Source: Hormiphora californensis (taxonomy: Eukaryota; Animalia; Ctenophora). From it: a DNA stretch of 64,000 nt. The notes beneath the pieces are model-generated. The model had not been told where the DNA came from and did not search any database. It saw only the letters and a program-made list of their open reading frames with translations. Position 1 is the stretch's first letter, and every line of letters begins with the position of its first letter. Both the position numbers and the translations under genes were made by a program. Below are positions 1 through 64,000 of this stretch, one piece after another. The stretch is from positions 4,960,001 through 5,024,000 of the forward strand of contig CM035362.1 in the NCBI GenBank assembly GCA_020137815.1, written 5' to 3'.

Positions 1-301
1 TGCCAACCTTGAGGGGCTGGTTTCATCAGGAGATTTGTTAGGTGGAGATTTAGAAGGGGGGGGGGATTACTAAATTAAAGTAAGAGTGAAACAGAATAAC
101 ACACAAACGGGACACAAACAGATAAAATAAGCAAACAAACAATGAATCAGTTAAAAACAGTGAAACAGTATCAGGAACAATATCACTCTGTGGGCAGCTG
201 TGGGGAGCCCCACTCTGTGTACAGTGTAACTTTTTTTAAATAGCAACCCTTAGTGTACATTGCACAGTGTACATGATGTACTGTACACGCCTAGTTCTTA
301 C

Positions 302-804
302 CTGCCAGGTTTCCCCTCATTATACTTTTGCAGCAGAGTGTGTTCTGTTTTCCGAATCAACCGTACTTCCTCAGGATCCTTGAGACTTTGGTAATTGGCT
401 TTTGTGGCTGCAGAAAATGTAATTTATTTTAATCTATAAAAATAATCTATAAATATTATGTAGCTTGAGTCAAGATTTAGTCTTTGGCATATAATTATTT
501 TTGTTACCTCCCCTCCCATCCCCCCCCCCCCCCCCCCCCGTGCTAACATTTATGAGGCATACTTGATCATTGGCCCCTTTACCGTTTGACTGGTATCATA
601 CATGATTAATAATCAAACTTTGACGATAATCATTGATTATAGTCAAAGTTTGACAGTTTTATTTACAACAGTCAACGTTTGACAGTACATACTGAATAGT
701 AGTAGCTATATCACCCGATTATAGCGCACAGTAATACACTAAAGGCTCGCTTAGAAAAGTAGTGTGCTTGCACCGAACAAGAGAGGGGGGGGGGGGCAGA
801 GGGT

Positions 805-839
<35 letters not shown>

Positions 840-3800
840 GGGGCAGAGAGAGAGAGAGAGAGAGAGAGAGTGAGAGAGAGAGATAGGGGAGGAGAGAGGG
901 GGGGGAAGAGAGAAGGAGAAGAGGAAAAGAAAGAGGGGAGAAAAGGTTTTAGGTTGGGGCCCCTCGCGCTGATGTTTTTGGTGCGGCTAAAAGAGCTCGC
1001 GTGTGGTGTCATTCTTTCGTCAGATGGTCTTTGAGAGAGTGTGGGGCTATAATTAAGCGGGTGGTAGGGGGCGGGAAACCCGCTACTGCGAGGTTTCGGT
1101 GGCGGGTTAAAAAATTTTTTGGGGGTAGAAAATCGGCCAAAGGAGAGGAGTAGAGAGAGTAGTTTAGCTGGGGGATTTAGTAGACCCTATTAGTTTTAGA
1201 TAGATTAATGAGTCTTGGAAAGGCTAAGAAGAAGTAATTCTCAAACCCAGAGAAAAAAGAGATTAGAGAGGGGCAGCTACGTCTGCAGCTGTGTGACGTG
1301 TTGTGTTGTGTTGACTTGTAGTCAACAAACACAAGTGTAGAAGACTTTTTTACACCCAACACATATATAGCTACCCCCTCTATCTATCTATCAATCGCTC
1401 TCTCCCCTCCCCTCTCTCTCTCTCTCTCTACCCTATATCTCCATCTATTGGTTACCCTGCAGGTACGTTAATTTGGTAGCTATACTTACTTGAGTTAAAT
1501 AGGATGATCCGGCGAAGTCTGCTCAGTTCAAAACGGTCTGTCCCTAGATCCTGAGGTAAACGTATTTAAATTGCAAATTGAAACAACCATGTCCATGACA
1601 TGTCCATGACAACCAGACGTACCTTTAGTGGTATTACTATGGTGTCCATGACAACCAGACGTACCTTTAGTGGTATTACTATGGGGTCCATGACAACCAG
1701 ACGTACCTTTAGTGGTATTACTATGGGGTCCATGACAACCAGACGTACCTTTAGTGGTATTACTATGGTGTCCATGACAACCAGACGTACCTTTAGTGGT
1801 ATTACTATGGTGTCCATGACAACCAGACGTACCTTTAGTGGTATTACTATGGTGTCCATGACAACCAGACGTACCTTTAGTGGTATAACTATGGTGTCCA
1901 TGACAACCAGACGTACCTTTAGTGGTATTAAGGGTACGCTAACCAAAATTTTTTTTTCGAGTGCAGGGAAATCTCTCACCGTAGGGTTGTAGGCCATGCC
2001 AAGGAGACCTCAAATATGCAATTTGAGCTCTCAAGTCGAATTCATATTTTTGCTACAGCTGCTTGAAAAATGAACTGTAAATACGTTTTTGGCATCTCAA
2101 AAAAAAATTTTTAAAGATAGAAGCATGAAAATTTGGGGATTTGAAGAGGACATGAAGGGGAATAACCACAAAAAATTTTTTTGCAATCCGAGCTGATTTC
2201 CGGTCCTGAGATGGATTTCTTTTTTTCCACTTTAACGCCCTATTTGGCAAAGTTCCGAAAACATGTGAAAGCTGTAAATTGGTGAAAAGTTTCGTCTAAC
2301 GATTATCTAAGTGGCCATAAATTTTGGGCGTGTCCTTATTTGAGATAAGCTGTACAGAGTTTTTTTTGTGAAAGCCGTCATTTCAGAAATAAATAAATTG
2401 CCTGTATCTCAAAAACGGCTGATCGTAGAGACCTGAGACTATGCTTAAACGATTCAGAAGGTCCGATTTTGGGGGGGTCTTCTGAGAGACATTTTGCTCC
2501 TACTGCAACCGTTTTTTGCTGTAATTGCGAAAAACAAATTCTATGGAAAGGGCAAAAGCTAAACTCCAATATCCTGTAATTAGGGAATTGTGGCTAAGAA
2601 AGGACCGAAACTATGGAAAAATGTGTAACAAGCTAATTCCTTCACTATTTGGTCCATATGGGTCCCTATAATCACCAAAAACAAAATCACAAAAAATCCA
2701 CGATGGCGAAGATGGTTTTTTGTTTTTCGCAATTACAGCAAAAACGGTTGAAGTAGGAGCAAAATGTCTCTCAGAAGACCCACCCAAAATCGGACCTTCT
2801 GAATCGTTTAAGCATAGTCTCAGGTCTCTACGATCAGCCGTTTTTGAGATACAGGCAATTTATTTATTTCTGAAATGACGGCTTTCACAAAAAAAACTCT
2901 GTACAGCTTATCTCAAATAAGGACACGCCCAAAATTTATGGCCACTTAGATAATCGTTAGACGAAACTTTTCACCAATTTACAGCTTTCACATGTTTTCG
3001 GAACTTTGCCAAATAGGGCGTTAAAGTGGAAAAAAAGAAATCCATCTCGGGACCGGAAATCAGCTCGGATTGCAAAAAAATTTTTTGTGGTTATTCCCCT
3101 TCATGTCCTCTTCAAATCCCCAAATTTTCATGCTTCTATCTTTAAAAAATTTTTTTTGAGATGCCAAAAACGTATTTACAGTTCATTTTTCAAGCAGCTG
3201 TAGCAAAAATATGAATTCGACTTGAGAGCTCAAATTGCATATTTGAGGTCTCCTTGGCATGGCCTACAACCCTACGGTGAGAGATTTCCCTGCACTCGAA
3301 AAAAAAATTTTGGTTAGCGTACCCTTAATATGGTGTCCATGACAACCAGACGTACCTTTAGTGGTATAACTATGGTGTCCATGACAACCAGACGTACCTT
3401 TAGTGGTATTAATATGGTGTCCATGACAACCAGACGTACCTTTAGTGGTATTACTATGGTGTCCATGACAACCAGACGTACCTTTAGTGGTATTACTATG
3501 GTGTCCATGACAACCAGACGTACCTTTAGTGGTATTACTATCATGGTGTCCATGACAACCAGACGTACCTTTAGTGGTATTACTATGGTGTCCATGACAA
3601 CCAGACGTACCTTTAGTGGTATTACTATGGTGTCCATGACAACCAGACGTACCTTTAGTGGTATTAATATGGTGTCCATGACAACCAGACGTACCTTTAG
3701 TGGTATTACTATGGTGTCCATGACAACCAGACGTACCTTTAGTGGTATTACTATGGTGTCCATGACAACCAGACGTACCTTTAGTGGTATAACTATGGTG

Positions 3801-4307
3801 TCCATGATGAATGATACAATATTCCGTATTGCCATATCGTATTGTCGATCTGTTCTCGATATTACGAGGTCCTTGTCTAATATCAGGTTATCTAAACGAA
3901 GACCTGGAGGGGAGGGGGGAGAGAAATAGTTATGGAGGGGGGGGGGGGGGGAAATAGTTACATATTTGATAAACAAGATGTATAGCCTGCTAACATTAAT
4001 AATGCAGCAGTGGCGAGCAGTGGCCGTCAATGGATGAATTCGTAACCACACCCCCACACCCCCTCGGCATATTAAATGGGTCGGAGGTGCACCTAAATAA
4101 ACTAACCACACTTTGTCTAATATTAATATTAATTAATTTAATTTATCCCTTTATATAAAACTAACCGCACGTGTTTTGAACGGAGAAACAGCAGATAGAG
4201 AATACAAGTATCTCAGGTGCGGTTGATGTTAAGAGTGCCTTCTGGTCTGACACTGACAAACTCTTAAACATCTGCATTTCACTTGCCCACTTGTGTATGA
4301 TTTCCAA
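302..4307 (-). CDS. Nuclear receptor ligand-binding domain (HNF4/NR2-like), 4 internal exons: 4166-4307, 3779-3903, 1490-1550, 302-407; gene incomplete at both ends
   Basis: GT-AG exons join in compatible phases (0-1, 1-0, 0-1, 1-2) to give LEIIHKWASEMQMFKSLSVSDQKALLTSTAPEILVFSICCFSVQNTC-GLRLDNLILDKDLVISRTDRQYDMAIRNIVSFIMDTIVIPLK-DLGTDRFELSRLRRIILFNS-TTKANYQSLKDPEEVRLIRKTEHTLLQKYNEGKPG(R/S). This contains the LBD signature WAxxxxxFxxLxxxDQxxLL and an E-x3-L-x2-IILF helix-8 motif. Confidence 0.88.
1600..1931. repeat. 42-bp minisatellite, distal half (8 copies of the splice-donor-containing unit)
   Basis: Unit ATGGTGTCCATGACAACCAGACGTACCTTTAGTGGTATTACT repeated in tandem. Confidence 0.97.
1932..3324. 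mobile_element. Non-autonomous foldback DNA transposon, Kolobok-like (TTAA TSD, GGG...CCC termini, about 600-bp TIRs)
   Basis: TTAA at 1928-1931 and 3325-3328; termini GGGTACGCTAACC / GGTTAGCGTACCC; arms about 1932-2537 and 2719-3324 are near-perfect inverted copies. RR..YY ends with TTAA fit Kolobok rather than piggyBac (YY..RR). Confidence 0.88.
3325..3806. repeat. 42-bp minisatellite, exon-proximal half (11 donor copies including the presumed authentic one)
   Basis: Same unit; one copy has a 3-nt insertion; the last copy overlaps the 3' end of nuclear receptor exon 3779-3903. Confidence 0.97.
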
Positions 4308-4370
4308 CTGAAAGGATCAGATGATAGAAAAATTGAAATTCTTGAGGGATATTTATTAACAATTCCGCGG

Positions 4371-4402
<32 letters not shown>

Positions 4403-4439
4403 AGAGAGGAGAGAGAGAGAGAGAGAGAGAGAAGAGGAA

Positions 4440-4872
4440 TTAATAAGGTGTAGGTAAGAAGGGGGGGGGGGGGCGTATTTCAAGCCTTTCATCTTCAAAC
4501 CCAACACGAAAACACCGTTTGGGAAAAAATTTTTCAAAAAAAAAAAAACTAAAAAAAAAACCACAAAAAAAAAAAAAGGGAAAGACCGACAAAAATTCCC
4601 CCTCCAACCCCCCCCTTTTTTTTTGCCCCCTTTTCCTTTTAAAGGGAAAAGAAAAAAAAACCCTTTTTTGGGTTTTTTAATTTTTAAAAGAGCTTTTTAA
4701 AAAGGGCCCAAAAATTATAAGAAGGGGGGGAAAGGGGGGCAAAAGGGGTTTAATTTTTTTTTTAGAGGGGAAAAATTAATGGGGAAAAAAAAGGGTTTTT
4801 TGGGGTTGGGGGTGGGGGGAGGCGGGTTGGAATTTGAAAATAACTAAATCCGGGGTTTTTTTGGGGGGGTTT

Positions 4873-4908
<36 letters not shown>

Positions 4909-7900
4909 AATGCCCCTTGGGAGCTGAAAAAAAAAAAGCTAAAAACCCATCAAAAAACCCAAAAAAAATTTCCGCCCCAAAATCAGGGTACCGAGGCCCT
5001 TTTTAGGGCTCGCCTCCCCCCTTTTTATCCCCCCTTTTTTCTCCCTCGTCCCCTTTTTTCCTCTCTCTCATAGGCTATTTAGCACTATTCCGCCCCCCCT
5101 CACAGTATCGTGATTGAAGCTAGGGCAGACAACCCCTAAAGGGGTTACTGAGGGGGGGGGGGGGGGTGACAGATTAGAAAAGATAAGACAAAAAAAAAAA
5201 AAAAAGATTCTCTCTCTCTCTTTTCTCTTCTCTCTCTCTCCCAACCTTCTTTCTTTCTCTTTATTTCTCTTATTTTATAAAAGTTAATATAGTATACAAA
5301 AAACGATACTTTTCCGGGGAAAAATTGAAAATTTAAATATTTTTGAAGCCGGGGCGAGGATTAATTTCAACTTACCTTTGCCAAAAGGTAAAAATACGTG
5401 ATTTTTTCTGGCAACTACGGAACACCCAATAATAATATGGATATCACAGAAAAATTTTTTGTAAAAAAAAAAAAGCTTAATTCGGATTATGGGTCCCGCG
5501 GAAAAATTTTGGAAAAGTTGCTTCTAGAAAAACCCACATGTTATCTTCCCCCTTTTGTCCAGGGACTGCATGTCAATTTAAAAGGTTTTTTTGGGCGATC
5601 TTTAGTCGAGGAGGAACAAAATGTCATTTCGGGTTCATTAACGGGGTTGGGATATTTTTTCGGGGCATGGGAAAGAACACCACCCCCCCTGCTAAAGGAC
5701 TGCTCCACTAATTTGGGATTTTTTCTACCCACCTGGGGAAAAGGGGAGAATTAATTTAATTTTCCCCCCCCTCTGTATAGTACGTCAGTACGGGGAAATA
5801 TTTGGCATTAAGAACTCATGAATACCTTCTCTCCCCAAATTTTTAGATGTTAAAAACACGACAATTTTTTCCAACAACACTGAAAATTCGGGAGAGTCAA
5901 GAAAATATTGATTGCCCCCGGGGGTTTGGGTTTGTACGTAAAAACACAACAACAACGTGTAGCATAACTATGTTGACAAAAAATTTTTGGGGAAGTTCGG
6001 GGAAGAAAGGCCGTATTGAATTTGTTTATCGGCTCGTACATCCAATAGTCGGACCCCCCATGATCGTAAAAGCCGCGCTGAGTCCGAAAAAAAAATTGGG
6101 GGGAAGTGGGTTTGCAAGGGTCCATAGGGGCATTGAAAACTTGCATTTCCCCGCATTTAAAAATTGGCAATCCCCCGGGGAAAGGCACAGTTTGGTAAAG
6201 ACGAAAAAAAAAGAAACTTTAAAAGAAATAAACTTTGTGGTGTTTATTGTAACGTACAAAATGTGCAGGGTTATGTTACCTTTTTAAAAGTACCTGTAAC
6301 GTTTGCCGTGTCTTGGCACTTCAAGTGGACCCCTGAAAGATGGTTGTTTGGGAGACGCCAGGATTTGCTTCCCCCTCCTTTTTTTTAGAGAGGAAAAACC
6401 TTTTTTTTTGTTAAATTCGTCCACCGGGGGGTGATGTGATGGGCTCTGGATTAGGTTAAAAACCCGGGTTAAAATACCATTTTAGCAATCATAATTTCTA
6501 CATTGGGGGCCCGCCTCATTGTAGGCCCGATATTTCTTACTTAATATTACCCGCAACCTGGGTCAAATCAAGAACCTAAACTATAAAAAGACCGTGGGAA
6601 AAAACCCAACGGACCTAAATAACGTTTCTGATTGGTGTTACTTGTAAAAAATTTACCTTTTTGCTTTTTCTCCCGTTCTTTTCTGCGGTTTTCTTTTTTT
6701 TCAGTTTAATAGAAATTTTCTTCCCTCTTCCCCTCCTTTTTCGACTGTAAAAATTTTTTCTAGTTGTCCTGGAGTAAGAGGAATTTAAAAAAATAGAGAT
6801 GTGTTTTTTCAAATCGTTTTTGGGAATTGGACACCCCTAAAAATTCATTATTCCCGGGTGGGTAACATGGTGGGGAAAAAATACGGTCTATAAAAGTAGG
6901 GAAGAACACACTGGTCTTTTAGCTTTTATGAAATGTAGGGGTGAAAAAGACAAGAAAATGTGGTTTTTATAACTTTGGGAAAGGGGAAGAAAAGGACCCG
7001 TGTTCTTTTTTTCAGGAATTAAATACGGCTATTTTTTAATTTGGGAAAAGGCAAACTAAACTTAATGAGTTAAAAAATCCCCTTTAAACCAAAAGTAATT
7101 TTTTTTAATTTGGTTTTTCATTATCGGGCCATAAATGCGTAGTTGTGGAAATGAATGATGAAAAGGGAAAATTTTCTAAAATAAAAATACATTTAATCAA
7201 ATTCATTAAAAATTTTCGGCCGTGGTTGGAAAACGTTAATCAAAATCACTAAAAAAAGTCTGCCCCGGCGTTTTGTGGGGGAAAAGGGTAATGGAAAAGG
7301 GGAGAACATAAGCGACACGAAAACCGGGGCCCAAAGGGGCAGTACAGCGAAAAATGCACTTTTTCCCGTGCGTTTGCAAATTTGGCGTCTCTTTACGTTT
7401 TCAACGGAAATGCAAGAAAACACCGTGTCAAACAAAATCGGCAAAATCAAATCTCCTCAAACGTAAAATAAAATGCTAAGGCCGGGAAATTCTCCCCCTT
7501 TTTTTTTAAAATGAAGATTTGATTTTTAAGTTTCGGAAAATCGACCTTTAAAAAGTTTTTTTAGGGGGTTTTTTTCGGAACAAAAAATTGTATAAAAGCC
7601 CAAAAGTCTCAAAACGTTTTATATTTATCCACAAGAATCCTAAAGGAATTCTGCGGGATTTCCCAATTATCAGCTTTTCACAAATTGTCTCAAATTGTGC
7701 CAGGCAAAAAAATTGATGCCTTATCTTTTGGTTACTTAAATTATATTAATTTTTTGAAAATTTTTCCTTTTCTAGACTGATTCGACTGAGCAAAATTTTT
7801 TGTGGAAAATATTTCGTTAATTACTTCACTCAAAAAAATACTTCTCTTGAAACAAAAGCACCAAAAAGAATTTCACTTGCATAATTCAGAATACTTCTTT

Positions 7901-10900
7901 TAAAAAAATACTTCTTCAGAACTGTATTCAAAGCCTAAAATAACTTAATCGAACAAAAGGTAATGTCTTCAAATCGAACTTACTTAAATTTTTTGGAAAA
8001 AAACAAAAAAAGAATTAATTTTTCATTTAACACGCGTGGAAATTTTAATAAAATGGGTTAAAATTTCTTGCTAGTTTTGGGGAAAGACTCCGAGCGCAGC
8101 TGCAGCAAAAAAGAAAAACAGACAAACAGACGCACAAATTACAACGGAGAGTGCAGCACCCTCCCAGCAGCAAAAAGAGGGGCCCCCGGGGTTCGGGCGG
8201 AAGAAAATCAGGGTGCTGATAAATTGAGGAAAACAGAAAAACGCTTGGAACCCTCAAAAAAGACAAACCTGAAATAAAATCTGGAAGTTTAACTGCCCGT
8301 ACGAGTCATACTTTGAAATTTTTTTGGTTCGGTTTGTAATTCAGAGTGAAACATGGAGATTGGAGATTCAAGAATTTTTTTCCGACCTACACAGGCCCGT
8401 GTTCATAAAATAAAACAAAAAAAAAAGATAAGAAAAAAAAAATCACAGACGAAAACGACAGCCCAAAGCCCAGTTTTTAAATTTTTTTTTTTTAAAATCG
8501 ATTGGCTGAAAAACCCAGTACGGACTTAATAGACTGGATTGGTTGTTTTATTGGTCCGGGGGGTTGTGAAGATGGGGGAAAGGGGTCTGTTACGGGAAGA
8601 AAAAAAGAGAGGGAAGGGAGTGAGTTGCCCCTTTTGGGTTATTACGAAAGGGGATATTTGTCTAGGGGGGTTGGGATGTAAGGACAGAACAGTTAGATGA
8701 CAATATTTTGTTAAATTTGGAGATTTTATCCCTTTCTTTTTTTTTTTACAAACATTTCAAACCCGTGAGGGTTTTAAGTTCAGTACAGGGGAAGGGGAGG
8801 GGAAAGGACAAGGGGGGGTTTCAATGGGGGCAAAATGACAGGGGTAAATTTGGGGATAAGGGACCCCGGGGGGGACAAAAGGAAAGGGACAGGCCCCCCA
8901 CTACCCCCCTTCCCCCGGGGCATCCTTGCCTCCTAATCACCCCCTTCCCCAGGTCATCCGCCTCCTAACCAACCCCCCCTTCCCCAGTTTTCTGACCCCT
9001 AACTCAAGTCACCCCCTTTCCCCCCGGGCTCCCGCCCCTAACCCCCCCTTCCCTGGTTTCCTGACCCCTAAATTTCCCCCCCCCCCTAGGCATCTGCCTC
9101 CTAATCACCCCCTTCCTAGGTCATCCCCTCCACCAAAACCCCCCCCCCGGTCCCCTGCCTCCAAAACCCCCTTCCTAGGTTATCCGACCCCCCAATTACC
9201 ACCTCCCTTCCCTAGGTTATCCGATAACTACCCCCTTCCCTAGGATCCTGACCCCTAACTCACCCCTTCCCAGGGGTTACCCGACCCCCAATGGTTTAGG
9301 TTATCCTGACCCTAAATCACCCCCCTTCCCCAGGTTATCCGGGCCCCAAAACACCCCCCCCCCCGGTCATCCTGCCCCCTAACTCACCCCCCTTTTCCCA
9401 GGGCACCCCTTCCCGGGTTTTTCCTGCCTCCTGATAGTACCTGATCATGACGTCCCGGTGTTGATTGGATACAAGGTGACGGGGGGTTTCGGGGAGGCCC
9501 AAAGTAAACCGGGGGGAAGTGGAAGGGTTTACAGGGGGGGGGGGGGGGGGAAAAAGGGGGAAAAAGGAGGGTTTACAAAGAGGGGGACAAAAGGACAGGG
9601 TTTTCAGTCAGGGGGACAGAAAAATTTTACCGCTGCAGCATGATACCTACCACACGGATGCCGTTTTTTATATTTTAATCCCAAAGGTTTTTATTTTTAA
9701 ACATGAGTGGCCCCCTAGCCTTTTGGGAAAATGTAAATTTGAACCCCAAAAGTAGGGAAAACTTAAAAACCTTATGAGGTCAGGTTTGCAACATGTTTTT
9801 TGGGTCTTTTCTTTTTTCAGAGTGACCTTTTTACATAGAGATAAACCCCGGCATGATCACCCCCGGCCCCAGAGTCTGGGCCCAGACATCTCTTTCCCCT
9901 TGTTGGGTTTCCTAACAACTGGGTTTTGTTGGTCGTTACGAAAATAGGTATGGAAATAATTACCTTTTTAATTGGGGGTTTTAAGTTCGAAGAAAGAGAT
10001 TGGGGGTGACGTAGTTTGTTGACGGTGAGGAGGGTATTCGAGATGAACGATAATTTTTAATTACTCAGAATAGAATATTTTTATGGGGTCGCCTCCGTTC
10101 GCCCCTTTATCATGATGAGCTGGAAAGAAAAAATCTTGGGGAATTTCTTCATTTTTGGCCCGGGCTTGGTTTTTAAATGGGGAAAATTATAAAAAAAAAT
10201 GAAGGGATTTTTAATTTTGAAAAAATTTTTTTTGGGGCGACAAAAGATTTTAATTCCCCCAGTTTTTGAAGCTTTTTTAAATTGAAAAATGAAAGGGAAA
10301 ATCTTTGATTTGAAAAAATTTAAACAAAAAACTGCAAATGATTTAAAGGGATTTCAAATTGAAAAAAAGGAAGTTCTTCTGGGGCAATCTTCAAACAAAA
10401 TTGCAGTGATTGAAAAATTTTCAAAGAATTTTTTAAATGAAGCAAAAAACTGAACAAATTTTTTTGCGGTTTTACTTCTAGGGGAGAAAGTTTTTTAAAG
10501 AAGCAGTATTTTTCCCAATTTTATTAGCGAAGCAATGCCATTTGTTATTTTGAGTTTTTCAAAAATTTTAAAATACTTTACAAAAAAAACTTACTTATTT
10601 TTGAAGATTGAGACACGAGACTAGCCCCTCTTGTAGATTTTTTTCTCCTATCAAGATGGTTTTTAAAAAACTCAAAATCGCCAAAAAATTGCAAAAAATT
10701 AAAAAAAGGGGCAGAATTGACAAAAAAATATATTATAATTCACCGACACCAACCTTTCGGGAAAATTTAGATTAAACATAAAGTGGGGCGGGAGCTCCGA
10801 CTCGAACCTTCAATTTCCCGCCGGTATTTTTTAAATGTAATAAAGATCCTTAACCTTTCTAGAACGGGTCCGGGGTGAAGGTCGGAAAAATGTAGAAAAG

Positions 10901-12900
10901 AATGGGAAGAACGAAAGGGGAGAGCGAAAGAGAGACCGAGAGAGAGAGAGGAAGGGAAACGAGAGAGCCGGCGGAGCCAGAAAGGGGGCGGGGAGAGAGG
11001 GGGGGGGAAAAAGGGGAATCAAAACCCCAAGAGAAAAAAAGACCGAGAGGAGGGGAACAAAAAAGAAAAGGGAAGAGAAGAAAAACGAAAGGGAGAAAAG
11101 AAAGAACAAAACATAGCGAAAGAAGAAAAAAAAAAAACCCCGGAAACCCCCGCCACCCCAAAAAAAATGAAAGGAAACGGATCAAATTGTTTTCCAACTC
11201 AATAAATGAATGGGGAGTCTTGTCCACCCGGGTTTGTCCCGTTTGTAAAGGTCATCGGTAACTTTAGTATCTGTAAGAAACAAAAGGGCCCGTTAAGTAG
11301 TAACTAGGGTAACTAGGGGGTTAACTGGGAGAAGTAGTAACTAGTAGGGCAGGTCGGTAGAATTTGACAGATTAGGGCAGGGCAATTAGGGCAGCTCGAA
11401 TTTAGGCAGCTCTGAATTAGGGCAGTTGTAAATAACTATTTTTAGTAATACTTTGAGGTATGGGATTGAAAAAAAGTAGGGGTGGTATTAAGGCTGGTGG
11501 ACCACACTGAATGGATGGTGGGTTCCCTGAGACTGTTTCGGGGTGGTTATCTGGGAAAGACTTGAAATGAAAAAAAGATTCCCCCTTTTTTCCTTCTCTT
11601 TTTTTCTCTTTTCCTCTTTCCTCTTTCCCCCCTTCTTCTCCCTCTCCTTCCCCGTTTCCTTGCTTTCTTTTTCTTCTCTCGGTCCATCACGCACACTCCC
11701 GCTCCTAAAATTTTGGCGGGGGGTTTAAACCCCCCCCCATCGTTGGATCTCCCGGGGGCCGGGGTAAAGGGTGGCTTCCCCTGGGGTTTTTGTCTGACTT
11801 GGGTTAAATAAGGGAAAAAATTTTTGGGGAGTTAAAACTCGGGTTGGGGGGTAAGCCCCCCCAAACAGGAAAAGAAACCCATTTTTTTGGGGCGGGCCCG
11901 GAAAAGGGGCCCGGGAAAAGAAGGAAACAAACTTTTACTTGGTAGGGGAACAGGAAAAGGGTTAAAAGGGGAAAAAAAATTTAAAAAAAAGGGGGGGTAA
12001 ATTCTTTTAGTTTCCCGGGCTTTTTCGGGTTAAAAAACCATTTGAAAGGGGAAGGGAAATTTGGCGGGTAAGAAAACAAATTTGGGGGGGGGGGGGCAAA
12101 CTGTCAATTTGGAAAAGGGGAAGCCCCAAACGGGTTTAAAATTTTTGGAAACCCCTTTTCATCCCCGTGGGGGAACCGTCCGGTAAACATGTCAAACCTT
12201 TTCCCTTTTTTTTCAAAACCCCCAGGTTTTAAAGGCCCCGATTTAGCTTTTAAGTGGAAAAAAATTTGCGTTTCATTTCAGGACTTTTTCTGGTTTCCCC
12301 CCTTTCTTTTTAAAAATCCGGGCCTGATTTTCCCCCCAAAGCTCCGATTTCCGGGTGGATACCCCTGGCCTTTTTAGGGGTTTTCCATTCTTTTGGTTGG
12401 GAAAATCCCCTTTCCGTATTTTTTCTTTCTGATCCTCTCCCATTCGTCGAATGGCTTTTTTTGGGCGCAAAAGAACGGCCTTTTCTAGGTTTTTGTTGAG
12501 CCAGGCAGGTCAGTCAGGGGTCCCCGTTTAATGTTTGGAATTTAGAAGATTTGGTTTTCCCTTTTTCAATTCCCTTTTTGTAGTCTTTTCCTTCCCCCTT
12601 TTGGATCGTTTGAAATTTTTGAACCCCGTGTGGGGGGGACTTGGGGCCCGGGTTGGAAATTTATGTCCCTTTTTTCCCCCCAAAGGCCCAAAACCGTTAG
12701 TTCCCAGTTTTTGAAACAAGCCCCCCTTTTAAACCACCCCCTTTTGGGTCTTGGGGGTTTAAAAGGGGGTTTTTTAAGGAAAAACGGGTAAGTATTCCCC
12801 CCTTTTGTTTTCTTTTTTTTTTTTAGGGGGTTTTTTCCTGCCTTCGGGGTGGACCAGGGGGGCTGATCAGCCAAGAGCTCCGATCACGATGGGGATGACC
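4440..12900. other. Homopolymer-inflated low-fidelity sequence (probable poor long-read consensus)
   Basis: Pervasive long A/T/G/C runs. Where a cleaner paralogue exists (11560-11800 vs 18110-18360; 12860-12930 vs 18710-18790) the differences include many homopolymer expansions. Confidence 0.75.
8920..9430. repeat. Degenerate C-rich tandem repeat (about 30-35 bp unit)
   Basis: Recurring CCCCTTCCYAGGTYATCCGMCYCCTAAYCAC-like motif; lies just downstream of a minus-strand CAG|GTACTA donor-like site near 9438. Confidence 0.7.
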
Positions 12901-15900
12901 GTGGCCTTTTTAAGATCCCAAATTCTGTGAGCTCCCTCCGTAGTTCTTGGTATTCTCGATCTTCTCCATCTCCCTGTCCGAGACTGACCTGCCCTTTTGG
13001 TACAGGGGACACGATCAGAAGGCTTCCTTTTTAGTTTTTGTCTAGAAGGACCACGTCAGGTTTACATGCCTCGATGGGGTTTTCCGTCTGAATGTGGGAA
13101 ATCCCAAGAGGATCTTGCACGTTCCATTCTCGAGCACTTTCTCTGCATAGTGGCGCCACCAACTTTGATTCGGTAGGAAACCCGTGGTCCTTGCATATTC
13201 CCCAGTGCAGGGAGAGTACTCGTCGTTTCGGAGTTTAAGTCTCCGTTGGCAAGTTTCGTGCATCCGTTTAGGATGTTGTTCCACGGATCGTGGGGTTGGT
13301 TACAGTCCGGGGGCCCAAACTCTCAGTACTTCATTCTCTTTCTGTATGGCAGCTCTCAACAGTTCGTGCGAATGGCTTGATCCTGGGCAGCAAAGCCCAT
13401 CGGCTTCGGGTATCTGTGAGGCTCTCTTTGTTGAGCCAGGCCCAGGTCGCGTCAGGTCGCACCCCCTTCTTCAAGTTGCTTCAGGAATCTTCCATGTAAG
13501 ACTTTGTGTTTCCATTTTTTATAATTTTCCGTCTGTAGTTTTTCCCTTTCGGGGCCCTTCTGCGTTCTGGAGGTCCAGTTAGCATATCTTCAGATTGCAT
13601 CGCGTGGGGAGGCCACGGATTTTGGGGTCCGTGGAATTGGGAAGAATGTCCTAGTCCTGTCTCTTCCTTCACAATGACATCTTAAATCCGTTTGGAGACC
13701 CCTTCCTCCCATTTTTTCCTGCAAAACATACAGCCGGGTCAATGGTCACTGTTGTCTTGATGACTCCTCTTCTCAGGATTTCCTAGTCATCATGTCTAGT
13801 CCACTGGCTTCGGAAGTGGACCAGTCCAGTATTCCGGCACCGTAACGGATCACAGGTATTGCCCATGTGTTGATTGCTGTGATGAGGTTCTTGCCTTGCA
13901 GGCTCGAGGACAGTAGTTTTCTTGACTCTTCGGGTGTTTTCGGCTTTGACCTTAGCTTCTTTTCTTGATGAAGAATACGGTCAACCTCCAGGATGCCGAG
14001 GTTTACTTATAGCCTCCATCTTCCACCTCGGGTATTCTGTCTCACTTGGCAGGTTATTCCCTGCATCCGATTTCTGACTCCGTCCACAATGTCTAGAGCT
14101 CCGCACTTGGATAGACCAAAGGACCTGTTGATGTCAGTGCTAAACTTCTCAGTGACTGCTAAGAGCTGCTGGAGGTCCTCTTTCGAGCTGGCCCATACAG
14201 CTTAAGATCGTCCATGTATAGGCGGTTTGGGTGGTTAATACTAATATTGGATCTGGAGTTACTGGGTCAGATAGGTGTAGCCTTTTCCTTGGGCAGTAGG
14301 AGCATGGACAGGGGATCAGGGCTTAATAAAGTGAAATAGGGGAGACGGAGGTCCCCTTGGAAGAGGCCTCTCTTGATGTGTTTTTTACCAAAGGTCTGAC
14401 CCAGTTTGGCCCATTTTTGACAATACACTGCTGGAATGATGACTCGAATAGTCGGATTATCTGAGGGTTTATCCCGAAACATCTCCATTGACTTAAGGAT
14501 CCAGGAGTGGGGGTTTCGAGTCGTATGCCTTCTGGTAGTCTAGGAAAGCCATATACAAGGAAGACTTTGAGCGTTTGCAATGACGTAGGATAAGTTGTAA
14601 TTGCTAGTTGTTCTTCATCCCGACTCTTTTTGCGGCACCCCTTGCTCTTCCGGAAAGGCCCTTTTAAACATCGAGGTGCTGGTAGATGTCTTCTGATAAT
14701 ATTCCTGTATACAGCTTCCAGAGGTTCGGAAGGCAGGTTTGGGTTTTAAAAGTTCCCCGGGTTTGACATTCCCTTTTTGGGGTCTTTAATCAGGAGGGAA
14801 GGTCCTGCCTTCAGTCATCCATGCCGGGACTTGACTCGTATAATGAGACTTTCGTTGAGTAGCTCAGCTATCCGACCATGGAGGCAAGTCGTGTGTTTAA
14901 TCCAGAAGGCGTGGGAGACCATCTATACCTGGGGTTGACCAGTTGGTCATCCTTCCTTCACCCGAGCTGCAACTCTTTCCGTGGTGATCTGAAACTCTTC
15001 CTGTTGGCTGGACTGTTTCAAGTTCTCCTGGACTCCGTCTAACCATTCTGCTTCAGTGTTATGACCAGCCTCGTTTTCCCAGATATTTTTCCAGAAGTTA
15101 AGCGTCCTGGTCTGGTCTTCGGGAGTACAATCGAGTGGCGTGGGGTCCGATCCACGTTTCTCCAGTTTCCGGTAAAAGTTTCGTTGGTTGTTCTGGAACA
15201 GGTTTGTCAACGAATGTCTGCTGCTTCTTCTTGTATCTCTTAATCTTTCCGGCCTTCGCTAGCAGTCTCTGCTTCACTTCTTCTATAACTTGTTTTATAG
15301 CCTTCTTGGGCAGCAGCGGGTATCTTCTATAGATAATATCTATAGTTTGGAACTTGTGGGGTGGCACCTCTGCTCATTTCGGTCAGCCTGGAGAGGTTCT
15401 GAGCGAAGCTTGGCGACACTCTCTTCGAGTCGTCGCAGCCACATAGGTTGTTTATTCCTTCTGGGGGTGCTGTTGGTGGGTTTCGCTTGGTGCCCTTAAC
15501 GCCCATCTGTTCTCGGACCACATGGGCTACGGCCATCAGTAGCGTGTTCAGTGTGGTAAGGTCTGGAGTTTCAAAGGACTTGATTACCGGGCTGAGTCGG
15601 TCCAATTGCCACTCGTAGCTTCCCCAGGGGACATGCCTCAAGTCGGTGACTTTGATGGAGCTTGGTTCCTCGAGTAGTTTCTTGAACTGCTCCACGATTT
15701 CAGGGTCGGTGATGGCCCTTCCTCTTCCTCTTCCTCTTCCACTGGGTTTGTGGGGGGTTCAATGGTTTCTGGGGGTGGGTTGTCCTCTACCACAGCCTGT
15801 CGTGCCGATTCAGTTGCTTCACGGTCGGCTACTGCCGCTGTTCTGATTCCATCAGCTTCTGTGGTGAAAGGAGTCCCGACTGAGTTATAGATCTCAGTTG

Positions 15901-16423
15901 GGATCTAAGCTGGTCATCAGTCTTGGAAGGGTAGGTTGTCTTTGCCCACCTTTCCTCCACTCGGTTCCATACTCCTCTTTTGTCAGGTTGTGAGTACGAG
16001 TGGATGAACACGAGCGTAATGTTCATTTCTGTGGTCCATTTCGTTCGTGGCGCTCTAGTTGGGGGGTGGTGGTGGGGGATCGGCGGTGTCCCCATTTGCC
16101 GAGGTACTCGGACCCGCAGTGTTATCATTCACCGTGAGATCCACTTCCGGGAGTATATTTAGGCCAGATGCTGCTAGCCCTGCTAGCATTCGCTGATCAG
16201 CCATCTCCTGCGGTGTTACCATGTGTCCAGATTTCTCTATTGATCTGAACTGGCTTGAGAGTTTGGCACCTGTTAATGGGTCGTGTCCCTTGTCTTCCCA
16301 TAGGCGTTCGAGCCTCTTCCAGGATCCGGATGTGCCTGGGTTGCTGCTGTAGTAGCAGTACACCAAGTCTAGGTTCTCTTGCTTAGACCAGACCTTCCTT
16401 GGTTTACGGGTGTTAGTACTCAT
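12780..16423 (-). pseudogene. Copy 1 ORF (2x Myb-like, RT, zinc knuckle region, RLE), heavily frameshifted
   Basis: Starts MSTNTRKPRKVWSKQENLDLVYCYY; fragments HIKRGLFQGD, NNQRNFYRKLEK, WWRHYAEKVLEN match copy 2. Frameshifts may be consensus errors rather than real decay. Confidence 0.85.
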
Positions 16424-16717
16424 GTCGAATAAGATGAGTAAGTTTTGGGGGTGAGTTTCAAACCAAATCACTGTGTATACATAGTCATCGGTTTGTTAGA
16501 AGAAGAGCCGGGTTTGGGGGTCTTAACACTGCCACCGGTGCACAGCGGGTAACGGAATCCCACCGCCACATTTGGTCCGTTAGTGGATGGTTTACCCGGC
16601 CATCCTTGCAGCTTTTCAGCACGAACCGACCACCTTTCAGCGTACGGGTGTGTATCTATATGTTCTATATGGTGGATCTGTAACAGGGACATATATGTGA
16701 AGCATTATGATCTAACT

Positions 16718-17743
16718 GGAACGGGGTAAACTATCCTCCCAGGAACAGGGTAAACTATCCTCTCAGGAACGGGGCAACTATCCTCTGTGGAGCGGGGTAA
16801 ACTATCTCTCAGGTGCGGGGTAAGGGGTATACTATCCTCTCCGGAACGGGGCAACTATCCTCTGTGGAGCGGGGTAAACCTATCCTCTCAGGCGCGGGGT
16901 AAGGGGGTATACTATTCTCTCTGGATCGGGCAACTATCCTCTCCGGAAACGGGGCAACTATCCTCTGTGGAGCGGGGTAAACTATCCTCTCAGGTGCGGG
17001 GTAAGGGGTATACTATCCTCTCCGGAACGGGGCAACTATCCTCTGTGGAGCGGGGTAACTATCCTCTCAGTGTGGGGTAAGGGGTATACTATCCTCTCCG
17101 GAACGGGCAACTATCCTCTGTGGAGCGGGGTACAACTATCCTCCTCAGGCGCGGGGTAAGGGGTATACTATCCCTCTCCGGAACGGGGCAACTATCCTCT
17201 GTGGAGCGGGGTAAACTATCCTCTCAGGCGCGGGGTAAGGGGGTATACTATTCTCTCCGGAACGGGGACAACTATCCTCTGTGGAGCGGGGTAAACTATC
17301 CTCTCAGGCGCGGGGTAGGGGGTATACTATCCTCTCCGGACGGGCAACTATCCCTCTGTGGAGATCGGGGTAAAACTATCCTCTCAGGTGTGGGGGTAAG
17401 GGGTATACTATCCTCTCCGGAACGGGGCAGACTATCCTCTGTGGAGCGGGGTAAACTATCCTCTCAGGCGCGGGGTAAGGGGTATACTATCCTCTCCGGA
17501 ACGGGGCAACTATCCTCTGTGGAGCGGGGTAAACTATCCTCCTCAGGTGTGGGGTAAGGGGTGTACTATCCTCCTCCGGAACGGGGCAACTATCCTCTGT
17601 GGAGCGGGGTAAACTATCCTCTCAGGCGCGGGGTAAGGGTATACTATCCTCTCTGGATCGGGGCAACTATCCTCTGTGGAGCGGGGTAAACTATCCTCTC
17701 AGGCGCGGGGTAAGGGGTATACTATTCTCTCTGGATCGGGGTA
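16718..17743. repeat. G-rich higher-order tandem array upstream of the copy 1 leader (about 78-bp trimer of about 23/24/31-bp monomers)
   Basis: GGAACGGGGCAACTATCCTCTGT / GGAGCGGGGTAAACTATCCTCTCA / GGCGCGGGGTAAGGGGTATACTATCCTCTCC cycling. Confidence 0.95.
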
Positions 17744-18601
17744 CCCTATTAAAGGGAGGTTTAGGGGGTTAGCAGATTAGTAACAGATTGGTTAGTGGGT
17801 TGTAGATAAAGGGGCATTGGAGGTCCACAGGTGGCTGGAAGGTGCCTGTTCCACGGTAACCCTAAGCCGGGGAAGGCGGGGTAGGAACGTAATAGTTGGC
17901 GATGATACACTGTGGGCCGCCTAGCCAAGAAGATCTTTTTGTGTTTTGTATTTTATGATTTTTTTCCGTATTTTGATACACAGCCACGCTTAGCCACGGC
18001 AACACGGACCTGAAAATCGATTCAAGGGGAAAAAGGGGATGGGGGAAAGGTACTCCGGTGTGACCTTTCCGGGGGGAAACCGAATAGGAGGTGGGTGGCA
18101 GGGGACAAACCCCCCCCCCTCTCTCTCTCTCCTCTCTCCCCTCTCTCTCTTCTCCTATTTGCTCTCTGCTCTCCTTCTATCCTCCTATCTTCTTCCTCTC
18201 TCCTCTGGTCCATACAGCCACTCCACATGGGGCCGTAGGTCCCATGTGGGACAGGGTTTTAATCCCGAGCCCGGATCTGTTGGGCTGAGGGCCGGAGGGC
18301 CTGGGATAAGGGGTAGGGGAGCATGTCCCAAGGGGTAGGTTGACTGCCCTATGGTTAGGGAAGAAAAATAAAAAAGGGGGTAAAGCTCATGGTGGCGGAG
18401 CAAAGACCCCCTAACTATCTGGGGGAGGGCGCCTGGCCTGGAACGGAATTAAGAAGGGGTAACCTTAAAACGGGAACAAAGGGTCTGGAACAAAACGTCT
18501 GGGGAAGGGAGGATGTCAGGCCCGTTAAGAGCAAGGAGGAACGGGTGAAAGAACGGTAAAAACTAATACAAATATACATCTAGGTGGTTACAGGAGGCTG
18601 A

Positions 18602-21600
18602 TTAACTATCGAGGAACTTCCGGAGCGTGTTCATCGAGTTGAAGAGGGATGACTTTTGGAGCTGTGAGGGGGTATAATTGGCGAGTTATAGCCATCAGGT
18701 AATTCTCCAGTCGGGGCTAACTCCGCCAAGGGCTCCAATCACGATGGGAATGAACCGTGGCCTTTTTAAGTTCCCAGATTCGTGTGACCTCTCTCCTCAG
18801 TTCCTGGTACTTCTCGATCTTTTCCAGCTCTCTGTCAGAGACTAATCGGTCCTTGGACGGCGACAATCGATTGAGTAGTGCCTCCCTCTTTTGCTTGTCT
18901 AGGAGGACCAGGTCGGGTTTGCACGCCTCAATGGGGTTGTCCGTCTGGATGTGGAAATCCCAGAGGATCTTGTAATTCTCATTCTCGAGAACTTTCTCTG
19001 CATAGTGGCTCCACCACTTTGATTCAGCAGGAAATCCACAGTCCTTGCACAATTCCCCAGTGTAGGGCAGCAGCTACTCGGTCGTGTCTGTGCTTATAGT
19101 CACCGTTGGCCAGCTTCTGACATCCGTTTAGGATGTGTTCGACTGACTCGTTATGCTGGTTGCATATGCGACACTTCTCGGACTCTCCAGGTTGTTTCTC
19201 GATAGCAGCTGTCAGCCAGTTTGTGCGAGTGGCTTGCTCCTGGGCAGCAAATACATCAGCTTCGGTGTATCTGCTGAGGGCTTCTCTTGTTGAGCCAGGC
19301 CCAGGTCGCATCAGGGTCGCATCCCCCTTCTTCAAGTTGCTTCAGGAAACGTCCATTGCAGTGATTACTCTTCCAGTTCTCTATCAAGCTGCGCCTCCAG
19401 TCTTCTGTCAGGGTTTCGCGCCTCCTCTGGGAGTTCCGTTAGCATTCCTTCTCTTCCCATTGCTGTTTTGAGTGCAATTATCTTGGGATCAGTTGAGTTG
19501 CTGAAGAACGTCGCTAGTCCTGTTCCTTCCCCTTACTATAACGCTTCAATCCTCTGGAGGCCTCTTCCTCCCTTCTTTCTGCTCACATATAGACGATCAA
19601 CGTCGCTGTTGTATTTCAAGAACCCTCCTTCTTAGGATTTTCCGAGTAATTAGGTCCAGTCCCTTGGCCTCTGTGGTGGTCCAATCCAGTATTCCGGCAC
19701 CGTATCGAATCACCGGTATTGCCCCACGTGTTGATTGCAACGACGAGGGTTTTTACCAGACAGGTTGGAAGACAGTAGTTTCTTAAGTCTTCTGGTTGTA
19801 TTCGGTCTTAACCTTGGCTTTTCATTTCCTTGATGTAGAATCGAGTCAGCCTCCAGGATACCAAGGTATTTATATCCACCATCTTCCACTTCCGGGATTG
19901 TCTTTCCACTCGGTACGATCTATTCCCTGCATTCGACTTCTGACTCCGTCCACGATGTCTAGTGCTCCACATTTGGATATACCAAAGGACATGTTAATGT
20001 CTGTGCTAAACTTCTCGGTGACTGCCAACAGCTGCTGTAGGCCCTCTTTCGAGCTAGCGTATAGTTTAAGATCGTCCATATAGAGGCGGTGGTTAATATC
20101 AATATCTGTGGTGGGTTCTTCTGGATCAGAAATGGTGTAGCCTCTTCCTTGGGCAGCTAGGAGCAAGGATAGGGGGATCAGTCCTATAATAAAATGTATC
20201 GGGGAGACAGAGTCTCCTTGGAAGAGGCCTCTTTTAATGTGGACTTTGCCTAAGGTGGAGCTGGATTGGACTAAATTAACTATACACTGCTGGAACGATG
20301 CCTCGAACAGTCGTATGATCTGTGGGTTTATTTTCAGCATTTCCATTGATTTCAGAATCCAGGAGTGTGGGATCGAATCGTACGCCTTCTGGTAATCAAT
20401 GAAGGACATATACAGGGAGGATTTGGTCCGTTTACAATGACGAAGTATAAGTTTGTCGATTGCTAACTGTTTCTTTACATCCTCTGCTCTTCCTGCGGCA
20501 ACCCTTTTGTTCTTCAGGGAAGAGTCCGTTAACGTCGAGGTGTAAGTAGATGTCCTCCGACAGTATTCCTGTATATAGCTTCCAGAGGTTTGGGAGGCAG
20601 GTTATGGGTCTGAAGTTCCCCGGATCGCTCATACCTTTCTTGGGGTCTTTCATCAGCAGGTATGTTCTGCCTTCCGTCATCCATCCTGGGACCTGGCCTG
20701 TAGTAAGGCTTTCATTGAGCAGCTCAGCTATCCGTCCATGGAGACATGCTGTGTGCTTGATCCAGAAGGCATGCAGCCCATCTATACCTGGGGACGACCA
20801 GTTGGTCATTCCCTTCACACGGGTGGACACTCTTTCCGTGGTGATCTGGAAGTCCTCTTGCTGGTTGACCGCCTCAAAGTTCTCTTGGATTTCATCTAAC
20901 CACTCTGCTTCAGTGTTGTGGCCGACGTCATTCTCCCATATGTCTTTCCAGAAGTTAAGTGTCCTCGTCTGGTCCTCTGGTGTGGATTCGTGCGGTATGG
21001 GGTCTGATCCTCGTTTCTCCAACTTTCTGTAGAAGTTGCGCTGGTTGTTCTGGAACAGGTTATTGTCAGCGAAGGTCTGCTGCTTCTTCTTGTATCGTCT
21101 TATCTTTCCGGCCTTCGCTAGCAATCTCTGTTTGACCTCCTCTATTACTTGCTTATAGCCTTTCTTGGGCAGGAGTGGGTATCTTCTATAGATATTATCT
21201 ATAGTTTGGAACTTCTGGGTGGCTCCTCTGCTCATTTCGGTCAGCCTGGATAGGTCTGAGCGAAGTTTGGCGACACTCTCCTCGAGTCGTCGCAGCCACA
21301 TTGGTTGTTTGTTCCTTCCGGGGGAGTTACTGGTGGTTTCACTTGGTGGCTTTATACCCATTTGTTCCCGGACAACATGGGCTACCACCATCAGGAGGGT
21401 GTTCAGTGTGGTAAGGTCTGGGACTTCAAACGATCTGATGACCGGACTAAGTCGGTCGATTACCACACGTAGTTTTCCCCATGGGACCTGTCTCAGGTCA
21501 GTGACCTTGATGAGGCTCGGTTCATCAAGGAGTTTTTTGAACAGCTCTCTGGTTTCAGGGTTAGGCGCTGGTTCTTCGTTTTCCACTGGGTTTGTAGGTG

Positions 21601-22270
21601 CAACGGGTTCTGGAGGTGGATTGTCCTCTGGCTCAGCCTGCCGAGCCGCGTTGTCGTTCTCACGTTCAGATGTGGCCGCTTCTCTGATTTCCATGAGCCT
21701 TTGTGGTGAAAGGAGTCCCGTATGAGTTATAGAATTCATTTGGGATCTGAGCTGGGTATCAGTCTTGGCAGGGTAGGTTGTCTTTGACCATCTCTCCTCC
21801 ACTCGATTCCACACTCCTCTTATTTCTGGCTGTGAGTACCAGTGGATAAACACGAGCGTAGTGTTCATTTCTGTGGTCCATTTCGTCCGTGGCGCTCTAG
21901 TAGGGGGTGGTGGTGGGGGTGGTGGTGGGGTTGGGGCATCGGTGGTGTCCCCATTCGTTGTTGTACTGGGACCAGCGGTGTTACTATTAACCGTGAGGTC
22001 CACTACCGGGAGTACGTTTAGGCCAGTTGCTAGGGCTTGCATATCTGTCATCTCCGTCGGAGTTACCATGTGTTCAGATTTCTCTATAGATCTGAACTGC
22101 CCAGCGAGTTTTTTACCTGGCAGTGGGTCATATCCTTTATCTTCCCACAGGCGTTCTAGCCTCTTCCAGGATCCGGATGTGCCTGGGTTACTGCGGTAGT
22201 AGCAGTATACCAAGTCTAGGTTCTCTTGCTTAGACCAGACCTTCCTTGGTTTTCGGGTGTTTGTACTCAT
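18602..22270 (-). CDS. R4-clade polyprotein, about 1200 aa with several frameshifts: 2x Myb-like, RT, CCHC zinc knuckle, restriction-like endonuclease
   Basis: FRPITCLPNLWKLYTGIL, IDYQKAYDSIPHSW, RGLFQGDSVSP, HRLYMDDLKLYA (RT); CRICNQHNESVEHILNGC (CCHC); YKHRHDRVA, KPDLVLLD, EKIEKYQEL (RLE); ends QKSSLFNSMNTLRKFLDS-stop. Confidence 0.93.
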
Positions 22271-22313
22271 GTCGTATAAGATGAGTAAGTTTTGGGGGTG
22301 AGTTTCAAACCAA

Positions 22314-22911
22314 TCATACTACTTACTAAGCAAATTGTGTAACGGTGGTCACCTAGCAACTACACTTGCACGTGCAATTATTAGAGGGACCTGGAGAGTG
22401 GAGACCTCTCTCCCAGTTGCAGTTGGGAACCAAGGGGAAATTCAATTCTGCACGTGCATTCTTTTACTTCTGTCCTGATGTCTTGCTCTTCCACCCAAAG
22501 TGCTATTCGGCAACGTTTATCTAGGTCCAGGAGAACTGCTGCTGTCAGGGAGCAGGCTAGAGAATATGACAGATTACGCCAACGTGTTCAAGCGAGCCAA
22601 TCAACGACTACGGATAGCTTTACCCAAAGTCGCCCAAGCGTGATTACTCCAGTCGAATACAGAAATCTCCAAATCGGCTACATAGCGGCCAAGTTTTCAC
22701 GTGATGAATTTCTGGAACAGCACTGCACCTCCATGACATTGATCTCTTAAATTCGCAACTCGACATTGTCAGGAAGCCCAGAGCGTACACCAACATGAGT
22801 AGGGAGAAAGTGAGAGATAGGCTAGGAACGGATGGTGCAGGTGATGTCAGCGTTCCCTAATCCAGCTATCATTTCCCCGAAATTCGCCCGTAGGGCGAAC
22901 GGGCCTACTAG
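22314..22911 (+). mobile_element. Non-autonomous Helitron (about 600 bp)
   Basis: 5'-TC, 3'-CTAG, subterminal hairpin TTCGCCC-GTA-GGGCGAA, inserted between A and T with no TSD; the empty site is visible in retroelement copy 1 (CCAAATCACTG near 16465). Confidence 0.93.
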
Positions 22912-23151
22912 TCACTGTATATTCATAGTCATCGGTTTGTTGAAAGAAGAGCCGGGTTTGGGGGTCTTAACACTGACACCGGTGAGCAGCGGTAACGGAA
23001 TCCCACCGCCACATTTGGTCCGTTAGTAGATGGTTTGCCCGTCCATCCTTGCAGCTTTTCAGCACGAACCGACACTTTCAGCGTACGGGTGTGTATCTAT
23101 ATAATATGTTGGATCTGGGACAGGGGCCAGTGTGAAGCATTATGATCAACG

Positions 23152-24030
23152 GGAACGGGGTAAACTATCCTCTCCGGAACGGGGCAACTATCATCTGTGG
23201 AGCGGGGTGAACTATCCTCTCTGGAACGGGGTAAACTATCCTCTCAGGAACGGGGTATGGGGTAGACTATCCTCTCTGGGACGGGGCAACTATCCTCTGT
23301 GAAGCGGGGTAAACTATCCTCTCTGGAACGGGGTAAACTATCCTCTCAGGAACGGGGTATGGGGTAGACTATCCTCTCTGGGACGGGGCAACTATCCTCT
23401 GTGAAGCGGGGTAAACTATCCTCTCTGGGACGGGGCAACTATCCTCTGTGAAGCGGGGTAACTATCCTCTCAGGAACGGGGTATGGGGTAGACTATCCTC
23501 TCTGGGACGGGGCAACTATCCTCTGTGAAGCGGGGTAAACTATCCTCTCTGGCATGGGGTAAACTATCTTCTCAGGAACGGGGTATGGGGTAGACTATCC
23601 TCTCTGGGACGGGGCAACTATCCTCTGTGAAGCGGGGTAAACTATCCTCTCTGGAACGGTGTAAACTATCCTCTCAGGAACGGGGTATGGGGTAGACTAT
23701 CCTCTCTGGGACGGGGCAACTATCCTCTGTGAAGCGGGGTAACTATCCTCTCAGGAACGGGGTATGGGGTAGACTATCCTCTCTGGGACGGGGCAACTAT
23801 CCTCTGTGAAGCGGGGTAAACTATCCTCTCTGGAACGGGGTATGGGGTAGACTATCCTCTCTGGGACGGGGCAACTATCCTCTGTGAAGCGGGGTAAACT
23901 ATCCTCTCCGGAGCGGTGTAAACTATCCTCTCCGGAATGGGGTAACTATCCTCTCCGGGACGGGGCTACTATCCTCTGACGGGTAAACTATCTTTGGGAC
24001 GGGTAGGAATTACGGGCAACTATCTCTGTG
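23152..24030. repeat. G-rich higher-order tandem array upstream of the copy 2 leader
   Basis: Same core (CGGGGYAAACTATCCTCT) as 16718-17743 but with diagnostic variants GGGACGGGGC, GAAGCGGGG, GGGGTATGGGGTAGAC; decays after about 23950. Confidence 0.95.
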
Positions 24031-24149
24031 ACATCAACTCTCATCTGACGAGCCGCCATATCTCTCTCCTCTCAGCCCTTTATACTATATCCAAAGCCTG
24101 CCTGACCTATCCCAACAAACCCCACGCCAATTCAACAGCAACTGAGACG

Positions 24150-24880
24150 ACCCGCTCAGGTAGCGGTCACTGACAAGAGACAATGCCCAGTCTCGCCTGT
24201 CGGGGCAGACCCTCCGAACAATCTAGAGACCATGTTAAGCCCGTCTGATGACCATGGCCGTGATAGCATGCAACGCTCCGAACTTGAGCAGCCCCAAGCA
24301 GAAAGTGAAGATTTCTGTCTTCTTCTGCTCCCGAGTTTTGTTTCCCATCGAAGGAGGGAATTACCCGTCCGATCCTTTCCATCTGGCAACCCCATTGGTA
24401 GATGACCGGTGTGAAGGGAGGGGAATTAGGAGCCCTATCCTAAGATGGGGAATTAGGAATAGGTCAAGTGACCTAACATCTCCCTCATCCCTGGCCCCTG
24501 TACGTGCCCGAATTTCAATATGTGCGCCCACACAAGTGCATTAGATTCTAACTTTTATCCCAATGCCCTAATGGAATTTTCTATTAATAAGCCCCTTTTA
24601 GGGAAAATCTCATCAACCAGTGCTTTGGTGTGGGTTTCGATAATGTTTCTCAAGATGAGTTTTTTTCTCCTCTCTCTCCACTCTCCACGTCTCTCTCTAT
24701 CGCTACCAACTTACAAACTAAATAAATAAAATTAATCGACGTCCATGATCACAACACAAACAACTCCCGACCCATTTGTCCTAAATAAAATAAAATAATA
24801 AAATATAGTTGCCCCAAACAAATGACAAACCTAAACACCCGTAACATGTAGAATCTGCTGCCGCTCTACAGTTCAGAGGA
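24150..24880 (-). mobile_element. Possible decayed CR1/L2-type LINE 5' end / ORF1 relic
   Basis: Minus-strand fragment reads R-R-K-K-L-I-L-R-N-I-I-E, reminiscent of the RRxNLII RRM entry motif of LINE ORF1; broken by stops. Confidence 0.3.
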
Positions 24881-25279
24881 ATTATGAAGTGGGTTCCTGG
24901 GACAGCTTTACCTTCCTCCTTCAGTTTCAACAACAAGCTTTTTCCGTTCATTAGTCCGTTTCTTCTACTGTTCTATCTATAGAGCTATAAAAGACTTTGC
25001 CAAACTTTGTCGTTCCCTTTCAGCAGGGAATTTCGTTCTTCGACGGATTGAAATTTGAGCTTTCTCACTCTCAGCACTACTTTCACAGGTCTTTGCCGAG
25101 AGGACTGCTTTCCCAAGCGCTTCGGCGGATTGCAGGCTTTCGGATCCCTGTTTTTTTTTCAAGCTCACCCAAAAAAAGAGACTTATTGAGTTTCAAGCTT
25201 CTCACCATTTACATTGTCTTTCAACTCTTCCAATCCATGGATGATTATGTTACAACCCACTGTCCTCCGATTCTGCCAA

Positions 25280-27230
25280 AACGCTGCGCATGGACGGCGC
25301 TCGTGGTGTCCGGTGTCCGCGGACACCCAGACCAAAAAAACGGAGAGAGAAAAAGAAGAAAAAATGGAAAAAACAAAAGAATTTGAAAAAAATCGGTGAA
25401 AACTGCGAAATTTTGATTTGCGCGCAGCCTGGTTGTCCGGATCTCTGGTCTGCCGGACACACAGGTTCCTGCGTCGCACCGTAACGCACGGCAGAGCATA
25501 ACGGTTCTTCCGCGCGCACACATGCATTTGCATGACTGCAGGGGTGTCCTGTTCACCCAGAACTTGTGTGCGCGCGGATGAAGTTATTTTTGTTGTGATC
25601 ATACACTTTCATTCATTCATCTTTTTTTCCATTTTTCACAAAAGGCTTCATAAATGCTTAAAATCGTTTAAAAAACTCCTCCAAATGTCCCAATTTTCGG
25701 GGGGTCTTCGCCCTTACAACCCCCACCGGGGCTTGCAAGCCCTGGACCCTGCCCTGCTGGGGCTCTGCCCCCTACACACCCCCCCGCCCCGGGGCTGCGC
25801 CCCCTGGACCCTGCTTGTGGGTGTAAGCGTAAATACTCACTCGGTTCTTTCACACAATCACATTTTTGGACATTTTTTGGCCATAACTCAGCCATTTTTT
25901 GACCCAATTTTGCAAAATCTTGTCGCATTGGGAAGAGGACAGTGAGACTTTAAAATGAGCCTAGAAATAATCGGCGCAAAATGTCGCGTTATTGCGTAAA
26001 TGCGCGTTTTCGCCATAGGCGCGCCGCGCATTTTGCGCCGGATTTTTCATTTTCTAAAGCTCATTGGAAAGCTCTAATGTCCTTCTTTCGCAATGAGCCC
26101 CAAGAGTTTGCAACTTGGTCAAGACATGGTGAGTTATGGCCACAAACGTCAAAAAAGGTAAGAACCGAGTGGTTTTTACCGCTTATACCGCTTGTTGGGG
26201 GGTTTTCATTCACCCCCCACAAAGGGTCCCCCTGACTCTCTCTTCCTCCCCCTGTCCCCTTACAGCCCCATCACTATTCTTCTTGCCAACTTCCCAGCAT
26301 TCCTTCCCCTGCGGCTGGCGCAGCGTGTGATAAGGCAACGCTGTCACTCGTTCAAACCCTACAGCAATCCGACACCGGTGTCTCAGATAATAAACGCACA
26401 CCACGTCCGGCACATGGTGACCTGGCAAAGTGTTACAACACCGAAGTGTTCAACCCTAACTCTAAAACCAAACAATACTCTGCAGCGGCGGAATTTTTTC
26501 AAAGTTCCCGAGCGCGAGCGTAAAAAAACGGTGCGCGCGCATGCGCGGCGTTGATTATGGTTTTGCGCGTGTCAATTCGCGTCGCAAAATCACTGACAAA
26601 GAATTTTACATTTTTATTTTCATATGTTGGCCGCCAACCCCCCCCCCCCCAAAAAAAATTTTCAAAAAAAAATCTTGGTTTGCAAGCAAAAAAATCTTTG
26701 TTGCATACAACCAGGGACGGCGCTCGTGGGTGTCCGGTCCGCGACAACCAACCAAAAAGACGGATAGTCGAAAAGAAGAAAAATGAAAAAAACAAAAAAT
26801 TTGAAAAAAATGGTGAAATCTGTCGAAAATTTTGATTGCGCGCAGGAGCGTGTGTCCGGACTCTGCCGAACACCCCAGGGTTCACTGCGCGCACCTGTAA
26901 CGCACGGCAGGAGATAAAGAGGGTTATTCCGCACCGCACAGTGCATTTGACTAGGACCAGGTGTGTCCGGTCACCCAGAAGTTGTGTGAGGCGCGGATTG
27001 ATTTTTTCTTGTGATCAGAAAACTTTCATCTTTTTTTTCTATTTTTCACAAAAGGAGTTCAGAAATGCTAAAATCGTTTAAAAAGCCTCAAAATGTCCGA
27101 CATTTTCGGGGGTCGCCCTCCCCCCTCAACCCCCACGGTGCTTCGGCAAGCCCCTGGACCCTGCTGCGGGGCTCTGCCCCCCCTACACCCCCCGCGGGCT
27201 GCGCCCCTGGACCCTGCTTGTGGGGGGTTT
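25280..27230. repeat. Diverged direct duplication (about 25280-25830 and 26715-27230) flanking an imperfect inverted repeat (about 25875-25970 / 26050-26143); probable DNA-transposon remnant
   Basis: Shared GGACGGCGCTCGTGG..., CTGTAACGCACGGCAG and GGGCTCTGCCCC...GGGCTGCGCCCCTGGACCCTGCTTGTGGG blocks; TGGCCATAACTCA mirrors TGAGTTATGGCCA. Confidence 0.7.
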
Positions 27231-27859
27231 CCCCCCCACACCCCGGACCGAGGCTGCCGCCCCTGGCCCCGGACACCCAGGGACTTGCTGGGCCGAAAGG
27301 CCCCAGCGCCCGTCCCTGATATCAAAAACGACGCCCCATTGATCAAACTCTACGAAGGAATGAGCAAGGTTCCAAGACAGCAATCATACGGTAAACGGGT
27401 TTTCGAGAAGTTGAAGGAGGGACATTCTCCATTGGTCATGAACAAGCGGTGGATAGCTATGAGTTTCACAAAGTCTTGACAGACACTCTCATCCCGAATC
27501 TCAACAAGATAACAGGAGAACCGACGCTGAAGTGATGGCTCACCTCGAACAGGTTACGGTTCTCATTACTGAGTGACTCCTCATAGCCTGAGAGGAATCG
27601 GAGGAGATCGCCATTCGCCAACCCTAGCTGACACTGAGCTTGTTCGTGAAGTGAATAAAAAGGATAAAAAATTATCAAACCGTGATTAATTAACTTATTT
27701 TGCAACTTGAAAACGCTGCCTTATCCCGCCAGCAGGTTTGTGCACAAGGTTTGCCAACGGGCGTGCAAAGTTAAAATCTGGCCAGCGTTATAATTGTCCA
27801 TTTTATTAACTGTTCCTACCCCCCAAGTGTCGGGCGACGGAGGTTTTACAGACACAGAA

Positions 27860-28160
27860 TGTTAGTTAGACACATAATAGATATTAGATCTGTATGATGG
27901 TATACAAATCCCTGGAATAATGGGAGTCGGATACATATCCAGAATGCTGCAAAGACGGAAAACAAAAACCGATGTTTAAGAGTCGACTGTGGACACACGA
28001 AGACTGGAGAGGTTACACAGTAACTACAACTACAAAACCACTGGAGATGAGGTCTTTTAGTCAAGCTGCTCCGAGGATCTGGAATTTCGCCTACCAAAGA
28101 AATTCGACCACGGAAACCTTGCCGAGTTAAAAAGCCTTGAAAACCCATATGTTTACTTGG
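27860..28160 (+). mobile_element. L2/Crack-type LINE ORF2 3' fragment
   Basis: Broken reading IQNAA...RSFSQAAPRIWN.LPKEIR...LKTHMF typical of L2 RT C-termini. Confidence 0.65.
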
Positions 28161-28399
28161 CTTATGGACCTGAATAAACCTCATCGCATTATTATCGCAC
28201 CACACATCTTCCCCGGCACAATCTACCCGCACCATTTCCTGGGCACCAGCCCAGTTAACTTCACAGTAAATCCGCTGTTGTCCCCCAGGCTCCAGCGCCG
28301 CACATAAACGCTTCATTATTCCTGCCTATACTATTCCTTGGGCATGCGGTTCTAAATCATGCATCCTGTTCACAACTTTTGGGAAATAGATCCCTCCCT

Positions 28400-28985
28400 G
28401 GCCTTACCTGGTTCGTTCCTGAGTTTCCAGACCCACAACTCAGCTCCCTTATATCCCACCATGACTTGTCGTCCAATCATACATCATTCATTCCTGGAAA
28501 CTAAATAGTCTGACCTCCCTGTCCTTACAATGGTTCGCTCCCCTGGGCTCTCGTGTCTGTCTGCTGTCTCCTCGCTATCACGACCACGACGCCTACTTCC
28601 AGGACCCGCACTCCAGCTCTCCTCTATATCCTCACCTATGACCTGCTTTCCTAATTCCTACATCATTCTTCCTGGAACTAAAGGTTAAACCCCTCCCTGT
28701 CCTCACCTGGTTGCGTCCTAGGTTCTCGTGTCCTGTCTGCTGTCTCTCGCTACCATTGCCACCACGCCCTACTTCCAGACCCACACTCTAGCTCCCCTAT
28801 CCCACCTATGACCTGCTTTCCATCCTACATCATTTCTTCCCTGGAACTAAATAGTCTACCCCTCCCTTCCTTACCTGTCTCGTTCCTGGGTCCCCGTGTC
28901 CTGGGTGCGGTCTCTCTTCTTCCAGACCCTCTCTCCAGCTCCCTTACATCCCCCTATGACCTACTGTCTCTATTCTGGCACCATT
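28400..28985. repeat. Degenerate tandem repeat, about 150-190 bp unit, 3-4 copies
   Basis: Recurring TTCCAGACCCACACTCCAGCTCCC...CCTATGACCTGCTTTCC...CCTGGAACTAAA blocks. Confidence 0.75.
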
Positions 28986-30329
28986 CCTTCCTATTCCTTC
29001 CCTGCATCCCTTCCTACTTTCTAACCATTCCTTCCTACATCTACCTGAGACTTAGTAGAGGGACCCACCATGACTGAGTCAATGAGTTAATATTTTCAAG
29101 GTGCATTTTGTGTAAATTGTTAACATTTTCTGGCCTCTGAGTTGTTTACAAGTTTGAGTAGCTGAGGTTCAGACGGGGCTAGTTTTATATGCCGAAAATG
29201 AAGAAAGAAGACCCATACATACCGTTTTAAAACGTTTTTTTCTCGATAAAACCTAGTCAAGGACTCTTAGTTGGTGTTGTGTTTGAAAGACAGCTAATTT
29301 ATTATTTATTACGAACTGTGCGCATGTTTTGTGATTGTTTGTTTTGTCTGTGAATGTGTTTTGTAAGTGTGTAGCATGTTTTTGTATTACCGTTTTGTAT
29401 TGACTGTTTGATGTTGTGTTTTTGCGTCTGTGACTTTGTGTATTCTGTTTAATCTGTTTTTATGTTTGTCTGCTTGTTTTGTAGTTCATTACCTTGTTTT
29501 TCATAACCCCTTGTTCCTCGTATTTTGTGCATCTAATGCTACTGGATGTGTATCACTGTCTCTAAGTATTGTTTAAACCGCTTTAGGAAACCGCTGATGT
29601 GAACTGTATAGTTTCATCACTCTCAGCCTTGTATCACTTTTATTGGTGTATGGTGTAAGAGCGGGACAAGTTATATCTTATTTTGAGTACTTTGTGATAA
29701 ATTGTGCGTAAACTTAAACTTAAACTTTCGCTCTTTATCACATGTTAACGTGTACGCGCGCAGCGTAATTAAATATCGCACGCGCACGAGTTAGGGGTGA
29801 ACATTTGAATAAAAATGGACTTTTATCTGATTTTTAATAACTGTCGTTTTTTTAGAGTTTTTAAATTTTCTTAAAATGACCATAAGTTCGGTTCCTGATG
29901 AGATAGAGACTTGAATTTGGAGGTTATGAAGATCCTGGTAAGTTCTTCCGACCCTCCAATTTCAAGTCTCTTCTTATCAGGAACCGGAGATATGACAAAC
30001 TTTGTTATTTTTGAGAAACGACAGTTATTTAAAATCCGACTTTAAAATCTGGGTGCTTGGTGAGTGCTGACAAACGGTTTTTAGGATTAGGACTAATTGC
30101 TGAAGTAGGGTTTGGGTTGGGGTTAGGCCTTGACATTTCCTAACAATAACCTTTGAATTAGCCAAAACGGTTCAGTGGTTGGGCGGTTAGAGCCATTTTA
30201 GTGATCAACTTTTTTGCCGGTGCACCTGTAAAAGGTCACCCAACATCCAGATCGTAACGGGCCCCTTAAAATTGCTAACAATTCATCGATTTTGGCGGTC
30301 GATACGGGTTAGGGTCCGTAGTGTCTGGT

Positions 30330-30505
30330 TTGGGTTTGGTTTGGGGTTTCGTTAGTGCTATCGTTTGCTATACGATACGTTTAGTTTACTTACAATTGGT
30401 CATTGGTTGCGGGGCTATAGCCGTTTAAAAAGTCGTCTAGAAAATAAAAGTGTACTCTTTTGGTAGAGCGTACCTGTAACAGGCTGCAAGACACCCAGAT
30501 TAATC
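30330..30505. repeat. Interspersed repeat with an inverted relative at about 40465-40640; TTAGGG/TTTGGG-like motifs nearby
   Basis: AAGTGTACTCTTTTGGTAGAGCGTACCTGTAACAGGCTGCAAGACACCCAGATTA is the reverse complement (diverged) of 40466-40520. Confidence 0.75.
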
Positions 30506-30624
30506 ACGCCCGGTTCAACTTCCAAATTCGGAAAATTTCTGACGTAAATGTCACACGCGTAACGAGTTTGACCAATCATTGCGAAGATTAAGTTAAACTT
30601 TTCCTATCAGAAGATATAGTTATA

Positions 30625-32156
30625 ATGAAAAGCGTCAGAAAGCCAGCTAGAACTCTGAGAACCTTTCCACTGAGATACCAGAGGGTGTTGGTGTATCACA
30701 GGACAGTATTTCATTCAAATGTAAGGGCTGTGGAAAACCAGTGTTATCACCCTCGAATCAGGGTACCGACTTGTTAAAACAGCCATGTTGGTGGAAGCTG
30801 CAACCCAAACTAGGGATGGCTCAATGCTCCCTGAGATTCGAGTTGAGGATGCTGGGGTTGTGGAGAGTTTGGGACTTTTGGATCCTATAAACGTAGAAAA
30901 GAAGAGCCCTATCAACGGTGACTCCCCTCCTACTACTTCAGTTTTTTCGTGCATTGATGTGTCTTCGGATGGTTAGTTTTGGGGGAGGAAATATCAAAGA
31001 CAAAAAAGCTGATTAATGATTTTTAGTTAGTTTTTATTTCCTGTACAGTGTAATAGATTCTAAATCTTCCTATTATTTTCAGATGATTGTTCTGACTCAG
31101 ATGAAGAGGAAACTGGTAGTGAGGATGAGGATGGTAGCTCTGAAGATGATATGATTATAATATTGACCTCTGAATCAGATTCTGGTGAAGAAGATGCTCA
31201 GCCTTGTTCCACCCAAAATCTCACACCTCCAAACCTTTGCCAGATTCAACACACCCCTCCTCAACCATCCCTTCCAATCCAGCCGGTCTCTTCAAAACCA
31301 AATCTAGCAAGGCCTCTTCCAGTACCAAACAGGCTAAATTAGTCTCCGATCAAATTCTTTGGTTACTCTTTTTCGGACTCTTCCAGTTTATCGGGTCAAA
31401 GCCAGATTCAATGTTCTCGGACAGAACGTACTTCTGATGACATAACCAAACTGAATAGTGATAATCGTTTCCAGTGTAAAATGAGGGGGTGCTCTGTTGT
31501 AAAACTTAGAGAAAAGGAACTGTTTGAGCACGTTAGAATTGATCATGCAGATAGGAAATATCGGTGTAAAGTTTGTCCTATGGCATGCAAAAAGTCCAGT
31601 CATCTTGCTCAGCACATTCTGATTCACAGTGGAGATAAACCTCACCAATGTGACGAATGTGGAATGAAATTTGCACAAAAAGGTGTTTTAATGCAACACT
31701 CGTCTTTCTGTCCACTGTACCTAATAAAAGATTGTTGCTTGCCACTCAGGTTGTGGATGAGATTCCCCAAAAATGAGTTGTAGCGAGCACATTAGGACTA
31801 CACATCCGAAAGGAAAGTTCCAGTGTGATGTTTGGTCCCTATACGTTCAAACACCGAACAAACTGTTCGCGTACACAAGCGGAAACCTGAATAAAAATAA
31901 ACCATACAATTGTGATATTTGGTGATAAGAGATTTACTCACTACGGTTCTCTTAAAAATCATCTTAATGTTACATACCGGGAGCTTCCATTCAATGTGAT
32001 GTGTGTGGTAAAGTTTTGCTCAACTCAGTTTCTATCAAGAGGCATATGAGGACACACACTGGTGAGAAACCTTTTGCTTGCTCTCACTGTGGGAAATATT
32101 TTGCCTCATCTTCAAATAGAAAATGTCACGAAGTTTCCTGTTCTGTGATAGAGTAA
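30625..32156 (+). CDS. C2H2 zinc-finger protein (acidic linker plus about 6-7 fingers), intron about 30972-31082, multiple frameshifts
   Basis: [71 protein letters not shown]; frameshifts could be errors or pseudogenisation. Confidence 0.85.
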
Positions 32157-32159
32157 TAG

Positions 32160-34120
32160 TTAAAGTGAGAGTGGACCAACACAGAATTGGACCAGATTGT
32201 TAGAACTACAGTCGGACCCCGATTTAGGGACACCCTCGGGGGAAAGGGTCTTGTCCACTAAATCGGGGTGTCCACTAAATCGGGGTGAGCCATATTTGAC
32301 CCAAAAAACCTATTTTATTGCCCAAAATGCTATATTATTAAGACTAAAGACACCTCTAACTGTTATATGCAATATTCATGTATTGATGACATGATCATTT
32401 CTGATTAGAAAAAGAAAAATATAAAAGAATTCTTTTTCAAAAAAATGTGGAAAATTTTCTAAGTTATACCAGCCCGTCCGGTTTGTATTTCGAATCGGTG
32501 CAACTTACTGGATATCCTGTCTAATTAGCGGGTTCAAAACGAACCGATACGTGATACCATACCGAATCGGGGCACCCTAAGCGGGTGAGGAAGTATAAAC
32601 ATTTCAAAATAACTTTTTCTCTCAAAATTTATGGGGAGCACCGATCAAAGCATTGACAATCGTACTGTAAAATTTTGCAAAAAAGTTATAAAATTTTTTA
32701 AAGGTATACCAGCCACGTCCGAATCGTGTTTCGAATCGGTGCATCTTATTGCATGTCCTGCTGCTAATTAGACGGAACGAATCGAAACGTGATCCCCATC
32801 GAATCGAAATTTTGACGCTTGGACCTTGGTGAACTTGTGATTCGATGGGCACCATGGGGATCACGTATCGGTTCGTTCCGAACCGTCTAATTAGCAGAAG
32901 GACATGCGATAAGATGCACCGATTCGAAACACGATTCGGACATGGCTGGAATCTTTTTGAAAAATTTCACAAAAAATTTCCCAAAAAAATTCAAAAATTT
33001 TTGGGGGGAAAAAATCCTGTCCCTAAATCGGGGTGTCCCTAAATCGGGGGTCCGACTGTAATAGAGAATAGTTCTCTGAGCATTTTGCCCTTTTCCCGCT
33101 TAAATTATACTCTCCATCACGGAGATATTTTTGTCACAACGGTAGAATTTCTTTTTCTGTATTCTAGGCAGCACATGACAGGGTGCACTGCACCCTGTCA
33201 CAGTGCGCACACATGCATAGACACTAGACAGGGATTGGTAAACTGATCATTCTCATTTAAGTGGCAAAATTCAAAATGCTAAGAGAGCTATTCTCTACTA
33301 ACGGGTGACAACTAAAAATCTGGACAATTTTCTGTGAGCTCTAGCGCCGGCCCCGCTTGAGATACAGCTTCAGGCCTGAGCAAGAACGATTTTTCAGACA
33401 ATTTTGAATCAGAATAACACAACGGGAAAAACTAAAAAGTTCATTTTCATTGCGATATCTCATCATTTCCTCTTGACCCACCAAAGCATGTAGTACTTGA
33501 AATTTACACACTTTTCTAGCACCTCTAGCGCCTGTTCTTTTTGAGATACAGCTTCGAGGCAGCGATAGAATGATTTTTCAGACGATTTTGAACGAAATTA
33601 ATTTTGTTTCACACTCCGATAATCTCAATTCTAATCACAGAATCATCTGTAACAAACACTTCAAAGTGTAGTTTACAGGTAATTTGAGAAATCGCCATTT
33701 TGACGATCTCTCGAAACATTTATGACGTGGAAAACCAACTTCCTGATAAGCTAAAATGTTGAAACTTGGCAGTTATGTTGGTTATCATTATGGCATGAAC
33801 AACCATTATTTCAAATTTGAGATTTACATCTCATCGGGAAGGTCGTTTCTGATCAAACAGAAATCTCAAATCTCCGTAAACATGCTTTGGTGGGTCAAGA
33901 GGAAATGATGCGATATCGAAATGAAAATGAACTTTTTAGTATATTTTCCGTTGTGTTATTCTGATTCAAAATTGTCTGAAAAATCGTTCTAGCTCAGGCC
34001 TGAAGCTGTATCTCAAGCGGGGCCGGCGCTAGAGCTCACAGAAAATTGTCCAGATTTTTAGTTGTCACCCGTTATCTTCAACAATCGTGTCTAATTCTGT
34101 GTCGGTCCACTCTCACTTGT
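32160..34120. mobile_element. Nest of TIR elements: outer TIR element containing a CAGT-MITE, a 33060-33300 inverted-repeat segment and a 33300-34074 foldback
   Basis: AAGTGAGAGTGGACCAACACAGAATT (32163) mirrors AATTCTGTGTCGGTCCACTCTCACTT (34093-34118); TAACGGGTGACAACTAAAAATCTGGAC arms of about 190 bp at 33300-33490 and 33885-34074. Confidence 0.75.
32209..33058. mobile_element. Tc1/mariner-pogo-type MITE (CAGTCGGACCCCGATTTA TIR, TA TSD)
   Basis: TA-CAGTCGGACCCCGATTTAGGGACACC ... GGGGTCCGACTG-TA; family recurs at 40865, 56939, 61799 and 61965. Confidence 0.9.
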
Positions 34121-34202
34121 ACTGTTTGCTATTATTATATTGAGAAGATAAACTAGAAACACACATAATATAATAATGTATCTAATTATTTTAACATTAT
34201 AT

Positions 34203-34770
<568 letters not shown>

Positions 34771-35010
34771 TTGTAATTGCATATTCCTAGTCGTGATTTA
34801 TTTCTTCCGTTCTTGCCCTTTTTCTGTGTAACTCAGTGATTCAGTTAGTTCAATGTGTGTTTTTGTGTTCGATTGTGTTTGTGAAGCACTGTGTAATGTG
34901 TTGAGTGTTCCAAATCAGTTCCTATTGCTAAATCCTCCTGCTGCTGCTGTAGTATTATTCTAGCGTGTAGTACAGTATTAATCAATCAATTAATTGATAG
35001 AGCTAGCAAG

Positions 35011-38000
35011 ATGTTAATATTACCATTCCTCTGCCTTCTCTCCCTGGTTTATGGTGATGGTGAAATCCTCGTTCTTGGTGGACAGGGACTTGCGGGATCA
35101 GCTACACTAAATGCCCTACTAGATGCCAAGTTCGAAGGTTAAAATGATATACGCAAACATCAGATATGATTTACTTTTTGTGAAATTAAATGTTCAACTT
35201 TAGAGTAGATGTAGGACTTCCAATGAATTTTAGATCTTATAGGTTTCAAATCAAAGGATTCAAATCAAAGGATTTCAGCAGTTACTTGCTGTCGTAACAT
35301 TATACACCATTCCCCTATCTATCTCCCATCTCCTATAACAATTTCATCTCTCTCCTGCAGTTACCGCACTCAATGACAACAAAAACTACTTTGACTACCA
35401 TGAGATGTTTGGCAGTAAAATCGAGAGTCTAGCATGCATCCGATCGGCAGGACTTGCTGGATGTTTCGAGCTACAGAACTATATTAAAGGTACCAGGAAC
35501 CGACCGAAACAAGTAAACAACCAATCAGAGCTTGTTATTTAGGTCACGTGATTGGTTATCAGCCAATCAGAGACCAGTATTTCCTGATTCGGTCGGTTCC
35601 TGAAAGGTACATGTCATGTCATGTCTGTACTATATATATCCATCAAAAATAACATTGATTGGCACATAACCAATATACTTTCATTTTCTAAGTTATAGAA
35701 TTTATTAACAGTTTCAATAAAATTATAATTCTGACAAATATTTCCGACACTTCTTTCTGACTCGCACCATCAAACTACAAGATCACGGTTTCAACTCTCA
35801 GGTGCCCCCAAGTTGCGGGCTATAGTGGACTTCACCTCAAGTACCAAGGCCCTGATGGAGGAAGCTGTTGAGATCTTTGCGCCCCTGAATCCTGAGGTTT
35901 ACCTGTTTGTTAGCGCAGCAGCTGTCTATGACGTGGCAATCCCAGTTCCCGCGGTGAGTTTTTTGTTGGGTAACCAATATATAATAATAGACACTTCAAT
36001 TATAATAGTACACGGTGTCCTGGAAGGACGTTCTACCTCGAAAACGTATACCCCAGAAGTTACGGACACTACCCCATGTATTTTTTGACGTAGAATCCGA
36101 AAAACATAAAATTAAATCCTGTATATAACCGATTTGCGTAAAACAGCAAAAACTGTAGTAGTGACCAGGCTGATTTCCACCTAGTTCACGCTACATGTAG
36201 AACTCTCCGGCCCTACCCCATTTTATTGGTGGTGGTTATTTAATAACCCCCCTATTTTTAGCCGATTGAAGAGGAAGATGTCCAGAGACCAGAGAGCGTT
36301 ATAATGAGGGAAAGTTATAACGAGAAGAATATCTTTGGAAACAACATGTTAGTAGAATCGACACACACAATATAATTATGATGATTGGGAATTCTAGTTT
36401 CAGCGATCAGTAACTGCTAAAACTTTAGGAAATATGTTATTAGGATCATGGCAGTATACCGGTTTATTATACGAGCTGTTGTTCATATTATGGTAATTGT
36501 TTCTTTATTCCCACATTATATCATCATACTAAAATCCCGTTCAGGTTGGGATCAGAAGAGGCGCTCAAAGAAAGTGGACTTCCCTACGTTATTCTCCGAT
36601 GTGCTGATATGGTCGGTCCTAGGGACACTACTTACAGGTGAGATACATCAGAACCAGTCTAAAGTTCAGACCCTGAACCAATCTGAAGTAATATCAACCA
36701 ACCAATATTGACCTTAATCTGAAGCAATCTGAACCACGCTGTTCGGCACCGGAAAGCTCAGACGTTTTATTATCCCCATCCTATAGGCCTCTAAAACCCT
36801 CTCTTTCCCACAGGTGGTGGCAGTACCAGGTTTGGTCCGAGCACTTTGACCTGTTAGACACTGCATTTGTCGTTCCTAATATGTTGAAGGACATGCGATT
36901 CAGTCTGACATACGGTGCTGATGTGGGACAAGCTGTTGTCAGTGCTCTCCAAAAGGGGTAGGTGAAGCTCGATCCTGATTCCCTAGCTCTCTAAATCCCA
37001 GAGTCTCCCAGCAGTAACGCCAAAATCACTCAAATCCCATGATATACTAGTCCCATATAATAATAATAATAGTCCTATGATCGCGGTGTAATCCCATTAT
37101 AGTCCCCTGATCGTTGATCGCCTAGTACACTTCAGGCTAATACCGTAGACCCTATAATATACTTTACACCCCTCCATCTTTAAGTGTAAAAGACCGGATT
37201 TACAACGTCGCGATGGAGAAACAATTCACCCTACCGCACCTCCTCCTTGAGATGTGCAAGGTATTCGATAATGCTGAAACTTGCTGGGCGGACTATACTG
37301 ATGTGAGTAACTTTGCGGTGATAGTTGTTGAATAACTTTGCCGTGGAAGTTGTTGAATACATTTTCGGTGGAAGTTGATGAATAACTTTGCGGTGGAAGT
37401 TGTTGAATAACTTTGCGGTGGAAGTTGCTGAATAACTTTGCTGTGGAAGTTGTTGAATAACTTTGCGGTGGAAGTTGTTGAATAACTTTTCGGTGGAAAT
37501 TTTTGAATAACTTTGCGGTGGAAGTTGTTGAATAACTTTGCGGTGGAAGTTGTTGAATAACTTTGCAGAGGGAGCTGTTAACTGAGCTGAAGTCTGAACA
37601 CAGGATGGTTATTTACTAATTACTAATTAATTATTAATTAATAATAATTATATCTCCCAGGCGCAAGAGACCTACACGATCTATCCTAGCAATCACCAAG
37701 GCATTCTGAGCATTGCCCGTGCCCGAGAAGAACTCGACTTCGAGCCCACGCCCTGGGACACAGTTTTAAGTGAGACGATCCAGTTTTATAGCGATGCCAG
37801 ATTGAAATTTACTAACGAGCGGAATATAGGTGAGAGGAGGGGGTGGGGGCTGCGAGGGACATGTACAGAATGCCAGAACACCTGTATTTCCTAAACTAGT
37901 CGATCTCTATACATAGATAGCGGGCTAGTACTATACTTACAAACAGCTTCTCGATCTTCTAGACTAAGAACAGTGATTTAGATCACCCATTCTTTCTCCT

Positions 38001-38418
38001 AGTTCTTCACGGTTGCGCGTCTTCATACAGTATCTCGGTTTTCCATTGCCGTTTTCCCACTACAAGCGACCGGGAAAGAACAGTTTAGATCACCCATTCT
38101 TTCTCCTGTAGTTCTCCAGAAACTTGGCGACAACGTGATACCCTACCTTACCGTTGGGCCCCTCAATGAAGTAATGACAGATGTTAGTAAAGATGAAATC
38201 CTCCAAGGTCCTACTCCAGTGGACGTTGATGCAGGTAAGATAGTACCCCAGATTCTATAGCAACTTGCCCGATCCCTCCTCATAGGAGTTTGAACAAAAT
38301 AAACTCTACATATATTACTCAAAGGCAACAGGCTAATATACATTTGTCTGTTGATTCTGACTTTCTGCATTGAGTAATTTAACAACTTATTGCAGGTGGT
38401 ATAAGGACAGAATTGTGA
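35011..38418 (+). CDS. Atypical extended SDR / NAD-dependent epimerase-dehydratase-fold protein with signal peptide and C-terminal RTEL; about 10 exons
   Basis: Exons about 35011-35137, 35361-35489, 35802-35953, 36262-36347, 36545-36637, 36814-36957, 37185-37302, 37661-37829, 38112-38234, 38396-38418 splice in frame: MLILPFLCLLSLVYG-DGEILVLGGQGLAGS (Rossmann GGxGxxG), YLFVSAAAVY, ILRCADMVGPRD, IYNVA, ELDFEPTPW, GGIRTEL-stop. Confidence 0.88.
35494..35602 (-). mobile_element. hAT-type MITE (about 109 bp, CAGGAACCGACCGA TIR, 8-bp TSD AAAGGTAC)
   Basis: Perfect 8-bp TSD at 35486-35493 and 35603-35610. Confidence 0.92.
37305..37566. repeat. 25-bp tandem repeat (about 10 copies) starting at an intron 5' end
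   Basis: AATAACTTTGCGGTGGAAGTTGTTG repeated immediately after donor GAT|GTGAGT. Confidence 0.95.
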
Positions 38419-38704
38419 CTACCCACGTCATCGTGGAGGTGGATGATGTTGACAAGCCTAGTGGGGCTACGAAGTTTTCTAGTACTCGTGGTGGTTGTAG
38501 TGGTATTTTCTTAAATATGATGTTGTTAACCCGTTTATATATTTTGTACACGAATTTTTGAAAATTGAATTGTTTTCATTTCTTATTGAAACTACAAGTC
38601 AGTGCATGATGATTGCTATCACGTGGTTGGGCACGTCACGCCCTCTTTTTTCGCGCGCGATTTTTCACGAAACCCTCACACAGAGGGCACAGTCACGACT
38701 AGTA

Positions 38705-39675
38705 CGGTGGCAGATTCCGGCCAAGAGTTTTTTCAATCAAGTGAATAATTTTTGTTTGAAGTTTATATAAAAATTTTATTTCAAAATAAAAATTAACATG
38801 TCGTTAAAATTATTGGCCGGAATCTGCCACGCGGGTGGCAGATTCCGGCCAAGATTCTCAAAAAACCTTGGCCAGAATCTGCCACACACGTGGCAGATTC
38901 TGGCCAACCAACTAAAACTTGTTTATATCAAAGCGAAAACCACTGTACCCGACTAATTTTGATACGCTGAATCACGTAAGATACTTTTCCAATCCCTCAG
39001 AGGTCGGAAAAGTGTCATAATTGACCATAATTGGGTCTAATTGATCCCACTTACAACTTTTTACCTTAAAACGATAGACGCTTATGTGAAGGCACTTTTC
39101 CGACTAATTTTGATACGCTGAATCACGTAAGCAACTTTTCCAAGTCCTCCGAGGTCGGGAAAATGCCCTAATTGAGCAATTAAGGCTAATTAGACCCAAT
39201 TATACCCAATTAAGGCATTTTCCCGACCTCGGAGGACTTGGAAAAGTTGCTTACGTGATTCAGCGTATCAAAATTAGTCGGAAAAGTGCCTTCACATAAG
39301 CGTCTATCGTTTTAAGGTAAAAAGTTGTAAGTGGGATCAATTAGACCCAATTATGGTCAATTATGACACTTTTCCGACCTCTGAGGGATTGGAAAAGTAT
39401 CTTACGTGATTCAGCGTATCAAAATTAGTCGGGTACAGTGGTTTTCGCTTTGATATAAACAAGTTTTAGTTGGTTGGCCAGAATCTGCCACGTGTGTGGC
39501 AGTTTCTGGCCAAGGTTTTTTGAGAATCTTGGCCGGAATCTGCCACCCGCGTGGCAGATTCCGGCCAATAATTTTAACGACATGTTTATTTTTATTTTGA
39601 AATAAAATTTTTATAAAACTTCAAACAAAAATCATTCACTTGATTGAAAAAACACTTGGCCGGAATCTGCCACCG
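38705..39675. mobile_element. Palindromic foldback MITE (about 970 bp, TA TSD, CGGTGGCAGATTCCGGCCAAG termini)
   Basis: Two near-identical arms meeting near 39190; internal repeats of TGGCAGATTCCGGCCAA and of an about 125-bp block. Confidence 0.9.
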
Positions 39676-40864
39676 TAGACTAGAGCACTCGGAAAGTGCT
39701 TAGTATTCAGCTGTGGCGAACGCCACAGCTTTTCTTTTTACGGAATTAGAAGGGCTATATTCCAAACAGGTGCAACGTCGCTGTCTCAATCTCTAATTCG
39801 TAAAAATAGGGGCTTAATCTCCGATTTCTGTATACAGTTTTTCGGCGATTACGAGAGATTGAGGCATCTGACAAACAAAATCTTCTGGATTTATAAACTT
39901 CAGACAATTTGCCACCTTTCTACCAAAGGATTTTGTCTGGGGACTTCTGGCCTATGATTGCATGTCATGACAGCCAATTAAAAATATTTGTCCTGAATTT
40001 AGTGGGGCTTAGTGTGGCTAAACCATGGCCCTATGCATAACCATCTTTTTTTTGCAGGTAGAGGTCACCTAGAACTGGTGCAACGTGTAGGTGGCCAGGT
40101 CTGAAACGATTTCTAGGCTGAGGAATCGACTCTTTAACTTTTGAGATGAAAAACAGGTTTTGGGACAAAATGGACACTTTTGCTTGTCAAATTTGAGAAC
40201 TCTTGACATTTTCTGACTTATTTTGATACGTTTTAATGAAATATTGTGTCTAAATAGCCTCTAATCACTTAATTAAGTGTGTTGCACGCGCAAATATAAA
40301 GCCGCGCCTATTTTTATAAAAACATTGCACACGTTTTGAAATTTAAAAAATCTTTGCTGAGCTCAGCAAAGATTTTTTTGGCAGAAGCAAACTCTCAAAC
40401 AAACTTTCCACTTTCCAGTTTCCACTCAAACCACAGAAAGATGAGGTAAATAAAGGGCGGGATTATAATCTGGGTGCCTTGCAGCCTGTTTACAGGTGCG
40501 CGCTACCAAAAGAGTACACTTGGACCGACTTTTTCAAACACGCAACCACATGGCCGATTTGAGTAAACTAAACGGCATCTGATAGAGAATCGATAGAGCT
40601 AACCTACCCTAACTGGCAAACCGTAACCCTAACCCGATCTCTCCATTGCTATGTGTTGGGTGAAGGGCGTCACATTCCACGTCTAGAGGAACTCGTCAGT
40701 TTACTGCAAGGGAGTGGAGAGGGCTATGATGATAACTGAAGGTAAACCACTTAAAAGTCCGCGTCCTGTCATAGTTCCCCAATATTGTCCTAGGAGAGAA
40801 ATTTTTTAGGTAGGAAGATCCATCTAGGGCAAAAAACTTAAATGCTTACTTTTAAATTGTTCTA

Positions 40865-41082
40865 CAGTCGGACCCCGATTTACCGGGAGGATTTCTTTCC
40901 CCCGATTTTTTTTGGAAAATTTTCGAAGTTTGGCCGGTTGGTAAACTTGCATTTGTAATTCGCTAGGTCTAATGGGGATCACGTATCGGTTCGTTTCGAA
41001 CCGTCTAATTAGCAGCAGGACACGTGATAAGATGCACCGATTCGAAACACGATTCGAAACACGATTCGAACGTGGCTGGTTG
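40865..41082. mobile_element. Truncated CAGTCGGACCCC-family MITE
   Basis: One TIR plus the internal GATAAGATGCACCGATTCGAAACACGATTCG block shared with 32900-32950 and 62660-62700. Confidence 0.75.
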
Positions 41083-41204
41083 TTGTTCATGTTGTTGTGG
41101 TGCTGCGATTCGGACTATGCAGAGCATATCGCCTCAAACGCTCCAAGGAGTCTAACTCCCGGCCTAACCAAGTAAAACTTGGGAATTCCCTATATGAATC
41201 TGGA

Positions 41205-41403
41205 ACTAGGTAACATTTTGCCTTTGAGAGATTCTTGATCGTTTGATTTGATCTGGAACAAGGTAACGATTTGCCTTTGAGAGACTCTTGAGTTTGGTCT
41301 GGAACAAGGTAACGGTATCCCTTGGAGAGATTCTTGTGTTTGGTTTAGTCTGGATCAAGGTAACGTTTTGCCTTTGAGAGTGTCTTGAGTTTGGGTCTGG
41401 AAT
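41205..41403. repeat. About 45-55 bp tandem repeat, 4 copies
   Basis: AGGTAACRTTTTGCCTTTGAGAGAxTCTTGAGTTTGGTCTGGAAC-like unit. Confidence 0.8.
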
Positions 41404-42029
41404 CCCGATGTATACCGCGTTTGGCCAATTACTTTCAAACATAAACTTTACACAATCTGTGAACAGACAATACGAACAGATGAACTTACAGAATTTTGAT
41501 GGATGATTGGTACCGTGATGTTGTTGGTGATGAGAATGAAGATGAGAGGTGTATCCAATTCCGTTAGAGATAAAGATAAACGAGGGGAGGCGGGTGGGGT
41601 GGCGGGGCGGGGCGGGTGGGGTGGGACGGTGGGTAGTATTTTGGCCAAAAATGCTGCCATAAACTAATGATTGGACTAGGCCATGCCGGGGAGGCGGTGG
41701 GTGCAGAGGTCATGAGTGTAGTTGTATTTTGAGGCAGATTAAGTGCATTAATGAGGATAGGCCATAGGAGTGTCCGGACAAGAATAGTGTGAAACGAATT
41801 GATGTGAACAATTTGAGGCTAATGTATTTAATAGTTAAGATCATATCTTTGGTCCAGACAAGCAAAGTGAAACGAATTGCAATTGAAAAAGTTCAGTAAG
41901 CAATACTAGGGTATGAGGGGTATTTAGGATGCCCTGATGGGTTCTTGTAGGACATAAGAGAAATCAAAAAGTGTTTGGGGGCGTCTAGAAGTACATAAGA
42001 GATTTGGTTCAAGGTGTAGCTAGTTGGAT

Positions 42030-43480
42030 CTGGTAGTATCTAGGAGGGTCTGAGGCGTATATTAGTAGTTTCTAGCAGGGTCTCAGGGGCATCTAGTAGG
42101 GTCTCAGGGGCGTCTAGTAGCCAGTAGAGTAGACGGGCATCTAAAATGGTCTATGGGTTGTATTGGAGGGTCAGAGGGGTATCCAGTACGGTCTGAGTGG
42201 CATCTAGTGGATTCTGAGGGCGCTGGGTGACGTCAATACGATGTGGTTGACACATACGAGTGATTCTAGAGGGTATCTAGTGGCCTCTGAGCCTCAGAGT
42301 CTGAGGCCACTCTGAGGGTATCTAAAGGATCGGAGGAGTATCTAGTTAATTCTGAGGGCTATCTAGTAGGTTTTGAGGGTATCTAAAAAAGTCTGAGGGG
42401 TATTTAGGAGGCTCTAACCGGGTTCTGGGAGAGTCTTGGGAGATATTTAAGTGGGTTTTAGGGTGTACCTAGTAAGATAAGATCTGGTCAACGTACCCAA
42501 TTATGCCCAATTATATCCAATTATGCCTAACTAAGACACTTTTCACACCTCTGAGTTCATTATATTGTCATAATCGTATTCAGCGGTCAAAAGCAGGTCC
42601 TTATTCATGGTGAGCCATTTAAACCGTATAATATCGGAAATATGGCTATGTGCACAACTAATATCTAATTAACCAATTAACAAAATGAGATAGGAACTTT
42701 TTATGGGCGTCTACCCCCACTAATGCGAGGACGCTCCCCATTTTGATGTCCTTGGATTTGTCTCTGCTCCTTCCCAAAGGAAAGTTACGTTTTTGGCATC
42801 TGCCTGAAAATACGGTGCCACGCCCACCCGAAATAAGGGTCTTCTGCGGCTCCGATCGGCCAGGAATTTTTTTGGTGGTTTGGGGGGCCCATTGGGGTCG
42901 CTTGGTGGGGGAACTGGCTTGTTGCACATTTTGCCACTAATTTGCGGTCTATTTGGCTATTAGCCCAATTAAGGTCAATTAAGTCCAATTTGCGGCTAAT
43001 TGGTTGGAGATAGCGACTTCGGACCCTTCATAGCGTCAATATAAACTTGGGTATTCCGGTTCGTTTGCAACCGGAATCAAGTCTCTACGACGCTCCTGAG
43101 CTGAGAAACAGAAAATCTTACAAACCCAATAACCAGGCGCAAAACGGTTTTAAAGAAGTTCGATTTCCGGCTAAACGGTTGGAGATAGCGACTTTGGACC
43201 TTCATAGCACTGATATAAACTTGCACATTCCGGTCAGTTTCCGACCATGAAAAGTCTCTACAGTGTCCCGGAGCTGAGATACGAGGGTGTCAATTAAGTC
43301 CAATCAATCAGTTAAATCCAATTAGCGGCTAAACGGTTAGAATAGCGACTTCGGACCTTCATAGCACTAATATAAAATCATATATTCCGGATCGATTGCG
43401 ACCAATGAAAGGTCTCTACGACGCCCAGAGCTGAGTTAGCAAAATTGGCGAGTTATACCATCAAGCCAATTAGGGCCAAT
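42030..43480. repeat. Degenerate about 21-bp repeats (42030-42470) and a 3-copy about 170-bp repeat (42990-43440), probably transposon-internal
   Basis: GGGTATCTAGTAGGGTCTGAG-like units; CGGCTAAACGGTTGGAGATAGCGACTTCGGACCTTCATAGC at about 42993, 43167 and 43326. Confidence 0.7.
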
Positions 43481-45509
43481 TAAGGGTACTTCCCCCAGGA
43501 GTTGGTTGGTAGACTTTTGGGATCTCACCCAGAAGGCCTTTGAGGACATTTTAGTGAAGGAATTACAAATGCATCAAAAATTTCGGGGGTCGACCCCTTT
43601 TTTTACACGTTTTCACTAGACTATTAGGAGACCCTAGTTGGTGACCAAGCGCTTCACCTTTACCCTCAGGCCTCAGTAATCTTAACACTGCAGTCACTTG
43701 CAATTATTGTGTGATAGTATTTTCATGCTTGGAAGACTTGCTACCACGTCATGGTACGGCTGTAGGGTACCCAAAGTGTTTCAGGTGAAAATAGGAAGTG
43801 ATACGAGTGAGTAATTGCGCGCCACAATGTGTGTTAATCATTTCCTTTGTTGCATCAACAAAGTGTGAGTTGAAAGATTTATGAAGGAGCAGACTTTGTT
43901 GCTATGTGTAACGGTGGACGGACGGACGGACATTTTAGTTAACTAACAATCTGCTGATTTCTAAACCCTGAATGATCTTTTTAGCACGTGCGTGCTAAAA
44001 ACATCATCCCGGGTGATTGCCTTCGGCAATCACCCGGGCAGGGAAAAAATAGCAGAAAAAAGGCCAGGAGAATGCTCGCTGGGGCAAGCAACTCGAATGG
44101 AATAGTGCGCACAGCCTCTTGTAATTATGAAATCGTCCCCATCTCTACTGCACTCTACATATCGTGCCTCGTGCATATTAGCTCATTCGCACGATTATAA
44201 AAACACATCTCCTTATTCTTTTTCTTCAGTCGACAGGTGTTGATAGCCATCAGCCCTTACCCAACACATCCCATTTGCCCAGCACTTGCATATATTATTC
44301 TGCATCGATCCACATTTCACAAATCGCTATATATATGGAGTTGTACTTTTAGTTGTACGTGTGTTTGTGTGACACGATTTCGTACGGGTAATGCAGTATC
44401 CCGGTGTGTTTGTTGAGGGTAGATATATAAATTCTTTGGGGCATCGAAATGCCTGATCTGGGCAGGTGTTGATTACCAGCAGATGAGCTGTAATTGCACA
44501 CTGAACTTAATATCAGATTGCCCAGCGAACACTGCATACGTTTGTTGCCATGTACGCTTGTGGAATATTGTACTAAAGTCTAAATCGTAGCCATTTTGTG
44601 GCTACATTTGAGTACAATCTAGCCCTAGCTGTATGGATAACTCAATGATAATTGTGCACGGCCAACAAACAGTACGATACACACCCACTATATATCGTGC
44701 AGTTTCCATTTCTGCTAATGGAATTATAGCGTACCAGCACCAGCAACAACAGTGGATATACTTCCAGTTTCCATATTGGTGAACTACCAGTACCGCGGAA
44801 AGGCAGTTCTTAGGCTTTTTCATTCTATCTGCATGTCCTAGTATTTTCAGTGTGTAGCTGTTATAGTATTATAATTTTGAATGAATTGAAGCTGCAACTC
44901 GATGTACCTTGCTGTACACTTTGCAATAAATTTTTGTGTGAGGAACTCGCTGTAGTTATAGTGGAAATAAGACAACCCCTGGGCTCTGAGCCAGACCACG
45001 TTTTGATTCTCAATCAGACAATCCCAAAACGATTTGATAACTCTACATCAATGACTAAATAAAGTTCTTGAAGTCAAATACTCTGCAAAAACGGCGTTAT
45101 ATATTTTCTCACAATATATAATTCATCTCCCAGTTATGGGTAGTTTTGTTGTTTGATCTGTAAGATCCTGATACGCACATGAAATGATGCATGAATCCAA
45201 AGAGGTGAGATTGCATTTCAGCCCTGTTTTTCTAATTGTTGAGCATATATACAGGGTTTCCGCTTTACTCAATGTTTTGATGGGTTTGCAGAAAATTTAC
45301 TTCAATCACAATTCACATCTTATTTCTGTTTCCTAATCAGAATTTATGTAACTTGCTAATTGACCCTTCCTGTTCACTGCAGTACTGCAGCTCCGTACGG
45401 TTTTCTCTCTCCTAGATTTGTGACATTAATTATGCACACCACGCGTGTGTTGGTAGCTTTTCTTTATTCAGGATTGTACATGAGCTCTTTACACTTTCCA
45501 TCTCTCTCT

Positions 45510-45556
<47 letters not shown>

Positions 45557-46023
45557 CTCTTCTCTATTCTCACTCTCTCTCTCTCTCTCTCTCCCTTACA
45601 CGATTAGCCTACCACCCAATGATTGGTTGCAATTATAATAGGCAAATCAGCCCAAATCGACCTGTAGATCACTGCTGCAGCTGCTACGTGCACGAATTGG
45701 TTATTGTCTGATCACTTTGCGATTTAATATTGTGGTTATAAAGAATGGGAATGGGAAGTGGAAACCTATCGGTATAAAGTCAAGTAGAGGATCGCCATAT
45801 TTGTCAAAATGTATTCATCTTCCTAAACTGATGATTTATGCTTGCTGAACCCGACCCATCACCCATGTGATATATGCTAAATTGCGGTATTGGCCTGACC
45901 CATGATATGCTAAATTGCAGCAAATTGTACCACTAATAACTCAGCTTGATTCTAGTGTAAGCTCTGACGAGCTGTAACTTTGCTGCGGTGCTACTTCCCC
46001 CTTTTTGTTACTTCCTTCTCATT

Positions 46024-46072
<49 letters not shown>

Positions 46073-46392
46073 TTCCTCTCTCTCTCCCTCTTTTTCTCAT
46101 TTCTAATTGTTCGACATTTGTAATTTTCTTCTAAAAGAGTAGAAGAAGCTTCTAGAAGTCATATCCTTTCTGAGCTGTGTATGGCCTAGGGTTTATGTTC
46201 AACCCTAGTTCCCAACCTTTTTAGTGTCCTGTTTCAGTGTTTCGTATAGAACAAAATAAAAAGGCAAAAGCTGAAGCAGACCAGTCTCCGTGCACATTCC
46301 TGAGTGCTTTGTTTTCGGTCGCATCTCCTAGAAAATACAACTGTCCTGTATTTAGAATGCAATACACCAATATGTGGGTGTGTTCTCTCTCT

Positions 46393-46466
<74 letters not shown>

Positions 46467-46846
46467 ACTCTCTCTCTCTCTCTCTCTGCCACCCTGTCGT
46501 CTTTCCCGTTTCCACACTTTCCCGAACTTTTCATTTGCCTGCACAGCTACACACTCGGTGTCTGACGTCTGTTCACAATACATACTTCCTCATAAATGTT
46601 GTATTTGATCTACTAGCTACCTTTGTTTAAATGTATTGTTCGAACTCTTATTTTTGAAGTGCCTCTGATTGTTTTGATCTCTTTCCACCGTGAATACTGA
46701 ATTCGTATATCAATCAACACACAGTGTGAACACTTGTTGAGTAAGCTAAGGTGGTCCTTCACCCTTTACTCATCAAATGAACACTAATTGCTTAGGACCT
46801 ACAATTAGGATCTTGCTTTGGACCTACAATTACATTATAGTCCGAT

Positions 46847-49800
46847 ATGGGGGAGTTACCGGCCTCGCCCACCACCCAACGAGGACCGCATCAGCTGGGG
46901 AAATCCTTTGAAACAACGGATGGAGGTGGGAGAAGTATATCAACTTTGAGGCATATGGTCAACGATGCTGTCAAGGTACAGAAAATACCCATATATGGCC
47001 ATTAATTGAGGCCCATATATAACAAATCTGGAAATTATTTAGATTGCATTGAAATTTCCCTGAAATTTACAATTTAATGTCATATAATTGTCATATAATT
47101 GTGCATGACACACTCTTTACAGAACGCCCGTGCAAAAGGCACATCTTCAGACGACTTTACAATAGTAAGAGCGTTATTTTTAACGGGATCAAATTCACTT
47201 CAGGCATCGTTCCTAACTATACTATGAACGGTTCATTTAGTGAGTTTTTTAGCTTCCTAAAGTATACTATACTTTAGGAAGCTAAAAAAACTCACTAAAT
47301 GAACCGTTCATCCCGTTGCTATGGAGACAAGATTATTACTAAATACTAAGAACAGTTACATAAAAAATGCCACAAATGCATAATATGGCTAGATCTGCGT
47401 ACCAAAACCTACACTGTTTATGTTGTAACGTGGTGTCTTAGTATAGGAACATTATAGATGTGCCTACGAAATCCTGCATTGTTTATGTTATTCAAAAAGG
47501 AGCATTGTAAAATTTTGAGATATAATATAATTCTTTAGGTAGCACTGCTTGTACAACTTATAACACCCCCCAGTGTTATAAGTTTTCACTTATAACACCC
47601 CCCAGTGTTATAAGTTTTCACTTATAACACCCCCCAGTGATACATGAAAACTTATAACACTGCTGCACTTCGAACTCCTTACTCCACTGTTTCTGTCACA
47701 CTTAAAAACCGTTAGAAAGATAAACGTGTACGAATTCCCTCTCTCTCTTTCTTTATGTCACACTCTCACGCCGTTGCAGCACCGATATCAAGATAACGGT
47801 TACGAACTCCCTGACCCACACATTCTTTATCTCTCTCACTCTCACTAATCTCTCACTCTCTTTACCTATCTCAGGCGTTATCTTATCTTATACTGATTTC
47901 TCTGCCTGCTACCCTATCATGAATTCGTTCTATTGTTACGCCCTAAAGTGTCTCTCACTCTTGTTTTAAAAATTTTACAATGCAATTTTATTATGCCTAT
48001 TTTCGTTGTACCTGAAGTCAACAATAATGTCCCAGATTCTTACACTTTTAGACCTCGCAGGCTCGGTCAAAAAGTAAAACTACATCACTCGCAGGCTCGT
48101 GAGGTAGTTACACTTAGTGGCACTCGCAGGCTCGTGCACTAAAGTACAAGAATCTGCCTCGACCTGTGGTCTCGGATCATTATTGTTGTACTTATAACAC
48201 TCGACCTTCGGTCTCGTGTTATAAGTTTTCAGGTACAACTTATAGACATAATAAAATCCTACATTCTATACTTGTGAATCTCTACTTGGTGACATAGACA
48301 CCTGGCGCGACCGAGATTGAGCTCACACACACGGGGGTCGCGCCAGGTGTCTATGTTTGTTACTTCCGTAACCTTCGCGAGCCGGCCGGAGGGTCGCGTA
48401 ATCTGACAAGTCTATGTGACCATCTCTAAATAGTATGTATGATACATTGAGTCTCCATTCCCATTTCGGCCGTCGTCATGGCAACAGGGTGAGTGGTAAA
48501 TTATAGTAGGAAGTAATTACACTCTCTCCCTCTATCTCTCCCAGTCTTGGCTCCTCTTACTCTCTGCCTCTCTCTCTCCCAGTCTTACTCTCTGCCTCTC
48601 TCATCCTTCTCTCACTGTGTGTGTATACTTGCAATTGTATGTGTACGTGCTTGTTGACGTATCATCTTGTCTGATCAATGGTCATGTATTATTTCATTGT
48701 ATACTAGTCTCTAGTTGTTTTGCTTAGTATAGATCGACATGGTAAAAGTGTGGCCTGACCATTTCCAAATAACGCGGACTAGGTCATATAGCGGTCGTAG
48801 GGAGACCATTGGGCGAAGGGGGCGAAAACCTCAAATGTTCGCCAAAAAGGTACAGTCTAATATCGAGATTACATTGTATAATTCTAAAATTGTGTTCTCG
48901 TTCGTGTGTCCTCCATTCATATGTTCCCTTTTATATGGATACCCCCAGCTCCAACACTGATATCAAAACGGCAACATTTTTCACCAGCACATCCTCTAAG
49001 ATAGATTCGCTTGTAACTATCTTTATCTCTACCAGATCACATATATGTAGTACTACCCAGTTCATATCATCCTATGATCCTTATCTGTCGCTCTCACTGA
49101 CACTGTTAAATCTACTTCCAAATGATTGTTCCAATATTGTGTTTGATACCGTTGCTTTCAAGTCATCCACTCCAGCCTATCCCACCCGCCCCACCCTATC
49201 ACGCTCTAACCCGCCTAATCCAACCTATTCACCCCACCGACGCAACCTAATCCTTCTTCTCCTCTCACTCAACTCTCTAATTCTCACTCAACTCTCTTCG
49301 CAAAAACAACATAAATTGTGTGCTTGTGTATCACACCGAACTCAAATTGTGTGCTTGTTGTTTCCTCATCTGCAGTGTATACTGTATCACCATGTATCTC
49401 ATGGGATCTCGTTGCTGCATGTGGCTCACCGCCTTTTTGTGAGGGTTCGATATAGATCAATATCATATTGTACACTAGTGGTTTCTTTTTGTTGTACAAT
49501 TTTGATATTTAGTAAGGGACACTGTCGTGGTACATTTGATACAGTGCTCAATCTTTGCAAATGGATATATTACACAAAAACCAAAGAAAACGAATTTTCT
49601 GTGTAACCTTTAATTATATAAAACGTGTGACTTTTAAAAGTGTACCACCTGTCAGCGGGATTCCTGACAGTCAGGAACCGACCGAATCAGGAAATACTGG
49701 TCCCTGATTGGCTGATAACCAGTCACATGACCTAAATAACGAGTTCTGATTGGTTGTTTACTTTTTTCGGTCGGTTCCTGCTGACAGTGTACTATACCGA

Positions 49801-52800
49801 GATAGTGTCCTAGCTATAATTATCATGGCAAATTAGTGTAGTTGTTTTGCTTGTCTGCAGATATATGGATAACGCTTTGCTCGATCATATCCAAATAATT
49901 CCCGGTCGAATTAGTGGGCCTCACTTGTTTTCCAAAAAGGTAGCATATTGAAAACAGAAAAACAGCCGGTATATTATTATTGAGTGACACCTTATTACAA
50001 GTATTGTATTCTAAAATCTAAAGTATAATGACTATACGACTGCACATTGAATATTGATTTGGTTTGGGTAATTGTGAAGTGATATTGTGTACGAACGCAA
50101 CCTAGCTCTTTTGTACAACGAAAACTCTGTCCTAAAGCCTAGTATCAGATCTTTTTAGTGTGTCTCTCCTTCAATATCTTTTTGTTTCAGCGAAAGAAGC
50201 CGTGGATAGAGGAACATATTGAATGTAGGGACTGCTGTACCATTATCCCAGATCCTAAAAACCCTGAAAAGTAGGCGTTTTTTATAGAAGCTGCGTTTAG
50301 CATAGAGCTTTTTGAATCTCAAGAGATATGAATTATACACCCCAAAAGTTGTTTACGTGTTTACCAACACTTTCACCCTGCAGGTGCCAGTGTGGTTTGG
50401 AGATTGGGCTTCATGAGCCAACTGCAGAAAAGAGGGAATCAGGGAAATGGGACTACCCAGTCCACACTCAGCGGGTACCTTGTAATGCGTATGGGAGGAT
50501 AAAGTTCCTGGATGAGGATGTACACCAACAGCCAGAGGTCAGCATGTCACGTGTTGACCATAATATGGGCATTTTAGTGTCACGTGTTGACCATATATGG
50601 GCCTTTTAGTGTCACGTGTTGACCATATATGGGTGTTTTAGTGTCACTAATTGTTGACCATATATAGGTGTTTTAGTGTCACGTTATGAATCATGGGCGT
50701 ATCATATGTCCAGAATATCTGATTTCCTTCTCCTCTAGTTTGCTCGAGTTGATGTGGACTACTATGAAGGTGGGAGAGTTGGAAAGATCATGGAGCTTCT
50801 AGATACTGGGTAGGTAGTGAATTATCAACTCAAAGTACCACTAAATCTTTCTGATCAATACGATTGATTTGGTGACGTAGCTTCAAGCAGACGTGTGAAG
50901 GGGTAATGGCATCACAATTAATTTGATAAAATGATATAACATTGTGAGTAACCACTTGTTTTCATTTGATAAAATGATATAACATTATTTTAGATGGAAC
51001 CTAGCTGCACCGAACCTCCTTATCTCCGTAACGGGTGGCGCCAAATCCTTCGACGTGAACCCTGATCTGCTAGAAGAGTTCAAGAGGGGTTTAAAGGAGG
51101 CAGCCAAGACTACCAATGCTTGGGTCATCACTGGGGGAACCGCTACGGTAAGAAGGGGGTTTTGGGATACCACCACGGTGAGTAAGAAGGGGGTTTTGGG
51201 GTACCACCAATCGTTTTATAGAGGGTATTTTAGGGGGTTCAGACGCGAGTCTTCGGCTGGCGTTACATGATATCTAAGTTTAATGATAAAAGATACATGC
51301 ACAGAATCATAAGACTTTGCTCACGTTCACTCACAGGACGGTAACCTTGTACACCTTCTACTTAATTCATACTTAATTCTTACCAGGTAAGTTAACTTCT
51401 ATGAAATTTGTGCAGTACAGAAAAAGTACCATATATTTACCTATTATAGAGTACCTAATTGATGAATCTTAATTAGGTGACAAATGAACTACATTTATAC
51501 CTGTATTAATTCCAATACACGTAGCATCAGTCCATGTCCCACCCTCGGTACTGACATCACAAGTGACGTGTTGACTCCCCTCAAGACGAGTATTCGCATC
51601 CTTACACTGGATGGTAGCTACCTCATTTTCTAGCATTGGTAATGTGCTGCTGGTAGGGTCGTATTGTAGTTGTGATGTGTCGAACGGTTTATCGGGACAA
51701 CCTAGGGAACAAAATAATTGAATATGTAAAGTGGTAGAATAGTTTAAGATTTTTGAATAGATTGATCACCTGTTCCATGAAGTTGGATTATATCTAGATA
51801 TATATCTAAATTAAGAAGAATGTGTGTCACTCTTAAGTTTAATTGCTTACCGTATGGTTTCTGCCGGTAGGAAAACACAGCTGTACTAGTTTCATTAAAC
51901 TCAAAGAAAGCTAGATGGAGTGCCGCTGTTGCACTGCAATTAGTAATAATATCCAGATCCACACCATTGAAATGAATACTTGGCACTGTCGTGTCAATGT
52001 TCCATATCCCTGGGGCTCTTCGACGAAACTTTAAGCACACTTAATAAATAAGCTCTCTTTAGAGTTACACAAGGAAAATTTTTCAGACTTGTCTCGAGAG
52101 GGGTGTCGTCGAACGCTTTCCAAAACCTCACTTTAGGTCCTTGGTGTGAACCACGTGTATACCACGTGAAGCCCCGGATCACCCCTCGTGTATCGGTGTA
52201 GAAAACCAATCAGGGGATCGAAACTGGACACGTGATAGGATTTCCATTACATGGGTTTACACAGGCGTCAATTTGGTCACGTGTAGGGTTCACCAGCCAA
52301 TAGTGTTAGCGAGATATCACACCAGATTGGGGGTGAAGAAGAAGTTTGACTTCCATTTCTCAAGATTCAAGAAATTTCAAATCTTCAAAATTCTTACTGT
52401 TACAGTAGCTGGCAATGAATGTTATAGCGGACAAATAGAGATCTAACATTGATTGTTCATTATGAAAAATCAATAAACCTATACACTCCTTTTTGTAAGT
52501 TGCAATATTATTTAGGACGGGTGAGATGAATACTGAATAGATAGTCTGCTAGATGAAGAGATAAACAGTGAAAGTATAGTAGTAGTTCACTGTTCATCTT
52601 GTCCTGCGGGCCAAAAGGAAAAAACTGAATTCATCCACATCTTATCTGTGAGAGTCTAATACAGATGGTGTATGCTGTATGGGCTTGGCTGAAACCCCAA
52701 ACTAGTGCCTCAATATTGTGGTTGAGTAGTCAAGAGATAGCTAACTGGGGGACAAGGAGTGCCATTTTATCTTTTTTCTACATGCGAGAAGCAAAATATA

Positions 52801-55800
52801 CACTGTTTTGTAGCATCTTTTACTTGCCAGCGCTGTCTTGTCTACCATTAAGTCTCCTCTGGAGGAGACTTAACAAACCTCACTTTTCTCGATATTTGAG
52901 TGAGATATTGCGTGAACTATGACGTCATTGTCGCTTCAATTTGGCCCAAATCACGTGATTTTACCACGTGATTAGGGGTTACGCAAGGTTTGGAGAGCTT
53001 GTGTAAAACTTCGCTTACTACCCCTCAATTTTCACTAAGCAAGATTTCTAAAAAGTTTCGTCGACACAAACCATGCTTAAGGGGTGTGAAAATCAATTAG
53101 AAGGTGTGAAAGGAGAGTTACGCAACGTTTTTTAGTGTGCTTAAAGTTTCGTCGAAGAGCCCCAGACGTGTTGCCGACGTTTAGGGTACAATCTCCAATC
53201 CTATTCGAATGTTTAATGTTGTTTGGACTATTTAAAAAAATGTTGTCTTGTTCGAAATGTCTGCGGTGCCACCGCCCTCGGCCTCTTATTCTCTTATATA
53301 CCCTGCTAACTTAAATAACCCGCCAGCGGCGAGAAGTCCCACTGGCGCGCTCTCAATATACAGCCAGTCCAGCGGCAGATTATTTCCCACTGGCTGGCTG
53401 TTTATTATTAACTCCTATGTTACATTCAAAGTGTGTGTAAATGATCAGTTCTTACTGAAATACAGAGGGAACACTGTTTGCAAGAGTTACACACTGCATT
53501 GGAGAGAAAGAAACAACACATTCCGTCAATTTCTCTCTCTTTATCTCCCCTTTTGTTTCACTATCTCAATTCCTCTGTGTTATGTCTGGCATGCCCCATA
53601 TCTTGTTATTTCTTTCTCTCTCTCCTTAGTAACTGTTACCAAACAATATACACTCAGTTGAGAGATGTTTTTGACTGTTTCTCAGTTCTCTTTGTGTGTT
53701 TTGATTAGTGTTTTCTCTCTTGTTAGTGTGTAATACTTGAAACAAACAACTAAAGCAGGGTATATAACCCATAAACTCTGACCAATGGCACGTTATTGGT
53801 TTAAACCCCTCCGCCTCTCCCTCGGCTACGCCTCAGGATCGTCGTCGTGATTTAAACCAGTTTATCCGCCACTGGCGGATAAACTACAGCTACCTTCTCC
53901 CAGCGGCGCGCTGGGAGAAAGGTATCTGAAATAACGTGCCAGTGGCCAGAGTTTATGCCTCATATACCCACCTTGGTGACAAAGACACCGTGCGCGACCA
54001 AGATTGAGCTCACACACAGGTGTCGGCTCCGCCCCAAAAAGGGTCGTTTCTTTCAAGGGATGTTGCACGCGATCCACTGGAAATACCCGAGAAGTTTGTC
54101 TGTCAACAGGAAGTGGGTCAAAATTGACACTGAAGTCAAACCTATAATCTGGCTTCCGAGAGTATTTTCCAGTACTCACAAGGTCTCAACCTATCTCCCA
54201 ATATCGTCAGACTCAGTCTAAACCGTCTGGGAGTGGTGCAAAAAGGCTCAGAAGTCAGATTATAGATTTGACTTCAGTGTCAATTTTGACCCACTTCCCG
54301 TTGACAAACAAACTTCTCGGGTATTTTCCAGTATATGAGGCATAAACTCTGGCCACTGGCACGTTATTTCAGATACCTTTCTCCCAGCGCGCCGCTGGGA
54401 GAAGGTAGCTGTAGTTTATCCGCCAGTGGCGGATAAACTGGTTTAAATCACGACGACGATCCCGAGGCGTAGCCGAGGGAGAGGCGGAGGGGTTTAAACC
54501 AATAACGTGCCATTGGTCAGAGTTTATGGGTTATATACCCTGCTTTAGTTGTTTGTTTCAAGTATTACACACTAACAAGAGAGAGAACACTACTAAAAAC
54601 ACACAAAGAGAACTGAGAAACAGTCAAAAACATCTCTCAATTGAGTGTATATTGTTTGGTAACAGTTACTAAGGAGAGAGAGAAAGAAATAACAAGATAT
54701 GGGGCATGCCAGACATAACACAGAGGAATTGAGATAGTGAGAAAGAAGGGGAGATAAAGAGAGAGTAATTGACGGAATGTGTTCTTTCTTTCTCTCCAAT
54801 GTAGTGTGTAACTCTTGCAAATAGTGTTCCCTCTGTATTTCAGTAAGAACTGATCATTTACACTCACTTTGAATGTAACATAGGAGTTAATAATAAATAA
54901 CCTGCCAGTGGGAAATAATCTGCCGCTGGACTAGCTGTTTATTGAGAGCGCGCCAGTGGGACTTCTCGCCACTGGCGGGTTATTTAAGTTAGCAGGGTAT
55001 ATATTAGGATCAATTTGTAGTGTTTTGCGACAAACCGGATGCAAATCGGTCCAGTGGATCGCGTGCAAAAAGCCTTGAAAGACACGACCCTTTTTTAGGG
55101 GGCGGAGCCGACACCTGTGTGCGGGGGTCGTGCCAGGTGTCTATATGTCACCAAATACCTGCACCCTCTATTGTAACAGCCCAGTTCATACTAATACCTC
55201 AAGCGGATGGCATCGAAGTCAAATTCATAACTCCTCGTCCGATCATGAAAAGTTAGCACTATCATCCCAGGTTGTTCCAGTTTTAGTTGAATCCCGTTGC
55301 CATGGGACAGGACATTTCCAGCACCCGGTATAACTCGTGCATAAGAATCTGAAGAGTTCATTGTCAGTTGTCAGGTATCGCTGATAAATGATAACGTTAC
55401 TTAATTTTCAAAGAAATTTGTTCAGGAACAGCAAAATGTAGTGAGATATAAGTTGCATATGTTATAGCTGTGTATATTTCCAATAATCCTCAAACTAACC
55501 TTGTTTCCTGATGTAGTGACTGATGATTCTTCCCGGAGTATCGACAATCTTTACAAAATTGGTCTCGAAAGGATCGGAAACGCCGGTGCATTCCATTTTT
55601 AACGCTATTTTCCAGTCTTGGCCGTTCTTTTCTCTCAAAATGAACTCCTGATTTTTCAAACTAATGCTAAACAGCTTCTCCCCTTCGCCATAACTTTTCT
55701 CCGTATAGTTGATCGTAGCTGAGCGACTCTGATTACAGAAGACTATTGTCGCATTGCTTTGCTCCAGATGTATTTTGACTGGTTGCATCCTTGATGCGTT

Positions 55801-58800
55801 GTACATAACTTCAAGATTTATCCATCCTTTAGTTCCGTCAACCGAAAACTTGAAAGGATAGTTCCCGGATCCATCAGTGTCTACACTCGTGTGTCGGATT
55901 GGATAACCTAGAGTCCATGATTCCATGATCACCTCCTTGAGGGGATGTGCTATATCTGAAACAAAAACGATGTTTGGCTTGGTACGTCCATGAATTTTAA
56001 CCACTCCCTTATTACTCCCCCCCCCCCCTCTGCCGAATGCAACAAACAATATCATATCATTCAACAATCCATGTCCCCACACAATGTTTAGTACACATAC
56101 ATTGTGTAGTACACATACATTGTGTAGTACACATACATTGTGTAGTACACATACATTGTGTAGTACACATACATTGGCAAGATATAGAAGAGCTGATCTT
56201 GTATCCCTTACTAATGGACTTCAGTTCTCCATCAAGGCACATGGCAGGTACAGCTGCACGCGATCTCTTGTTGTAGATAGGGTGGCAGTAGACGTTGATA
56301 ATCGTCCCTGTATAAAGAGGGGGGGGGGTTAGTAAAAGCAAACAGTCAAGAGAAGAGAAAGTATTGTAGTGGATTTTTGACAATATAGATAAATCACCGT
56401 TGTTTTGTACAAGAACAATTCTTTTGAAAAGGGTGGTTAGACCTACCGTTAGCTAAAGGGAAGATTGTATCCGTCTGTAGGCGATACTTGTCGTTTGGTA
56501 ACGTCCCCTCACAGTTACTCGGGCTCCCTGATATCATATTGGGTAGTTATTGTGTCTGTTATTAACCTTCATCCCGGAAACATATAGGGTTTGCAATCTA
56601 GATTGAAAGCTGAGGTTCTATATCATGGCTCTACCCCCTTTCCCAAAACGACTGACCTGGAATATCGATTGAAGTAAAGATCATGACTTCGTTGAAGAAG
56701 AAATCTGGATTAATTTCGATATCGGAATAAAAAGAGATGTCAACAAAGCTGGCAATTGTTTTCCCCACTTTTATCGCTAGCTTGTGTTTCACCGGACCTG
56801 AAAGTAGATTGGTGGGGGCAAGCTTTCTAACTTTTATCGAAAAGTTCAGATACCATCTCCCATGGAAATGTTGGGTCAACAAGAATAATTGCGATATGGT
56901 GTTATTATATCGCCTGGTTTCCCCGCCTTATACTTATACAGTCGGACCCCGATTTAACGGCCCCCGATTTAGCGGCACCCCGATTTAACGGCAGCATAAT
57001 CTTCCCCCGATATGGGAAATTAACATTATTTGACCCCGATTTAGCGGATACCCCGATTTAACGGACAAAATCCTTTCCCCCGAGGGTGCCGTTAAATCGG
57101 GGTCCGACTGTATACATATACTGTTATAGTAATGGAATATGAATTAAAGAGAAACAAAGATTTTGCAGTACTAATATTCAATTAAGAACAGTGTGAATGG
57201 AATATGATCTAGCATGTACCATTTGCGATGCCTGCTTCTAATTGGATACTGATACGTGAGTCCGTACTCATTTGTAGTGCTATTATATGATATCCTAGTA
57301 CATACTAAAATTAATAGGCACACTTCAGATCACAACTCGTTTACTAATGCAGTCAGTACTAAGTAATGAACAATGACGTAGCACGCGATGACCAATTAAT
57401 AATTACTAGCACACGCGATGTGTTCTCCTGTTTGTGCACGCGAATTTTCAAGTAATATCGTCAGCACTCTGCACTGGATGGTTGCTATGGATGCCGGATG
57501 GGTTACGTTACAGGACAAATAAAGCGTGATACATCACTAGTATGTAAAATTGTCAAATTTTAAACCCCTATGCCTATTTACAAAAGGCATCCGGGTGAAT
57601 GCCTTCGACATTCACCGGGTGGGGAAATAAATGCCATTTATGCCCAATAAATTCCATTTATGAATGATGAAAAAATACCTGTGTACACGATCAGCTGCTC
57701 TGAGTCGATAGTAAGCTCAATGTTACAATCTGTTGCATTATTTCCAAAATACAGGATGATCGTTTCAACTTGCGTTGACAATTTAAACCTCAAAGTCGTG
57801 TTGCTGTGACAACTGAATTCCGACCTTGATAGAAAATGCTATTTATGCTATATATGAGATTTGGTTGAAAATGTTTAGTTTAGTGGAAAATTTACACATG
57901 ATGAATATATTTGTCTCACTCGGTGTTAGGTTTTCCATCTATTATTTCATTCGTGTCAAATGTTTTATCTTCGTGCATCAGCTCCAAATCAGTACCCTCA
58001 ATTGCAGTGTATGTCGTTTTGCCTGATAAAATAAACAGTAATATGCAATATTGCAATCAACAGTTATATGCAATAATTTCAGGGAAGATTTTTCACTGAT
58101 AGATTTATATGGGCTAGTATATGCTATTGCAATGGGTGATAGTATTTTCGTACCTATCCATCTTCCACGAATTGAGATTTTTTCCAACGATAGCAATCTC
58201 CCGACATCGCCCTTGATTTTAATGGTATCCGCCACTAAGTCAAGATTTCTGCAAAAACATATTGGAACAATTGTGTAATTTATTTTACTAATAAAGTTAG
58301 TGGAAGGCATGCGCTATAATATATAACAGGATGCAGCGTATATGGAGATTGCAGAGAAATAGCAATGAAATTTGTTACCTGCATGTCGTAGTATAATTGG
58401 ATTCCATCGCGGCAATAACTTTACAGACACTGGACCCACTGCCAACTTGGCTTCCAGTGCTTAGGAAATTAGGGTCTTACTAAATTAAATATGGGTCTTA
58501 AATAATTAATTACTAAATCTAAGTACCGTAGCATGGCACTCTTTTGGAAATCAGAACGAGGTCTGGCGCCGCCAGCCAGCTGGTATAATCATACTACTTA
58601 CTAAGCAAATTGTGTAACGGTGATCACCTAGCAACTACACTAAGTACAAGTCTTGCACGTGCAATTATTAGAGCGACCTGGAGAGATCTCTCCCGGTTGC
58701 AGAACTGGGTACCAAGGGAGAATTCAATTCTGCACGTGCATTCTTTTACTTCTGTCCTGAATCCTGATGTCTAGCTCTTCCACCCCAAGCGCTATTCGAC

Positions 58801-61800
58801 AACGGTTATATGGGTCCAGAAGATCTGCTGCTGTCAGAGAGCAGGCTAGAGAATATGACAGATTACGCCAACGTGTTCAAGCGAGCCAATCAACCACTGA
58901 GGATAGCTTTACGGTAAAGCCTTTGCCCAACCTCGCCCAAGGGTGATTACTCCAGTCGAATATAGAAATCTCCGAATCGGCTACATAGCGGTCAAGTTTT
59001 CACGTGATGAGTTTCTGGAACAGCACTGCACCTCGATGACATCGATCTCTTAAATTCGGACCTTGACATTGTCAGGAAGCCCAGAGCGTACAACACCATG
59101 AGAAGGGAGAAAGTGAGAGATAGGCTAGGAACGGATGGTGCAGGTGATGTCAGCGTTCCCTAATCAAGCTACCATTTCCCCGAAATTCGCCCGTAGGGCG
59201 AACGGGCCTACTAGTGTTTACTATCCAATCAGTGCCTATAGTGTATCAGTGGTCAGCAAATCCCAATAATTACTAGGAACCGACCGAATCAGGAAATACT
59301 GGTCCCTGATTGGCTGATAACCAGTCACGTGACCTAAATAAAGAGTTATCATTGGTTGTTTACTTGTGTCGGTCGGTTCCTGACAGTTACCTTTCTACTT
59401 CCACGTGCTACAATGATAGCATTGTGATAACCTCCAGAATTAGTGACCACACTGATCTCGGAAATGTAAAGCTCTATCGGGAATTCAATCTGCCAGTAAT
59501 CAAAGTGACCATCGGTAGCGGGATCTTCGCATTTGATACTGAAATAATGTTAATAGCTTCATCAGAAGTAACCAGAAGTAAGTAAGCTGATCTGTTATAG
59601 GATTGCAGTTTCAATTTCACTTCTCAAGAATCGGAAATAGGAAACATACAAACCGGTTTTCAAGTTGGTCCCGAATTTACCTGTCCAAAGTTGATGGTCC
59701 AGGTTCGAGACCATTGGTACAATGTCGGGTAATGAACCCTACAGAGGTAATATCGAACACGCTAATCTCAATCCCTGAACCACTGCTCCATGGGATGAGC
59801 AATGCAGCGAACCAACACAACATAGCACTATCATATAGTCACTTATATAACACGGAGCTTACACCGTTATAGTATGTACACTACAGATACATACACAGGG
59901 TGGGATATATGTATACAGGTTACCATAAAGCAGGAGGCAAAAACAACAACGACATTGAATTTTCAAGCTGATTTAACTAAAACGGGTGAAATTTATTGTT
60001 TTTGTGACAAAGGTATAATGAATTAAAAGCAATCATCAGGATTCATGGATCATAGTAGCTCAACAAGCTAAACCCATGATTATTGTAACAACATCAACAA
60101 CAACATCAATGATATTCCAGGGTATAATGAAGTTTGTTGGCGAGGCTTTACGAGGCTCGAGTGGAACTGCAGTTCCCTGTATTGGTATTGCCACCTGGGG
60201 GATTATCAAAAACAGGTTCGTGTGTTTTAGTTCTCTGCATGGAGATCACCATGGAGATCACCATGGAGATTACCACGGAGATCACCATGGAGATCACCAA
60301 AAGATGTGTCTAATCAGAAGCCAGGCTTATTGCAAATCAATAAAATACGGTATTTCACAAAATGAACCTGAAGTTTCTTTTATAAAAAGTGTATGCGAGT
60401 ACCGGAGTTCACGTACTGATAACTTATAAGAAAAAGATATAAGTCACGAATTGATCATTATTAACAATGATATTATGCGAGAGCAGACATTATAACATTA
60501 TGAGTTATTTGCTATGTACGATCAGGGCTTATATTATATGTATATACCCCTACTTCCCTCTCTTTCCCCTCTTTCCTCAAGCAGCTGCATGTTGCTATCA
60601 CTTATTAAGCATACTATAATTGGGAAAGAGAGTAAATATAGGACCCACCTGTTTTAGATCATTTCCCTTTAAAAGCTTTTAAACTATTAAATCATCTATA
60701 AAGAACTCGTTTCCTTTCTAAATTATAACATTCTCTCGATAAGATATATTCTCAACAACTGGTCTGGGTAGAGCAGGTGTAGCTGCTCTAATTGGAGCTC
60801 TATCACAGCACATTTTCTTAAATCACACGTGCGATGTTACCACGAATAATATTTTTCGCTTGTCTTCTTTCTTTTTTAACATTGAATAATATTTATTCAT
60901 AAAAAATAAATACTTGAACTCATCAATATTTGCGAAAACTGACGCCTGCAATATGTTTGATGAATTCTTCAAGCACAAACCATGACCCCTACCAAAATTC
61001 AGGAATTCTTCAACGCAAATTGAGTCTTATAACTCATCAGGAATCGACCGAATCAGGAAATACTGGCCCCTGATTGGCTGATAACCAGTCACGTGACCTA
61101 AATAACGAGTTCTGATTGGTTGTTTACTTGTGTCGGTCGGTTCTTACAATTCTCATTACAGGAATTCTCTAAAACGGACGCTGGTGAGACGTAATAAGAA
61201 GGGAGTTTTCGACTACAAAACATCGGAACCGCCCAAACAGGGAGAGGCATATCTTGATTCAAACCACACACACTTTCTACTGGCTGACAATGGTACATTA
61301 TTTGATCGCTGCCTAGCTAGACTGTGTTTCGTGCGCCCCGCTGCCCGCGACACACCTTCTTTACAAATGTAAAGGAGCGTTAGAACATAACAAGAATTAA
61401 TCGCTTTTGATCATGTGACACGTGTGTATAACACCCTCATCCAGTCCCCCTCTGGCCAAGAGAGCTGAAAGCGATCTTTTGTAAGATAACGATTTGCAAA
61501 CTGTCATGTCTATCCCCATGTTAGGTACATCAGGGAAGTTTGGTTCAGATGTGAAACTCCGGGGAGTGGTAGAGGCCGCCATCTGCGAGAAATTCTCCCC
61601 TGATTTCGGGCAAAATAGTGAGGAAAAGATGAACCTTCCTATGATTTGTATTTGTGTAGAGGGAGGACCGAATACTCTGGCGACCTGTCTTGCTGCTTTA
61701 AACCAGGGTAATGTTTTGGTGACATAGACACCTGGGGGGGGGGGGGGGGTCGCGCCAGGTGTCTATGTCACCAAGGTAATATTTGTGGAACTATATTACA

Positions 61801-63037
61801 GTCGGACCCCGATTTAACGGCACCCTCGGGGGAAAGGGTTTTGTCCGTTAAATCGGGGTGTCCGTTAAATCGGGGTAGAGCATATTTGGCCCATAAAACC
61901 CTATTTTTGTCCAAAATGCTATACTAAAACACCTCTAAGTGTTAAATGCAATATCCATGACATACAGTCGGACCCCGATTTACCGGGCCCCGATTTACCG
62001 GAACCCCGATTTACCGGAAGGATAAACTTCCCCGATATAGGAAATTAACGGTTTATCACCCCGATATACCGGGCACCCCGATTTACCGGGCAAAACCCTT
62101 TCCCCCGAGCATCCCGGTAAATCGGGGTCCGACTGTACATTGTATTGATTACATGATGATTTCTGGTTAGAAAAAGAAATTTTTTTTTCAAAACTTCAAA
62201 AAAAGTTATAAAAATTTTCTTAGGTACTATATCAACCACGTCTGAATCGTTTATCGAATCAGTGCATCTTATCGCATGTCTTGCTGCTAATTAGACGGTT
62301 CGAAACGAACCGATACGTGATACCATGCCGAATCGAGGCAATTTAAGCGGGTGAGGAAAAATTCGAATTTCAAAATATCTTTTTCTCTGAAAATTAATTG
62401 GGAGCACCGATCAAAGCATTGACAATCATTCTGTAAAATTTTGTAAAAAAAAGTTATGAAAATTATATCAACCACGTACGAATCGTGTTTCAAATCAGTG
62501 CATGTTATCGCACGTCCTGTCGCTAATTAGACGGTTCGAAACAAACCGATACGTGATCCCCATGGGGCCAGTTTAACAAGCGTCAAAATTGCGATTCGAT
62601 GGGCTTCATGGGGATCACATATCTGTTCGTTTCGAACCGTCTAATTACCGGTAAGACATGCGATAAGATGCACCGATTCGAAACACGATTCGGACGTGGT
62701 TGGTACACCAAAAAATTTTGGGGGAAATTTATCCTGCCGTTAAATCGGGGTGCCGCTAAATCGGGGGCCGTTAAATCGGGGTCCGACTGTATATAAATAT
62801 TCATTTCTGATTCATTTGATAATATTATATTCTGCATGGCAGCTACGAAGCTGAAATCAATAATTCATGACCACTATAATTATCAATTAATTCTCCACAG
62901 GTAATCCAGTACTGGTATTGGCGGGTACCGGCCGTGCAGCAGACCTCATTTCCTTTGCACTGAAGGAAGTCTCAGAGAGAGTTGTCATGGACGTGCGGAC
63001 AAACAAACTGACTACTGAACACGTCCTACAGTTCAAG
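46847..63037 (+). CDS. TRPM: TRPM-family cation channel, N-terminal MHR1/2 (SLOG) region; continues beyond the window
   Basis: Exons 50191-50270, 50384-50537, 50739-50809, 50994-51147, 60121-60215, 61162-61292, 61525-61707, 62901-63037 splice in frame: PWIEEHIECRDC..KCQCG, NAYGRIKF, WNLAAPNLLISVTGGAK, AWVITGG, IGIATWG, LDSNHTHFLLADNG, CVEGGPNT, PVLVLAGTGRAAD. Candidate first coding exons: 46847-46975 or 49865-49939. Confidence 0.95.
47224..47311. repeat. Near-perfect 88-bp palindrome
   Basis: ATGAACGGTTCATTTAGTGAGTTTTTTAGCTTCCTAAAGTATA-C-TATACTTTAGGAAGCTAAAAAAACTCACTAAATGAACCGTTCAT. Confidence 0.95.
47550..48245. repeat. Interspersed repeat with ACTTATAACAC motifs and a terminal hairpin; inverted relative at about 63205-63480
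   Basis: About 32-bp tandem units at 47557-47660; CTCGCAGGCTCG motifs; CACTCGACCTTCGGTCTCGTG hairpin mirrors CACGAGGCCGAAGGCCGAGTG at 63211. Confidence 0.7.
49672..49780 (+). mobile_element. hAT-type MITE, TSD CTGACAGT
   Basis: Same family as 35494; perfect 8-bp TSD. Confidence 0.92.
50545..50690. repeat. About 31-34 bp tandem repeat at a TRPM intron 5' end
   Basis: TGTCACGTGTTGACCATATATGGGYRTTTTAG, about 4.5 copies, starting 7 nt after the donor. Confidence 0.9.
51750..59823 (-). CDS. Nested antisense gene: secreted or surface multidomain protein (signal peptide, F5/8C / F-type-lectin-like domains, sushi-like module, unknown beta-rich domains); 3' end uncertain
   Basis: Phase-compatible exons 59681-59823 (MLCWFAALLIPWSSG...), 59391-59538 (DYWQIEFPIELYISEISVV), 58527-58579, 58379-58459, 58154-58248 (ADTIKIKGDVGRLLSLEKISIRG), about 57921-58022 and 57679-57824; sushi-like exon about 56173-56307 (GTIINVYCHPIY...CLDG...SCQ); long exon about 55500-56005. 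Linkage of the distal exons is not proven. Confidence 0.72.
52010..53165. mobile_element. Non-autonomous TIR element, PIF/Harbinger-like
   Basis: CTGGGGCTCTTCGACGAAACTTTAAGCACACT ... AGTGTGCTTAAAGTTTCGTCGAAGAGCCCCAG; no clean TSD resolved. Confidence 0.75.
53295..55003. repeat. About 670-bp inverted duplication (53295-53967 / 54331-55003)
   Basis: Mirror ORFs 53478-53708(+) and 54593-54820(-); each arm contains a TATACCCTGCT...AGCAGGGTATA-bounded sub-element. Confidence 0.92.
53973..55154. mobile_element. MULE-like TIR element (TTGGTGACAWAGACACC termini)
   Basis: About 105-bp inverted ends 53973-54081 / 55050-55154; eroded 9-bp flanks ATACCCACC / ATACCTGCA; short relatives at 48286 and 61716. 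Confidence 0.7.
56085..56176. repeat. 18-bp tandem repeat (5 copies) spanning a minus-strand splice donor
   Basis: Minus-strand unit CAAT|GTATGTGTACTACA. Confidence 0.92.
56939..57110. mobile_element. Short CAGTCGGACCCC-family MITE, TA TSD
   Basis: Both TIRs present, flanked by TA. Confidence 0.9.
58589..59214 (+). mobile_element. Non-autonomous Helitron, second copy
   Basis: TC...CTAG at an A^T site with the same hairpin; closely similar to 22314-22911. Confidence 0.93.
59274..59382 (+). mobile_element. hAT-type MITE
   Basis: Same family as 35494; eroded TSD ATAATTAC / ACAGTTAC. Confidence 0.88.
61037..61146 (+). mobile_element. hAT-type MITE
   Basis: Same family; ends about 15 nt before the TRPM acceptor at 61161. 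Confidence 0.85.
61716..61774. mobile_element. MULE-like mini-MITE with 9-bp TSD GGTAATGTT / GGTAATATT
   Basis: TTGGTGACATAGACACCTGG ... CCAGGTGTCTATGTCACCAA. Confidence 0.85.
61799..62789. mobile_element. CAGTCGGACCCC-family MITE with a short family member nested at 61965-62135
   Basis: Outer and inner TIR pairs each flanked by TA; internal sequence colinear with 32209-33058. Confidence 0.9.
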
Positions 63038-63051
63038 GTATAACTTCATTG

Positions 63052-63160
63052 CAGGAACCGACCGAATCAAGAAATACTGGTCCCTGATTGGCTGATAACC
63101 AGTCACGTGACCTAAATATCGAGTTATGATTGGTTGTTTACTTGTGTCGGTCGGTTCCTG
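63052..63160 (+). mobile_element. hAT-type MITE
   Basis: Same family; starts 14 nt after the TRPM donor at 63037. Confidence 0.88.
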
Positions 63161-63505
63161 GTTATTATATGATTAGATGACTGGTTAAAATGGTCTATTA
63201 CTTTTTAGTGCACGAGGCCGAAGGCCGAGTGCTCTAAATACAACAACAATGAACCGAGACCGATAGGTCGAGGTAGATCCTTTTACTTAGCTGCCGAGCC
63301 TGCGAGGCACGCTAAGTGTAACTACTGAGCGAGCCTGCGAGCTCTGTAGTTGTACTTTTGGGCCGAGCCTGCGAGGCCTAAAAGTGAAAGAATCTTTAAC
63401 ATTATTGTTGTGTAATAGAGCATGTAAAAGCAGTCATCTAATTTTATTAGATGATTTTGAAAACAAACTGAGTGAACGAGATAAAGATTGAGCGAGTGAG
63501 TGAGT

Positions 63506-63561
<56 letters not shown>

Positions 63562-63741
63562 TGTGCAGTAGTCACTACTGCACAGTGAACACGCCCTAAC
63601 CCTTATCTTTTCTTCCACTCTGCAACTATAAGTCACGTGATCGTCACGTGATGGCACCACCCCAATGAGCGTCCTGCATCTGCTTTCCCTCTCTGCCTTC
63701 GATTCTCTCTTTTCCTATCTCTCTCTCTCTCTCACACACAC

Positions 63742-63848
<107 letters not shown>

Positions 63849-64000
63849 TAATCTATATCTCGTTCACTCAGTTTGTAATGTTTGTAATGTTCACACTGTG
63901 TGCGTGTGACTAGAAAGTGTCTAATTTTTCACATACCACTGCAACGGTATTTTACTTTATAATTACTAGTGTTTTTGCAGTGGTCTAAAATTTCACAGTA

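What the first reader, a model, noticed from the sequence alone, without database searches (positions are those of the whole stretch)
1600..3903. A minisatellite made of a splice junction: 19 tandem 5' splice sites in a nuclear receptor LBD
Seen: on the minus strand the 42-bp unit is the last 27 nt of the exon (ATGGACACCATAGTWATACCACTAAAG = MDTIVIPLK) plus the first 15 nt of the intron (GTACGTCTGGTTGTC). AAG|GTACGT therefore occurs 11 times proximal and 8 times distal to the Kolobok-like insertion. The exon frame stays open through all 11 proximal copies, and the only indel is 3 nt. Inference: choosing donor n adds n x (VRLVVMDTIVIPLK) at the helix 7-8 junction of the LBD, giving an isoform ladder whose range depends on VNTR allele length. 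Every junction is also AG|GT, so recursive splicing or new-intron formation is possible.
Basis: partly seen in the sequence, partly recalled or inferred. Interest (0 to 1): 0.82.

Follow-up and report, generated by a model that had tools for sequence, protein, structure and literature searches.

The report
Repeated splice donor in comb-jelly receptor
In a comb jelly's nuclear-receptor gene, a 42-base piece spanning the end of one exon and its splice signal is repeated to give 19 identical splice signals, but the one published transcript-derived protein uses the first, so the extras are likely mostly silent, as in similar repeats already known from lancelets and several human genes.

Summary
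A 42-bp unit (27 nt exon end, 15 nt intron start) gives 19 AAG|GTACGT donors, 11 before and 8 after a 1,393-bp TTAA-flanked Kolobok-type element. The frame stays open through the first 11. Short-read word depth matches the assembled array (12.1 observed, 12.3 expected), and a second study's animal also has it, so it is no artefact. The gene is the ctenophore zinc-finger-less NR2A-like receptor: 144 of 144 residues match the published EST-derived Pleurobrachia PpNR1, which joins donor 1 straight to the next exon. No RNA contig here reached this junction, so minor use of later donors is untested. The layout is known: amphioxus 'mirages' and human F7, CBS, 6-16, LMNB2 and PDGF, where only the first one to three donors are used. 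The scan noted it before in at least 33 genomes and in other genes of this one. Recursive splicing is unlikely. Added here: this intron is absent from genomic ORFs of two other ctenophore lineages, and a diverged relative carries the same junction duplication, so an old mirage likely grew in a lineage-specific intron. Verdict: new member of a known kind; the isoform ladder is unsupported.

The parts
4166..4307 (-). Exon A of the nuclear receptor LBD (helices 3-5)
   Evidence: Pfam Hormone_recep E 1.7e-4; 72-85% identity to 8 relatives; RNA-type contigs of X7 and X12 leave the genome at its acceptor
3904..4165 (-). Intron A|B, 262 nt, GT..AG
   Evidence: Spliced contig in run X7 (RNA is the tool's guess) skips exactly 262 nt
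3779..3903 (-). Exon B, ending in donor 1 (AAG|GTACGT); its last 27 nt are the exon half of repeat unit 1
   Evidence: tblastn 63-82% to orthologues; identical to PpNR1
3329..3805 (-). Proximal 42-bp array: 11 full units with donors 1-11, then the first 12 nt of the interrupted unit; exon frame open
1932..3324 (.). Non-autonomous Kolobok-type DNA element, 1,393 bp, GGG...CCC ends, arms of about 600 nt at 99%, TTAA duplicated at 3325-3328 and 1928-1931; inserted at a TTAA made by a G>T unit variant
   Evidence: signature from PMC9587614; longest stop-free stretch 82 aa
1601..1927 (-). Distal 42-bp array with donors 12-19; out of frame and behind stops while the element is present; donor 19 lies 72 nt from the acceptor
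1551..1600 (-). Unique 3' end of intron B|C with the CAG acceptor
   Evidence: sequence; a diverged version follows the array in run X5
1551..3778 (-). Intron B|C as a whole, 2,228 nt, phase 0, almost all array plus element; absent from the genomic ORFs P0029/P0030 and P0031
1490..1550 (-). Exon C (helix 8)
   Evidence: tblastn; identical to PpNR1
302..407 (-). Exon D (helix 9 and the loop before helix 10)
   Evidence: tblastn E 1e-10; exons A-D join to 144 residues without a stop

Best explanation
This is a splice-junction minisatellite (a 'mirage') in the comb-jelly receptor gene NR1: one 42-bp duplication across the exon B donor was amplified to 19 donors, and the spliceosome likely uses donor 1 for most transcripts, so the other 18 would be removed with the intron. 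Shown: the anatomy, the copy number in the assembly, the array in a second animal, and donor 1 in the one published transcript-derived protein. Inferred order of events: (1) the B|C intron was gained at an AAG|G site in the Pleurobrachia lineage (or lost in the others); (2) a 42-bp local duplication copied its donor, early enough to be shared with a diverged relative (P0028); (3) unequal exchange or slippage expanded and homogenised the units; (4) a G>T variant made TTAA in some units and a Kolobok-type element inserted there, while another animal likely took a different, TA-targeting element in the same unit. Inferred mechanism of silence: the most upstream donor wins, as shown for human F7. 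Some leak to donors 2-3 is plausible, as for 6-16 and CBS; it would give in-frame +14 or +28 residue forms that are likely tolerated noise.
For: PpNR1, assembled from Pleurobrachia pileus ESTs, matches exons A-D at 144 of 144 residues (compared by eye) and has one MDTIVIPLK followed at once by exon C. Of the 8 relatives, the 6 that span the junction have no insertion there. Known cases use donor 1 only (F7, LMNB2, PDGF) or donors 1-3 (6-16, CBS) (PMC1557585); mirages do not disturb splicing in amphioxus (PMC3087553). The open frame is expected without selection (1 of 126 single changes gives a stop). The array has taken a frame-destroying element in this allele, and a second element's junction lies in the unit in X5, which fits an unconstrained intron. 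In P0028 donor 2 is only 43 nt from the acceptor against 85 nt for donor 1. Another array in this window starts at an apparent donor (37304-37566).
Against: No RNA from an animal with this allele was seen across the junction: the spliced X7 contig stops at 3830, 51 nt short of donor 1, and 0 of 2 RNA-type runs covered exon C. PpNR1 rests on four ESTs, and the array size in that animal is unknown. All donors are equally strong (8 of 9 matches to the U1 consensus) and each carries 27 nt of the real exon context. The first-donor rule was shown in mammalian cells; if ctenophores define short introns across the intron (recalled for many invertebrates, untested here), later donors, even donor 19 at 72 nt from the acceptor, could compete. 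The unit has kept a frame-preserving 42-nt period in two diverged lineages, and the single indel is 3 nt.
Confidence: 0.75

Rival explanations
1. The extra donors compete enough to matter for dose. Later donors or intron retention take a share of transcripts, many unproductive (element, stops), so array length and insertions act as a cis-acting variant of receptor level.
For: Identical strong donors with exon context; 6-16 and CBS use two further sites; alleles differ in what is inserted; a 1.4-kb near-perfect hairpin in the intron could change the effective donor-acceptor distance (inference).
Against: PpNR1 uses donor 1; F7 mutagenesis shows no competition from downstream copies; no expression data here.
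Confidence: 0.13
2. One reading: a selected isoform ladder in which donor n adds (n-1) x VRLVVMDTIVIPLK at the helix 7-8 junction and changes ligand binding or dimerisation.
For: Frame open through 11 of 11 proximal donors, and through all 19 if the element is absent; the only indel is 3 nt; the same 42-nt in-frame period in P0028; each added unit restores the end of helix 7.
Against: No protein with a spliced repeat was found: the one hit with the repeat, P0028, is an unspliced read-through. The open frame is near the neutral expectation. The insert is 64% hydrophobic at a length-conserved position of the fold. The element cuts the ladder at 11. No known case uses more than three donors.
Confidence: 0.07
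3. The AG|GT junctions serve recursive splicing, or the array itself created the intron by Rogers-type duplication.
For: Each unit holds AG|GT; the intron is missing in P0029/P0030 and P0031 and is nearly all repeat; mirages were proposed as a source of new introns.
Against: The site is AAG with pyrimidine fraction 0.53 against CAG and 0.59-1.00 in the four real acceptors (the pyrimidine gap to the weakest is small). Steps of 42 nt are very short. The unit already contains intron sequence, so the intron came first. The intron start does not resemble exon C (shuffle p 0.998) and its end does not resemble exon B (p 0.83); exon C starts GA, not GT.
Confidence: 0.03
4. The array is a long-read assembly artefact.
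For: Nearby sequence (about 4,400-14,000) is of poor quality and the upstream exons are not found there.
Against: Depth ratio 12.1 against 12.3 expected; 13-14 in another study's animal; the same duplication in P0028; shared variants among units and a clean TTAA duplication.
Confidence: 0.02

Closest known systems
Human F7 intron 7 37-bp VNTR, with 6-16 (25 pseudo-sites), CBS intron 13 (15-20 units), lamin B2 and PDGF intron 4 minisatellites (PMC1557585: abstract, introduction and discussion read; the other four genes seen only as cited there)
   Same: First unit spans the exon-intron boundary; the exact donor is reiterated down the intron; similar copy number; the authentic first donor is the one seen in mRNA.
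   Different: Here the unit is mostly exon (27 of 42 nt; F7 has 4 of 37), is a multiple of three and stop-free, so leak would give in-frame protein; the array is split by a DNA transposon; the host is a ctenophore; donor usage is not measured.
Amphioxus 'mirage' minisatellites (Adh3, globins BflGb6 and BflGb9) (PMC3087553: passages read)
   Same: Tandem duplications of an exon-intron boundary in a marine invertebrate, with retained splice signals, near-identical internal units and normal splicing; proposed there as a route to new introns.
   Different: This one sits in an intron that other ctenophore lineages lack; length change between alleles, shown for mirages, was not shown here.
PpNR1 of Pleurobrachia pileus, ctenophore NR2A (HNF4)-like receptor without a zinc-finger domain (PMC3038971: passages and supplementary file 3 seen)
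   Same: 144 of 144 residues of exons A-D identical.
   Different: The paper gives no gene structure for PpNR1 in the passages seen; the intron and its array are not mentioned there.
Kolobok superfamily, non-autonomous elements (PMC9587614: passages read)
   Same: TTAA target duplication with 5'-RR and YY-3' ends.
   Different: No coding capacity; nearly palindromic (arms of about 600 nt); no autonomous partner identified.

Membership tests
Splice-junction minisatellite ('mirage', F7 type) | Head-to-tail repeat whose first unit spans a real exon-intron boundary | tested here: met
   boundary fixed by identity to PpNR1 and orthologues
Splice-junction minisatellite ('mirage', F7 type) | Splice signal reiterated in the intron | tested here: met
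   19 of 19 full donors read AAG|GTACGT
Splice-junction minisatellite ('mirage', F7 type) | The authentic (first) site is used in mRNA | tested here: met
   EST-derived PpNR1 joins donor 1 to exon C; one sequence, allele unknown
Splice-junction minisatellite ('mirage', F7 type) | Downstream sites silent or limited to the nearest one or two | tested here: inconclusive
   No RNA contig reached the junction in the 4 RNA-type runs laid
Splice-junction minisatellite ('mirage', F7 type) | Copy number varies between alleles | tested here: inconclusive
   Ratios 12.1 (X1) and 13-14 (X5) count majority-type words only and do not show a length difference; P0028 shows two units but may be a collapsed assembly or another species; insertions and the intron end do differ
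Ctenophore NR2A-like receptor (PpNR1 type) | Nuclear receptor ligand-binding domain, orthologous to PpNR1 | tested here: met
   Pfam PF00104; identity to PpNR1; relative P0001 hits RXR and HNF4 structures at E 1e-17 to 1e-21
Ctenophore NR2A-like receptor (PpNR1 type) | No zinc-finger DNA-binding domain | tested here: inconclusive
   No zf-C4 hit in 2 of 2 full-length relatives scanned; the window's own N-terminal exons were not found
Kolobok (non-autonomous) | TTAA target-site duplication | tested here: met
   3325-3328 and 1928-1931
Kolobok (non-autonomous) | 5'-RR and YY-3' termini with inverted repeats | tested here: met
   GG...CC ends; 581 of 587 arm positions pair
Kolobok (non-autonomous) | Autonomous partner with a Kolobok transposase and the same ends | not testable with these tools
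   No genome is held; the element is single-copy in the window and non-coding
Recursive splice sites | YAG acceptor with pyrimidine tract directly followed by GT, in long introns (definition recalled) | tested here: not met
   AAG, pyrimidine fraction 0.53, 42-nt spacing
Intron gain by tandem duplication of exonic AGGT (Rogers model) | Intron ends are copies of the flanking exon sequence and the downstream exon starts with GT | tested here: not met
   No similarity above shuffles (p 0.998 and 0.83); exon C starts GA

The most novel reading that the evidence does not exclude
A young, lineage-specific intron in a comb-jelly nuclear receptor was built out by amplifying its own donor. The in-frame 42-nt period has been kept across diverged Pleurobrachia-type lineages because donors beyond the first are really used, giving an allele-dependent series of ligand-binding domains with 14-residue steps at the helix 7-8 junction, with transposon insertions capping the series.
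Probability: 0.08. Interest if true: 0.62.

Novelty: new member of a known kind. Interest (0 to 1): 0.2.

Why it matters
As it stands it matters little: one more junction minisatellite, a kind described in humans and amphioxus and, by the scan's own unchecked notes, common in this genome. Its use is as a test case. The unit is in frame and donor 1 carries a diagnostic base, so ordinary RNA-seq can measure whether the first-donor rule found in mammalian cells also holds in ctenophores, a lineage that split near the base of animals. If later donors were used in earnest, a non-coding repeat would set the length of a receptor's ligand-binding domain, which none of the papers read here reports.

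Tried and rejected
No whole genome is held, so other copies of the element and the upstream exons could not be sought outside the window. Of 14 runs listed I laid 7, on two short stretches with at most two units each (3735-4365 and 1432-1664), so no call spans the array or the element junctions. On the first stretch X14 gave no contig, X12 covered 4221-4310 only, and X7 stopped at 3830. On the second, X7 and X11 gave nothing, and exon C was uncovered even in DNA runs X1 and X6: no evidence either way. A 12-letter loose end in X1 at depth 4.8 looks like library adapter (recalled) and was set aside. A scan of JGI metagenomes for a 26-base motif that fits both spliced and unspliced forms found 0. 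A scan with P0001 gave 5 loci of relatives at 63-94%, not examined further. Exon B against longer proteins gave none of 8 candidates; exon B plus one unit gave P0028 only. A tree of the 58-residue B+C segment (10 rows, none dropped) left the window's position open, so gain against loss of the intron is not settled by it. The AlphaFold model of P0001 has mean pLDDT 34: used only for helix boundaries, no fold search run. The ESM Atlas gave no hit for the N-terminal region. PMC10078293 and PMC8527503 (passages) added nothing on this locus; PMC306954 (6-16 paper) is not held. Paper searches listed no description of this array; the library lacks most subscription journals.

Full report
1. Observation. 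The repeat is as described. AAG|GTACGT occurs 19 times on the minus strand, 11 times between 3779 and 3356 and 8 times between 1917 and 1623, and never on plus. The period is 42 with 96-98% matches. The unit is the last 27 nt of exon B (MDTIVIPLK) and the first 15 nt of the intron (VRLVV). Joined in silico to exon C, 11 of 11 proximal donors keep the frame and 0 of 8 distal ones do. The only indel is +3 nt; three kinds of substitution are shared among units. The arrays are parted by a 1,393-bp element (1932-3324) with TTAA on both sides, GG...CC ends and arms of about 600 nt. That is the Kolobok signature given in PMC9587614 (passages). It sits in a unit where a G>T variant made TTAA; without it the unit is 42 nt and the frame would stay open through all 19 donors.

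2. Is it real? The 42 majority-unit 31-mers occur 12.26 times on average in the window. In short-read contigs of run X1 the array contig has depth 289 and the flanking contig 23.8, a ratio of 12.1. X1 may be the source sample, so this checks the assembly only. Run X5, from another study and differing at 6 exon sites, gives 13-14, and X6 of the same sample holds the unit at depth 3650. These ratios count majority-type words and do not show a length difference. The alleles differ in other ways: X5 has another intron end and a junction to a small TA-flanked element.

3. The gene. Exon A hits Pfam Hormone_recep and finds 8 relatives at 72-85%; one cluster includes Bolinopsis microptera XP_063693870. 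Exons A-D join to 144 residues without a stop and are identical, by eye, to PpNR1 of Pleurobrachia pileus in supplementary file 3 of PMC3038971, an EST-assembled NR2A-like receptor without zinc fingers (passages). A spliced contig in X7 confirms the 262-nt A|B intron. The B|C junction aligns to the end of helix 7 of RXR-gamma; a low-confidence model of P0001 (pLDDT 34) puts helices at 369-391 and 397-409 with the junction after 391.

4. Which donor is used? PpNR1 has one MDTIVIPLK followed at once by exon C: donor 1. This is one sequence from four ESTs, and the allele is unknown. The 6 of 8 relatives that span the junction have no insertion. My RNA tests failed for lack of cover: of 4 RNA-type runs laid, none reached the junction. 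A motif scan of metagenome contigs found 0. Protein searches found one sequence with the repeat, P0028, an unspliced read-through. So the ladder has no support and minor use is untested. The open frame is weak evidence of selection: 1 of 126 single changes gives a stop, the period is a multiple of three by a 1-in-3 chance, and there is a single indel. Against recursive splicing: the sites are AAG with pyrimidine fraction 0.53, all four real acceptors are CAG at 0.59-1.00, and the steps are 42 nt.

5. History. In genomic ORFs P0029/P0030 and P0031 exons B and C are continuous while the neighbouring introns appear conserved, so this intron is lineage-specific. That vertebrate HNF4 and RXR genes also lack an intron here is recalled, not checked; the tree did not resolve gain against loss. 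The intron did not arise as a copy of its flanks (shuffle p 0.998 and 0.83), and the unit contains intron sequence, so the intron likely preceded the repeat. P0028 shows the same duplication with the same breakpoints in a relative whose intron end has diverged: 85 nt from donor 1 and 43 nt from donor 2. It may be a true two-unit state or a collapsed assembly.

6. Mechanism and rivals. Most likely (0.75): a tolerated junction minisatellite, donor 1 dominant, possibly with slight in-frame leak to donors 2-3. Shown: anatomy, reality, donor 1 in one transcript-derived protein. Inferred: order of events, upstream-first selection, neutrality. Rivals: competition large enough to change receptor dose (0.13); a selected isoform ladder (0.07); recursive splicing or intron birth from the array (0.03); artefact (0.02). 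The main doubt is that the first-donor rule was shown in mammalian cells, whereas definition across short introns could favour later donors; donor 19 lies 72 nt from the acceptor.

7. Known relatives. PMC1557585 (abstract, introduction, discussion) describes this layout in human F7 and cites 6-16, CBS, lamin B2 and PDGF: donor 1 only in three genes, donors 1-3 in two. PMC3087553 (passages) describes amphioxus 'mirages' that leave splicing normal and proposes them as a route to new introns; I was led to it by the scan's earlier notes. Those notes list 75 findings with these words in at least 33 genomes and several in this genome; they are unchecked AI notes, and one reports use of an internal copy in another animal. 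In this window I found one more array that starts at an apparent donor and one that starts just inside an intron. Searches listed no paper on this array; subscription journals and bioRxiv supplements were not visible.

8. Verdict. Observation confirmed, interpretation partly supported. New member of a known kind; interest 0.2. The most novel reading not excluded, real allele-dependent use of later donors in a young intron, has probability about 0.08 and would deserve about 0.62.

Noticed in passing
P0029, P0030, P0031 (genomic read-through ORFs; contigs of 244 kb, 7 kb and 38 kb): Exons B and C are one exon in these two ctenophore lineages, while the flanking introns appear at the same places. 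The intron that holds the array is lineage-specific; gain is more likely than two losses but is not shown (the tree is unresolved).
   Followed up: partly
P0028 (70 aa, 1,889-nt contig): A diverged relative reads exon B, one extra unit with two amino-acid changes, then a different intron end and exon C out of frame: an 85-nt intron with two donors, 43 nt from donor 2 to the acceptor. It is either a two-unit early state or a collapsed array; only the protein was seen.
   Followed up: partly
run X5, laid on window 3760-3789: A contig at 2.5 times single-copy depth joins the unit's TA to the end of a small TA-flanked element (ends CAGTCGG) like those near 56,940 and 61,800 of the window: likely a second, independent insertion in the array, though another locus is not excluded. 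X5 also differs at 4 sites in exon A and 2 in exon B.
   Followed up: partly
window 37304-37566 (+): A 25-bp array (10.5 copies) starts at an apparent donor (GTGAGT) of a gene with a weak NAD-dependent epimerase hit on a nearby exon (E 0.022); later copies have lost the donor. The exon edge is inferred from sequence only.
   Followed up: partly
window 50545-50684 (+): A 32-bp array begins about 7 nt after an apparent donor in a TRPM-like gene (Pfam LSDAT_euk E 9e-16 at 51001-51144).
   Followed up: partly
window 3892-3903 (-): Exon B starts with two more residues than in the Bolinopsis-type relatives. The X7 contig and PpNR1 both confirm the acceptor at 3903, although another AG lies 11 nt further in.
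   Followed up: yes
P0001 residues 35-158 (not in the window): The N-terminal region of these zinc-finger-less receptors is strongly conserved and tryptophan-rich. By eye it recalls IRF or ETS winged-helix domains (recalled, untested); Pfam, the Atlas and a low-confidence model gave no support. It deserves a proper fold with a deeper alignment.
   Followed up: partly
P0009 (XP_063693870, Bolinopsis microptera): A lobate ctenophore has a close PpNR1 orthologue that by eye is far from both MlNR1 and MlNR2 of PMC3038971, so lobates may have a third receptor.
   Followed up: no
window about 12,800-17,750 and 18,600-24,000 (-): Two related non-LTR retrotransposon copies (reverse transcriptase and restriction-like endonuclease motifs by eye), each led by a complex 24-31-bp tandem array.
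   Followed up: no
window about 4,400-14,000: Homopolymer-rich, low-quality sequence; the upstream exon seen in RNA loose ends was not found in the window.
   Followed up: partly

What the first reader, a model, noticed from the sequence alone, without database searches (positions are those of the whole stretch)
11290..24030. Head-to-tail R4-clade retrotransposons, each with its own G-rich 5' repeat array: possible self-targeting or array-building system
Seen: two clearly diverged elements (many third-position differences) lie in the same orientation. Each has the layout array, conserved leader, ORF, long 3' region. The 3' end of copy 2 abuts the array of copy 1 abruptly at about 17744, with no poly(A)/(TAA)n tail or TSD visible. 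The arrays share a core but are homogenised to different variants, so they evolve with their elements; the edge units of array 2 (near 23170 and 23905-23960) carry array-1-type CTCTCCGGA. Established: RLE elements are usually sequence-specific (R4: 28S rDNA; Dong: TAA repeats); mouse L1 uses 5' monomer promoters; HeT-A/TART form head-to-tail chains. Inference: the element carries the repeat it targets (or a multimeric promoter), so each insertion supplies a new landing site and chains grow.
Basis: partly seen in the sequence, partly recalled or inferred. Interest (0 to 1): 0.8.

Follow-up and report, generated by a model that had tools for sequence, protein, structure and literature searches.

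The report
GA-repeat retrotransposon with internal minisatellite
Two neighbouring copies of a jumping gene, likely from a comb jelly, each carry a G-rich repeat array ahead of their gene and meet at a plain GA repeat, so they likely stack head-to-tail by inserting into that GA repeat rather than into the array, a known pattern with a likely new target.

Summary
A clean relative (L002) ends ...GTGGACC, then (GA)12, then unrelated DNA. The same end motif and a GA tract lie at 18207 and 11681. Copy 2 therefore ends at about 18207, not 17744. None of 3 readable 3' ends touches the array. The 374 bp between (17744-18117) is multi-copy, is joined to array 1 in another run, and starts right at the GA tract with an HDV-like ribozyme fold (the only strict-descriptor hit in the window; descriptor set after seeing it; L3 non-canonical). 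It is likely the 5' head of copy 1. Best reading: a Dong-like element, likely (GA)n-targeting, with a 5'-UTR minisatellite; chains would form by repeated insertion into one GA tract, as MoTeR does in telomere repeats. Against: copy 2 has no such head, no contig bridges the GA tract, and one contig type joins the head's last 88 bp to another array. Also missed: a 598-bp Helitron-like insert in leader 2 and a garbled duplicate at 11681-12858. The scan's notes held no look-alike.

The parts
11590..11680 (-). Garbled (GA)n-like tract after a 3' end
   Evidence: Follows the end motif at 11681-11685; noisy region
11681..12857 (-). Garbled 3' UTR (11681-12070) plus garbled duplicate of the last part of the ORF (12150-12700): third truncated copy or assembly mis-join
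   Evidence: 150-bp windows map to L002 3233-2718 and 2586-1877 with z 3-12; one window (12650-12799) does not map
12858..16423 (-). Copy 1 ORF, ending about 100 nt short of its stop; many 1-2 bp indels
   Evidence: 88.8% to L002; 83 of 85 gaps are 1-2 bp; tblastn with P0001-3
16424..16717 (-). Copy 1 conserved leader
   Evidence: 233/263 identical to leader 2
16718..17743 (.). Array 1: 23/24/31-bp monomers in a ~78-bp higher-order unit; likely 5'-UTR minisatellite of copy 1
17744..18117 (-). Segment S: likely 5' head of copy 1
   Evidence: Multi-copy in 4 of 4 runs up to about 18045; joined to the array in an X6 contig; no clear homology beyond the other ends
17983..18117 (-). Candidate HDV-like ribozyme: P1 18117-18111/18077-18071, P2 18099-18093/17989-17983, P3-L3 18092-18079, J4/2 CTAA
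   Evidence: Only strict-descriptor hit on both strands of 64 kb; 0 of 3000 shuffles; 9-11 sites with looser descriptors; no Rfam ribozyme hit
18118..18206 (-). (GA)n tract shared by the 3' end of copy 2 and the 5' head of copy 1; likely target
18207..18601 (-). Copy 2 3' UTR (~400 nt), ending GGACC
   Evidence: Aligns to L001 and L002 3' UTRs
18602..22270 (-). Copy 2 ORF: two Myb-like repeats, RT, CCHC knuckle, PD-(D/E)xK endonuclease; 24 single-base gaps against L002
22271..23150 (-). Copy 2 leader, interrupted by the insert
22314..22911 (+). 598-bp non-autonomous Helitron-like insert (TC...CTAG, terminal hairpin, between A and T)
   Evidence: Second copy 58587-59215 at 87%; insert-free joint in X1, X3 and, shifted, X2; Helitron label is recalled from these end features
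23151..24030 (.). Array 2, with decayed monomers at its distal edge
24031..24699 (.). Unexplained DNA distal to array 2, ending in a short TC tract (24666-24699)
   Evidence: No clear homology to S, no ribozyme hit; such a tract occurs in 115 of 968 random 700-bp stretches

Best explanation
This is a multi-copy R4/Dong-like retrotransposon that ends in a GA repeat, likely inserts into (GA)n microsatellites, and likely carries the G-rich array as a minisatellite inside its own 5' untranslated region. Inferred full-length layout, about 5.7 kb: (GA)n | head with candidate HDV-like ribozyme (374 bp) | array (~1 kb) | conserved leader (~290 bp) | 1212-1216-aa ORF | 3' UTR (~410 nt) | (GA)n. Shown: ORF anatomy, 3' end position, GA tract after the 3' end, head joined to the array, intact relatives. 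Inferred: the endonuclease nicks (GA)n and primes reverse transcription there; the head ribozyme would release the RNA from a read-through transcript at the GA/G boundary, as shown for R4 and Dong; each insertion leaves GA repeats on both sides, so a later copy landing in the same tract gives a same-orientation head-to-tail chain. The array would travel as part of the RNA and be homogenised per lineage by slippage or unequal exchange. Copy 2 would have lost or replaced its head.
For: 3 of 3 readable 3' ends (L002, 18207, garbled 11681) are followed by a GA tract; the fourth, L001, ends 3 nt short. L002 continues into unrelated DNA after (GA)12. 0 of 3 have array monomers beyond. S is covered at depths like the ORF in 4 of 4 runs and bridged to the array. 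The single strict HDV-like hit starts at the base next to the GA tract, where R4 and Dong ribozymes cut (PMC3774820, passages); the minimum-energy fold forms the same P2. Array-bin to ORF-end-bin depth ratio 12.6, 14.2, 13.5, 18.4, about one array per element; rough, since the tool says depth is no copy number. The family is sister to a group holding the TAA-flanked L003-L005 (SH-aLRT 94, quick tree). Precedents: 5' VNTRs in FoTeR/MoTeR (PMC12857005), MoTeR arrays in telomere repeats (PMC7367193), tandem Utopia (PMC4640811).
Against: Copy 2 has no S-like head (41 and 8 of 200 shuffles score as well) and no ribozyme hit in 24000-24720; its nearest TC tract is 640 bp away and weak (12% by chance). 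The GA tract 5' of copy 1 is the same tract as the one 3' of copy 2, so there is no independent 5' GA flank. No contig bridges the GA tract. The ribozyme descriptor was set after I saw the sequence; looser versions give 9-11 sites; L3 (TCCTATTC) lacks the usual C and G, whose loss goes with inactivity in one R2 (PMC3774820); bases 18080-18117 have no contig cover; the descriptor also found nothing in the 5' ends of L003 and L004, so it has no positive control. A contig joins S up to 17831 to a further array in X2 and X6, with a matching loose end in X3. Only three 3' ends were read, two from a noisy assembly, and GA repeats are common here (13 plus-strand and 4 minus-strand tracts in 64 kb).
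Confidence: 0.62

Rival explanations
1. One reading: S is a 3' extension beyond an internal GA tract (in the copy-2 lineage at least), and such elements insert into the G-rich array after GGGGTA, so each copy's 5' array is a landing site.
For: S-to-array junction falls after GGGGTA in the window, in an X6 contig and, in another monomer context, in an X2 joint 17717-17750. The joint 17831-to-array looks like an 88-bp 5'-truncated insertion flanked by array. Copy 2 is flanked by near-identical 11-mers (GGATCGGGGTA / GGAACGGGGTA; sequence). Copy 2 lacks an S head and array 2 has a decayed distal edge.
Against: L002 and the 11681 end have no S after GA. The HDV-like fold reads from the GA side, as a 5' end would. 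A fixed S-array boundary and flanking 11-mers arise anyway if the array is internal. The 17831 joint is one contig per run and fits a local duplication or a deletion between tandem copies. Array depth shows no large free satellite (rough).
Confidence: 0.15
2. The GA tract is only a tail made at the 3' end, with no target choice; the tandem is a chance, recombinational or assembly product, and the array is an ordinary 5'-UTR minisatellite.
For: No independent 5' GA flank; no contig bridges the tandem junction; the window is error-rich and holds a likely mis-join at 12858; unreviewed scan notes describe frequent local duplication in this genome.
Against: Without targeting, copy 2 would have to end exactly at the first base of copy 1's predicted ribozyme. 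The copies are 78.5% identical, so not alleles or a simple duplication. Relatives are flanked by their microsatellite on both sides (L003, L004), and R4/Dong elements are described as rDNA- or microsatellite-specific (PMC7998251).
Confidence: 0.2

Closest known systems
Dong / R4 clade (PMC7998251, PMC3812793, PMC3774820; passages)
   Same: Single ORF with N-terminal Myb/SANT-like domain, RT, CCHC, restriction-like endonuclease; simple-repeat flank; ribozyme at the 5' end (here a candidate).
   Different: GA instead of TAA or rDNA; two Myb-like repeats (internal match E 4e-9); 5' UTR of about 1.7 kb with a 1-kb array, against about 150-300 bp and no array in L003 and L004.
MoTeR and FoTeR (PMC7367193, PMC12857005; passages)
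   Same: Restriction-like endonuclease elements in a simple repeat; multi-element arrays with the target repeat between copies; VNTRs concentrated 5' of the ORF and varying by lineage.
   Different: Fungal, telomere target, N-terminal zinc fingers, many short VNTR types rather than one higher-order array.
Kibi (PMC3812793; passage)
   Same: TC/GA microsatellite target.
   Different: APE-type endonuclease, fish; unrelated protein layout.
Mouse L1 monomer promoter; HeT-A/TART chains; Zepp self-insertion (recalled; Zepp-like centromeric arrays seen in PMC8287924 passages)
   Same: 5' tandem monomers, or head-to-tail chains.
   Different: Different clades; promoter activity and self-insertion are untested or unsupported here.

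Membership tests
R4/Dong clade | Single long ORF with RT | tested here: met
   RVT_1 E 1e-19; intact 1212-1216-aa relatives P0001-3 at 79-83%; L001 open for 1203 aa
R4/Dong clade | C-terminal CCHC knuckle, RHD and PD-(D/E)xK endonuclease | tested here: met
   Motifs at 1028 and 1113 of P0003; profile aligns to the R2 endonuclease, E 0.00065 for that stretch
R4/Dong clade | N-terminal Myb/SANT-like domain without zinc fingers | tested here: inconclusive
   Model of repeat 1, pLDDT 87; many Myb/SANT chains among the top 50 but Z only 4.2-6.2 (Sap1 Z 6.2, rmsd 4.2, 74 aligned; TRF1 Z 4.5, rmsd 2.0, 52 aligned); Foldseek no E<=0.001; Atlas Myb_Rap1 0.86, a lead. No zinc-finger pattern before residue 502
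R4/Dong clade | Phylogenetic placement with named R4, Dong, Rex6 | tested here: inconclusive
   No named references were available; quick tree of 24 rows groups the family with TAA-flanked L003-L005 (94); those are 37-39% identical over nearly the full length
R4/Dong clade | Site-specific insertion in rDNA or TAA repeats | tested here: not met
   No rRNA gene in the window; 3 of 3 ends are in GA, none in TAA. Works like Dong with another repeat; not a Dong by target
R4/Dong clade | HDV-like ribozyme at the 5' end | tested here: inconclusive
   Candidate 18117-17983; no Rfam support; activity not testable
   0 of 3 readable 3' ends
   None elsewhere in the window; depth ratio 13-18 fits one array per element; no genome held
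Multimeric 5' promoter (L1-monomer type) | Monomers drive transcription | not testable with these tools
   No run was kept as raw reads; only DNA contigs were laid

The most novel reading that the evidence does not exclude
The monomer is a functional site, not drift: it differs about 10% between the two lineages while third codon positions differ 31%. The element's own twin Myb domains bind it, so the 1-kb array acts as a self-recognition platform that steers new copies to, or into, existing copies (the 17831-to-array joint being such an insertion) or regulates the element's own RNA.
Probability: 0.12. Interest if true: 0.72.

Novelty: new variant of a known kind. Interest (0 to 1): 0.36.

Why it matters
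If (GA)n targeting holds, it adds a new target to the R4/Dong group, with intact ORFs and twin Myb-like domains that allow a test of how target choice shifts. It also shows the MoTeR-type layout (simple-repeat target, chains, 5' VNTR) in an animal lineage. It is not a new kind of system, and the self-targeting idea that made the finding striking is not supported.

Tried and rejected
No genome held for the window, so copies could not be counted. Array, leader and 3'-end patterns found nothing in metagenome contigs, genome contigs or viral contigs; 4 viral hits to an 18-nt end motif had no blastn or tblastn match; no relatives in viral contigs. Rfam: nothing at gathering score in the window; only weak unrelated hits around heads and leaders. 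No tRNA. Leader and S do not fold better than shuffles (z 1.19 and -0.02). A first, stricter HDV descriptor found nothing anywhere. A hammerhead-like CTGATGA...GAAA at about 24245 was not pursued: by eye stem II does not close onto GAAA. The monomer resembles the 28S stretch upstream of the R2 site printed in PMC3774820 (18 of 21 columns), but 3 of 6318 window 24-mers score as well, so several such matches are expected across rDNA, and the match is antisense to the element: rejected as unproven. S homology to 11150-11580, 24030-25300 and 8880-9420 was not found (14 tests, best 8 of 200 shuffles). A spliced leader at the 5' end was not tested. The careful tree did not finish; the quick tree is quoted.

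Full report
Observation. The window holds two minus-strand non-LTR elements, 78.5% identical over 3692 columns, with differences concentrated at third codon positions (58/578, 43/576, 176/574). Each has a G-rich array 5' of a conserved leader (233/263 identical). The arrays have 39 and 35 monomers of mostly 23, 24 and 31 bp; best-monomer identity is 0.96 and 0.95 within and 0.91 and 0.89 between arrays, and array-1-type CTCTCCGG occurs in array 2 only at its edges. The assembly is error-rich: homopolymer runs are several times denser from 9000 to 12900 than in the element bodies, and the copies have 85 and 24 gaps against the clean contig L002, nearly all of 1-2 bp, whereas L001 and L002 differ by one in-frame gap. 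Most frameshifts are therefore likely errors. Unreviewed notes on other pieces of this genome call it a comb jelly; I did not test that.

Protein. Intact relatives of 1212-1216 aa exist at 79-83% identity (3 of 12 hits). They carry RT, a CCHC knuckle with RHD and a PD-(D/E)xK motif, and an internally duplicated N-terminal domain. A model of the first repeat is confident (pLDDT 87) and resembles Myb/SANT domains only at middling Z, 4.2-6.2. A quick tree of 24 rows places the family next to a group that holds L003-L005, of which L003 and L004 lie in TAA repeats on both sides. That fits the R4/Dong description in PMC7998251 (passages). No named reference sequences were in the tree.

Where the element ends. 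L001 and L002 give a clean 3' UTR of about 410 nt. L002 ends GTGGACC, then (GA)12, then 52 nt of unrelated DNA; L001's contig stops 3 nt before that point. The UTR aligns to the window down to 18207, where a TC/GA tract (18118-18206) begins, and, garbled, to 11681, again followed by a TC-rich tract. So 3 of 3 readable ends are in GA, and none has an array monomer beyond it. Copy 1's 'long 3' region' is a garbled UTR plus a duplicate of the end of the ORF; clean sequence resumes at 12858, which suggests a mis-join or a third truncated copy.

The segment between, S (17744-18117). Contigs of 4 of 4 DNA runs (at most 4 samples, 2 studies; the best holder may not be independent) cover S up to about 18045 at depths like the ORF, and one X6 contig spans 17714-17786, so S and the array are joined outside this assembly. 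S shows no clear homology to the DNA beyond the other ends. Read on the element's strand, S begins at the GA tract with a G run that can form P1 of an HDV-like fold, with P2 (6 of 7 pairs), P3, P1.1, a long P4 and J4/2 CTAA. This is the only hit of a strict descriptor on both strands of the window, with 0 of 3000 shuffles hitting. Limits: I set the descriptor after seeing the sequence, an earlier stricter one missed it, looser ones give 9-11 sites, L3 lacks the conserved C and G, its bases have no contig cover, and Rfam gave no support. R4 and Dong ribozymes cut at the precise 5' end (PMC3774820, passages and section 16). I take S as the likely 5' head of copy 1, which puts the array inside the 5' UTR. 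The array-to-ORF depth ratio of 13-18 fits about one array per element, but contig depth is a rough guide only.

Mechanism. Shown: anatomy, end position, GA tract, head-array link. Inferred: insertion into (GA)n by target-primed reverse transcription, RNA release by the head ribozyme, and chain formation when a second copy lands in the GA tract left by the first. The order of insertion cannot be told. MoTeR forms such arrays in telomere repeats (PMC7367193, passages), MoTeR and FoTeR carry lineage-specific VNTRs 5' of the ORF (PMC12857005, passages), Utopia is sometimes tandem (PMC4640811, passages), and TC microsatellites are a known target for Kibi (PMC3812793, passages).

Against this reading. 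Copy 2 has no S-like head; array 2 decays into 640 bp of unexplained DNA and a weak TC tract that chance gives 115 of 968 times. The GA tract is shared, so it is not an independent 5' flank, and no contig bridges it. A contig in X2 and X6, with a matching loose end in X3, joins S up to 17831 to a further array, and X2 shows S joined to the array in another monomer context. Of the loose ends only 24 were shown in each call (1664 and 216 hidden), so a lack of other flanks at 17744 is weak evidence.

Novelty. I found no GA-specific R4/Dong element and no ctenophore R4/Dong report in nine searches. Repbase and Kojima and Fujiwara 2004 were not seen, two further papers were not held, and no supplements were read, so absence from print is not established. 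PMC5035012, PMC10499050 and PMC8287924 were read as passages only. The scan's own notes held no look-alike by DNA, protein or words. Verdict: a real family, a new variant of a known kind; interest 0.36. The self-recognition reading stays open at about 0.12.

Noticed in passing
window 22314-22911 and 58587-59215: High-copy 598-bp Helitron-like element (TC...CTAG, terminal hairpin); insert-free form of the leader seen in contigs.
   Followed up: partly
window 1926-3330: Fold-back element: 591-bp arms, 99% complementary, 223 bp apart, sitting inside a 42-bp minisatellite (1601-1930, 3325-3807).
   Followed up: partly
window 8880-9430: Another, C-rich ~33-bp degenerate array in garbled sequence, unrelated to the element arrays by the tests run.
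   Followed up: no
window 11290-11580: Short TTAGGGCAG-type repeats beyond the garbled GA tract; starts with a G run on the element strand and could be a garbled head of a further copy, but no significant match to S.
   Followed up: partly
window 25289-25821 and 26712-27224: Direct repeat pair, 78.8% identical.
   Followed up: no
window 16540-16560; L004:640-660: The leader shares a 14-nt stretch (13 identical) with the 5' UTR of the distant TAA-flanked element L004; possible conserved RNA motif.
   Followed up: partly
arrays 16718-17743 and 23151-24030: Monomer resembles the 28S stretch upstream of the R2 site (18 of 21 columns, antisense to the element); not beyond chance for an rDNA-wide search. 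Each array has 52 runs of three or more G.
   Followed up: yes
P0008: A database protein fuses a Src-like kinase model with a piece of this element's ORF, probably a gene model spanning an insertion.
   Followed up: no
window 4400-12900: Long stretch of homopolymer-inflated, low-quality sequence; any finding there needs read support.
   Followed up: partly
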